64,000 nucleotides of DNA from Leucoraja erinacea (Eukaryota). Positions 1 to 64,000 of the stretch are shown here, one piece after another (position 1 is the stretch's first letter; every line of letters starts with the position of its first letter). The translations under genes were made by a program, and so were the position numbers. The stretch covers positions 10,106,001 through 10,170,000 of the forward strand of contig NC_073409.1 in assembly GCF_028641065.1 (NCBI RefSeq), given 5' to 3'. The notes beneath the pieces are model-generated. The model worked only from the letters and a program-made list of their open reading frames with translations, made no database searches and was not told where the DNA came from.

Positions 1-375
1 ATAGTCATGAAGAATGCGGTGGCCCAAATAGTCATCTGCCCACGGGTAAAAACTATGAATGGTCATGCATGTTTCTCCTGATTAACAAAGAGGTTCGGTT
101 CTTTAAAAAAAACCTTGGTTTGCAAAAAAATGGCATCAACAGAAGATATTGCAAACATGTCATTTACATGGATGATACCAGTTACCATAATAAGTTACCA
201 TGTAAAGAAAATGTCAGAATATCATCATTCTCTTGCCAATAAGGAAAGGTAAATCTGATGCTGGATTTAACAAGCTGAAAATACAATCCGTAATGTACAA
301 GTCATTCAACCAGGGGCTATTTTTGGCAGATGGAGGAGCATGTATGCTCCAGACAATTTCCATTCCATTTTAAAT

Positions 376-586
376 GGGACGAGAGATGGCGCAATGGGCT
401 AAGTGTTCGGCTGGCGACCGGAAGGTAGCAGGTTCGAATCCCGCCTGGAGTGCATACTGTCGTTGTGTCCTTGAGGCAAGACACGTCACCCACCTTTGCC
501 TGTGTGTGAAATGTAATGTAATTATGTGAAGCACTTTGGGGTCAATGCAAGTTGACTAAAAATGTGCTATATAAATAAGATTATTA
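376..586 (+). mobile_element. tRNA-derived SINE with L2-type 3' tail
   Basis: Pol III A box TGGCGCAATGG (387-397) and B box GGTTCGAATCC (431-441). Central GTGTCCTTGAGGCAAGACAC; tail GTGAAGCACTTTGGGG...GTGCTATATAAATAA. Confidence 0.8.
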
Positions 587-1299
587 AGCTTGTTTATTTC
601 ATCGGTTATTTCCCATTTACCTAACCAAGGAGTTAAGACAACATTTTTCACTGTATTTTGGTGCATGTGAGAATAATAAACCAATACCATGTTATATTTC
701 ACTGGTTTCATGGGCCTGTATTTGAAAAATTAGTCTCCAACTGAACAAAACAAAAACTCTGATCAGTGATTAATTATACAAAGCCTGGTATTTTAGTGAC
801 GATTTGTTCAGTTAATCTGTTCATTAATTGGGAGAGACCTTTCATTTATTAGTTCTAACTGTATGTAACTCAATGTGTTCAAACCCACAGTGTGCTCCTT
901 GTTAGACTCTTGATCATCAGGAGCACATATAATAGTGAGGGAGAATAGATGGGCAGTGCTTAATAGGCGGAAAGCTTGTGAATCTCAGTTGCAATGGTGA
1001 CTTTGGGGCATTAAGATTTCGCGAGAAGAGCATTACATCAACATCTCTGGACCATCAATGGCATTGAATCCACAATAATACTCGGTAGTTATATTAATGT
1101 GCATGCTTATCACAAGAAAATAACATACTTGAACATTCTACTCTGTATGCTTACTAAAATACTCAAAATGTAAACAATTAGAAACACATCTTGGCCCAAA
1201 ATAAATTACAGTCACAGAGTCATACAGATACACAGTACAGAACTGTGCCCTTTGACACATCACTTACATCACAGTCATTCCTTCTTCTATCTTTGTTTA

Positions 1300-1470
1300 A
1301 ATCAGGACATTTTGCTGGTGTAATTTATGTCTCGGAACTTGAAGCTCTCGAACATTTCCATTTCAGCGCCATTGATGCAGACGAGGGTGGGTACTCCACT
1401 CGGCTTCCAATATCAATGGCTAGTTCCTTCATTTTGCTGACATTAAGGAAGAGGTTGTTGTCTTGAAAGC
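1300..1470 (-). mobile_element. Rex1/Babar-like LINE reverse-transcriptase fragment (degenerate)
   Basis: Minus strand gives QDNNLFLNVSKMKELAID...INGAEMEMFESFKF, matching the post-FADD RT segment seen in the copies at 6197 and 28700. Confidence 0.65.
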
Positions 1471-1559
1471 TCTCTTTCTCCTCTCTGTATTACTTCTGTT
1501 CATTGTTCGAGACTGGCCCACTGCACTGTCTATATCTATTGTTTCTCTTTCCCCTGACT

Positions 1560-1692
1560 AGTCAGAAGAAGTGTCTCGACCAGAAACGCCACGTAATCCT
1601 TCTCTCCAGAGATGTTGCCTGTAACAACGTAAGTTACTCCAGCATTTTGTGTCTATCTTTGGTTTAAACCAGCATCTGCAGTTCCTTCCTAC
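1560..1692 (+). mobile_element. Short Penelope-like/hammerhead-core repeat, degenerate copy
   Basis: GTCAGAAGAAGTGTCTCGACCAGAAACG...CTCCAGAGATGTTGCCTG...GTTACTCCAGCATTTTGTGTCTA; same family as 4657 and 12773. Confidence 0.65.
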
Positions 1693-1844
1693 CCACTGCA
1701 CTGGTGTCATCTGAAAACGTAAATGGAATTAGAGCAGAATTCCGTCACAGGAAATCAAATTTATTCAGTCTCTCCTCGTAACTGAAACATTCCATCAGAG
1801 ACAACACTTTTTGTGATTCTCCTCTGCATGCGTTTGGATAACAA

Positions 1845-2600
1845 TGTTGTTAACATGGTTAGTAAGTTTGCAGAAAACATCAAAACTGGTGATACAGTGG
1901 ACAGTGAAGAGGGTTATCTAAGATGATAATAGTATCCAGATGACCTGAGGAATTGGCCCAAAGAATGGAGATGAAATTTAACTCATAAAAATGTGAGATG
2001 CTGCAAATGGCTAAGTTAAATCAGGCAGAACTTGCACATTAAATGATGGGTCCCTCTAATGTATTTCAGAACAGAGAGACATAAGTGTGCAAATACATAG
2101 TTCCATAAATGTGGCAATGCAGGTTGCAGGCATTGAAAAAGATACACTGGCCTTCTTCCATCAAGGAAATATTGCAGGAGTTGGGATGTCACGTACCAAC
2201 TGTACTAGTTGTTTATGAGACCACACTTGGAGTATTGTGCACTGTTCTGGTCACCAAACAGGAATTAAAGTCATTAAGCTGGAAGGGGTAGAAAAAGTTT
2301 CACAAGGATGTTACAAGGACTGGAAGGGCTTGGGTTATAGGATAGGCTGGGACTTTTTTCCCTGGAACATAGGAGACTAAAAGGTGACCTTATAGAGATA
2401 AATATATACCTGTACTGTATAAAATCATAAGGGGTGCAAATAAGGTGGATGGCCATAGTCCTTTTACAAAGGTAGTAGGCACTAAAATTAGAGGAATAGA
2501 TTTAAGGTGAGAAGGAAAAGATTTAAGAGACCTGAGGGACAATGTTTTTCACACAGAGGTGCTGGGTATATGGAACTTGCTGCTAGAGGAAACTGGAGGT
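1845..2600 (+). mobile_element. CR1-clade LINE ORF2 3' fragment (degenerate)
   Basis: AGTAAGTTTGCAGA (SKFA-D motif region), AGGTGACCTTATAGAG and TTTTTCACACAGAG, with many stops and frameshifts. Confidence 0.7.
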
Positions 2601-2789
2601 GGGTTCAAGTTGTACCATAAATATACTTGTTCTTATACTCTTCACGGCAGACCATGAGGCTAATATTCTGCATGCCTTAAAATAAAAAAAATGCTGGAGT
2701 AACTCAATGGGTTAGGCACAATCTCAGGAGAACATGGATAGGTAATGTTTTGGGTAGGGACCCTTCCTTGCATTTTCCTTCCATTTTGT

Positions 2790-3415
2790 ATCTTTAGTTC
2801 AGTTTAGTTCAGAGATACAGCATGGAACCAAGTCTTTCAGCCCACACTGACCATCCATCATCCGTTTACACTAGTTTTATGGTATCTCATTCGCTACAAA
2901 CTAGGGGCAATTTACAGAGGAAAATTAACTTGCATACCTGCACGACTTTGGGATATGGGAGAAAACTGGAGCACCCAGAGTAAATTCACGTGGTCACTGG
3001 AAGAATGTTCCCGATGTTGGGGGAGTCCAGAACCAGGGGCCACAGTTTAAGAATAAGGGGTAAGCCATTTAGAACGGAGACGAGGAAACACTTTTTCTCA
3101 CAGAGAGTTGTGAGTCTGTGGAATTCTCTGCCTCAGAGGGCGGTGGAGGTAGGTTCTCTGGATGCTTTCAAGAGAGAGCTAGATAGGGCTCTTAGAGATA
3201 GCGGAGTGAGGGGTTATGGGGAGAAGGCAGAAACGGGGTACTGATTGGGGATGATCACATTGAATGGCGGTGCTGGCTTGAAGAGCCAAATGGCTTACTC
3301 CTGCACCTATTGTCTATTGTCTATAATGTGCAAACTCCACACAGACAGCATCCAAGATCAGGATCTAACCTGGGTCTCTGGGACTGTGGTGCAACAGCTC
3401 TACCTGCTGTTCCAC
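2790..3415 (-). mobile_element. HE1-like SINE interrupted by a CR1 3' end
   Basis: SINE halves lie at ~2790-3008 and ~3325-3415, with AATGT repeated at both junctions. Confidence 0.65.
3005..3324 (+). mobile_element. CR1 LINE 3' end (ORF2 C-terminus and 3'UTR)
   Basis: ORF SRTRGHSLRIRGKPFRTETRKHFFSQRVVSLWNSLP is the typical CR1 ORF2 C-terminus; tail TATTGTCTATTGTCTAT. Confidence 0.85.
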
Positions 3416-3669
3416 TTTAAAGTCTTTCTTTGGCATAATCAACATCTGTAGTTCCTACTTATTACATTTTGTATGCCTTCACTACCTTCCCTACCTGCCT
3501 CAATGTCCCTCTGTTCTTCATTACCCCCCACGACTACTATTTATTTTGTATGTCCTACCCTAATAGTCCTGTTAAAGTGCGTAACCTCACACTTATCAGG
3601 ATTGATTTTCATCTGCCCTGCCCAGCCCAATTTATCTACTGATCAATATCATATTAAAGACTGAGCTTA

Positions 3670-4125
3670 TGCTCCTTGGATCAAAAATTTGCTTGATAAT
3701 AGGAAGGAAAGGGTGATGGTGCAGGGTTGTTTTTGTGATCGGAAGCATGTACCAAGTGAATTGATGCTGGAGCTGCTAATATTTGTTAATACATTCATAA
3801 TTTAGATATGAATGTCGGAGAAATTATTTGCAAGTTTGCAGATGACACATAAATTGGTAGTGATTTTGATTGTGTGAAGGATAGTCTTAAGATGCAGAAT
3901 GCTAGTATAATGCTCAGTTGGTAAGATGATCAGAGCAATAGCAGATGGAATTTAGTTTGTGAACGTGCCTTGGATCCCATGGGCTCTAACCTTTTGGACC
4001 AGTGTTTCATCTGAGACCCTGTGAAAGGCCTTTGTGAGATCTATGTGCACATCATCAATTGTGCTGCCCTCATCAATACATTCTGCTACCTTTACAAAAC
4101 ACTCAATGAAATTGGTCAGACAGGG
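3670..4125. mobile_element. CR1 RT fragments in inverted arrangement (+ then -)
   Basis: The + segment carries CAAGTTTGCAGATGACAC (KFADD). The - segment encodes CLTNFIECF...IDLTKAFHRV...KVRAHGIQG. Confidence 0.65.
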
Positions 4126-4656
4126 TCCCCCTCCCCCATAATCACAACCATCATCAGATAGATTTACATTGAATGAAGCTACAGGTGTGTAAAACAGTGA
4201 TGTTTTTGTTTGACAGGAGGAGACCAACTACATACGTCTTGCCAAGTAACTAACAAACAAAAGATGTTGGATACTATGATTTATGTATGGATAATATTTG
4301 CTGCTAGAAATAAGAAAATACAAACTGTACTGTATTACACTATCAGGTTAATGAGGACAGACTGTGGGCAGATTGGCACCGGGCAAGCACATTGCACAAA
4401 AAGAACTCTGCAAGGCTTAATTACTGTTTGTGTGTCAGTTAGTTTTGCATGTTAGTTAGTTTAATTTTAAACTAGATTTAATATGGACAAAATCTCGGGC
4501 TTTGTGTTGATGCCTGCCTGCCTGTGATAGATTAGTAAAATACTATGAATGATACATCTATGGTCTCTGGTGTAATTGGTTTGAAAGTGATGAGTATAAC
4601 AAATGGAAAAATGTAGATTACAGGTAATGAGAAATGTTGACATTTAATCAAGCTGT

Positions 4657-4749
4657 CTGAAGGAGGGTCTCGAACCGAAACGTCACCTATTCCTTCGCTA
4701 CATAGATGCTGCCTCACCCGCTGAGTTTCTCCAGCATTTTTTATCTACC
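4657..4749 (+). mobile_element. Short Penelope-like/hammerhead-core repeat with 14-bp TSD
   Basis: CTGAAGGAGGGTCTCGAACCGAAACGTC..., flanked by direct repeat TTTAATCAAGCTGT (4643-4656 and 4750-4763). Confidence 0.75.
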
Positions 4750-6099
4750 TTTAATCAAGCTGTTGTTAGTATATTGTGATTATCTGTAAAACAACCAGAT
4801 AATTAATTTTGAGATGAGTAAAATAAGTTATTTTTCACCACTTATTTCTGAAGATATGTTAAATTTTCTTTTTTTTAAATTTTATATTACAGTATAATTT
4901 ATGTTGCAGATGGTAATTATCTTTACAATTCAATCACCACAATGTAATCATTCTGTAAATTTCCTTACTGAAGAGCTTGAACTTTACTGCATCCTGTTTG
5001 CACTGTGATAAGCATACAATAGATGCGACCAAGTGGATAACTCTGCCGGTCCTCAGTTCCAGCTAGGAAACAATGCTCGTGCTGCATTTGTATGTTACAG
5101 ACCTTGATATTGAGTGCAAATACTGTATTGACACTATGAACAGAGAAAGGGTACAGCAGTAGGGCTTGAGCATTTTGTTTTTACTATGTGGACCAAAAGG
5201 GTTTTAGAGTAAATTTTACCAATGCAATGTCCCCGCAGTGGAATTCGACCCATAACTTTTTACTGAGGCAAGCATGCTACTAACAACCTTAACTCCTTGT
5301 CATTGGGATTAATCTGTGAAAGATATTATAATTGCGTTTTGCATCAACGTGTTGTTGTTTTGCAGTCTTTTTCCTTTTTACTCTCTTGTCGAATGTTTTG
5401 TGTACTTTGTGTATAATTAATGTTTCTGTGTGTTTAATTTGAGTCTATACTTGTGATTTCACTACAAGCATGATTTTCAATGTACCTGTACCTCACCGTA
5501 CTGTACATTTGACAATAAACTCAACATGACTTGAACACTAATTCAAAGCCATGATTTGCTTTGTCTGCAGTCAAGTCAAGTCAAGTCAAGTTTATTTGTC
5601 ACATACACATACGAGATGTGCAGTGAAATGAAAGAAATGAAAGTCTACCCTATCTATATCACTCATAACTTCATATAACTCACTGATTTCCTATTTGAAC
5701 TACTACTGCCCCTAAACTGCACCGCTCTCTTTACCTGGCTCCCATTGCAGCCAGGGATATATCCCATCTAGCCCTGGAGATTTATCCACCATATAGCGCA
5801 TTAAAGCATTGAGTAAATCATTTTTATTTGTGGAGACTTGTGCCACAATTTAACCTACCCTTTCACTGAATTCTACAGCTACAAAGTTAATTTCTTTTGT
5901 GAACATTATTCATTTCAGATCTTGCCTACACCTTCTGGTTTCACACACAGATTACCCCTGTTGTCCCTAATGCTCCTACTTTTACCCTGGCTACCTGATC
6001 TACCCTACTCCTGTATAACATTGCTGTTTCTAGAGTCATTGTTACCTGTAAATTTAGCTGCCTGCTGAATACAGAGGTGGAGTCAACAACTTTGTTGAG

Positions 6100-6197
6100 T
6101 GGGTACACAAAAAATCTGGAGAAACTCAGCGGGTGCAGCAGCATCTATGGAGCGAAGGAAATAGGCAACGATTTGGGCCAAAACCCTTCTTCAGACT
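6100..6197 (-). mobile_element. Short Penelope-like/hammerhead-core repeat
   Basis: Reverse-complement copy CTGGAGAAACTCAGCGGGTGCAGCAGCATC...ACCCTTCTTCAGACT. Confidence 0.7.
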
Positions 6198-6975
6198 TTG
6201 TTGAGTGGTGTGGGCTGAATCACCTGCAGCTCAACACCGACAAGAATAAGGAATTATTGGTGGACTTTAGGAGGAGAGGAACACCCCTGTCCCCTGCCTC
6301 CATCAATGGTGTGGGTGTGAATTTTACCAAGGAGTACAAATACCTTGGAGTGTACCTGGACAGTAAACTGGACTGGTCCAGGAACCCTGAGGCCTGTACA
6401 AGAATGGACAGAGCCGGTTGTACTTTTTGAGAAGGCTCCGCTCCTTCAAAGTCTGCAGCAAGATGCTGTAGATGTTCTACAAATCGGTGGTAGCCATCTT
6501 CTTCGCTGTTGTGTGCTGGGGCAGCAGAGCGAAAGCCGCGGACACCAACAGGATTAACAAACTCATCAGGAAGGCTGGCTTCGTCCAGGGGGTGGAGTTG
6601 GATTCATGGGAGGTGCTCTTGGAGGGGAGGATGCTCCTCAAACTGCGGAGCATCTTGTACAATACAGCTCACCCCCTCCATGATACACTAGTCACAATCC
6701 GAGGAGTACCTTGAGCAACAGACTGATTCCACCAAGATGCAGTACAGAACGCCACAGGAGATCCTTCTTCACAGTGGCTATCAAAATCCTCCCTCTTCTG
6801 TCCTGGGGTAGACTGACGCCCCTTCCCCTCTTTCCCCTCCCAAAATATTTGTACATCCCCAATCTTTTCCACTCGTCACTTTAATTTTATGTGATGTATC
6901 TTCTTGTATTTTCATGACTGTTGGCAGATCAATTTCCATCCTGGGATAAATAAAGTTCTATAGTATCGTATCGTA
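6197..6975 (+). mobile_element. Rex1/Babar-like LINE 3' portion
   Basis: FVEWCGLNHLQLNTDKNKELLVDFRR...YKYLGVYLDSKLDWS, then MFYKSVVA...WG and HPLH. Ends AATAAAGTTCTATAGTATCGTATCGTA. Confidence 0.85.
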
Positions 6976-7084
6976 CATTTAAAAACATGTGATTAATTGT
7001 CTCTCTCTTCAATAACGTGCTATAATACACCCCCTTGCCTTGTCTGAGTCAGTGATGAGGGTCCACAGTAAACTCTCTCCATCA

Positions 7085-7195
7085 CTCCAGCAACAGCAAA
7101 CTTGTCCCGGAAGTACAATTCAAGCAACAACCGGACGTGCTGGTCCCTAGCAACCGAAGCCGCATCCTAGCAACGGGCGGGCGGCCACGGGTAAA
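7085..7195 (+). promoter_or_regulatory. DNAAF4 proximal promoter: RFX X-box-like sites and ETS motif
   Basis: CpG-rich patch with CCGGAAGT (7107-7114) and two CCTAGCAAC RFX-type half-sites (7146-7154, 7166-7174) directly upstream of the ATG. Confidence 0.6.
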
Positions 7196-7318
7196 ATGCC
7201 GGTGCTGGTCAAGGATTACACCTGGGAGCAGGCGGAGTCCCAGGTCTTTATCACCGTGCCGCTGAAGGGCGTCGTTGCCGGGAAAGCGGACATCTTCTGT
7301 GCGGAAGATTATTTAAAG
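7196..7318 (+). CDS. DNAAF4: DNAAF4/DYX1C1 coding exon 1 (CS/p23-like domain start)
   Basis: ATG at 7196; MPVLVKDYTWEQAESQVFITVPLKGVVAGKADIFCAEDYLK; donor GTGAGG at 7319; 123 nt. Confidence 0.93.
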
Positions 7319-9615
7319 GTGAGGGGAGGCACACTGAAGGAAACTGCCGGCGGCAGATAGGGTTGCAGGGAGGGGGAGGGGGAGGGGGTTGGAGGGGCGT
7401 CTTGAGGAGGATGGAGAGGGGGAGAGGAAGGAAGGAGACAATGATTTGGAGAGAGGGAGGCGAAGGGAACAAGGGGGACAGATCAACGAGGAGGAGGGGG
7501 AGGGAGCTGAACGAGGGCAGAGTTTGGACATTCAGTATACTCAAAGGCTGATCTTTTACCTCTTTTACCATAAATATATATTTATATTTATACATTCAGT
7601 CTTGCACTATATATCCCCACATACCACTGACATATATTAAATCATGCCACATTCCATTAATATCCGTCTTGAATATTCTCAATGATTTAGATTAGTTTGT
7701 TAGAGGATATGGGCCATACATGGGCAAACGAGACTAGCTTAGATGAGGTATTTGCATGAGCATGCATGAGTTAGGCTGAAGGGCCTATTTTTGTGGTGTA
7801 TGACTATCAGCAGCAGTAGCCTGGAATGGTCTTGAGGATAATGTGAGATTCACTCATCCTCACAGGCAAAGAGGTTGGGCAACACAATGGCAGTTAAGTG
7901 GGCTGATGCCTCACAGCAGCAGCATTCTTTGTGCAATTCTAACCCCAGTGCTGTCTGTATAGAGTTTTCGTATTCATCCTGTGACCACGTGGGTTGCCTC
8001 CAGGTGCTCCAGTTTCCTCAAAAGATGTTTGGTAGATTAATTGGTCACTGTAGATTGCTCCTAATGTGTAAGCGAGTGGTAGAATATGGGGAGAGTTGAT
8101 CAGAATATATGGAGGAAAATTTCAAGGAAAAGTAACAGTACAATGTGATTGGTCTGTGAGCCTGTGTGGACTTGATTAGCAAAATTACCTCTTTCATAAA
8201 GAAATGTAGAGCGTCAAGGTATGCACGTGAGATAATGGTGGAGGATTGCCGGAAGTTATAGATTTCCCATGTCTGGACACCACACATATCATGTGATCCT
8301 TACAAACTTCTACGGATGCACCATAAACGGCTCTGCCCAAGACCATAAGAAATTGTAGAAAGTTGAAGATGTAGCCCATTCCATCACACTGACAAAAATG
8401 CCTCTTTCCCCCCTCCCCAGTCTTGAAAGTGGGAACTACCAGACTCGCGAGTAGTTTCTTCCACTCTTTTATCAGGCTTCTAAATGGCCCCCATCAGCTA
8501 GGCTATTGTCCAATTCACCTCCAACCCGTTGCAGACATTGTCTATGGTACTGGTTTGCTACGTTCTGAGAACTACATTCTGCACTGTGTATCATCCCCTT
8601 TATTCCACCTATTATACTTGAGTTTGACTCGATTGTATTTATGTATTTATTTATCTGATTTGATTAGATAGCTTGTAAAATAAAGCATTTTACTGTACCT
8701 TGGTTTACATGACAATAAACCAAAACCTAAAATCTCAAGTGATGTGAAAGAGTGCAGTTTTGAGTTTTGACCTCTAGATGGCACATTCTCAGGGAATGAG
8801 GTTTTAAAACCATGTTCTGTGAGTAAATAAGAACCAGTGAGTTTGAACATTTCACAGGCGATAGAGACATTTTTCATACTGCTCTATTGTTGATGCCATC
8901 TGTGGAATTCTATGGTGAAAAACGTGCTAGGATAAACGGAAATCTCGTGAAAAAAAAATCAGATGTCAATTTTTCTTTTAGTGGGTACTAAAATACCCTG
9001 GCATGTTTATAAAACTGCTCAGTTCTGGATTAAGGTAACTTTTCAATCACACGGCACTACTTTGTGGAGTTGTACAAAGAACTTGAACAGCAAAAAAATT
9101 CTCAGCCCATGTCCTTGCACTGTGGTTAATATAAATCATTTTGAATGTTCAGGCCAGTGGATATTTGGAAGTCACTTGAGGAAATGCGATTCCTCCTAAT
9201 GGATAAATCAGACCAATTCATAACGAGTTGGTCTCCACATGGTAATATTATCACACTGGACGCAAACTATTTTCGTTTTCAGACTCGTTTTCTTTCTTCA
9301 AACACTATGTTGTAACAAAAAAAAAAAAAGAAGTTGTACATAAAATGTATTATGAAAATATATATTAGGCACTTTGGTGCCATATGACTGTGCTTACTTC
9401 TAATAAAATATTTAAAAAAATAAAATAAAAAAAAGATTTTTTTTGCAGATTTTGACAAAATATTTGAGAGATTTGGTATTTACACCTGCAAATCGTTTCA
9501 GAAATTTGTTCATTGATTTTGACAAAAATTAGAGATTTGATTTACAATGTTCATTTGTTCATTGGACATCTGTATGTGCCTGCAGGTAGTGATTTTTTAA
9601 AAATTATTTCAAAAG

Positions 9616-9763
9616 GTGAACTTCCCTCCATTTCTCTTTGAAGTGCTGTTATTTGCTTCTATTGATGAATCAAAAAGCTCAGCTAAAGTTGGCAATGGTG
9701 TTGTCATTTTCACCTTGTACAAAAAAGAATCTACAATGTGGGAACAACTTACAACAGTTGAAG
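9616..9763 (+). CDS. DNAAF4: DNAAF4 coding exon 2
   Basis: AG|[45 protein letters not shown]|GTGAG; 148 nt. Confidence 0.93.
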
Positions 9764-9809
9764 GTGAGGGGAGTATTAACTATTTTTCTTTGTACATAAA
9801 AAATAAAAC

Positions 9810-10290
9810 AGTACAACATGGGAAGGCCTTTGCCTCACAATGACCGTGTCCAAAATGATGCCAGTTTAAATTAACCTCCTCTGCCTGTACATGATCCATA
9901 TCCCTCCATTCCCTGCTTAGCCATGTGCCTATCTAAAAGTCTCTTAAACACCACTATCATGTCTGCCTCCACCACCGCGCCTGGCAGCACATTACAGACG
10001 ACCACCTCTCCCTATCTGTGTGAAACAAAACTTGCCCCACATATCTTTAAACTTTCCCCCTTTCACCTATGCCCTCTAGTCTTTGAAGCAAGATTTTAAC
10101 TGTGTAATCTATCTATACCTCTCATGATGTTATATACTCTATCTGGCCTCCTCTCAGCCTCCAATGCTCCAAGTTTGTCCAACCTCTCTTTGTACCTTAT
10201 AGCCAAGAGTCAAGAGTGTTTTATTGTCATATGCCGATAATAAATATTACTTGCTGCAGCCTCTAATACCCTCTAATCCAAGTAGCATGT
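9810..10290 (-). mobile_element. CR1 LINE 3' fragment
   Basis: Reverse-complement CR1 3' motifs (CCATATCCCTCCATTCCCTGC, CTCTTAAAC, CCTGGCAGCACATT). Confidence 0.6.
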
Positions 10291-10385
10291 AGACTTCAGA
10301 TGAAAATAAATTTGTGTGAAACACAAAAGCTGTGTTGATTATTAAACCCTGGTAACTGTGAATCATTTTGACTTTGCTTTGATAG

Positions 10386-10519
10386 TTGATAAGGAAAAGT
10401 TGCGAGAAAAGCGGGAGCGAGCCATTCTTTCTGCTCAAGAGAAGGCACAAGACGCTGTAAAAGAAAAAGCAGTTAAAAAGCGAGAAAATGAGAAGTACTC
10501 ATTGGAAAAGATGATGAAG
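10386..10519 (+). CDS. DNAAF4: DNAAF4 coding exon 3 (coiled coil)
   Basis: TAG|..DKEKLREKRERAILSAQEKAQ...YSLEKMMK|GT; 134 nt, phase-consistent. Confidence 0.92.
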
Positions 10520-11577
10520 GTGATATTGTTGAACATGTCGAATATTTTTTTTTCCCCATTATCGACAGGTACATTGATGCACAAGAGGTCAGTCAATAAA
10601 TTTGTACGAACTACTCGTTTCAATAAAATTCAAATAAAACATGAAATTTAGCAAACACAAATAGTAACGCTTTAAGTGTACTACTCAAGATGGTTGGCCA
10701 CAAAGTAGATCTGTAATATAGAAAGCTGAGAAAAACAAATCCATTCTGCCACCTAAAAATTTCACACATTTTCTGTTCTAGTTATACCTTGTCATATACC
10801 TTGTCATATAACAGTAGGTTAAGAAAATATAAAATTAAAAAAATTGTAGTTTAAAGTGGTACCAATGCTACTAACCTGGTTCAGCTGTGGAAGATGCCAG
10901 TTCAAACAGCACAATAAAATGACTTAAAAGAAGGTAAATGAAACTATGATGCAATTGTGACAACGACACTTTTTGTCCGGTTTTGTTGATGGTATTGTTA
11001 GAAAAATGACTACCTAATCAAAACGTAACTGGAAGCAAATGACAGGCAGCTGGATTTCCAGATTCTATCAAAACTTTGCTCACAGTTGTCTGATTGTTTC
11101 CAGCATTTTCTGATTTTATTGCACTTACTGTTTTAATTGCTGCATTTCCCTGTGTTTAAATTGATCAAAACTGAAAACTCTGATCACTTTATAAAGGAGA
11201 AAAATGCAGCTATTTATTGTTCCCAGTCCAGCCAGTCTTTCTACCATGTCTCCACACAATTGATCTGCATCCACAAAAGTCAGCAATAATATATTGTGGC
11301 TGTGGGCTTCTTGTGGTGCATGCAGATGAAAAAGGCTCTTGTTCGAATTTCACTGTACCTTAATTGGTGTCTGTGACAATAAACTGATCTAGATGCTAGA
11401 TGCATCTAAACTTTATTTCAAAATTAAAGAAATGTTATTTGTTGTCAGATGAAACTCAATTTTAACTTTGAATGTGCATTTTAAGTCCATGGGATGGTTG
11501 CAAAACATAGAAAATTGTGATTGGATGCCTATATAAAATTGCGTTAAGAATTATGCATTTGTGCTAAAACGTTACAG

Positions 11578-11830
11578 ATAGAGGACAAGAATAGAGAACA
11601 GATTGAAGAATTGAAAAGACAAGAGCAAAGAAAAGCCACTGAAGAATTAGAAAAGTGGAAACTTCAGAAGTGTGAAGAAGAGGAACTAAAGAGAAAAGTG
11701 GAACTAAAGAGAAAGGAGGAAATAAGGATTGCAAGGCAAATAGCTGAGGCAGAACAAAAGAAGAAGAAAAGCGAAAATAAAGTACAAAATTCTGCCTCTC
11801 AAGCACCACACAAGCACTCTCTCAAAGGAG
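11578..11830 (+). CDS. DNAAF4: DNAAF4 coding exon 4 (charged coiled coil)
   Basis: CAG|IEDKNREQIEELKRQEQRKATEELEKWK...|GTAAG; 253 nt. Confidence 0.9.
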
Positions 11831-12359
11831 GTAAGCCTATTTCATATCAATGATAAATACAGAGGCAATCTAAGTTCTTAACCAGATTGCTGGCTGTTGA
11901 GTTTGCCTCTTCCACAGAGAATCAATAAAAATAATTTAAAATGTTTTTTTCTTTTCTCAAAACCACTAATAAAAGATGTTCCCTATGAGCAGTAAAGTGA
12001 TCTAATCCACATTTAGTTTCCCCAGTGTTAGGAAGTCTACATCACGAGGAGATTTACAAGTAAAAGGTTTACATCATTGTGAGGTTTACAAGTAAAAAGT
12101 TCCTTCAAGTGAAAATAATTTCAGGCCCCTGGATGTTGTAAATAGAGAATGTAAACGGATAGATGTTGCATTACACAAGAAAGTGCCATGTGTAGGACAA
12201 TGGTTATTAGCTGAGAAGAAATAGGAGTAAAGGGGGGGAGTAGGGCAAGGGGGTAACGATCTGAACATCCGAAGCAGGGGCTCTCCCCACCCCCCCCCCC
12301 TCCCCCCCCTCCTGCTTCCCCAACTCCCCTCTTCCCCCTCTCCCCCCCCCCCCATCTAC

Positions 12360-12915
12360 ATCCACAGACTCTAAGCACAAATTCCTTCTTTTATACTTGA
12401 GCATTCCTACCTTCCCCCCGATTACCCTCTTGTGCCTGAAATAGATCCAAAGAGCTTTGTGATTTTCTTTAATCAGACTTGCCAAAGCTAATTCATGGCC
12501 CCTTTTGGCCCTTCAAATCAGCCGCTTAAGTTATTTCCTCCTTTCTTTACATTCCTCAAAGGTCCTATCTGATTCCATCCTCTTCCTTTCAAGTGCTTCC
12601 TTTTTCTTTGGTTATCCAAGGTTTCCTTACTTTGCCATCCTTTTCCCTCCTCCTTACTGAAACATGTTTGTTCTGAATGTCAATGAACTGGCCTTTAAAT
12701 GACTTCCACGTGCCAAATGTGGACTTGCCCAATAATAACTGCGCCCAGTGTATGCTCCCTAACTCCTGCATAGTCTGAAGAAGGGTCACGACCCGAAACG
12801 TCACCCATTCCTTCTCTCCTGAGATGTTGCCTGACCAGCTGAGTTACTCCAGCATTTTGTGTCTACCTGCATAACAATGTTGTAGTTTGCCTTGTTCCAA
12901 TTTATTTCTTCCTGC
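12360..12915 (-). mobile_element. CR1 LINE ORF2 fragment interrupted by a short repeat
   Basis: Minus-strand ORFs MASLIKENHKALWIYFRHKR and KVRKPWIT are typical of the CR1 ORF2 region between endonuclease and RT. Confidence 0.65.
12773..12865 (+). mobile_element. Short Penelope-like/hammerhead-core repeat with 8-bp TSD (best-preserved core)
   Basis: CTGAAGA-A-GGGTC-AC-GACCC-GAAA-CGTC (12775-12802); TSD CCTGCATA at 12765-12772 and 12866-12873. Confidence 0.75.
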
Positions 12916-14153
12916 AAGACCAAGCCCCCCACCCCCCCATCCCATCCCATCCCCCCCAGTTCCATCTTCCCATTATCCCCTCCTCACTTGGCTCCATCTA
13001 TCACCTCTCCCTTTGTACCAACAAATTTTCGTGTTCCCTCTTAGTTCCGATACAGGGACTTAATCCAAAAATGACGACATATACCTTTGTCTTTCATAGA
13101 TGCCGCTGGACCTGCTAAGTTGTCCTAGCATGCTGTTTTAGTTCTGCCTTATCTAACCTTGGTTAAATAAGGTAGCTGATAATAGTTTATTGGTACAATT
13201 ATGTTGAAACCACTGAAAACCAAAGTAACACCTAAATCTTTAAAATTCTTGTACAGGTTTTGAAATGTTTCCGAGGTTTCACTTATTTTTACTCCTGATC
13301 TCTAGTCCTAAAACTCTCTGAGACCTCTGCAGTCTTACATATCTGGTCTCTTGAATTATCCCATCCCTGGCAGTTTGCCAGCTTCTAAACTCTGGAGTTC
13401 CCCCCCTGCCACAAATCTTTCTGCCTTCCTTTCCTTCTTTATGACACACCTTTAACGCTACCTTTTTGACTGAGCTTCTTGTGTTTAGTGCCCTTGGGAC
13501 ATGTACTGGCATTGAATTTGTCACCACTTTATAAATGGTGGTGCTATTGGAGTTTTGCATGCTTATTCTGATCATTGTTGTCTCCTGCTCAAGTGCTATC
13601 CTGGTCACTGCCACCCATTGTTGCTCTGGTTGATTCCTTTCAAGTTGTCCAATATTCATGGCATGTCGGATAAAGCTGCTTGCTAAATGAGCAGCATAAA
13701 TATTTGTGTTGTCAGCGAATGTTTCATTAAGAGTTCTGGTGCCAGAAGTCCTATATTTGTCAATTTTTCAGGCAATCCAGTAGGTAGAGAGTGCTGCCTA
13801 GATCTAGCAATTTGGCTCTCTTCCAATTTGGCTCTCTTCGTCTAATTAGGATTTATCAGCTTCTTGGATGTGGTCAATGTTTAACTGAGTTTGAATGTCA
13901 AGAACACATTATCAGCAAAGGTTAAATAGGGCTGTAAAAGTAGCTCTAGTTTTATACATAGTATAAGCAGATCCTATTGCTTGATATTTAAATCTTAAGC
14001 AGATGAAAGAGATTATTTCTTGAAATATCTATACCAAATGGAAATATGTTGCCCTTTGTTTTTTTTATAGATCGCATGATTTTTTTTTTTTAAAAAGGTC
14101 AAATTTGCAGGATGGTATTCGATGATAAACTTCTAATCAGGATTTCATTGCAG

Positions 14154-14296
14154 GCAATGCTGGCGATATATTTACTGAAAACACGAAGGAAAAAATCATA
14201 CCATGTCCACGTTCATCGGGCACTATACAAATACATTTCACACCACGGGTTTTTCCGACTGCGCTGCGAGAATCCCTCATTGCTGAGGAAGAGGAG
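14154..14296 (+). CDS. DNAAF4: DNAAF4 coding exon 5
   Basis: CAG|..[47 protein letters not shown]|GTAAG; 143 nt; conserved [13 protein letters not shown]. Confidence 0.93.
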
Positions 14297-14819
14297 GTAA
14301 GGATTCTGTGAAAATGCTTCAAACACATATAGAAGTTGATTTCAGGAAAACTTGTGTTATTAATCCACAGGTTTTGAAACATTTGTTTGTACATAGTTAA
14401 TCATGTCCATTTGGAAACTGATATATTTGATTAAGGTATTGATTTTCAGATGACTGTTCAAATAAAATGGAATAAATGGAGCTTACTATTTTCTGTTAAT
14501 TTCTATAAAAATCTGTCATTTTCAAAAAGGGAAGTAAGTAAAAGAAAATGTAGCATTTCAGAGTATGAATCGAGATTGAACAATGTGTGTAACTGATTAT
14601 TTTACAGTTTGGTTACCTTTTTTGTCCCTCTTTTTGAATCCACATGCAATTTCCCATCCACAGCACAAGAAGAGAGACTGTTCTGGGCCTTTGCTGGTGC
14701 TGGTATGTTGTGGCCCTGGGAAGATATGCAGGAGTGCTATAATTAAACTTGCACACAAATGTTTCTTTCATCTATTTCACATCTCACCGTTGCAAATAAT
14801 CTTCTCAATAATTTGGTTT

Positions 14820-15770
14820 TGAATGTTAGTGTTCTGATTATTAAATTTGCAGATTATATGAAAATTGGCAGTGTCGTTGACAATGAGGCAAATAGTCATA
14901 GGCTACAGGATGTAATTGATCAGTTGGTAGAATGGGCAGTGCAATGGAAGATTAAATGAGAGGTGTCTGCAGCTTGCAAGGACTAATAAGGTGCCTCCTC
15001 AAAGCATAGCAGGCGCTTGTGGTGGAATAATGAACGGGGAGGCTTTCTAGGCAAGTTCAAGGATCTCTGAAGGCAGCAGCACAAGTAGATAAAGTGGTGA
15101 AGAGGTTGCTTGGAATATTTGCTTTCATTGGCTGTAGCATATAATTTAAGGGCAGGTAGGTTATGGTATAACTTTTGAAAACAATAGTTAGGCTACAGCT
15201 CGAGCACTAAGTGCAGTTTTTGTTGTCACACCATAGGAAGGACTTGACATCAATGGAGTAAGTGCAGAGGAGATTCACAAGAATGTTAGTCACAAAATGC
15301 TGTAGTTACTCCAGCATTTGTGTCTATATTCGGTATAAACCAGCATGTGGAGTTCCTTACTTTACAAGAATGTTGCCTGGGGTGAAGCATTTTAGGTATG
15401 AGCCAAGACTGTATGGGCTGGTTTTATTTTGCTGGAGCAGAGCGTGATGGGAAACCATGTAAATGTATACAAAGTTATGGAAGTATAGGTAGGATAGGTA
15501 CGAGGAAACCTTTCCCCATTACGGTGATTTGAGGAGATTGGAGAAGGAACTTCTTTCACCCAGTGGGTGATAATAATCTAGAGTGCACTGCCAGTGGGGA
15601 CAGTGGAGACAGATACTCTCAGAACATTTAAGATATATTTGAATGAACAGTTTAATTGCCAGAGCATGAAAGGCGACAGACCAAATGGTGATACATGGGA
15701 CTAGTATAGATGAGAACTTGATGGACAACATGGACATGGCGTGCTGAAGGGCCTGATTGTGTATGCTGTG
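14820..15770 (+). mobile_element. CR1 LINE ORF2 3' fragment (degenerate)
   Basis: IIKFADYMKIG...LQDVIDQLVEWA..W and QRRFTRML; CR1 3' tail. A short repeat is inserted near 15290-15360. Confidence 0.7.
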
Positions 15771-15860
15771 AATTCATGATTATATTTAATTAATAATCTG
15801 AATGATCCATGGCAGTTAAGATCCATTGGTCATGAACTATTTTTCTTTTTCTATTTACAG

Positions 15861-15970
15861 TGGCTAAGAAAACAAGCAGAAGCTAGGCGAGCCAATAATG
15901 CAGATGCCCCTGACCTTAAAGATTTAAAAGAGGAAGAAAAAAATCCAGAATGGCTGAAGGACAAAGGGAA
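15861..15970 (+). CDS. DNAAF4: DNAAF4 coding exon 6
   Basis: CAG|[36 protein letters not shown]|GTAAG; 110 nt. Confidence 0.93.
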
Positions 15971-16936
15971 GTAAGTTATGAAAACATTTTTACTTATGTC
16001 CTCATACCTACAATACCTGGCCAGGTGTATCAAAGTGAGTTAAATAAGTCTTGGATGTCCCAGAAAAAAATCCCAGACTTTGCTGATAAAGCTACCTGCT
16101 CTTACCCAAGCTGACCTATGGGGAGTCAAAAAAGAGTTGTTATAACTTTGGATTGCAAAAGGGAAAATTATCCAGAGTTTCTTCTTTTAATCACTATACA
16201 GCAAATCTTGCCCAAACTGCATGCCTGAAGATCATATGAAGATATGCTGGGCCCATAACCTTCCACCTTAGGCAACAGTACCACTGATAGACTATATTGA
16301 AATATAAATATACACCACTTTCCAGATTTTCCACTGTTATTTTTTCTGTCTGCTTGATTAAAATCACTCATGATTAAATTCTATCATTTCCACAGGTATT
16401 ATTTGTGATCTACAGAAAAGTTGAGACATAGATAGAGTAATACTTGGCCACAGGTATAAACTGAGAGGGGGAAAGTTTAAATGCAATTTACTAGGCAAAT
16501 ACTTTACACAAAGGGTGATGGTGCCTGGACACTGCAGTCAGGATAGGTGGTAGAAATAGATATGATAGTAATGTTTAGGAGGCCTTTAGACAGACACTTG
16601 AACAGCCAGGGAATAGAGGGATGCAGAGCATGTGCAGACAGATGTGATTAGTTTAGATTAGCATCTGGTTTGTACAGGCATGGTGGGCTGAAGAGTACTA
16701 TTGTATGTTCTGTGATGGTGCCAATCCTTTACAAGAATGATGATCTGGCTATTATATGTGTACAGTCAAAAAGACACTTGGGGACACGGGGATTGTAGTT
16801 TGCTATTAACTAGTGAAATATCACTTAATTTATAGTTGGTTTCCTTTTTCTGATCTATGAAGATCTGATTAACTGTTCTGCAATGAACTATAGATCAGCT
16901 TATCATGATTGCTCAAACATTGTCTTCCTTTTTCAG

Positions 16937-17090
16937 CAAGCTGTTTGCTTCAGGAGATTATCTCGCAGCTATAAATGCTTATAATTTGGGAATAAGATTG
17001 AACAACAAACTTCCAGCTTTGTATCTAAATCGGGCTGCAACCCACCTTAAGCTAAGAAATTTACACAAAGCCCTTGAAGACTGTTCCAAG
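16937..17090 (+). CDS. DNAAF4: DNAAF4 coding exon 7 (TPR)
   Basis: CAG|[51 protein letters not shown]|GTTAG; 154 nt. Confidence 0.95.
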
Positions 17091-17899
17091 GTTAGTTCTT
17101 GCAAATCAGATTCAGAAAAATAGCAAAGATTAATCATGATTCAGTTTCTATTTAAATTTAGAATCCTGCTCTGTCAACTGAGTTTTCGATTTTGGATTGA
17201 TCACAAAAACCCAACGTTCCTGCATTATTCAACAAAATAAGACAGTAAATTTGTTATGCTTTTTATGCTTTTCTGCTCATTTATTTTCCCTTTTGTGTGT
17301 TTGTGAATTATATTTATTTCTCATAGAGGATAGCCTGTAGATAACCTATTCATTCCTTTACTTCTCATTATGCAGCTCACTACATTGTAAGTAATAATGG
17401 CTTCCAGGCAAAAGTGGTCAGGTCCTCTTTAAAATTTGCAGATTAAGTTCCAATTATGTCAACGGGGCCAGATTTGCTATTTTAACCAGCAGCCTGAGTG
17501 TGGGAACAGTAACAAAATATTTGTCAGGTCAGAGAGGAAGAATTGCTGCTCATAAGAGGCCTGAGAAAGTAAATTCAAAAACATCTTTTACTGTGATTTC
17601 TTGCTGACCAAATGGGGCAAAAATACTTATCTGGGTTCCACAAAATATTCAGAATCCTTCTAACTACCCATGTGTGCTGAGGCTGGCAATGTTGAATGCT
17701 ACATGGTAATGGGATTTATCTTTGAAGTGATGCAATACTCTCTGCTCCTACACATGGTATGACAACTAGATTATTTACAATGCTACATTGCTGCAAGTAA
17801 AAACAACTGCTATGTTTGAGTTATTCTGTACAGAAATATCCTCCAAAAGATAATGCTGGTCGTTGTTGTATATCTTAAAGGTGATGAAATCATAAATGT

Positions 17900-18365
17900 A
17901 TTTATTGGTTCATTATTATTGCCACACGTGTGATATATATTGAATAACTTTATTTTGCATGCTATCCAGGCACGAGTACATGAAGTGTAAAAGAGAAAAT
18001 AAACAGTGCAGAATATACAAAGAACGTGCATATTTATTTTTTTTAAGTGCAGGGGCCACAGTGTGATAGTTTGGAAGATTGGGAATTCATCCCTAGCAGA
18101 TACGAGGTCCGTTTAAGCGTCTAATAATAGTGGGGAAGACGCTGTTCTTGAATCTGGTAATATGTGCTTTCAAGCTTTTGTATGCAATGCCTGATGGGTG
18201 AGGGGAGAAGATGGAATGACCGGACACTGAATGGTCCTTGATTATGTTGGCTACATTCCCAAGGCAGCATGTGAAGTGGCGATTAAGTCAACAGGGGCAG
18301 GCTGGTTTGCATGATGGACTGGGCTGCATTGACTATACTGCAATTTCTTGAAGTCTTGGACAAAG
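17900..18365 (-). mobile_element. Rex1/Babar-like LINE 3' fragment
   Basis: GGGAAGACGCTGTTCTTGAATCTGG...CTTTTGTA...CCTGATGG matches the reverse complement of the Rex-type 3' end. Confidence 0.55.
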
Positions 18366-18492
18366 CAATTATTTAAACTCTACCATTCTTCTCTCAAGAC
18401 TTAAAAAATTAGAAAATAAATTTTTGAAACTTTAAAAGCCATCTATTTCTTAGCTCCAGTTTAAATTTTGAATAGTTTTTTCTTTCTCATAG

Positions 18493-18598
18493 GCACTTGA
18501 TTTATTAACTCCTGCAGTTCCAGACAATGCTGATAGCAGATTGAAGGCCCATGTTAGAAGAGGGACAGCATTTTGTGAGTTGGAATTGTATGTGGAGG
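18493..18598 (+). CDS. DNAAF4: DNAAF4 coding exon 8 (TPR)
   Basis: TAG|[35 protein letters not shown]|GTAAG; 106 nt. Confidence 0.95.
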
Positions 18599-19041
18599 GT
18601 AAGAGGATCTTTTTTAATTTAAGTGTATTAAATTTGTGTTGACATATTTAGTTAGAAATATTGGATACTACCGTAGACATTTACTTGCATTAGTGATCAG
18701 TTTTTCAATAATTTTTCCTCTTTACCTTTCCTTTTATAAAGTAGTGTTGTAACTTGTGAGGACTAATGTCTGTGAGGATGATAGATGTGATATAACCAAG
18801 GTTTAATGTCATTGCTGAGTGACAATGGAACGCATCTATCTGGGGCTGCTTGTTGAACTAGAAATGTAACCCAGATTATTTTTTCCCTTTTCCTTGCCCA
18901 AGATGACTGAAGCTCCCTCATTATCAATAATTGGTTTTGTAAGCGAGTCTATTCTAGTGATTCAAGGTCGACGGTTCTTGAAGTCTTGGTATATACATTA
19001 TTTTTATTTTTCAGCTGATGCTTTAATTTGTACTTTGACAG

Positions 19042-19151
19042 GTCTTCAAGATTATGAAGCAGCTCTCAAGATTAAGCCAAGCAACACTACAATACGAGCG
19101 GATGCAGAGAAGATACGTCGAGTGATTCAAGGAAATCCTCCTGAACCGTGA
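19042..19151 (+). CDS. DNAAF4: DNAAF4 last coding exon (spliced CDS 1281 nt, 426 aa)
   Basis: CAG|[36 protein letters not shown]; all exon phases join in frame. Confidence 0.93.
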
Positions 19152-19796
19152 AGGCAATATGAAAAATGCCTCGGATTAATATAGTTAACTATCATATTTC
19201 TATCTTTTTCATTTTTGTTAAGACTTACAAAGATTTGTAATTCATGACAGCATCTTTTGACTTTCTCAGACAATAATGTTTAAATAAGATGGTCAGCATT
19301 CAATATTGGTGCTATTCTACTTGCATGAAGTAAAGTTGAATGCTATTTTGGATTCAGGAACATTCATTTGCGAGCTGAGCATTGACTAGGTAGAGTGAAG
19401 GAGCTGTATTTCTATTCCTTTATCTAAGTAAGATTGCCGGTTACCATGTTGCCACCAAAAAACAAGTTTTTAAGAATAATCACACATTTTGTTACACTTT
19501 CCAGATCTCAGATTTTCATGCACCTAAAGGGGACCTTATTTGTCACTCTTCCAATACACAGAGGAGGAATTATTTGTTTTCTCGGTCAATATGTTGCACA
19601 AGAAACTTACTACAGAAACTAGTTCAGCACTTTTTGGGACCAAATAAGACATGGGTTCAACCATGACCTGTCTGTGAGGAGGTTGCACGTTCCCCCTTTG
19701 ACTTCCTGGTTTCTCTCAGTGTTCCATTTTCCTTCCATCTCTCAAAAACGTACAAGTTGGTTGGTTAGTTGGTTGCTGTAAATTATCAATATTGTT

Positions 19797-20018
19797 TAGA
19801 CAAAAAATGCAGGAGTAACTCAACAGGTCAGGCAGCATCTCTGGAGAAAAGGAATAGCTGGTGTATTGGGTCAAGATCCTTCTTCAGATCCTGATGAAGA
19901 GTCTTGACCCGAAACGTCACCTATTCCTTTTCTCCCGAGATGCAGTCCGACCTGCGGAGTTACTCCAGCATTTTGTGTCCGTCTGCAGTGTAAACCAGCA
20001 TCTGCAGTTCCTTCTTGC
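19797..20018. mobile_element. Inverted pair of the short hammerhead-core repeat
   Basis: Left arm ~19797-19888 is the imperfect reverse complement of right arm ~19891-19980; core CTGATGA...GAAACGTC at 19891-19918. Confidence 0.7.
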
Positions 20019-21315
20019 ACCTATTGTGCAGTATAAGTGTAATAAGTAGAATTCTATTGAGTAGAATCCGAGGGTAGAGAGGGCTGATTGGATTTTGTAG
20101 AGAATTAAATACACTAGGATTAGTAGAATTGGGTGCTTGGTGGTTGGCACAGACTCAATGGGCCAAAGGGCCTGTTTTTGTGCTGTGGCTATTTTACCCT
20201 AAGAGTCAAATCTTTAATGTTTCCTGTTCATTTTTGTGAGCAGTCTAAGATGCTTCTGATATTTGCCAAACAACAATAAATGTTCATAAAGTTTTGGAAT
20301 ACCCTATAATTTGATATTTTACCACCCGAGAAATTGAAATAGATGAATAATGCAACAATGGCGCATTTAGTAAATTTGAATAATTCAACTAAATGCAAAC
20401 TATATTTAAGTCGTATATTATATTTTAAAATAAATAAATGTTATAAAGTCTTGAAAGATGTTGCAAAGTCTTTCTGAAAACACCCACTCGGTATACTTTG
20501 GAATGGGTAAACGGAGAAAGATACTGTCTATAATATATTGTCATGTTCTTTTAGTAGTCTTTTTAAACACAAAATGTTAAATCAATTAAATATTTATTTT
20601 GTTTGAAAGGAGAATCCTGTAATATATGAATGAATATAAATAGTAAAACAGTGTTAAAAGACAAGGATAGAAGACTGAAATTAACTCAACTGTCAGCTAT
20701 GTTTTCGACACGATAGAAGTATTCGATAAGCAATAAAAGCATTGTGGACAAATAGCTGAAGACGTAAATTAAAGGTTAGACCAACACCAATGCAGACAAT
20801 ATAACTTTTGGTGGATTTAAGGTGTTCAGGCTTTATTTTAAAATAATCTATTAATAGTCAAAATGCCATAATCGCCCTGCATTTTTCAAAAGTATATCCA
20901 AGATATAACCTGAAGTATTTTATTGATAAATATAATTTTATATTGAACTGAACCAAAAAAAAATCATGATTTGGTAATATTACAATAAACTATTATGTAA
21001 GAATTGCACTTTCAGTACCTCCTGTCAGACAATGTTAATGGAAGCCAACCTTTCCTTTGCAGCAGGCATTTTTGAATATATTGTTTTAGTTAATCTCCTT
21101 TTAAACTGAGAAATATAAGGCAACAAAAAATACATTGCTCCAAAAAAGTTATTGGAGCCCTTACAATAACATCAAAGAGTTGGTTCTTAAGTCATAAAAT
21201 GCTGTAAATACTTGGCAGCTTAGATTGCATCAGTGGGAAAAGAAACAAGAGCTAGGTTTCATGTCAGAGACACTTCATCAGAACTGGTAAGGAGACAAAA
21301 GAAGTTTGTTAAGTT

Positions 21316-21343
<28 letters not shown>
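21316..21343 (+). repeat. Poly-G tract (28 nt)
   Basis: Directly visible homopolymer. Confidence 0.9.
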
Positions 21344-21346
<3 letters not shown>

Positions 21347-22595
21347 GGAGACATATCTGATAGCATAAAACTGGAGTGACCATGGGGATAAACTGTAAAC
21401 ACGATTATCTGGAATTAGAGAATGACCTCATAGACAAAAGAATACAAGAGTTATAAAGAGTTAGTGCTTGGACTCGGTGATGAAGCTCCTTTTGTTGGGA
21501 AGGCAAAGTTCTTTATTTCTCGGTAGGTTGAGGTGCATTGCACTCATGCGATTGGCACTAATCTGAAGCCAGAGGCTGCCATGTTCCTTAATCCAAACTG
21601 GACATTTTCACTTGTTTTTACCTCAGAAAAGGTTCAGCATGTAACTGCAGAGGCCCTTCTTCAGGATTAAAAGTTTCAAATCTTTGGAGAATGCCTGGCC
21701 AAAATGTGCAGCTGTCTAAATCAAATTGACATAGTGATTCACTCAAAATCACTATGGCAATTTATGTCTAACTTTGAAATCACTGGAATCCACGCCAAGA
21801 GAATTGGGAACTGCTATAAAGCTTTCCCGTTTGTTTTGTTGCAATTTTGCAGTGTGAATGATAGATGGAATTAGAAATCAAACACTAAACAAATGGCTGG
21901 AAAAGGCAGAAGAGCAATAAATGACAGTCAGCACAGTTGGCTCTGCTTCTCCTGTCAGATGTAAGAGACCAGATTTGTAGCCATGTCCCCCTGACGACTG
22001 TTTGCAAGAAAGATGTCCAACTGTAGCCCCTCTGAGAACACGTGGAAGGGCAAAAAAAAAAAAACGACCAGGAAGTATTCATTGGTACTAGGACAAGAGG
22101 GTAGTGATAAATACTTTACCATTAAAGTTTGACCATGATCTGGAACTCACTACCGGAAACGATAGCAACTTTTATCGTATTTAAATGTCCTTGGACATGT
22201 GCCAGGAGAACCTGATCTCAAGGCAAGAGACTAAAGGATGTACTGATGAAAAAGACGCGCTGAATAGCCTCGGGTTTTTAATTTTCCATGATTCGATTCG
22301 TTTATCTGCAAATGTAAAATGCTAAATGAATGCAAATGGAAAAAAAGTCACAGTAAAGGTCTGAAATAAAAACTATTATAGACGGGCATATTACCACAGA
22401 AAATTATTTTTAAATATACAAACGATCAAATTGTTTTTGTTTTACACACACACACACACGCGCACACCAAAAGTCTCAAATTCCATCTGGTTATATACCA
22501 TTCTCTTCCAAAATCTGCCACTGAAAGAAAAAGGGAACATTTGTCTTCACTGTCTTACTATAGTAACTAATACAGAAATGTACGGGGGCAGAAAG

Positions 22596-23564
22596 TCAAA
22601 GCGCGAGTAAATCGTGAATTCTCTTCTTATCCGACGTAGTGTTCAGGGAGCCGTTACGATACATCCCACCGGCTTGGAGCGCCTGCGAGAACGACTGCGA
22701 CAGCGGTTTGTAGACAGAGGGTGCAATGTCACAAGTCGGTTCATTGGATCCATAATCGGCAGAGGTTGTTCTGAACAGCGGATTCTGGGGTTTCACGAAT
22801 GGAGCCGGGGATTGTGGCGACGTTGGGATCTTTTCCATGCAGGAAAAGACAGGGTTTCCAGGGTTCGCACAGGGAATCCACAGCTTATTTTTATCCTTTG
22901 TCGTTGGAGGGCGGACGGGAATAGGATCGTCGCATCTCGTTTCCTTTGTATCCTCAACATGTGGAGCATAGGATTGCGTGAGATCAGCACTTGCGTCTTT
23001 GCAATCAAGGCCTGGTTTTACGTCGTGACATATGGAATCCAATGGAACTATTAAAGAAGTGGAAGGGTTGAAATCATCACGCAACGTATCTCCCAAAGGC
23101 TCCCCTGGAGTGAAACAGTAGTTGTCACAGATGGAGTCCTTAATGCCACCAACAGCTGGAGCGATAGGTGTGCTGAAGTCGTCGCAGACTGAGGTTCTAA
23201 ATCCATCCATTCCAGTGTTTGGCGCACAGGGATCATCATACGCGGAGTAATCGAAGTCCGCCTTTGGAGCAACGGGTCGATTGTTCGCTTCGCACTCTTC
23301 AGATTCATTATTTGGGATGGGTAGCGGGTTTTGACCATCACAAGTCACAGCATCAGAATCGGGCTTTGAAGCGACGAACTGGTTGAGACAGTCGAACTCG
23401 CTGTCCTTAAGCAGGGCCGTACGAGTCGGAGATGAATTGAGATCCTTCGGCGGCTCATTAGATTCCGGCTGTGGAACAAAGGGCTGCTTGAAGGTGAAGT
23501 CGTCACATTCTGGTTCTTTGAACTGGACCCTTCGAGCAGGCGATGGGACGTGACAGTCAGCCAT
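22596..23564 (-). CDS. PIERCE2: PIERCE2 (C15orf65), piercer of microtubule wall 2, with long N-terminal extension; 322 aa
   Basis: C-terminal CANPGNPVFSCM...LFRTTSADYG...FSQALQAGGMYRNGSLNT is the PIERCE family signature. ATG at 23564 sits in a strong Kozak context (ACCATGG). Position and orientation between DNAAF4 and CCPG1 match human. Confidence 0.85.
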   Translation of the reverse strand: MADCHVPSPARRVQFKEPECDDFTFKQPFVPQPESNEPPKDLNSSPTRTALLKDSEFDCLNQFVASKPDSDAVTCDGQNPLPIPNNESEECEANNRPVAPKADFDYSAYDDPCAPNTGMDGFRTSVCDDFSTPIAPAVGGIKDSICDNYCFTPGEPLGDTLRDDFNPSTSLIVPLDSICHDVKPGLDCKDASADLTQSYAPHVEDTKETRCDDPIPVRPPTTKDKNKLWIPCANPGNPVFSCMEKIPTSPQSPAPFVKPQNPLFRTTSADYGSNEPTCDIAPSVYKPLSQSFSQALQAGGMYRNGSLNTTSDKKRIHDLLAL

Positions 23565-23711
23565 GGTGATGCGGTGCGATCCTCTTCTCTTACCGAGGGC
23601 TTTCTCCGGCGCCCTGCCGACCACAGGCGGGCCAGTGGGTTCCCTCGCCGAGTAATGGCTCCTCACTCCGGCACCTCTGTCCCTAATTGCCCCACTTGCT
23701 CCGTTCTAAGC

Positions 23712-24560
23712 TCCCACTCTGCCCCGCTCGGTCCCACTCTCTGTCCCGCTCTCTGTCCCACTCTCGGTCCCACTCTCGGTCCCACTCCCTGTCCCACTCT
23801 CTGTCCCACTCCTGTCCCACTCCCTGTCCCACTCTCTGTCCCACTCTCTGTCCCACTCTCTGTCCCACTCTCTGCCCCGCTCTGTCCCCACTCTCTGCCC
23901 CGCTCCCCCACTCTCTGGTCCCACTCTCTGTCCCACTCTCGGTCCCACGCTCTGTCCCGCTCTGTCCCACTCCCTGTCCCACTCTCTGTCCCACTCTCGG
24001 TCCCACTCTCTGTCCCACTCTCGGTCCCACGCTCTGTCCCGCTCTGTCCCACTCCCTGTCCCACTCTCTGCCCCCCTCTGTGTCCCCCTCTCTGTCCCAC
24101 TCTCTGCCCCACTCTCTGTCCCACTCCCTGTCCCACTCTCTCTCCCACTCTCTGTCCCACTCTCTGTCCCACTCTCTGTCCCGCTCTGTCCCACTCCCTG
24201 TCCCGCTCTCTGTCCCACTCTCTGTCCCACTCCCTGTCCCACTCCCTGTCCCACTCTCTGTCCCACTCTCTGTCCCACTCTCTGTCCCACTCTGTCCCAC
24301 TCTCTGTCCCACTCTCTGTCCCACTCTCTGCCCCGCTCTCTCCCACTCTCTGTCCCACTCTCTGTCCCACTCTCTGCCCCGCTCTGTCCCACTCTCTGTC
24401 CCACTCTCTGTCCCGCTCTCTGCCCCGCTCTGTCCCACTCTCTGCCCCGCTCTCTGCCCCGCTCTGTCCCACTCTCTGTCCCACTCCCTGTCCCACTCCC
24501 TGTCCCACTCTCTGCCCCCGCGCTCTCGGTCCCACTCTCTGCCCCGCGCTCTGTCCCCCA
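23712..24560. repeat. Minisatellite, 12-bp unit CTCTGTCCCACT, ~70 copies with variants
   Basis: Directly visible tandem array with variants such as CCCTGTCCCACT, CTCGGTCCCACT and CTCTGCCCCGCT. Confidence 0.95.
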
Positions 24561-24593
24561 CTCGCCCTCCCCCCCCTGCTTTGTTGTGGCATC

Positions 24594-24607
24594 GTTGCCT
24601 TGGTAAC
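24594..24607. promoter_or_regulatory. RFX X-box
   Basis: GTTGCCTTGGTAAC, a near-palindromic match to GTNRCC-N(0-3)-RGYAAC. Confidence 0.8.
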
Positions 24608-24744
24608 CACGCCGGATTGGGTTGTTCGAAGGCGACGTGTTACGCCGCGGACGCGCCGCGCGCTGCATTCTGGGCGGCGCAGTCCGGTGACGCGGCGGCC
24701 CCGGCGCTGACCAAAGATCTTTGGCGCTGACTTCGAGACGCGGG

Positions 24745-24763
24745 ACTACAAGTCCCACAATGC
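24745..24763 (+). promoter_or_regulatory. ZNF143 (SBS) / THAP11-type ACTACAnnTCCCA motif
   Basis: ACTACAAGTCCCACAATGC matches the composite motif enriched at vertebrate bidirectional promoters. Confidence 0.75.
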
Positions 24764-24779
24764 GGCGCGGCCTCGTGGT

Positions 24780-24902
24780 GCTTGTGTTGACGCTTCGCTC
24801 GGCGTCGTCACTGCTCGTCAGTCAAAACATCACAAGGGCCGGGTGTGGATGGTGGTTTTAACCGGTACACAGCGTGAGGCACCTCCGGCTGAGGGGAGGC
24901 AG
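24780..24902 (+). other. CCPG1: Putative CCPG1 non-coding first exon (5' boundary approximate)
   Basis: Strong donor CAG|GTAAGG at 24902/24903 inside the CpG island; the next exon carries the ATG. Confidence 0.55.
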
Positions 24903-26279
24903 GTAAGGCCGCCGCCTCCGGGCGTCCGGGGGCCCCGCGTGCAAACGCGTCGCTGTCCATCGGGGCGGACAGTCCAGCGATGTCCCGGGGCCGATCGCCG
25001 GCGCTGCCCCTGGATGTGAATCGCAGCCGGGCAGGGCAGGGCCTGTCTCGTCTACATGTCCAGCCTTCGCTCTTGTCCTTGCCACCCTCTCAGCCCAGGG
25101 GGCAGGGTGTTTCCCCAACAGCTTGACCCCCACCTCTCCACAGTGCGACCCTGTCCACACCGGCCACATTTGTCAACCGGTGTTATTTGAGGCGGAGGCG
25201 AGGACTTCCGAGCTCCTGACGCACTCACCGTCAATAGCGCTGTGGGTTGCGCAGGTTCTAATACAGCAATTATTGATGGATCAGGATATTGTCAAAAATT
25301 AGGAAATCAAGCATATTGATAGTGTATGTTATCAAGAGTGTTGCTCTGAGCGCAATCCTTTGCGATAAGGCCAAACTATGTGGCAATAATAGGCATTTAT
25401 CTTATAGTATATCTTTGTTTCAAATGTTAAGTACGGTACATAGAAAGAACGATTTCCGCATTTCATAATTTTTTTAAGCCAGCGTTATTGGAAATAAGCT
25501 ATTGCATTATCTATTTCTGCAATCCACAGCTCGCCAACGAAACTTCTTCATTAACACTTTTCCACCTGTAGTTTAGCAATATTTATATTTTCCACAATGG
25601 CACAATTGAAATTGATAAATGGAGTCAAAGATTAGCTATGTGAATTATCTCCATGGACTGGTGGCGGCGAGATATTATCTCGTTATTTTGATTTTTTGCC
25701 CAGACTGAGAAAAGTCTGGTTTGCATTTTCATTTTCATGGTCTTCAGTCCTGCCAACAACAAATCCATATTTGGTTTTCTTTTACACAATTAGATGACTT
25801 ATTTCGCTGGTTAAAACAATTTAACCAACTTCACTGTGTTACTCAAATTTCCTGCATTGATGCTGCAAAGTAGGTATAAATTAACAATGTTGAGTATATG
25901 TATATGTGTATATATATATATATTCAGGGCTAAGATGGAAGTTTGGAGATTTAAGGATGTTTGTGTGATAAGGAAAGAACTTGGATGAGTTAGAACATCA
26001 TTTTGAAGAATGGCAAAGAAGGCTTTCAAAAACCTGTGGCTTATTGTTTTGATTTGTAATATTGTTGTTTTAACAGTAAACAGTTTTCTTAGTTTACCTT
26101 GCTCATACCTTCCTTCCTTTATCATTTTAGAATCCTATTCCCTATTCTTTTGTTTTGTTTGGGATTTATAGAGATTGTAATTTGCATATAACCATAGAGC
26201 TGCCTGTACCATAATATAAATTAATGCAAGAAACGTTCCTCCATAGTAGAGGTAGGTAAAATTAGAGGACACATACTTA

Positions 26280-26640
26280 GTCAAAAAACAACCTGCTTGA
26301 CAAACTCTGGGCCAGACAGCATCTGTGGAAGGAATGGAAAATGATTTGGGTCAGGTCCCTTAGTAAGGGGGAAGAACACTGGAAAAGTGAGGTGGGGAGG
26401 GGCAAAGCCTGAGAAGTGATAGGTGGATACAGGTGAGGAGAGTGATGGGCAGATGAATGGACAATGGATAGATGTGAAAAGGAGACAAAAGGATATCGGA
26501 TAAAGAGGAGGGTGGTGAAAAATGTGAAGCGGGAGGGAGAAGGATATGGATGGGATGGGGAAGAGGAGTGAAAGTAGGTGGGTAAAAAGAAAATGTGGGA
26601 CTCGGGGATGGGAGATGAGGTGCCTGGATGGGCTTCCTCT
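26280..26640 (-). mobile_element. Longer degenerate member of the Penelope-like repeat family with GA-rich body
   Basis: Begins with family-like CAGCATCTGTGGAAGGAATGG...TTTGGGTCAGGTCCCTT, then a purine-rich body resembling 28035-28160. Confidence 0.45.
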
Positions 26641-27904
26641 GTCCCCACTCTGGAGTGCACACATTTCTCAACCCCGTCTCTATGCTCATTTGGAAATGGG
26701 AGCATTGTTTTTATTTAAAAAGCAAGGGTGATCATTGGAGGAAACCAACTTTAAAAACAGGCACACTAGTGAAAAGTTAGAAAAATGCGGATGTGAAAAA
26801 TGAAGTCCATACAAAACAAGAAATGAAACTAGAATTTAAAATGCAGTTTTAATTTTAAAAGAAACCTATTGACACATTGATGTTCTGTACTTTAATGCCC
26901 ATTTTTAGTTTTTATTCTATTTTATATTCTAATTTTGACTTGTTTGTTTCCTTCACCCTCTTTTGTGTTATTTTCTGCTTAATCCTTCGATTCACTTAGT
27001 GGTTGAGAACAGATTTTAGAATAATGGGACCTTTGGTCATGTGATGCAATCAATTAAAGATTTTAGTTGCACATCATTGTGATTTTTAAACAAATAAAAA
27101 CTACAAAGCACATTGAAGATGATGATTGTGTTAATATTGTTAGATTTAGATTTCGGGCATGGTGCACTGTAATTTTTAGGAGTAAATGAAGGTTTTTTTG
27201 TATCCAAGTTGAAAAGTTAAGCACAATGCTATTCAAATGTATATATTTTGAATTGAAAAAAAAACCTTCCATTTTTGTGTGGTAATGCAATAATTTATGA
27301 AATATGATACAATTTCTTGTATTTCTAATCTGATTGGCAAGATTGACTTCTAAAGTCAAATTTTAAAATAACATATTTCCACTGTGCTTTGAGACATTGC
27401 AACATTAAATCCAGAACTATTCCTTTCAAAATTTATAAGGCAGAGCAAAGATTTTAAGAGCCTTTTTAATCTATTGAAACTATTCCAATATAGAAGATTG
27501 ATAAGAAAGGTTAAGAGGGGTAATGGCCAAATGCGAGCAAACAACACAAGCTTGGATGGGGCAATTTGGTGAGATTGGCCTGTTTCTGTGCTCTGGCTCT
27601 ATGACAACTCTCAACATATAATTAAAATATCTTCAATAACGTACATGGCAATTTTAGTGTAATCAGAAAAACATTATAACTTAGCAAAACATCACAGCAA
27701 TGTGCAAAATAAGTATTCTATTGAAAGCCATAAATTATATAAATTATGAGCATTTGATGTTGCACTCATGTCATATAAATTGATTTTAAAACATTTTTCA
27801 TATAATTATACTGAAACATGTTTTGCTAGCAGTGGTTCAAAGTAGATGAACTGCAAAGAAAATAGAGATGGCTTTTTGAAAACAAAACCTTATTTTTAAA
27901 CTGT

Positions 27905-28165
27905 TTAAGAAGGAACTGCAGATGCTAGAAAATCGAAGGTACACAAAAAAGCTGGAGAAACTCAGCGGGTGCAGCAGCATCTATGGAGCGAAGGAAAAAG
28001 GCAATGTTTCGGGCCGAAACCCTTCTTCAGACTGATCGGGGGTGGGGGGAGAGAAGAAAGGAAAAACGGAGGAGGAGCCCGAAGGCTGGGGGATGGGAGG
28101 AGACAGCAGGAGGAAGGGGAGGAGACAGCAAGGACTAACAAAATTGGGACAATTCAATGTTCATT
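27905..28165 (-). mobile_element. Penelope-like/hammerhead-core repeat with GA-rich extension
   Basis: GAAGGAACTGCAGATGCT...CTCAGCGGGTGCAGCAGCATC...GTTTCGGGCCGAAACCCTTCTTCAGACT. Confidence 0.7.
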
Positions 28166-28699
28166 ATTTTTTGTTTTTTATTTCATTTATTTCAATGTTC
28201 AATGTTCACCTTATTTTTAAACCTTTGGTTTGAATATGTGAGGGGAAAGATCATTTTGGGAGAAGCATAGCAGTTGCACGTGCATGTAATTTGCAACATT
28301 TCCTTGAACTGATACAGCATGGTTGATATTCCATATAAAAGGCCTTCTCATTTGGCTGTTATTACTATACATAGAACACTGTTTCGCCATTTTCATAATA
28401 ATTCATAGCACAGAGGGAAGCAATTTAACCCACTGTTATGGTAGTAAATCCTTAATTGGATGTATTGAGTGCAGTCTTTCTCCGTGGAATTTTTTCACAT
28501 TTATAAATTCAAATTCCCTTTTAGATAAAACAAAGTATAAACTTTGGTAGTCTATAGTGGTTAAAGATTCCATTTACTAATGGTTGTTTGTGTGGGAAGA
28601 AAAACTCTTTCGATATGCCCCGATAGCCTACTGACGACAGTCCTGACATAACTGATTTACCAAGCAATTAAAAACAATTCAATCTCATGTATAATTTCA

Positions 28700-29772
28700 T
28701 AATCCTGACAGACAGGAAGCAGCATGTGAGGCTGGGAAAGCACTTCTCGGACCCGCAGACCCTCAGCTTAGGAGCACCGCAAGGCAGCGTACTCTCACCC
28801 CTCCTTTACTCTCTCTACACCAACGACTGCACCTCCACAGACTCCTCTGTCAAGCTTCTCAAGTTTGCGGATGACACAACCCTGATTGGACTGATCCAGG
28901 ATGGGGAGGAATCTGCCTACAGACAGGAAGTGACACAGCTGGCGTCCTGGTGCCTTTGTAACAACCTGGAGCTCAATGCTCCGAAGACAGTCGAATTGAT
29001 AGTAGACTTTAGGAGAGCTCCCCCCTCCCCTCCCCCCCCCCCCCCCCCCCCCCCCCCCCCACTTACCATCAATAACACCACAATCACACCTGCGGAGTCT
29101 TTTAAGTTCCTTGGAAACATCATCTCCAAGGACCTGAAATCATCGACCCCATCATCGATTCCACAGTCAAAAAGGCCCAACAAAGGATGTACTTCCTGCG
29201 GCAGCTGAGGAAACACAATCTGCCACAGGCAATGATGGTCCAATTCTATACTGTGATCGTAGAGTCTGTCCTCACCTTCTCCATCATGGTCTGGTTTGGC
29301 TCAGCCACCAAGCACAACATCCGGAGACTGCATTCGAATCGTCCGATCAGCTGAGAAGGTTGTTGGCTGCAACCTTCTCCCCATTGACGAACTGTACACT
29401 GCAAGGGCCAGGAAGTGAGCGGGTAAAATCATCTCTGACCCCTCTCACCCTGGCCACAAACTCTTTGAAGCATTTCCCTCTGAAAGGCAACTCCGGACTG
29501 TCAAAGCCGCCACAGCCAGATATAAAAACAGCTTTTTTCCATGAGTAGTAGCTCTACTCAATAACCAAATGTCTGTAGCCTCATTTTGCCCAGGTATTTT
29601 ATTTCATTCACATGTTTAAACTGTAATGTTTTATTATTAATGTTTAATGTTATATGTGTCATTCTTAATTGTTACTATATGTCGTGTTGTTACTTACGAG
29701 CAGAGCACCAAGGCAAATTCCTTGTATGTGTACATACTTGGCCAATAAACGTATTAATTAATTAATTAATTC
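28700..29772 (+). mobile_element. Rex1/Babar-like LINE, 5'-truncated (RT domain to 3' tail)
   Basis: LTDRKQHVR...GAPQGSVLSPLLYSLYTNDC...KFADDTTLIGLI...LELNAPKTVELIVDFRR. Internal poly-C expansion; tail AATAAACGT(ATTA)n. Confidence 0.9.
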
Positions 29773-30109
29773 ATTGTAACATTTTATTGGAAGTTAACCT
29801 TGTAAACTTTCATCTCAATTGAGTGAGCACATCTTGAATTAGTAACAATTATATGAAATATATGCAGGAAATTATTCATTAGAGAGCCTTTTTATATACA
29901 GCTTGGTTAATGTTCCACTGACAGTCCTGAAGTGGAATTCAAAATTTTCCTGATCTTATTGACTTTGGTACGATATTCCTGAAAATTCACTGCATGGGTA
30001 CTTAGAACACTGTTGTTTTCATTGCTTCAGGTAATTTGCAAATCTGTAATCCATATATCTTCCTTCTGACATGCTAATGTGAATGTATGTATGTTGTAAA
30101 ATATAGAAC

Positions 30110-30432
30110 AATTTACAGATACTGCATGGAAGCAGGCCCTTTGGCCCACCAAGCAAGCCTACACCACCCAATGTTCACACTAGTTCTGTTATCCCACTTT
30201 CTCATCCACTCCCCACCCACTAGGGGCAATTTATCGCGACCAATTACCCTACACACCCGTACATCTTTGGGATGTGGAAGGAACCGGAGCACCCAGAGGA
30301 AACGCATGTGGTCACAGGGAGAACACGTGCAAATTGAAAACGTGGACAGGGAGAACACATACATCACCCAAGGTCAGGATTGAACCCGGGTCTCTGGCAC
30401 TGATGCAGCAGCTCTACCAGCTGTGCCACCCC
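30110..30432 (-). mobile_element. HE1-like tRNA SINE
   Basis: Reverse-complement B box (GGATTGAACC), CTAGGGGCAATTT body and CR1-type tail GGCCCTTTGGCCC. Confidence 0.75.
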
Positions 30433-30706
30433 TAATCTTGGCTGGTTGCTGGGGATAAAGCAAAACATAGGTGACATCAAAGTTTTTGTTCCCAATTTAG
30501 TTTCATAAGGCAGTAACATGCAATTTTATAAATACCTTGAACAGATTTAAATTGGCAGCAGCATGGTATCATTTTGTTATTAATGGCATGAGATAATAGA
30601 AAGCTTAATGTTTTCCAAACTTCAATGTTAAGTATTGGAATATTTTTAAACCTTTACGTGCACAAAGCTTAAAGCTTTGTATTGCATGGTAAGTGGTATG
30701 ACTTTG

Positions 30707-31971
30707 TATATGGGTGTTTCTGTAAATTAGGGTACCAACCTGTGACATGGGTGGCCAATTTTGAAAGTATTAAATTATAACAAAATACCACAGCATTAAA
30801 AATGGGCCTACCTATGATCCTTTTGAGCTAATTTGTGATCAAAATCGACCACAATTTGAACAAAATTTGAAAAAAAAGAGAAAAAATGTATTTATAAATT
30901 AAAAAAAAAACAAAAAAAACACATAAATGAGAAAAATATATAGAAATCTTTCATCGTTTTCGATGTTAATTTACTAGAATTTTGCCCGGAACCAAAAGCA
31001 TCTGTATGGAAAGGAACATTCTTTCAACGATAATACATGGCGTTATCTGGAACCCGATTCCCTTCATTATAGTGCACACACTTTACAACACCATAGCAAC
31101 AAGCACTGAAAGTTTAACAGAATTTAAACATTTCTATAGTAAACTAGAAGCAACATTTACAGGAAAAGAACGAAAAAGTGCAAAAAGGTTTTTACTAACC
31201 AATGATTCCAAGCAAAAAAAAAAGTGAACACAATGTTCTTCTGAGCTCAGAATGCCCACGACGTGACCACTTGGACACTGTCTCTTATACTGATTTCTAA
31301 GCTCACTTGCAAAATGTCAGCACGTAACCCACCACGAGGCCCGTAGTTCAGGTCAGGGTCATTACAAACGCGTTGTTTGAATTTCTTTTTTAATCGCACC
31401 GAGTGCAAAAAAAATCTTTATATCATCGACGAGGTCAGAAAACGGGAGGGACAACAGAATTAGACCGATAAAATAGGTGAGCAAACTAGATTTTTATTTC
31501 ATGATTTTCTATTCATTATTAAGTATTTCAATGGAAAGCTTGAACACAGATTATAAACAATTAAAAAGAAACAATAAATATAAAAACAGTTACACTGCCA
31601 TTAAATCACACTTTTCACACGTGACCAAATGGGCTGCTACTCGCGTTTTGCTGCAAACATTTAGGCATCAGAAAACGATCAAATCAGGTGATGAATGATA
31701 AAAATCATGAACATAATCAGAATTTGGCTTATATAGTTATTTAATTGCAAAATTAATGTGATTCTTCTGGTATAATTTAGCCTAAGGATTTGATGAAATC
31801 CTGCTTGAAAAATGTCCTCATTATTTTGGCTATACACCATTATCTATACTACTTAAAATACAGGATATGAAACAATGGGATTATTACATTAAAAAAACAG
31901 GAAAATAACCTGGAAGTTTGGAGACCTTCATTTTCACTACTGAGTGCTGTATTTAAGGAAACACCCATATA
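30707..31971. mobile_element. Non-autonomous TIR DNA transposon (~1.26 kb)
   Basis: Termini TATATGGGTGTTTCTGTAAAT ... ATTTAAGGAAACACCCATATA form an inverted repeat with TA/TATA flanks; no transposase ORF. Confidence 0.7.
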
Positions 31972-33230
31972 ATGAAAACTCAATAGGCAGGCTTACTTGC
32001 ATTTCTCCTGTTTTAGAAGTGGCATTGTAACCTTCCCATATGGTTTACATTTTTAATAGATAAGGACATTGAAATAAAAATAATCGGAACATGTTTTATC
32101 AGACCAAAGATATTTGGACCAGAACAGTTAAAAAAAATGAATTGGGAATGGAATACATTACATTTAAAATAAAGCAATTGATTGTCTTAAAGCTTCAAAT
32201 CCAGAATTGGTAATGGTAATTGCTGGACTGTAGTTTTAGCTTGTGATTGGCCTGGATTAATTGTTTACCAGCAAGAAAGATTGTGCTGAAAGCTCCTCTT
32301 TTATTTTAAGCTGACTTTGTGTGTGCAGCTGTTTATGAACAGGGTCCTTGCCTTCTAGATAAGAGGCAGCTTGGAAAGATGGGTCACATGGTTGCCCGAA
32401 CAAAAACATCCTTCTTTTGCGGTATCATCAATTATTTATCCAAAGATTTCTTTACTAAAATTTAAATTATTCAAATGTACAAACTAAACAGTTTTAACCA
32501 GGATTATTTTAACTTCATTTCCCACAAATTTAAGAATTGGTTTGCGTTGACAGAATCTGTATTTTAAAACAAAGTCCCAAAATTAATGACCACTAATGAC
32601 ATCATTAACAAATGACCAAACAAAATAATTCTCGCATTACCCTGTATTAGGCGGAATGATTGCTGTATTGAAATCTGTTGACCACAATTTAAATTGCAAT
32701 CTTAGAAATACAAAGTACCGCATAGACTGATCCTTGCAACCCACCTGATGCATGCCAACTGTGATGCCCATCTACACAAATCCACATGCCCCCATATCGC
32801 CCTCTTCCTTTCCAAGTATCTATGCATATGCCTTTTAAATGTTGCAGTAGTATCTGCCTCCACTACCTTTCCTTTTCAGCTTCTTGTGTAAAACACTCTT
32901 CCAATGTCTTTTACATTTCTTTCCTCTCACCTTCTAGCTCGAGATACGCCAGCCCAGGGAAAAATACTTATCTTTGCCCCTTGTATATCTAGCCTATCCA
33001 ATCTCTCCTTAACTACAGTCTTTCATTCAAGGGAATGTTTTTGACAGCCTCTATTACTGATATTGTCTTCCTGTAGTATGACAACCAGAACGGTACACAA
33101 TGCCCTTAAGTGCGGCACAACCAATGTTTATACAGCTGCAACATGACATCTCAAGTCTAATATTCAATGCTCAATTGATTTTTAAATTAACATGAATATA
33201 TCTTTGTTTTGCAGTTACGTGGGCTTGAAG

Positions 33231-33290
33231 ATGTCAGAGAATTCCAGCGATAGTGAATCCTCTTGTGGTTGGACCATAATTAACCATGAA
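33231..33290 (+). CDS. CCPG1: CCPG1 coding exon 1 (LIR motif WTII); exon begins at 33215
   Basis: MSENSSDSESSCGWTIINHE|GTAAA; acceptor TTTTGCAG ending at 33214. Confidence 0.95.
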
Positions 33291-36200
33291 GTAAACTATT
33301 TTTCTCCAGTTTTATCTCTTTAACTGTATAAATAATACTTAAGCGTGTGTCAATTCGTACCTTTAAAGAACTGAACATTTTTTTAAATAAAAGGAAGAAA
33401 AACATTACAATTTTATTGCACAAAAAGGAATTTCCTCTGTGTACCAATAATGGTCTCATCATCTCGGTCTTTACTAAATAGATGTGCTATTTTAGTGCAT
33501 GCAAGTCGAAATGGAAAATATTTTCATACTGCCTTTCCAAGTTGGCCATTTTTGTCTTCATAGAGTTGGTGTTGATATTGAAGTCAGGCCAACATTTAAC
33601 TGACTAAACTTAATTATTGGTGAGAGATAATGGGTTACTTTCTTGAACCTCTGCAATCAATGTAAATAAGGTACCTCATTGTGGTATTAGGTTGTGTCCT
33701 CAAAGATTCTGATGGGTAATAATAAGGAATTGACAGTATATGATACTGATACCGGGTAGGGTTAGTATGAGGAAGGATAGGACAAGTGCTTTGAACCATG
33801 TATTTGTTATTATTGTCTGGATAATAGATGACATCTTATATTTTATACATCTTGCTGTCATGATAGGCAGAGGATGGGGGTTGTAAACATTACACATGTT
33901 GCATGAGGTGCCACTGAACCGATTGTGAAACTATTGAACCTCTTAAGTGTTGTTAGATTTGCAATTGCAGGTTAGTCAAGAATATTTTGCACTCCTGACT
34001 TGTATCTGGTCAATGATTGAAATATTAAGGAATATGATGCACTCACTGCAGGACATCCAGTCATGGTCATGATTTTTTTTTACCAACTCTCTGTAATCTC
34101 AGCCTCACTTACATCACCTTGGGAATTCAGATATTTTCTACGTTATGGCGAAATGCTTCCTCTGCCCTAATAACTGAAACTGGGATGCATTCTTGTATCC
34201 GTTGGACTGATGAAACCCTTACCCAGTGTCAGTACCTCATCACGATACCTCCAATAATTACAATGTGAAATACTTCTGCACCTCCCCTGGCTACTTATTT
34301 ATCTGTGGATCTATTTACTTCAGTTTAGTTTAATTACTGGTATTGAAACCAACATTGGAAATGGTACTACATTACCAACTGAAATTAGTAATTTCTTGTG
34401 GATATTCTGGATTCACACTAAAGAAACTTTACAAGAATTGTATGGCCAATTCTGAACTGAGGAGACAAATATGTAAGTTGGTGAGTGTCGCTGCCAATGT
34501 CTGATTGAAAATGAATACATAATTAAACTAAATGGAAGTAAAGAGATCAATAGAAATAGATAATCAGAGATTGAGATTTACAGGTTATCTATGTTCACTA
34601 GGATATCTATTTAATCTGTTGTTTCATGTCCCACATTCCCAGTTCATCTAGATCCCATTGGAATCTGAGATAGCAGCCACTGTCCACAGCATCCCTAATG
34701 TTCACAAACTTGACATCCGCCTACAATGTTGTCATCCAAATCATTAATATGGATGAAAACAACTATGGACCCAGTACTGATCCCTGAGGCACATCATTGG
34801 TCACTGATCATTAATCTGAATAGCAACACACTGTTTCTCTCTCCCCCCTGATAGACAGGCAGAGACACAACCAGACACACAACCTCTTGATTCCTTCCAC
34901 TAAGCCAAGTTTGTGAATGTCAACCATAAACATGGTTGGTGACCTCTATTTGCGATTTAGCAGACAGGCAATGCTCTGAAAGTTAAAGAATTGCAAATGC
35001 TGAAAAGTTTATTATCTTTTTGCATCCAGCATCTGTATTTCTCTGGGGGGTTTTTTCTTTCCCTGTAACCTTGAAAGTGGCCGCTGTGGATGTGGCTTCA
35101 TTCCAACAGGGCTCTGTGTGCTGTTCACAATCAATATTTGTAAACATTCCTTTGTAGAAATGTGAAGTGTCTTTGAAAATTTTCTAAACTTAATTTTTGG
35201 GCAAGTATTTTTAGCATTATTTTAACTGGGAAAAGAGGGTGAGGCATTTTTTAAAGCAGTTGGGCAGAAGTTTGATCTGTTCGGCATATCAAGACTTCTG
35301 ATGAAGGGTCGCAGACTTGAAACAATGATTGTTTCTCCTTCCATAGCTGCTGCCTGACCTGTTTCTTTTTTTTTGTTTTTTTTCTTCTCACTATTTTAGT
35401 GTTTTTGTTTCAGATTTTCAAAATGTTTGATTTTTTTCATATCAAAATGTGCGGCGGTTTATCTTATAATGCAGAAGATATATAGGCTCATCGAATTCAT
35501 GGAAGCTCTCAGCAGACCAACCCGGTCAATCTCATTTTCCCCCTCCTTTTTTTTCTGTACCCATTCGACTTTTTTTTGTATGCCCAATGAATCTTCTTTA
35601 AATCTGTTAGCACTTGCCGACATTAACGGGAAACCTACTGTAGCTAATCAACCTGCGGGTGCAATTTTCAGGGTAACCCCTTGGCCACAAACCCCACACA
35701 GATAGATAGCATCCAAGGTCAGGATTGAGCCAAGCCCCTGGAGTTGAGATAGCAAGTGTTAACCACTGCACTACTCTGCCATCTGTTTCAAACCAATCTC
35801 TCCAGCTACAGATTACACAAAATGTTGGTAAGAATCTTATGTGTATGCACTGCGATATTAAAAAAAGCTTAAACCATAAAAGATAGACACACAGCTGAGG
35901 TTGAGATGTATTGACTACAATATGCAGATGTGGAAATATTCTGAATACAACAGATTATGGTGTCCTAAAAAGCTTTTGCAAATATAAAAAAATACAATTA
36001 ATTTAGAGGAAATGAGTCACTCGTAAAATCAAACTTGCCAACCGAGGGTCCTGGTACATTTTCAATTCTGGAGCTAAATTTCCAGCTGTTCAGGCCAGTC
36101 TGCCGTGCCTAACATTTACATTCTCTGTTCTTTTGCAAACAGTTAAGCTGTGTTAATGAGGTAAGTGGGATATTACCAGATGTGAATCAGGAGGCTGTTT

Positions 36201-37873
36201 GTGCAACACAAAACAGTACGACACGGGATCAGGCCTTTCGGCCCACGATATCTATGCCGACCATGATGTCAAATTAAACTAATCCCTTCGGCCTGCACAT
36301 GATCAATTTCTCTCCATTATGCCTACTCGTGGCTATCTTAACAGTATCTTAAACACCACCACCATATCTGCTTCCATCAGCACCCCTGGCTGCTCATTCC
36401 TGATACCTGTCGTCCTGACCCCTACCTTACCTATGCTCAATTATTTCATAGATTATTCTATGATAGAACAATTTCTTTGCACAGAGGTTCTGGGGTAAAC
36501 ATTTTAAAATTACTTTGGTATGCCCTGATCATTCAATAATTTGATAGTCTTGCCCCAATCAATTATTCCGGGCACTCAGTTTATTCAATGCGTTCTGTAA
36601 AATGTTAAAGTTCTGTGATGTCTTCCAGTGAATAGAAACTAAGTTTCTTTATGTAGACTAAAACATTGATGAGGCATGAGTACATTTCATTTCATGAGTC
36701 CAGTGGTAAATAAACCTTTTTTTTCACCTAGTTTTCTTTACATATTTTTAAGATGTTCAAAAAGTTGATTAAAATAAACACTCTCGAAATTAGTTAATGT
36801 TTGTTTTTTGCTCATGTTACAAAATAAATTATATATAAAATTATACACATATTAAGACAAAAATTACCAAAAAAGATAAGAGCATTTAGGCAAGGGTGAA
36901 TTAAATTTTGTGATAGACTCAAGGGTGAATGACACTGAAATAGTTTAAGAAGCACTGGTATAAATCATCCAATATACTTTGTAGATGCAATGTTCACAGC
37001 AATTAGATTGTTCATGCTGTGTATATGCTATGGTTAAATATGATTGTGGTCAATGCTTTTAATATTGTATGTAAATCACAAATCCTCTTCATTTCACATG
37101 GCACCCATTTTTAAGTTATTTGTAGGAAATGTGTATCATTTATTATGTTGATATGCAAAAGAAATACAGGAGAAATGGGAACCACTGGGCTCTTTCACAT
37201 GATCTTTGACTCTCCAATTACCATGTTTCAGTTTGACTAGTATTTCAATCATTTGGAAAATTATGGGAAATACTGTTTATCATTTTATTTTTATTCTGGT
37301 GTATCTTTACAAATATTTTAGTAAGGAGTTTTCTTAAAGCATCCATCACACAGAATGGGGGAGTGGGATCAATTGTCCAGCAGAAGGATTGGACTGACTG
37401 AACCTCATGTTTGTGCAATTCAAATCAGAACTAAGATGATGTTTTAAATTATCTAATTATGATGAGAGAATGTTAAGAAGACTGCTGTTACTATTTTAAT
37501 GTGTTGCTTAGAAGACTAAATGCACTAAATTATTTTGTGCTGTTCATGTACTATATTTATATAGTCTGGGACTTTACTGCTGTATCTTAAAGTATGTTCA
37601 CCTTGTCGCTTAAAGAGTACAAAGTCAGATAATTGTGTGTGACGCAACTGATTCTGATTTGGTCGAGTTCTTTGACAATTTGAATATTCCCGTAATTATT
37701 GTGTAGTTAAAGATGCTCTCTTGGTAGCAGAAAATCTGAAGGCTGTGTAGGTAGAGATTTTTATGAGCATTACATTCAAGCATAGAATATGCATATCATC
37801 AAGTTAAGAGTAAACATAACTTTTGGACTTGCTTGAAGTGATACTTGATAACTGATGATCTTCCTTTGGATAG

Positions 37874-37973
37874 GGTTCTGACGTGGAGGTACTCAATTCG
37901 GACAAGGGAGATGCGGAATGCACTTTGCAGCCTTTAACAAATCAACAAGTTGACCAATCATGTGAAATACATG
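37874..37973 (+). CDS. CCPG1: CCPG1 coding exon 2 (FIR1-like SDVEVL)
   Basis: TAG|GSDVEVLNSDKGDAECTLQPLTNQQVDQSCEIH|GTAAG; 100 nt. Confidence 0.88.
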
Positions 37974-39321
37974 GTAAGCAAAATAGCCAATGGAGATTCT
38001 TTTCATTTTCTGCTAAAAAAGCATATATATGCCGGTATGTAAAGCTTATGAATGCCTAGTTTATAACTCCCACCTCCTTTCTTGAAAGTGGTGCAGTGAC
38101 TGGGGTTCAATCCCTACCCTGGGTGTTGTCTGAGTGGCGTTTGTGCGTCAATTTCCTCTCACACCCCAAAAATGTGCAGCTTGATTGACTGCTGTAAATT
38201 GTACCCGAGTGTAGGTGAGTGATAGAATCTGAAGGGCAGTGAATGAAAAATGCAATGGATTAAAATATGATTAGTGTAAAAATGGATGCCTGATGATTGG
38301 TGTGGACTCTGACTCAATGACTTCCTTGCCTTGACTTCTCCTGCATTGATACAGTTTGTGAACGTTGATAGCCATTGTCATCCTGCTCGGGTGACAGATT
38401 ACCAGTTTCACAGGCACCAACTAGGTTGTTAGAATTTTGTTGTCTTGCTAACTAGGATAAGTTAATGGTCAGAAGATGGGTCCCCACCTAATTTGTCCCT
38501 TTTGTTTTCCTCTGCAGCCACACCTTCTGACATTAGTCAAAGTTAAGACAGATTCTGAGTATTTGTTGGTTCAGTGGCTGAGATGTTAAGTTGATGACCA
38601 TTTTATTCCACTGAGCCTTGTTGCATCAGTCGAAGCTAAATGCTAGAGAAAAAAAACTGTTCAATGATCTGAAGTTTCCACTTCAAATACATGATTTTCC
38701 AGTGTAGATTTTTTTTTCCTGCCATAATGGAATCGTTAACTTGTTTGCTTTCCTTATAGAAACTTTCCCAATTTATAAGTAAAGTCCGTTCAGTTCTATT
38801 AAATGGTTAATTTCTATGCTGCTTGGATTAACTGGTTTCCCTTTAATCAGATAGAATGTGGAGTCATAGAAGCTCAATTATTTCCCTTTCCTGTTATTCG
38901 ACCGAGAATTGTTTGATTTATCAAGCACAAGATTTTCCATCTGTAGTCTGTGGAGGATCATTGACAGCAGCTTTGGGAATTTTGTACTAAACCTCAAGCT
39001 TGAAAATCTTTCCATTTTAAGGGGCAATGTTGATGGTTTTGGTGTCATTGTAATATTAAAATCTGGACCAGTAAATCAGCTGTGAGTCATTTATTATGGA
39101 TTTTCTTTAAATGTGAAAGCTAATTTGTATTTGTTGACTCTTGCTATGTATCTCTGTAATAGTGTTTTCCTGAAAACAGGCCAGATTGCTGACTCTAGTA
39201 TAGAGAAGAAATAAACATTGTTGAAATTGCAAAATCCCTGTTTCAATGACTTAATAGCTTCTTGTTCTTCATAAATTTCTCAAACTTTGCAACATTTTAT
39301 TCTCTGTAATTTGCTTTGCAG

Positions 39322-39404
39322 CAAAAGATAGCGAGCACATAGAGCCCAAAGTGGAAAATCTCAGTGCTTCAATTGTGTCTGAGGAAACGGAATTGGTATC
39401 TAAG
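39322..39404 (+). CDS. CCPG1: CCPG1 coding exon 3
   Basis: TGCAG|..KDSEHIEPKVENLSASIVSEETELVSK|GTGAG; 83 nt, restores phase 0. Confidence 0.8.
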
Positions 39405-40863
39405 GTGAGATCCTAGTCAAATTGCCTTTAATGAACTTGCATTTGCAGTATTCAATTGGATGGTTGGTTGGTAATATCTGGTTACTCTTTAAATAATAAA
39501 GTTGGAATCATTAACATTTGTAAAGTGTCGTCAGAAATGTGATTCAAACATAAAGAAATAATTGGATTGGCTAATTAATTATGAACCCACTGCTTTTCTA
39601 ATTTACACAAACCTTAATGTTCCTTGTAATATTTGATTTCATCAGAAATGATTGTGTATATAACCTTTTTGTCACAGCCTTTCTCTTTTGGAGCTATTTT
39701 CTGTGGTATTGGCTTTTGGGGCATTTTCGGTGGCCTAGAAATTCTAATGGGTAACACGATGTTTTCTAATTATTAAAAATTTGATGTCTAAACATGTGAA
39801 TGCTTAGTATTCTGGATTTTCATTGAATATCCTTGGTGTACAATATTGTTTTGTGCAGATGAGACCCAATCAATATCATGGATCAACATGACACATGATT
39901 AGTACAGGTGTCAGAGGTTATAGTGAGAAGACAGGAGAATGGTGTTAGGAGGGAGAGATAGATCAGACATGATTGAATGGCAGAGTAGACGTGATGGGCC
40001 AAAGAGCCTAATTCTACTCCTATTCCTTATGAACACACTAAAGCAAATTTGAGTTGAGATCAGGCCTGCTTTGACATAATTAAAAATGAGGCAACAGGGA
40101 GACAGAATTATTCATTTTATCCATTTGCTTCATATTTATTGGTGGAACGGTGTGTTCTTGTCACCTGAGCAGTAGAGAAAGCCATTTATGCAGTATGGAT
40201 TTGAATGCTAATCTATATTTAAAATTTCAGAGGCAAGAAAATGTGTTTAATTGATGAATACAGGAGCCAGCTTGCTGCCAAATAATCATTGAAAATGTGG
40301 AAAACCTCGGTTGTATTTCATGCTTTTTTTAACTTTCTTATTCAAGAGGTAAAGATTTATTTGAGATAATCAATAGAGAGGTTTAGGTGCACATCTTCTA
40401 ACTGGACTGAAAACTATTTTTATCTTGATGTGTTTTTTTCAGCACAGGATACTATTGAAAATCACTTAATATCTTGAACTCGCAGCCATCTATTTCCAAT
40501 GCTGTTTTGGAATTCCACTCAACCTTGGGAATCACCTATCGCTTCAGAAGTCAAAGCATTCTAAATTGGATTGGATTTAAAAAATTGCTATTTTACTGAA
40601 AATAGGGTTAACCTCCGGATATAAAACTCTTGGACATTTTGAGGGTAGACAGTAAAACCTTGTTGAATGCCAAAATCTTTATAATGTATTTCAAATTTAC
40701 TTGATATAATTTCTGAGAAACATTCCTAATTGTGAAATGTGCACTTTTGGTGTAGGTTGCATTTTATGGATTTGACTTGCAAAAATAAATTGCCATGAAA
40801 ACTTAATTTTTCCTTTTTTAAAAACTAACAGGGCACTCTTGTTTCCATGTTGTTTTTAACTAG

Positions 40864-41074
40864 GCACCAAAAGAAGAATTGGCTGATGACAGTACTTTTG
40901 TTGGTGCAACCAGTGATGATTCAGATATTGTTACCCTTGAGTCACCGCCTGTGGAAGATCTTCAGACTATTCAAGAAGCAACTGAAGATGCCGAAGCAGA
41001 GCACATGAATGACGATGAATTGAACCTTGGCTCGTCCTCCAGCAGCCAGTATACTTTTGCCCCTCCCGAAACAG
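40864..41074 (+). CDS. CCPG1: CCPG1 coding exon 4 (FIR2 SDDSDIVTL)
   Basis: TAG|APKEELADDSTFVGATSDDSDIVTLE...LGSSSSSQYTFAPPET|GTAAG; 211 nt. Confidence 0.95.
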
Positions 41075-43877
41075 GTAAGAACAGGTTATTTAAAGTGCAG
41101 CTTGAGTGCAAGGTAATGATTTTTCTCGTCAATAAGTTAAATCTGCATTGAAGATGTTTGAGTAGGTGTAGATTTCACAATTTTAACATCAATTCATAAC
41201 TTAATTTATTAAATACTGTACCCATTTATTGAGATTAAAAGACAATTGCTTTATTATTCTAATAACAGATACTTTACCTTTGACATTCAAACTACTGGTA
41301 ATTCTGTACACATTGAATTATAAGGATCTTTGAATTGACAACTTTTTAAGATGATTGACCAAAACTGAAGCTAAGCATAATGAATGCTTGAAAACCGATT
41401 TATAAGCAATCAAAAAAAAACCTTGTTTGTAAATTCACTGTTATTGAGGTGAATGTGACAGCTATGCCAAGCTTCACTCCCAGAGCTGACCTGAATACAG
41501 ATTTATATATTTTCTCCCTTTGTTCTGGGTCACCGAGCATAACAAAACATTGCCTCTATTGGTCCTATTGTTTAGTTTGATGTTATGCTAAAACCACTGC
41601 TTTCTACCGGTATATTTCTTCAGGCTAAGTTCTTGGCAATAAATACAAATGTCTGTTTTATGCAGATTCAAATACACTTGCTTATTTCCTAATGGACACC
41701 CTGTTTCATTCCTGTCATTTCTAACTTCTGGAAGCTTATGAACATTTATATCTAAAAAAAAAAGCAACGTGACCTCTGAATTGCCACAGTGTACTTCAAA
41801 AGTAGGGGAGTTGTTAAGTTGTTAGTATTATGTCAGGATGCTTTGCCTAGCTGCTTGAATGACTCCCTTGCTGAGTTATCGACACCTTGGTTGGTGCCAA
41901 AGTTATGGCAGGTAATGTTGATATTTCTTATAGTTTTATATTTGCATATATTCTTACACCAGAGGGAGTCTTTTGATCCACTAAGTCTAATAAGGCTGTG
42001 GATCAAAAGGCTTTAAGAACAATCATATTAATCCCACTCTCCCACTTGAACCCCTGTAACCTATTCTATTTTACGAGCTACCTATAATAGGGCTATTTTA
42101 CAGTTGCCAATTAATGTTACATCCAAACACTGGGTTTGGAAGAAAACTATAGTATTTGTGTGGGGAACCCTGTCGTCACAGGGAGAACATGCAAATTCCA
42201 CACAAACAGCACCAGACGTCAAAATCAGACCCTGGTCACGGGAGCTGTGAGACAGATGCACTACCTGTCACATCTCTATGTTACCCTGTTGAGGAAGTTT
42301 AGTTAGAAAAGTACACAGGAAATAAAAGATACACTTGCAGTCTAAAGAAGGATCCTGACCCAAAACATTTTCTGTCCATTTTCCTCCACAGATGCTGCCC
42401 TACCGGCTGAGTTCCTCCAGCACTTTGTTTTTTACTCAGCATCTTGGCTACCCCAGCTTATCTCATCTTATGAACAAATTGGTTGAAGTGGACAAATATT
42501 TTGTAATATGCTCTAAATTGCTGATCTTATGCTTTTTTTTTTTTAGTGATCTATCGTTTCAGTCCTATAATCTTCCAACCTCATCCATTTAACGTATCCA
42601 TCCCTTTGCTCTCACACCCAACGAATAAATGTCATGCCCTTGCCTTTGTTTACAAATGATCTTGATGCATTTGCATCGTAATAATTGCTGTGCTGTTTCC
42701 CATCAAGCCCCAGGGATCCATCGTGCATTGGAAAACCTTGTGCTGTCAACTTCGGCACTTTGCAATTTGTTCCAATAATCCACTAGCCGTTTCATATTAA
42801 TTTTGAAATTTCCCTTTGAAACTTACTTTTGAGACCTATCTATCTTGGTCCGCTTCACCTAACTTGTCTATTAAGCCAGCCACTGTGTAGTTTGATACTT
42901 CAAATCTGTAATTATAATTCACTCCAACCACCATCACCACAACAACCCCCCCCCCCTCAAATCTTTTAGAGGGCAAAGTAAACCACTGGGGGAAGGAAAT
43001 TCCTTTCCTCAATGGATGTGCTGCTTTGTTGCTTATAAAAAAAGTTGTCAAATATTTGCTCCCATGCAAATTTGTAGTAAGATATTTAGTCTAAATATTT
43101 TTTCTTGTATTATTGCTGTTTCTTAAAGAGCATTTTGTATGTAAGGTGAAAAGGGGGAAACATTTCCAGATTTCTACATTAAAAAAGAAATCAAAGAGGC
43201 TGGTTAAATAATAATAATAATAAACTTTGTTACGGACTCGAGGTCCAGACAACATATAAAATACATATAAAATCTTAGTATATCACTTATAAAAGCATCA
43301 TAAATTATATTAAAAAAACACGATACATGAGCTAAAAATCCAGATTAAAAGAATGATCAATGTCCTACAATGAGACAACGATACCAGTGTCTCCACAGCT
43401 GGGATTCGTAGCGTGTAGTGCTAACCCTTATGTTTGACAAGGCCACAGTAATTACATTTTTAGAGTCATGTATCCTGCAAATGAATTTATCTAGTCGTTG
43501 TTTTTTTTTGCAGTGGTGTGCACATAAGTATCCCATTATTCTCTTCTGAATGACTGGCTTCTAAAAGGTCTGGTTCACAGTCGACTAATACAATGACAAC
43601 CTGATCCAACATGTTACACAGAATCTTCATTAATCTCTTTCATGGAGTGTTGGGTTAGGTTTGGAATCAAATAGAAGTGGAGTATTTTTTTCCCCCTTCA
43701 TATCGCTTTTTATAAAAGGTAGGAGCAGAAACAGGTCATTCGGTCCATCGAGTCAGCTCATGGCATATCTTTGTATTGTTTCATTAACTTGTCATAAATC
43801 TTTAATAATCATAGATGCACTATAATGCACAGATTATAAGAGGACTGCGTAATCTTTATAATGTTTTTCAATTTTAG

Positions 43878-44123
43878 TATCTGCATTGGAAGGAAGCATG
43901 AATGAATCGAGTAGCGATGAAACCAGTGGTAATTCCAGCCCAACTCTGCGGAGACGACGCATTCGAAAAAGAACCCTATCTTCTTCTGAAGCAGAGGAAA
44001 AACCAGAGGAGGATGTGGTGGATGGAGAACAGCAGCAGCAGCATCGATTCAATACCACTCTGAATAAATGCATTTTACTTGCACTGGTTATCGCTTTCAG
44101 CATGGGATTTGGGCACTTCTATG
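43878..44123 (+). CDS. CCPG1: CCPG1 coding exon 5 (basic stretch and transmembrane helix)
   Basis: SSSDETSGNSSPTLRRRRIRKRT...LNKCILLALVIAFSMGFGHFY|GTAAG; 246 nt. Confidence 0.95.
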
Positions 44124-44589
44124 GTAAGTTCAACTTGTTACCTTGTCTGTGCATAGCTCCTTCTTCCATATAGTTGGTGCCTCAAGGTGCTTCTCAGAAG
44201 AGAAAATGGGAAGAGAAAGAAATTGTTAAGATTAAAATTTAAACTAGAGAGACAGTAGGATGGGCACCAGAGTATTAGGTTAGAAATTGGAGAGAGTAAT
44301 AGGAAGGTAGAGGTTAGGACCAATAAGTCTTAAAAGGAAGGATAGGCAGGGAGAAGCAGGGAGAACCACGTTTTTGCAATGGCTACAACAACATAATTGG
44401 GCTTCGCAAATTGCCCCTAGTGTGTTGGGAGTGGATGCGAAAGTGAGATAATATAGAACTAGTGTAAATGGGTGATAGATGATTGCCGTGGACTGGATTG
44501 GCCAATAGGCATGTTTCCATGCTGGGTTGTTTTTCCAATCAACTTTTTAATCAATATTAATATTCAAGGTCATCTTGAGATTAAGGTGG

Positions 44590-46015
44590 TGATGTTAGTG
44601 TGCTTAAACCATTAAAGTGGTTAAATAACTAGGATCTGATATATCCTAGATTATTGAGAGAGGCAAGAGAGGAAATTGCAGAAGCCTTGACGAAGATCTT
44701 TGCATCTTCTCTAGCCAGAAGTAACATACTGGAGGACTGGAGAGTAACTAATGTTGTTCCTTTATTTAAGTAGGGAAAATCCAGGGAATTATAGGTCAGT
44801 GAGCCTCAAGTCAGTAGTGGGGAAGCTTTTGGAGAAGATTGTTTGGGATAGGATTTACTCGGAATATAGATCAGCTACAGAAACAGCTGAGGAAATGGCA
44901 GATGGACTTTAATCTGAGCAAGTGTGAGGAATGATATGGGGGCTTTGGAAAGGGTGCAGAGGCAGTTTACCTGGATCAGAGGGTATACGGTTCAGGGAGG
45001 GGTTGGGCGGTCATGGTGGCGCAGCAGTAGAGTTACTGCCTTGCAGCGAATGCAGCACCGGAGACCCAGGTTCGATCCCGACTACGGGTGCTGTCTGTAC
45101 GGAGTTTGAACGTTCTCCCCGTGACCTGCGTGGTTTTCCCCGAGATCCTCGGTTTCCTCCCACACTCCAAAGACGTACAGGTCACAGCTTAAGGATAAGG
45201 GGGAAATCCTTTAAAACCGAGATGAGAAGAACTTTTTTCACACAGAGAATGGTGAATCTCTGGAACTCTCTGCCACAGTGGGTAGTTGAGGCCAGTTCAT
45301 TGGCTATATTTAAGAGGGAGTTAGATGTGGCCCTTGTGGCTAAGGGGATCAGGGGGTATGGAGAGAAGGCAGGTACAGGATACTGAGTTGGATGATCAGC
45401 CATGATCATATTGAATGGCGGTGCAGGCTCGAAGGGGTGCCGAATGGCCTACTCCTGCACCTAATTTCTATGTTTCTAAAGACGTACAGTTTGTAGGTTA
45501 ATTGGCTTGGTAAATATAAACATTGTCCCTAGTGGCTGCAGGATAGTGTTAATGTGCGGGGGGATCGCTGGGCGGTGTGGACCCAGTGGGCTGAAGGGCC
45601 TGTTTCCGTGCAGTATCTCTTATAACTAAACTAAAACCTGGATTGTTTTCTCTGGAATGCCTGAGGTTGTGGGGAGATCTTATAGAGGGATATAAAATTG
45701 AAAGGCATAGCTAGTGGAGACAGAATCTTTTTCTCTGGATGGGAAAAATCAAATACTAGCTTTAAGGCATGAGGGGCTAAGTTTAAAGGATATCTGTGGG
45801 GCAAGTTTTTATTTTCACACAGAGGGTGGTGAGTGCCTGGAACGCACTGCCAACGTTGGTGGTTGGCTGATATGTAAGTAGAATTTCAGAGACTGGATAT
45901 GCAAGGAATGGAGGGATATGGATTATGTACAGGTAAATAAGAGATGGGCTTGACGTCGTGTTCGACACCGACATTGTGGGCCGAAGGGCCTGTTCTTGTG
46001 CTGTACTGTTCTATG
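44590..46015 (+). mobile_element. Nested cluster: old CR1 containing an HE1-like SINE (~45005-45635), which contains a younger CR1 3' end (45181-45477)
   Basis: SINE A/B boxes TGGCGCAGCAG and GGTTCGATCCC. The inner CR1 (GHSLRIRGKSFKTEMRRTFFTQRMVNLWNSLP) is flanked by TSD AAAGACGTACAG (45169-45180, 45478-45489). Confidence 0.8.
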
Positions 46016-46478
46016 TTCGACGTTTTGAAAAGGGTTTTGAAAGCAGAGAATTAAAGATGAATGGAGAGAGGTTTAGTGTAAACTCAGTTGAATACTTTTA
46101 CAAAGTGAATTGAGGGAGGGGGAAATAGAGAAATTGTTCTGTAGCCTTGGATAGTTCAGTCTTGTTGCATTAGTTTGCTATTCATTTCTTAAGTTTATGG
46201 TACCACTGACTGAGCTAATGCAAACTATTGTTTTTGATTCTGCTACATTCTTTTCGGCGACCATTATAACCTCTGCTCCCTGTCCACCTAGGAAGTATGA
46301 GAGCTATATTTAAAAATTACTTAAGATAGACACAAAAAGCTGGAGTAACTCATTACCTTGTTAGTTCAATGAGAAGGCTGGAAATAAGACAACGTTATGG
46401 TTTGTAAAAGCGTATGCAGAAGGCACTCATTGTTTAGAGGTAGGATTGGTATGACTTGTCAGAGAGAACTATACTGTA

Positions 46479-46919
46479 CAGTAAACCCTCGTTTTGACAG
46501 ACCTTTTTATAATGGATTTCAGTTATAGCAGTCGAACCTACCGACGGCTGCCTTGGCTCACACAGCCTCCCCTGCCGCTTGCCTACAGACCCGGCTGTCC
46601 ATGTCACCCCCGCCCCTCCCCTGGCCGCCAGCAGGCCAGGGCCGTCAACTCACTTGGATTCCAGACCCTGTTCCAGACTGCGAGTCTGAAGAAAGGTCTC
46701 GAAACGAAAAGTCACTTATCCATGTTCTCCAGAGATGCTGCCTGACCTGCTGAGTTATTCTAGCACTTTGGGTTCTTTTGTGTATTAACCAGCAACTGCA
46801 GTTTTTGGTTCTACTATTTATGCAATGATAATATCGTACTTGGTTATAGCCGACATTCAGCAGTAACGGACAGCATTCCGCCCCCCCTCCCCATGGTGCA
46901 TTATAACAAGGGTTTGCTG
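46479..46919. mobile_element. Tigger/pogo-like (Tc1/mariner) MITE with a nested short repeat (~46683-46815)
   Basis: TA|CAGTAAACCCTCGTT ... AACAAGGGTTTGCTG|TA terminal inverted repeats. Confidence 0.7.
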
Positions 46920-47350
46920 TATTTTGTTATGTCTCAGTTGTCGTTGGTTACTAAAATGAATACCCATCATGAGGAATTTAAAAATGTAGAAGTGAAAGTT
47001 AGACTACAAACTGGTGTGCATAGGACTTGTTATTTTTTTCCTTGGTTCTTGAAGCCATCTGTTGGCGTATGCTTGTTTTATTACCGATAGGTCACATAAA
47101 GAGAAAAGGCAATGAAAATGCATGCTTTCAGAACACATTACCACCTTTCAATCCTGAGATTAAACAGTAAATTGAACTGCCAACTGTCACGTGCTCATTC
47201 TTACGAATTTGGGGAAATGAGCTTCCAGACCTTCCATGCGTGTGTTATTGATGTAATGCATTTGGTTTAAAGGCCAGTCTGGTGTGAAGTAACGTACAGT
47301 TTTTTTGTTCTGTATTGTGGCTTATGGTTAGTTTTTTATGTTTTTTTCAG

Positions 47351-47362
47351 GTGAATTTGAAG
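47351..47362 (+). CDS. CCPG1: Candidate CCPG1 12-nt microexon (phase 1/1)
   Basis: TTTTTTATGTTTTTTTCAG|GTGAATTTGAAG|GTAAGA; in frame, changes HFYG-TTQ to HFYGEFEG-TTQ. Confidence 0.55.
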
Positions 47363-48171
47363 GTAAGAATGGCAGTGAGTACAACAACCAAAGCCATAAG
47401 AATTGTGTGGAAATATTTTATCAAATTTACATGCATTGCACTGGTTACTAGTGACTCTGAACCTGCCTTGACACTGCAAGCTTTATTGCTCTAAATTCTC
47501 TCAGATTTTAAATGCCAAGGTAGTCTTAGTTTTGTATATTTTAAAGGAAAATTGGTAATTTGCTTTTAATGAAAGCTGTTTAAGTACATGTAGTACAGAA
47601 GTTGTAACTCATGTCATACAACATGGAAACAAGACCAATGGTCCACCAGCTCTGCCCATCAACTACCCATCTGCACCAATTCCTATTTTCCTCTCATGCA
47701 TTCCCTTCAACAACCCCTAGATTCTACTATTTACTTGCACGCTTAGGTCAATTTATAGTGACAAATTATCCTGGGATCTGGGATATGAAAGGAAACTGGA
47801 CAACCTAAGGAAACTCACAGTCTCATAGGGCGAGTGTACAAACTCCACATAGTCAAAATGAAAGCTGGGTGCTGGAACTGTGAAATGACAGCTCTATTAG
47901 CTTCACCATTGCCACTGCTGTTTTTATTTATAGATTTCATTTTTATTCGTGTATGTTTGGAGAAAACAAACAATGTACTAAAAATGTTTTGAATACTAGC
48001 ATTTTTGTGATGCTGTTTCTGGGTTTATGAAGATTTTTAATGCACCCTTCACAAAAGGAAATCTCAGTCTTCAACTTAATAGCAACTGGAACAGGTGTGA
48101 TCAGGTCTAAATCCTAACACTTCGAAGCATCAAAGTGCTTCATCAAGTGTACTAAATACAGGATTGTCTAC

Positions 48172-48470
48172 TTTTAGTTTAGTTTAGCAATACAGCTCGG
48201 AAACAGGCCCACCGAGTCTGCGCCAACCAGCGATCCCCGTACACTAACACTACCCTAGAGACAATTTACAGTTTTTACCGAAGCCAATTAACCTACAAAC
48301 CTGTACGTCTTTGGAGTGTGGGAGCTCCCGAGGAAAACTGGAGCTCCCGAGGAAAACCCACGTGGTCACAGGGAGAACGTGCAAACTCCGTACAGACAGC
48401 ACCCATAGTCGGGATCGATCACGGGTGTCTGGGCTGTAAGGCAGCAACTCCACATCTGCCACGTGGCGCC
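48172..48470 (-). mobile_element. HE1-like tRNA SINE with an internal 19-bp tandem duplication
   Basis: (TTTAG)n tail and GGAAACAGGCCC; GGAGCTCCCGAGGAAAAC repeated; B-box remnant GGGATCGATC. Confidence 0.75.
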
Positions 48471-49814
48471 CATGTTTTGTTTTAACGATAATATGGTTTT
48501 AACGATACGTTTCCATTTGAGCTAACGATAATGCGTGCAGTAGTTAAGACAAGGTTTCTTCATATTGAAATTTGGATTTGAGTCAGCAGCATTCAGAGCA
48601 TGTGCAATTTGGTTTAATATTGGTTGGCTATGTAGACTAAATGCCCCTAACACTTTTTTCAATTTCCATTGTTTCAGCATGTACATATTTATTGAAATTC
48701 GTTGGTGCAATGTACAACATTTAGAATCTTTTATTTCTTGTAGCATGCAAAAAATCTTGATCGTTAGATTGCAATTTTGATGCTAAGTTTTGATCATTTA
48801 CTTTAAATATGTATGCATGAACGTTTAGAAAAAATGTGCTTTGGTGAATGCAAAAATACAATGCATGACTTTTAAGAATGGAAAATGCTTTTGAACATTT
48901 GCATTACTTTTGTTTTGGGGGGGGGGAAGGAGAGAGTGAAAATGAACTTGAAATATCCAAGTACAAATAATATAAGCATGGACCGATATAATATTCCTGT
49001 CCACTATGTTTCACTTGGATTTATTGCATATGTTTTTATCGTTTGAAAGTCTTTGTATCATTTTATTGTGACATCCCTAATTGAGGTTTGTCAAGCTGTT
49101 TATAGAAATGGAAAGGTATACCTATTCAATGAAACCCTACACATAAGCTACAATGTGAATCAGTGCATGCTCAGAAAAGATGTATGCCAAGAAGAGAAAA
49201 TGTCTGAACTGTCTAAAACGATCTTTATATTGCTGTTTTAATTGTTTGAACACACATTTGGGTTTGTCATAGTTGTAAGGATAATTTATTTTGTTTATAT
49301 ATCGTATATCCTCCACATTGAGTTGCATTTGCCATATCTAAATACTCGTCCAACTAATCATCGTCTCTTTTGTGGGCACAATTACAAATAATAGCAAGCT
49401 AAATATATATTGATATTTCATTTTGGTAATCAAATATAGAAGCAGTGAAATAGAATACATTATAAATGGTAAATCATCAAATCCACGAATGAAATGCCAC
49501 GTTATTAAAATGTGATTCATAGGTCATGTTTTACAATGCCACACCATTCGAAATCCCCTTATGGCTGTTTACCTTTGATCATCAAACAGGGCCAGAATGT
49601 GAAGTGTAATGGTAAATGAAGCTGCACTGCCACACTTTCAGTTGTCTGTCATGTTGCCTAAGGCAGTAGTGTCTGCTTATATGTGTATACACACATAGCT
49701 GATTGTAAACCTGCGCATGTACTTGCATTTTTTAGTATTTGTATCGTCTCTGTTGAAATACATGCATTTGGGGTTGAGACTAACCTGCGAATTTAATACT
49801 TGATCCCTGTTTAG

Positions 49815-49853
49815 GAGACTTTCAAGATGGCAGCCAGTTGCCTCTGAAGAGGG
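49815..49853 (+). CDS. CCPG1: Candidate CCPG1 39-nt cassette exon (phase 1/1)
   Basis: Branch point ACTAAC (49779-49784); CCCTGTTTAG|GAGAC...GAAGAGGG|GTGAGA; open in frame as DFQDGSQLPLKRG. Confidence 0.5.
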
Positions 49854-52306
49854 GTGAGACGAAGCTCATTTGAAATAATGGGGAGTATGAGAAGGCCATC
49901 CTTGCTCTTGATAGCCCCCATTAAACTTTTTCTTTAAAAAAAAAAAAAATGCTTTAAAATGTATATTTTAAGTTTATACTTAGAATTTCAAAAAGATAGA
50001 GTACATATGGGGATTGCTTATTACTTGGAACAATACTAAGTTAGTGCTCTTAACTGTACACTTTTACACTCAATTTCGCTCGCACTTCTGGCTTGTTAAT
50101 TTTCACCTTAATGAAGTGATCTCTCTCTGGTGTAGCAATATTTATCTACTGCACTGGTTCTACCCCAGCAATTTGAATTCATGCTCACATTATAGACACT
50201 CGTGAAGATCAGCTTTTTAAAAAACATGTTCTCCAATGCATATACAGTTGTGGCTCTTTTGATTTGTGCACTTCATGTATGCCAGAAGCTAGTATTGATT
50301 GGCCATTTCTTTATTATATAAGCCTCTTGAAATTAGTCGAAGATGCTTCTGGCTCAAGAGAACCAACTAGGATCCTCGATCTGTGCGCTATATTGTTCAA
50401 ATATTTCTGAATAGAGGATACTTTTTACATTATTTTGGTTTCTTTTGAACTAAAAGTAACTCGTTCGAAAAGAATATACACAGTAGTCAGTGCTAAATTA
50501 GGAAAGATAATAATCAAACTGATGCGGCCTAAATTCACTTGTCTCCAATATTCCTAATTTTTTATGTTATTACATATTATATTTTTTATGTTCCCATTTA
50601 TTTCCTTGCCCTGTGCTTCAATAATTGGTGTTAGCTCTATGGGGTAAGGCTAAATCTGGCACTCCTTCGGTTTTATGCATCTGAAAACCAATTTCAGATC
50701 TTCTAGGCTACATGGCTTTCAGCTTTGTCTAAGGATATTTTTGTTCATTAGACGATCAAGAAAACTGCCGAACTGTTCTGATCCTCAATTGCAGATATAA
50801 TCTAAATGCAGTTCTTGCTTGAACTTGTGAATTATTTGTTTAGGTTTATTTGTGAGTTGATACTTCACTGTATTGGCCATTTACTTTGTGCATGTCCACT
50901 GAATCTCTTTTCCTCAACATGCCAGTGTGAGTGACACTAAATCTGAGGAAAATGTATCTGCATTATTGAATTGAATCAGACAACGGCATGTATACACAAA
51001 AAATGATTGTTCAGTAGTTACTGTTGAGGTGACTTTTCCAGGTGTCACCAATTTATTTGAAATTTCAAGAGCTACAAATTTGAACATCAAGATGGGTTTT
51101 GTAAAAACAAGATTATACTTGCATTTTCAAATGCCATGCAAACCTTCAACTATTGCTCTCCCATGTAAATATAACAATATTTAGAGGACCCAATTGGCTA
51201 CATTAATAAGCATTACAAAATAATCAGGCACAACAGTGCTATGAACTAATGCTTAAAAAAATTAAGAGCAGGGATGAGAAGTTTGCCTCCTGGGTTATCT
51301 CATTTGAAAGTGGACCAAAGGGTTTAGTTGGTGGCTGCCTGGAAATTGGCAGTAGAAAATTTAAATTAAATTGACTGAAAAAAAGTGTTGTTTACATTGG
51401 GAGAAACTACATGAATTAAGGTGCTTCTTTTCAAAACAAAAAACGAATATTTAAAAATCAAGAGAAAAAGAACACAATTTTTGTTAATTCTAGTTTAAAA
51501 AATTGAGCGAGCATAGGGAAGCATGTTATTGGATGGATTTTACCTTTGCCGGTTAAGACATTATGTACGGGGAAAATTGGTTCTCCTCCTCAGAGGACCA
51601 CACGGCAGTTGTAATAGTGTTGTACCTAAAATTTAAGTAAAGAAAATAGGATAAGTGAGTAGTTTTGAATGTAATTTTGTGTACATATACTAATTAATAG
51701 GATTTTGTCAATCTAAAGTAAAACAATGTTGGCAACTTTCTGGAAATCCGGCCTCATCTGCAGAGTTGATTTTTCATCCTGTGAATAATTTAAAGCACTT
51801 TCGTGTTTGTAGCTTAAAATTGGCCTGCTCATTGTTTTAGTGGGTCATCGCTTTATTTCTAGACTTGGATGATCTGCAAAAGTGAAAGCTCAAAGAAAAT
51901 TGCTTTATTCTTGCAAAATCTTTTTTAACTCGTGGAAATGATCATTTGTTAATGTGCAAAACATGTACATTTATGTGCACAAAATAGGGTAAACATTCAT
52001 TTTCAATTGAAGCTGAAGAAAGTGAAGAGTTGAATGCTTGTTTAAAGTATAGATGACATGACTGCTACAGCTAATGAAATATCAACCGTCACATTTATAT
52101 AAAGAACTCTTTAGAAAAGTGTGGTTATAGATATTCTTTTGGTTGTATTACTGCATTTATATCACAAATCATTATCTAATCACTTACATGCGTATAGTAA
52201 ATATTCCATATTTATCAAGTAACCATCCAGTAATGCACTGGTAAGATAATATCCAAAAGTCTTTTTTTGATAGTGCGATGGTACGTTTTGTTTTGGATAA
52301 TTGCAG

Positions 52307-52428
52307 GGACGACCCAAATACAAGAACTGCAGAAAATGGTAAAAAGAATCCATGAAGAAGAACTGAATGATATGAAGGATGATCTCTTTCAGTGCCAAAA
52401 TGATCAAGACTCCTATGTGGACAGTATG
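52307..52428 (+). CDS. CCPG1: CCPG1 coding exon 6 (luminal start)
   Basis: TGCAG|..TTQIQELQKMVKRIHEEELNDMKDDLFQCQNDQDSYVDSM|GTAGG; 122 nt. Confidence 0.92.
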
Positions 52429-52475
52429 GTAGGTCATTAAATCATTGTTTCACGGACACAAGGCCTACCTTGTGT

Positions 52476-52577
52476 AATTTTATTGGGAGATTATTTATTT
52501 TGGCTGGGAAGGAGGGACATAAGGCTTACCTTGTGTCCCTCCTTCCCAACCAAAATAAATAATCTCCCAATAAAATT
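52476..52577. repeat. 49-bp near-perfect inverted repeat with a 4-nt loop
   Basis: Arms 52476-52524 and 52529-52577 are reverse complements except at two positions. Confidence 0.9.
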
Positions 52578-53869
52578 GTAAAATAAAAAATAAGTAATTA
52601 AAAAAAAATAATAATAATAATGTATATTCGAATTCGGTATGTCAAGAAGCAAAATTGATTAGTCTCCTGAGGAACAATTTCTGAACACGTCAATTTCTGA
52701 AAAGTGTTGAATACTCTTTTGTGTGGCCTTCACTGTTATGCAACTTTCAAAATGTGTGTATTTGTTGAGATTAATTGATGAGCAGGCCTTCTGAAAATCT
52801 TTAGGAGAAAAATTGCTAGATTTACCTACACTTTGTCTTTTGGGCATTTTTCAAGCATTCTTTTCCAATTCCTGGCAATTAGATTGTTTAACTTATTCAC
52901 CTTGCTTCCCAGATTGACCATGCTCTCTGTGTAACCATTAACAGTTCGTGCAAACATATTTTTCTCCCCCTCTAGGTTGGTGCTTGTACAGTCCTCTTTC
53001 ACCACCAGATTCTCCCCACCACTACCACAATCGCCCAAATTCAACTCCAAAATTATTAAGAACTCTTGAATTCTGGTCTAGCACATTCATGATTGGTTGA
53101 ATCGGAGCGTAGCATTGGTGTTTTTCCCGTGGCATGTTTCTGAAATAACTTTAGTTTTGCTCATTCAGATTTGCTTATCAAAGCACAATTGTCCTGAGTT
53201 GACTTTACCGAGTTCTGCAACTATCTTCCCTCAAGTATAATATGTTTTGTTTAGAGATACAATGTGAAAATGTGTTTGAACGTTTCATGCAGAATATTGA
53301 TCATGCATATTAAAATACTTGGATAGTCTGAAGAAGGGTCTCAACCCGAAACGTCGCAATACATTTTCGTATTCGATATCCCTTATTTTCTTAGGAAATT
53401 GGCTGTCCTGTAGACGTCTGGGCACCTGAACTAAAATGACCCAAAGGCCAGGATTTCAGGATCAGCAGAGACTGCCGCTCCCTCATGACCCTGTCTGGGG
53501 AAAATAGAAATTTGCTTTGATGGAAATCTGCCATTGGGGACTTCAGGGGAAAAGGATGGGAAATATTGCCGTGTGAGGGACAAATCCCATCCATAATACT
53601 GAAAAATAAAGGTTTCTTCTGGACAGTATCCTGAGCACAAGATATTTGTATTTGTTTGCCAACCATGCTGCCCAGTCTCCTACTGGAAGTCAATTAGGCT
53701 CAACATGCTGTCTGTATTGGACATAATTTGATTATACTGTCTGTTGAGGCTATTCTTAAGTAATTATACATTCTATTAAATAACAGGCAAGTGGTGTTGT
53801 CTGATACTGAACATCAGTCAGTACATTCAGCGAATGAAGAGTCTGGAATAAAGTCAAAATTTATAAGTG

Positions 53870-54350
53870 AGAGGGGTAGAATTAGGCCATTTGGCGCATA
53901 AAGTCTACTCCACCGTTCAATCATGGCTGATATAACCCCATTCTCCTGCCTTCTCCCCATAACCTCTGGCACCTGTACTCATCAAGAATCTTATCTATCT
54001 CTGCCTTAAAAAATATCCACTGACTTGACCTCCGCAGCCTTCTGTGGCAAATAATTCCACAGATTTACCACCTTCTGACTAAAGACATTTCTCCTCATCT
54101 CTTTCCTAAAAGAACATCCTTTAACTCGGAGGCTATGACCCATCCTAGACTCTCCCACTAGTGGAAACATCATCTCCACATCCACTCTATCCAAATCTTT
54201 CACTATTCTGTATGTTTCAATGAGGTGCCCCCTCAATCTTCTAAACTCCAGTGAGTACAGGCCCAGTGCCAACAAACGCTAATCATAGGTTAACCTACTA
54301 ATTCCTGGGATCATTCTTGCAAACTTCCTCTGGACCCTCTCCAGAGCCAG
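53870..54350 (-). mobile_element. CR1 LINE 3' end
   Basis: ORF LGLYSLEFRRLRGHLIETYRIVK...FSQKVVNLWNYLP. Confidence 0.85.
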
Positions 54351-54460
54351 TTAGGGAAATAAATAAGATTACAACAAAATAATTTGCAATTTTTTTGGTA
54401 ATAAATATAATTTATTATGTTAGCTTCACTAATATTTATAGATATCCCGTTGTAAATTAG

Positions 54461-54586
54461 GATGGAACTGAAGATTTTTTAGAAGACAAAAAGGAAGATC
54501 CTGACATGCTTCTTACACTGACTGAACAAATGGATAAAATGAAAAGGGAGAATCAGCAACTGAAACAAAAACAAGCAGAACTTCAG
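54461..54586 (+). CDS. CCPG1: CCPG1 coding exon 7 (126 nt, phase 0/0, coiled coil)
   Basis: TAG|DGTEDFLEDKKEDPDMLLTLTEQMDKMKRENQQLKQKQAELQ|GTACT; open frame with coiled-coil character. Confidence 0.75.
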
Positions 54587-55829
54587 GTACTAACTGCTCT
54601 TGGATACCTGTATTGCTTTTCTTGATATAATATAAAGCACATTATTTGTATTGAAATTAGTAAAATGTTATCAAATATTATTGTTTGAATACTGGGTCTG
54701 CCAGTATTCTCCAGATTGCCCTAAATTCTCCAGCAAACAACCCTGAATAATTAGTTTTGTGCTGCTGTTCAGATCATAATCGATTGTTGGTCGAGTATGA
54801 GTGTCCTGGTGGATCCTTTCTGTGGGTCTTGAGATGGTTGAAAAAACTGATTCCAGAGTCACAGACTTTATTGCAGTATATCCCTCCAGGTGGATGCTTG
54901 TGAGACACATCTTTTAACATGCAGAGACTGATGCGTGAACATCCACCACACCATCCTTGACAGATACCTACCCGGGTCCAACTCCATGGACAGTTAGGAG
55001 TTAATCTCTGCGAACCTCCCCCTCGAACTGCCTGCCATGGCTGACCCCATTCTCCAAATGGCTCGGCTCCACTCCCAAGATCTTACACACATGCAAGCCT
55101 CTCCACCGTGATAAAGTTGTTCGGAAGTTCATAAGTGATCGGAGCAGAATTAGGCTATTCGGCCCATCAAGTCTATTCTGCCATTCAATCATGGCTGATC
55201 TTTCCCTCTTAATCCCATTCACTGCCTTCTCCACATAACCCTTGACAGTAGACCACGGAGAAGACTGTTCAGATTACAGAAACCATGAATCGTTTCTGTA
55301 TATGTGAAATTAGCAGATATTTTCCATGTGTAATGCAATTCATAAATGATGCCATCATGCACAATCCATCCATTCATTTTAAGTATGATTAATATGCATA
55401 AATTACTTTCTAATTCTCCTCCATCCCTATTCAATATTATTCTTTAACCCTCCCCTCTATTCTAAGATGCCTTTTTATTACTTTCTCACATCTACAATGG
55501 TATAAAACTAGTTTAGACAATGCAGTGAATATTTAAATTTTAGCATCATTATTCTGAAGGCTTTTTAGAACAAGTGTAAATTGATTCCATTCAGGACATT
55601 GAAGTCATTATATTTCTACAAATGTTAGTTTGTAGGATTATTTGCTCGTATACTACATGGCATTCTGTGGATGACTGAATACAGAGTACAAAAGTACACA
55701 GATGGCAATATACATTTGCCATCCAGAATGAGTTCCTAGATGACCTAGTGAATCACTTTCTCTCAAAAGTATTTATCTCTGCTCGGAGGAGTGATGTGTT
55801 ACCGATGAAATATTTAATTATTTTTAAGG

Positions 55830-56400
55830 GTGTTTTATTGTCAAATGTCCTGAAACGGAACAATGAAATTCCTATTTGCAGCTGCACAACACAAATGCAA
55901 ATATAGCACTGTAACATTGCAATAAACACCATAAAAAGTTCTATAACAAGCAATAATAGTGCAAAGACAAGAAGATGCCCACCAATCTATTTAACTTGGA
56001 GCCTATTTGGAGGTTGTAGTGTTTAATAGCCTGATGGTTGTAGGGAAGAAGCTGTTACTGAAACTGGACGTTAGTTTACAGGCTCCTATACCACCACCTC
56101 AATGGCAGGAGTGAAATAGGAATATGGACAGGGTGGTGTGGTCTCTAATGCTGAATACCTTTTTGAGGCAGAGACTCCTATAGATCTAATGGGGAGGTCA
56201 GTACCCGTAATAGACTGGGCAGTGTTCACCACTTTTTGTCATCTTTGTTTGTGAGCTTTTGTGTTGCCGAACCAGGCCTTGATACAACCAGTCAATATGC
56301 TTTCTCCTGTACACCTGTAGACGTTCAAGAGAGTATTTATTGACATACTGAATCTTCGAAGGAAGTAGAGGTGTTGATCGGCTTTCTTTAAGATTGCATC
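55830..56400 (-). mobile_element. Rex1/Babar-like LINE 3' fragment
   Basis: GTGTTTAATAGCCTGATGGTTGTAGGGAAGAAGCTGTT...GGAAGTAGAGGTGTTG; polyA-signal complement TTTATTG at ~55834. Confidence 0.6.
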
Positions 56401-56860
56401 TCTTTTAGGATAGGTACTTTTAAATACTGTTTTTCATAATTGATGACTGCTGCTATGAAAAGCTTGTAGTAAGCTTGTAGAATTTCCCAGCAAGTTTGGG
56501 ATGGTACCTACAACTTAAAGGTTTCTACAAATGAGATTTCTATTTTTCCAAAGAAATTGTTACAATAAAAAGTAAAGTTTGATTCCTCATCTGCTTCAGT
56601 GATTCTGGAAAATATGTGTGACCATCTACTGGTAAACAGCAGAAGGGATATCTATTTAGAATTTTCAATAATTTCAGTGACTTCTTTCAATAGGTCTATT
56701 AAGGATATTTTGAAATGTAGCATGTACTTAATAGTTATTGAAATGTAGAATTTGGCTCCTATTTAATTTTGTTGCCCTATAATATGACTAATAAACTGAC
56801 TTTATAATGCACATTGCCTTTATAAATGGATATTTAACAATTTTTATTACGATTATTTAG

Positions 56861-58296
56861 TCACAAGGAGAAAACTTGGAAACTCGTTTAAAAGAAACTG
56901 TGGATGAGAGGCTTTCGGTTGAGTCACAGCAGCAAGTGCTTGCCAAAGAAAACCAGCGTATGAAAGAATCCCTGGAGCATGAAGAGAAAGCATTATCCTT
57001 GTTGCAGAATGAGCTTCGGAAGTTGAGGGAACAAATCAGGACATTGGAAGGAAAGGGAATGGATGCTGAAACAATTATCACGGAAAACCAGAAACTGAAG
57101 GATCATCTAGAAGAAGAAAAACAACAAGTACACAGTTTCCTTCTACAGAAGGGGACCCTTGTGACTGAGGCTCAGATGCTAAGAAAGGAATTGGATAAAG
57201 AAAGAGAAATAACTGATGTACTGCGTAAGGAACTGGATACCTTGAGTCATTTTCAATCTATGCCTGATACAGCCCAAGATGGTAAAATAACAGAAGGTTT
57301 ACAAACAAGACTTGCAGAGCTAGAGAAAAAATTGGATTTTGAACAGCAACGCTCTGACTTGTGGGAAAGACTTTATCTTGAATCAAAGGAAGAAAACACA
57401 GACCCTGCAACTAAGAAAACAGAAAAGAAGCAAGGGCCAAAAACAAATCGGGAGTTTTATGGAACTAGGGATAAAAAGAAGCAATCTAAAGGCTTTATAA
57501 GATCATTTAAGAATACGTTTGACGCTGTGAAAAACTCAACCAAAGAGTTTGTGCGTCATCATAAAGAAAAGATTAAACTGGCAAAAGAAGCTGTTAAAGA
57601 AAATCTTAAGAGATTCTCTGATTCTGTTAAATCCACATTCCAGAACTTCCAAAACTCAGCAAAAACATTATTTCACAAAAATAAGAGACGTGATGACGCA
57701 GATGCAAAAACTAAACGGCATGGATTCCAGCAACGTCACAATGAACACCCATGTAAAACGAACAAGTGCAGACAACATGGTGTTCATGGAGACAAAGATT
57801 CCTATCAACATAAACCCAGACAAGCCACTCATGATGAGATCCACGGTAGCAATTCAAGGAAACCGCACAGAATGCACGCTGAGAACTCTCACAGTTTTGA
57901 ATCGGGTGAACATGATCACTTGGGAAAACATGCACACTACAAGAGCCCTAAAGGTTGCTCTGATGTTTTTGAATGTGCCCACCAAGAATCTTTGAGTCTA
58001 TTTAATAAAGTCCTTGACCCCATCAAGATGGAAGAATTTCATGAGCTTCTCCATAATTACCTTCAACGAGAGATGGTCGACTTCCAAAGCTGGAGTGAGC
58101 TGGAGAAATTTATCAACCGTTTTTTCCGTAATGGGCTTTTTATACATGACCAAATGTTATTCTCTGATTTTGTTAACGATGTTGAAGATTATCTTGAAGA
58201 TATTGCAGAGCACCAAGAAGGCAACCATGATGGTTTTGATGACCTGGATGGATACATCTATCAGCACTTGTTTGGTGACAATTACATTAACCCAAG
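56861..58296 (+). CDS. CCPG1: CCPG1 coding exon 8 (large luminal exon)
   Basis: SQGENLET...EEKALSLLQNELRKLREQIR...LDFEQQRSDLWERLY...FDAVKNSTKEFVRHHKEKIK...CSDVFECAHQES...FIHDQMLFSDFVNDVEDYL; donor AG|GTAAT. Confidence 0.96.
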
Positions 58297-59124
58297 GTAA
58301 TAGTTTGCTCTTTTATCCAGTTGATTTAGAATTGTTTGTTTCTGAAATTATTTAAGTTGTACAGTTACATTCACGATATTCAGAATTTAACTCGCCATTT
58401 GAAATTGGCCGATAGAGCAGGATACTGTTTATAACTTTGGGATTGTTTTTTGATTTGATACGTGATAGATTCAATCCTAGCCAATAGGAATTTGTTAAAC
58501 TAAAAGCCACCAGAGGCTAAAAATTTAAAATAAATACAGAAAATACTGGACTTCCTCAGCATGTTGGGCTGCATCTGTGGAGAGAGAAATAGTTCGCATT
58601 TTGGGTTGATCGCTGTTCCTCCACAAACTTTGAATGTCTTTCTCCATCATGTCGCCAACCTGCTGAGAACCGTCCAGTATTTTCTGTTATATTTGGAATT
58701 CTGTAATGAATGTTTTGGGTGTAGGAGTGAGTAAGCATAACAGAATTTCAGCTATAATAGTGCGAGACAAACAAAGTTCCAGAAATATTAACACAAAGGA
58801 ATCTTCAGAACTACAACTTTATTCTCATATTTGGCAAACTGTAAGGATTCTACCAGATTTCTGTCCGTGTCATATTCCAGTTTATAAAAGTCTTCTACAC
58901 CTGTTTCTTTTTAACTATGTAAGAGGTATTGAAGATCAATCACAATTAATTTCCTGTCAGTTGGCCAGCCAGTGCCTTCATTAGACAGTTGGAATCTGCA
59001 CTGAATATCCAGTTGCCAGTTTGGACCGCAGATTTTTAGAAGTCTCCATTAATAGAAGATAGATTCATCAAATCAAATCCACTTAATTTAAGATCCTTCA
59101 ATAAGAAAAAGATTCATTACTTTT

Positions 59125-59360
59125 GAACATTGAACAGTACTGGACAGAAGCAGGCCCTTTGGCCCACAATGTCTGAACATGATGCCAAGACCAAATTTGC
59201 CTGCACATAATCCATATACCTCTGTTCCCTGCAAATTCACATGCCTATCCAAAAGGCTCTTAAATGCCACTCTCAAATCTGTCTCCACCACCAACCCCAG
59301 TTCCAGGCACTCACCACCCTCTGCGTATATCATCTTTAAACCTTGTCCCTCTCACCTTAA
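59125..59360 (-). mobile_element. CR1 LINE 3' fragment
   Basis: CAGGCCCTTTGGCCCACAATGTC...CAGGCACTCACCACCCTCTG. Confidence 0.65.
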
Positions 59361-59584
59361 TTTTGATTGATACCCAGGTGGTCTATTGAATGATATCTAG
59401 GTAGTCTATTGATTGAAAAATGAAATATATGTATAACATTCGCCGATAGCCATAAAATATCTCCTCAACCTACTGAGTTCCCTTTTGCTTTACCAATGCT
59501 CCAAGACCATGTATCAAAAGATCATTATCAATACATTCATCTACTCCTTTTCTAAAGTAAGATTATTATAATGCTGCTTGAAAT

Positions 59585-59920
59585 AACCATATAACAATTG
59601 CAGCATGGAAACAGGCCATCTCGGCCCTACAAGTCCGTGCCGAACAACTTTTTTCCCCTTAGTCCCACCTGCCTGCACTCATACCATAACCCTCCATTCC
59701 CTTCTCATCCATATGCCTATCCAATTTATTTTTAAATGTTACCAACGAACCTGCCGCCACCACTTCCACTGGAAGCTCATTCCACACCACTACCACTCTC
59801 TGAGTAAAGAAGTTCCCCCTCATGTTACCCCTAAACTTCTGTCCCTTAATTCTGAAGTCATGTCCTCTTCTTTGAATCTTCCCTATTCTCAAAGGGAAAA
59901 GCTTGTCCACATCAACTCTG
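59585..59920 (-). mobile_element. CR1 LINE 3' end
   Basis: ORF RGHDFRIKGQKFRGNMRGNFFTQRVVVVWNELP. Confidence 0.85.
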
Positions 59921-60081
59921 TAGGTTGTGGCCGTAGTATTTCTAAATGTGGCCGAAATGTGGCCGTAGTATTTCTAAAAACCTATTGCACTTATACTAAT
60001 GCACATTGGGAATTACAACTGAATAGACAAATCTTGGCTATTTTACTTAAAAGCCATAATGAATAATTTTTATTTTTGCAG

Positions 60082-60283
60082 TCCACTTTACGATGCTGAT
60101 AAATACAGAAAGCATAATTCTAAACATGCATCTGGCTCCAGGCAACAGAGACCTGAAAGGAAATACCAGCAGGCTTACCACCACAGGGATTGTAAATGGA
60201 ACAAGCCAGGACGTACCAATGGGAGACACATGGCGAATGTTGAAATTGAGCTGGGGCCGATGCCTTTTGATCCAAAATATTAA
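60082..60283 (+). CDS. CCPG1: CCPG1 last coding exon (core spliced CDS 2586 nt, 861 aa)
   Basis: TTTTTGCAG|..PLYDADK...[29 protein letters not shown], the conserved CCPG1 C-terminus. Confidence 0.95.
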
Positions 60284-60927
60284 ATGGGTGTGTTCTTCAT
60301 AAGTATGTGTTTGAACATGTTCAGACTTATCTGATTGCTGTTTGTGGTACATGCCTTAGAATAATGACGTTTGTTTTGAAACAATATGCATTTCATTTGA
60401 CTTTGAATAATAAGAGAGTAGATGTAGTTTTGCTAATAATATTCCACCTGTATTTGCAATGTGCTGGTCAGAGATTTCCTGAGCAGTTGTGTTGTGCAAA
60501 GTATGTTGTGCTAAACAAAGTTTAGGATTAAGTAAGAGTTCAAGTTGCTGGATCTTTAATGCATTTACAAAGTCTATTCGTATACTGGTGTATGTGCATG
60601 AAACGCAAGTCTCTTTTGCCTTAGCAAATTCGTAATTTGCTATCATGTGAATCTAAATTCCATATTGTGTAAATTATTAATATTGGTGTGCTGAATTTAA
60701 ATTTCTTTTGAAGATTGTAATTTAATTCCATGGCAAAAATTGGTCCATTTTTACCTTCCCCCATGTTGTGAATAATTTTACACAAATATATATATCTGCC
60801 TTTTATGATTTCAAGGGATAAAGAGAAGGGTTGCATTTTTAATTTAAAATCAGTTACATTGCATCTACATTTTCCATTTGACAAAATGAACAATTGTAGG
60901 CAAACAAAAATGTTAAAATCAATTGAT

Positions 60928-61088
60928 AATAAAAGTTCTGGCTTAACTCTTTATTTGTGAAACTGTTTTATTCGTGTGGCGAGTTTGTATGTGCTTAAGA
61001 ATATATCAACCAGGAATGGTCACCCAATATTTCAACATGTATATGAATCTGATTTACTGTATACTGATGCAGCTACCGCAAAAATAAA
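60928..61088 (+). terminator. Candidate CCPG1 polyadenylation signals
   Basis: AATAAA at 60928-60933 and 61083-61088, each followed by T/GT-rich sequence. Confidence 0.5.
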
Positions 61089-62289
61089 TTCTGTAGTTTC
61101 AAAATGTTTTTTTTGTTAAGTTAAGAACTTGGTTTTCAGTCTTTTGTGACCATTATTTGAATTTCTTGATTCAACAGACCATCTCCTATGCCTAAAGAGA
61201 GGTTCTGACTTGAAACATCACCTATGCATGCTCTCCAGAGATGCTGCCTGATCTGCTGAGTTGGTTCAACACTTTTTTAATTTCCAAAGTAAACTTGTTT
61301 CCAAAGAGATTTTAGAATGGCAGCAAAATATATAAGGAATTTATAGGGTATGATCTTGTTCCATCAATACCTGGTAAAAAGGAGAAAAACTGCCACTAAG
61401 CTCAGAAGCCATTAAAGGACAATAAGGCATAAACATTTTGTTTTTGACTATATTTAGATATTGATCTAACTGCTGATATTAACCTGACTGCTATATGTGA
61501 AGTGTATACTTGTGGGTTATATCTGTGGAGTACCATTGGCAGAGGTGTATTGCTGAATATTTGGAAAGGTGCAATATGCAATTACTAATTCAGAACCCCT
61601 TTAGGAGGAGGGTGAGTTAATTCTGATAGATGTGAAGTCTGTGAGCAGGGAATTGTAGCCTCATGGTGTTTGTGTGTAAAAGTGCATTTCATTTTGTATA
61701 GATTTAAAAAAGGCTTCTGAGTGCAAGTTTTCAATTAGTTTCCTACACACCTATTTAATTTAGTGAGGATAAAATATAGTATTATTGAATATTTTCAACT
61801 TTAACATAACCATTGCAGTTAAATATCCATCCTTAACCATTTTCAGAGCACCTGACCTGGAGCCTGGCCCCAACCAGTGCATATTAAGCTAGTGAACCTG
61901 TGCGGATGGCGGTTTTCTAGGATTCAACTGAAGAAAGGCCAACATTCTGCCATAATCCCTCTTTCACTAACATCTATCACAATTCAAATGGTGGTAATAA
62001 ATCGAGACATCAGATATAAGGAAAGCTGCCTTGCAAGTTAATAATCTCTTTCATCTTCATGAATAAAATCCACTTAAGATGAGGTCTTAACTATTCTTAG
62101 TTCCCTTTGTTATTAAGATCTTGGGTTGCACATATTTATGTCCAATATTGTTTTACCACTTTAATTGACTAATGCAGTGCTGTTATATATTTTATGGTTT
62201 TAAGGTTTGCAATTTGAGTAATACGAATAGCAGACAAATATCTGAGACAAGATCTTGTACCATCTGGATAGATAAGGTCTGCTTAGGGA

Positions 62290-62770
62290 GCATTGATTCA
62301 TGCGAGGGGAAATGTGTCTCATAAATCTGTTCTTTTTGAAGAGATAACCAAGGGGATTGATGAGGGCAGGGAGATGGTTGCTGTCTAAGGATTTTAGTAA
62401 GCCTTTGATAAAGTCTTGTATGATAGGCTAGTCAGGAAGTTTAGAACACATACATTCCAGAGAGCATTGGATACATAATTGGCTTGATAGTTGGAAGTAG
62501 AAACTGATGGTGGAAGGTTGGTTTTAAAAAAAATTGGAGGCCTGTAACTAGTGATGTGCACGGGAATTGGTGCTGGGCCTGTTGTTATTAGTCAACCAAA
62601 CAATTTGGATGAGAATGTACAAAGCATGGTTAGTAAGTTTGCAGATGACACAAAAATAATAGGTATTATAGACGGCGAAGAAGGTTGACAAATCTTGCTG
62701 TGTGATCTGAATCGCTGGTTAAGTAAGCCAAGAAATGGTAAACAGGGTTCAATGGGTCAAGTGTGAGGAG
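62290..62770 (+). mobile_element. CR1 RT fragment (degenerate)
   Basis: GATTTTAGTAAGCCTTTGATAAAGTC (DFSKAFD-like) and AGTAAGTTTGCAGATGACACAAAA (SKFADDTK). Confidence 0.75.
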
Positions 62771-63269
62771 TGTATGGAAAGAGAAAGATTGAGTCAACAC
62801 AATCTCCTGCACTGACTTGGAACACAAAATAAATTATATTATCTTGAGCAAAAAGCAATGTGCTGGAGGAACTGATGTCCTCAAGAAGGGACTCAACCCA
62901 ATATGTCACCTGTTCATTCCTTCCATAGATATTACCTGACCCACTTGAGTTACTCCAACACTTTTTTTTTAGTGCAAGATTTCAGGAACTGCAGTTTCTC
63001 GCATCTCCAATAAGATTAGCTTGTAAGTTTGAGAGAAATATAAATACGTAATGAAAAACCTTTCAAAATAAATGCTAGGATGCTGTAAGGTTCCCCCTAT
63101 TTCATCCCTTGTAAACTGGAATAGTAAACTTGTTAATAAGTTTGCCATGTCAGTTTCAGAAGCATTATGGTAATTTATTGAATTTAGTCAATTTCAATAA
63201 TATGATTTGAGTGAAATGTTTCAATTCTCAACATATATCGTTGCATGCAGATCTGTGACACATTTCAAA

Positions 63270-63640
63270 GGCGTGAAATAGATCCTATTCCCTTTCTTCA
63301 GAGATGTTGCCTGACCCGCTGAGTTACTCCAGCTGTTTGCGTCTATCTTCGGTGTAAACCAGCATCTGCAGTTCCTTTCCACACAGTTGTGTTTAAGTGG
63401 GTCTGCAATCCAAGAAGGAAGTAGAAGGGAGACACAGAAAATGCAGGAGTAACTCAGCGGGACAGGCAGCAGCATCTCTGGAGAGAAGGGTTTCAGCATC
63501 TCAGTCTGAAACCCTCAGGGTTTCGGGCCGAAACGTCACCTATTTCTTTCGCTCCATAGATGATGCTGCACCCGCTGAGTTTCTCCAGCATTTTTGTGTA
63601 CCTTCGATCTTCCAGCATCTGCAGTTCCTTCTTTAACACA
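63270..63640. mobile_element. Cluster of three short Penelope-like repeat arms (+, -, +)
   Basis: GAGATGTTGCCTGACCCGCTGAGTTACTCCAGC (+); GGAGTAACTCAGCGGGACAGGCAGCAGCATCTCTGG (-); GGGTTTCGGGCCGAAACGTCACC...CTCCAGCATTTTTGTGTACC (+). Confidence 0.7.
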
Positions 63641-64000
63641 GTGATCTAACCTGACTGCTATCTGTGAAGTGTATACTTGTGGGTTCTATCTGTGGAGTAC
63701 CATTGGCAGAGGTGTATTGCTGAATATTTGGAAAGGTACAAATATGCAATTACTCAGGATCTTTGGAATTGAGTGTTGGTGCAGTGGAGAGTGCAGTGGA
63801 GAGATAAGTTTATTTGGCCTTCCATCACAGCAATGTGATGGATGTTTATGTAAATTATGTTGTGTCTTGGGTCTATGTGTCTGTAATGTATGGCTGCAGA
63901 AACGGCATTTCGTTTGGACCTCAAGGGGTCCAAATGACAATTAAATGTATCTTGTATCTTGGGGGGAGGGGGGAGGGGGAGGGGAGGGGGAGGAGGCCGC

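Follow-up and report, generated by a model that had tools for sequence, protein, structure and literature searches.

A 12-nt microexon, apparently ancient, at the membrane-lumen junction of a predicted CCPG1 orthologue in Leucoraja erinacea

In a 64,000-nt stretch of the Leucoraja erinacea genome (the window), we found a 12-nt, frame-preserving microexon in the intron that follows the transmembrane (TM) exon of a gene assigned by homology to CCPG1. The reading that we favor, and hold to be fairly probable, is that of an ancient cassette exon which is skipped in the one transcript seen and which, if included, adds a likely hinge between the membrane helix and the luminal helix.

The host gene and the exons on either side of the microexon lie as follows (positions are those of the window).
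33231..60283, plus strand: coding exons of CCPG1, the span that hosts the microexon (tblastn with shark and platypus CCPG1 as queries)
43878..44123, plus strand: TM exon, coding for a cytosolic acidic/basic linker and the TM helix and ending in phase 1 (tblastn, spliced contig, sequence)
44057..44113, plus strand: predicted TM helix, the most hydrophobic 19-codon stretch (Kyte-Doolittle mean 1.7)
52307..52428, plus strand: first luminal exon, a predicted helix toward the coiled coil (tblastn, spliced contig, sequence)
Shark CCPG1 proteins aligned exon by exon across 33231-60283 in tblastn searches, and all 120 protein matches listed for the large exon were CCPG1, with 75-79% identity to sharks. 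The TM motif is nearly invariant in the CCPG1 alignment (A1). Full-length homology, a single TM helix and a long luminal domain, by which an orthologue of CCPG1 is recognized, were all found, and by sequence the host gene is taken to be this orthologue; its activity as an ER-phagy receptor (binding of LC3, FIP200 and cargo) is assumed here by orthology with human CCPG1. Elsewhere in the window, exon-like open frames at 10346-11853 on the plus strand code for a charged coiled-coil protein, which by gene order is likely the neighbor DNAAF4, and a long low-complexity tandem array at 23663-24745 is open in several frames and adjoins a 369-codon minus-strand frame at 22596-23705.

The microexon and its splice signals occupy the following positions.
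47328..47350, plus strand: acceptor of the microexon, a T-rich polypyrimidine tract and CAG (sequence)
47351..47362, plus strand: the microexon, a 12-nt phase-1/phase-1 cassette that codes for EFEG and whose first bases are GT
47363..47368, plus strand: donor of the microexon (GT at 47363; ranked by donor matrix)
It lies inside an intron of 8,183 nt between the TM exon and the first luminal exon, both junctions are in phase 1, and the four added residues can be read as EFEG or equally as GEFE, the Gly codon being split at the junction. An earlier note on this DNA had claimed an acceptor, 12 nt and a donor that together add EFEG in frame at the luminal side of the membrane, and these claims were borne out: the tract and CAG run to 47350, the exon covers 47351-47362 and the donor GT is at 47363; the flanking phase-1 exons keep the four residues in frame; and the insert comes just after the predicted TM helix. 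With a size within the microexon range of 3-27 nt (as given in the accessible text of PMC13174390), a length that is a multiple of three, equal flanking phases and a stop-free reading frame, it has the features of the frame-preserving class. Its donor ranked first among the 487 GT sites of 44200-52250 when scored with a simple donor matrix built from textbook frequencies, and its acceptor, with 16 T in the 20 nt before it, is the T-richest (rank 1) of the 243 YAG sites of the intron. None of 300 dinucleotide shuffles of the intron yielded an equal acceptor/12-nt/donor unit, a figure to be read as a rough guide and not as a p-value, with thresholds that derive from the unit itself; the same threshold is passed by no other unit in the window on either strand. 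By these ranks and shuffles the canonical AG/GT signals stand beyond chance, and the unit is not a chance arrangement. The T-tract is broken up, a further AG lies about 19 nt upstream, and no consensus branch point was found within 100 nt of the acceptor in the window.

The same insert is found in database protein models of other species. In catshark, the RefSeq isoform X9 (XP_038669607.1, P0005) holds the same four residues and X10 (XP_038669608.1, P0004) is without them, and the difference between the two is exactly the microexon peptide. Among 432 proteins compared, 369 span the junction: 262 carry no insert, 93 a microexon-type insert (91 by pattern and two colugo forms) and 14 other inserts, and the share of 93 in 369 is biased upward by one search that used the insert-bearing region as query. 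The insert length is fixed at four residues, the first being E, T, R, V, I, K or N and the second F, P, H, L, Y or R. An insert of the form xFE begins with T in chimaera, E in catshark, I in gar, R in sturgeon and V in paddlefish, and lizards keep xFE as well. The insert reads KPE or KRE in birds, turtles and alligator, KFE, KYE or KLE in lizards and snakes, KLG in caecilians, KPK in platypus, and KHE, KHG or KRG in beaver, rabbit, dog, whale, bat and cattle. It was present in 5 of 9 chimaera models (UniProt V9KA16 among them), one gar model, 2 of 19 from sturgeon and paddlefish, 4 of 7 from monotremes, 4 of 11 from beaver, 4 of 15 from rabbit and hare, and both caecilian models. Included and skipped forms are paired among the database models of catshark, chimaera, platypus, beaver and turtles.

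Four clusters of teleost proteins (zebrafish, cavefish, smelt and eel), 29 proteins in all, showed no insert, and neither did 14 primate proteins, which are mostly of the 424-aa isoform, nor was one seen in the few models from frog, axolotl, lungfish, coelacanth, reedfish and opossum or in the rodent-like proteins examined. Since insert-free models occur in several lineages, the microexon may be dispensable or rarely included. Cartilaginous and bony vertebrates separated about 450 million years ago. The comparisons indicate an ancient microexon, whose range takes in chimaeras, sharks, birds and many mammals and which automated annotations already contain. The earlier note had tied its case to conservation, which was found, with the insert in chimaera, gar, sturgeon, reptiles, birds and mammals and a separate exon in a bird contig. 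Its description of the isoform as unannotated did not stand: the isoform is in RefSeq or UniProt models of catshark, chimaera, gar, sturgeon, many sauropsids and mammals, a comparison made with the automated gene models of other species.

A metagenome scan for the locus gave two loci, a bird-like contig (L002) and a fish-like contig (L003), and an orthologous separate exon is present in one of the two, the bird contig.
L002:2756-2767: bird orthologous 12-nt exon, 856 nt downstream of the TM exon, coding for KPE
The donor of the bird exon ranks first among the 218 GT sites of its intron, and the bird and window microexons agree in their five final exon bases and in six bases of the donor. The best local alignment of the window intron with the bird intron lands on the microexon, and its score of 39 is inside the range of 35-44 given by 20 shuffles, so the alignment detects no significant conservation of the flanks. 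In the fish contig, no matching unit was found in the 702-nt intron (L003:1666-2367), which together with the absence from all 29 teleost proteins suggests that the microexon was lost in teleosts. For mammals, sturgeon and chimaera, we infer the separate exon from protein alone.

It could be argued that the database inserts arise through use of another donor, 12 nt inside the TM-exon intron, with the window unit unrelated or due to chance. Most amniote inserts start with G-K, as would read-through of a consensus donor, and the odd inserts GLLD, GKIA and GMLLEC may be prediction artefacts of the read-through kind. However, the TM-exon read-through frames of bird-, turtle-, snake- and mammal-like contigs continue with unrelated residues, and because they do not yield the insert peptides, the inserts are not donor read-through. 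Moreover, the bird contig carries the microexon as a separate exon, and the read-through of the window's own TM exon gives GKFN, which is unlike the catshark insert. A tandem-donor origin was thus ruled out for the bird by the separate exon and is unlikely for other amniotes by the read-through frames; as an account of the inserts together with the window unit, we consider it extremely improbable.

Reads and contigs of four sequencing runs, none of them on record as RNA or with a tissue label, were placed on 43800-52500, and one of the four runs gave a readable junction, which was the skipped form: in a 3,238-nt contig from run X1, 44123 is joined directly to 52307. Two single-cell runs had thin exon coverage, with junction rows swamped by intronic repeats, and run X21, which is from another organism, had almost no coverage of the CCPG1 exons. 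High-copy interspersed repeats at 44382-47000 and 48165-48455 in the intron draw heavy read cover from other loci. We infer that some tissue of Leucoraja erinacea includes the microexon.

The same junction receives other exons as well. The earlier note had named a second acceptor at 49815, and this position is indeed the start of another exon.
49815..49853, plus strand: second cassette exon, 39 nt and 13 residues, frame-preserving (tblastn, sequence)
Its peptide is identical in whale shark X5 and X6, sevengill X1 and X3 and catshark X11. In the models it is used alone (whale shark, sevengill) or together with the microexon (catshark X11; XP_038669609.1, P0280), where the four residues are joined by the 13-residue peptide. 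With the two exons, the linker can gain 0, 4, 13 or 17 residues. A distinct 9-residue insert stands at the junction in lizards and snakes, a hummingbird model has a 17-residue insert there, and a longer form of the microexon-type insert, of 9 residues, is found in several placentals and colugo. Further downstream, 54455-54586 corresponds to a luminal exon in sevengill X1 that is missing from sevengill X4 and from the catshark and whale shark forms compared, and by this comparison it appears to be a further alternative exon. On the cytosolic side, a 32-residue exon that matches the human 96-nt muscle exon of CCPG1 is represented in chimaera models (P0329, P0330) and in amniotes; no match to it was found in the window intron 41075-43878, and its loss in this lineage is possible. 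The human exon, which belongs to the myotonic dystrophy Splice Index (accessible text of PMC11827844), is likewise a regulated, frame-preserving cassette. As a candidate identity for the microexon it was rejected, being a different exon that precedes the TM exon and belongs to the cytosolic part (PMC11827844 and PMC13330057, as far as their texts were accessible).

We next consider how the microexon may be regulated. In the mechanism that we propose, its inclusion would be set by ordinary exon definition and a tissue-restricted splicing factor, and this factor probably acts outside the UGC/SRRM4 route. If instead it belonged to the typical neural microexons that SRRM3/4 switch on, an idea close to that of the earlier note, the outcome would be a neuron-specific CCPG1. 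The 12-nt length, preserved frame, strong donor and deep conservation fit such a microexon, and the accessible portion of 10.1101/2024.09.17.613571 reports that the SRRM4 response is not strictly UGC-dependent. However, the same portion states that 74-79% of SRRM3/4 microexons hold a UGC between branch point and AG. In the window, the 93 nt before the AG are free of UGC and the first one stands at -94; in the bird it stands at -78, on the upstream side of the likely branch point (-37). This feature, typical of SRRM3/4 targets and not absolute, is therefore missing in both species. The T-tract of the microexon also abuts the AG, whereas the SRRM3/4 class is described with a distant tract, and CCPG1 had no matches in eight MicroExonator supplementary files, whose tables may not use gene names. 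Neural switching by SRRM3/4 is thus unlikely in our view, and the sequences somewhat favor a non-SRRM4 route. A motif scan found no RBFOX site within 300 nt downstream of the microexon in the window, and MBNL-type YGCY motifs are at +29 and +34 in the bird and only at +102 and +125 in the window. Since the YGCY positions differ and the window has no such RBFOX site, no shared regulator can be named.

Recursive splicing would offer another route. Here the microexon would be an RS-exon which, once joined to the TM exon, rebuilds with its first bases a donor that competes with its own, a reading that we find doubtful; to about the same degree we doubt its corollary, that the microexon is usually spliced out again and that the exon junction complex would set its retention. 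The microexon begins with GT and a purine in both species read at the DNA level. By our own matrix, the scale of which differs from that of MaxEntScan, the rebuilt donor scores 6.3 in the window, a value reached by 19 of the 487 GT sites of the intron, and 5.4 in the bird, reached by 12 of 218, within the range of 3.4-11.3 of eight CCPG1 donors, and the MaxEntScan cut-off of 5.52 that defines the RS-exon class (accessible text of PMC6224609) is not to be compared with these values directly. The first inserted residue, E in sharks and K in most amniotes, would suit a donor-like exon start, and RS-exons are described as common in deuterostomes and sometimes alternative (PMC6224609, in the part available). 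Against this, the same part gives GT as the commonest dinucleotide at exon starts, and a Gly codon is split at the junction; the rebuilt donor is far weaker than the microexon's own donor (11.2); and T in chimaera, V in paddlefish and I in gar, known to us from protein only, would make weak rebuilt donors. The constitutive downstream exon of the bird also starts with GT (L002:5410-5415; a weak rebuilt donor), unlike that of the window. CCPG1 had no matches in five supplementary files of PMC6224609.

What the four residues would do can be judged from their position and from models. The insert falls a few residues past the hydrophobic stretch 44057-44113, at the start of the luminal part. In an AlphaFold pair of catshark proteins, the form without the insert has one helix at 215-281, and the form with it has two helices, at 216-246 and 256-286, which suggests that the insert may break a helix that leaves the membrane and continues in the lumen. 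The pLDDT at the junction is below 50 (242-255 and 239-264), the pTM is 0.27 and 0.22, and the two models were made from different alignments; given the low junction pLDDT and the different alignments, the predicted hinge is only a hint. A fixed length with variable chemistry, the first residue differing in charge and size, would fit a spacer better than a binding motif, and the Gly residues that flank the insert also suggest a spacer or hinge. According to the accessible text of PMC10092646, the cargo-interacting regions of human CCPG1 are at 411-457, 482-550 and 621-734 and a conserved region A at 288-401, and the insert is far upstream of all of these. In our proposal, the insert would loosen or re-orient the luminal rod that bears the cargo-binding regions and would make no binding site itself. 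The insert leaves unchanged both the cytosolic part that binds LC3 and FIP200 and the regions that bind cargo.

An alternative to a functional hinge is a tolerated low-level isoform, kept through RNA-level splice signals or weak selection, in which the residues change nothing. This has points in its favor: conservation of the peptide is poor, with apparent absence from teleosts and no sign of it in several lineages, and the intron hosts additional exons or extensions (9, 13 or 17 residues) that are specific to particular lineages, as at a site that tolerates insertions. The same text of PMC10092646 reports that a CCPG1 truncation without residues 289-757 still promoted bulk ER-phagy, and small luminal changes may therefore matter little. 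In contrast, the 12-nt frame-keeping length and the donor context are shared between cartilaginous fish and bird in an intron otherwise without significant likeness, and xFE is retained in chimaera, catshark, gar, sturgeon and lizards. We regard the tolerated isoform as somewhat unlikely and keep to the cassette exon with a likely hinge. A far-reaching version, in which a recursive-splicing switch as old as jawed vertebrates inserts a hinge between the CCPG1 anchor and its cargo-binding rod, giving two mechanically different receptors by tissue with lineage-specific linker exons that tune the spacing, is very unlikely in our estimate.

The closest known counterparts are the catshark isoforms X9, X10 and X11, which share the junction and the same four residues with the window, X11 adding the peptide of the 39-nt exon; they are automated gene models to which no tissue, regulation or function is attached, and they were compared by protein. 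Conserved vertebrate microexons, including the SRRM3/4 programme, have in common with the window exon its size, frame, strong donor and conservation from cartilaginous fish to amniotes. Unlike that programme, the window exon has no nearby UGC in two species, and its residues would lie in the ER lumen beside the membrane helix. With the RS-exons repressed by the exon junction complex (PMC6224609, accessible parts) it shares the GT start and the rebuilt donor; unlike the RS-exons typed there, its rebuilt donor is only moderate, and CCPG1 was not found in those parts of the text and supplements. The microexon is thus a member of the conserved frame-preserving class and is not filed under SRRM3/4, the UGC being absent, or under RS-exons.

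No description of the microexon was found in the accessible portions of the literature on CCPG1 with microexon or splicing, including PMC9117662 and PMC10954754; the latter reports a CCPG1 splicing event whose exon cannot be placed from the available text. Likewise, CCPG1 had no matches in the supplements of PMC6224609, PMC7821500, PMC8187152, PMC11653684 and PMC12064062, the tables of which may use coordinates. Taken together, the microexon is real, ancient, contained in the annotations of other species and apparently unstudied. Splicing databases such as VastDB may, we presume, well list it.

Among the single- and double-pass ER-phagy receptors named in the accessible text of PMC10092646, CCPG1 is the one with a long luminal cargo-binding domain. 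The surprise is limited, as conserved microexons are well known and the isoform is already in automated annotations. Still, an exon retained since cartilaginous and bony vertebrates separated, and placed where the membrane meets the lumen, points to a form of this receptor that goes unmentioned in the literature searched.
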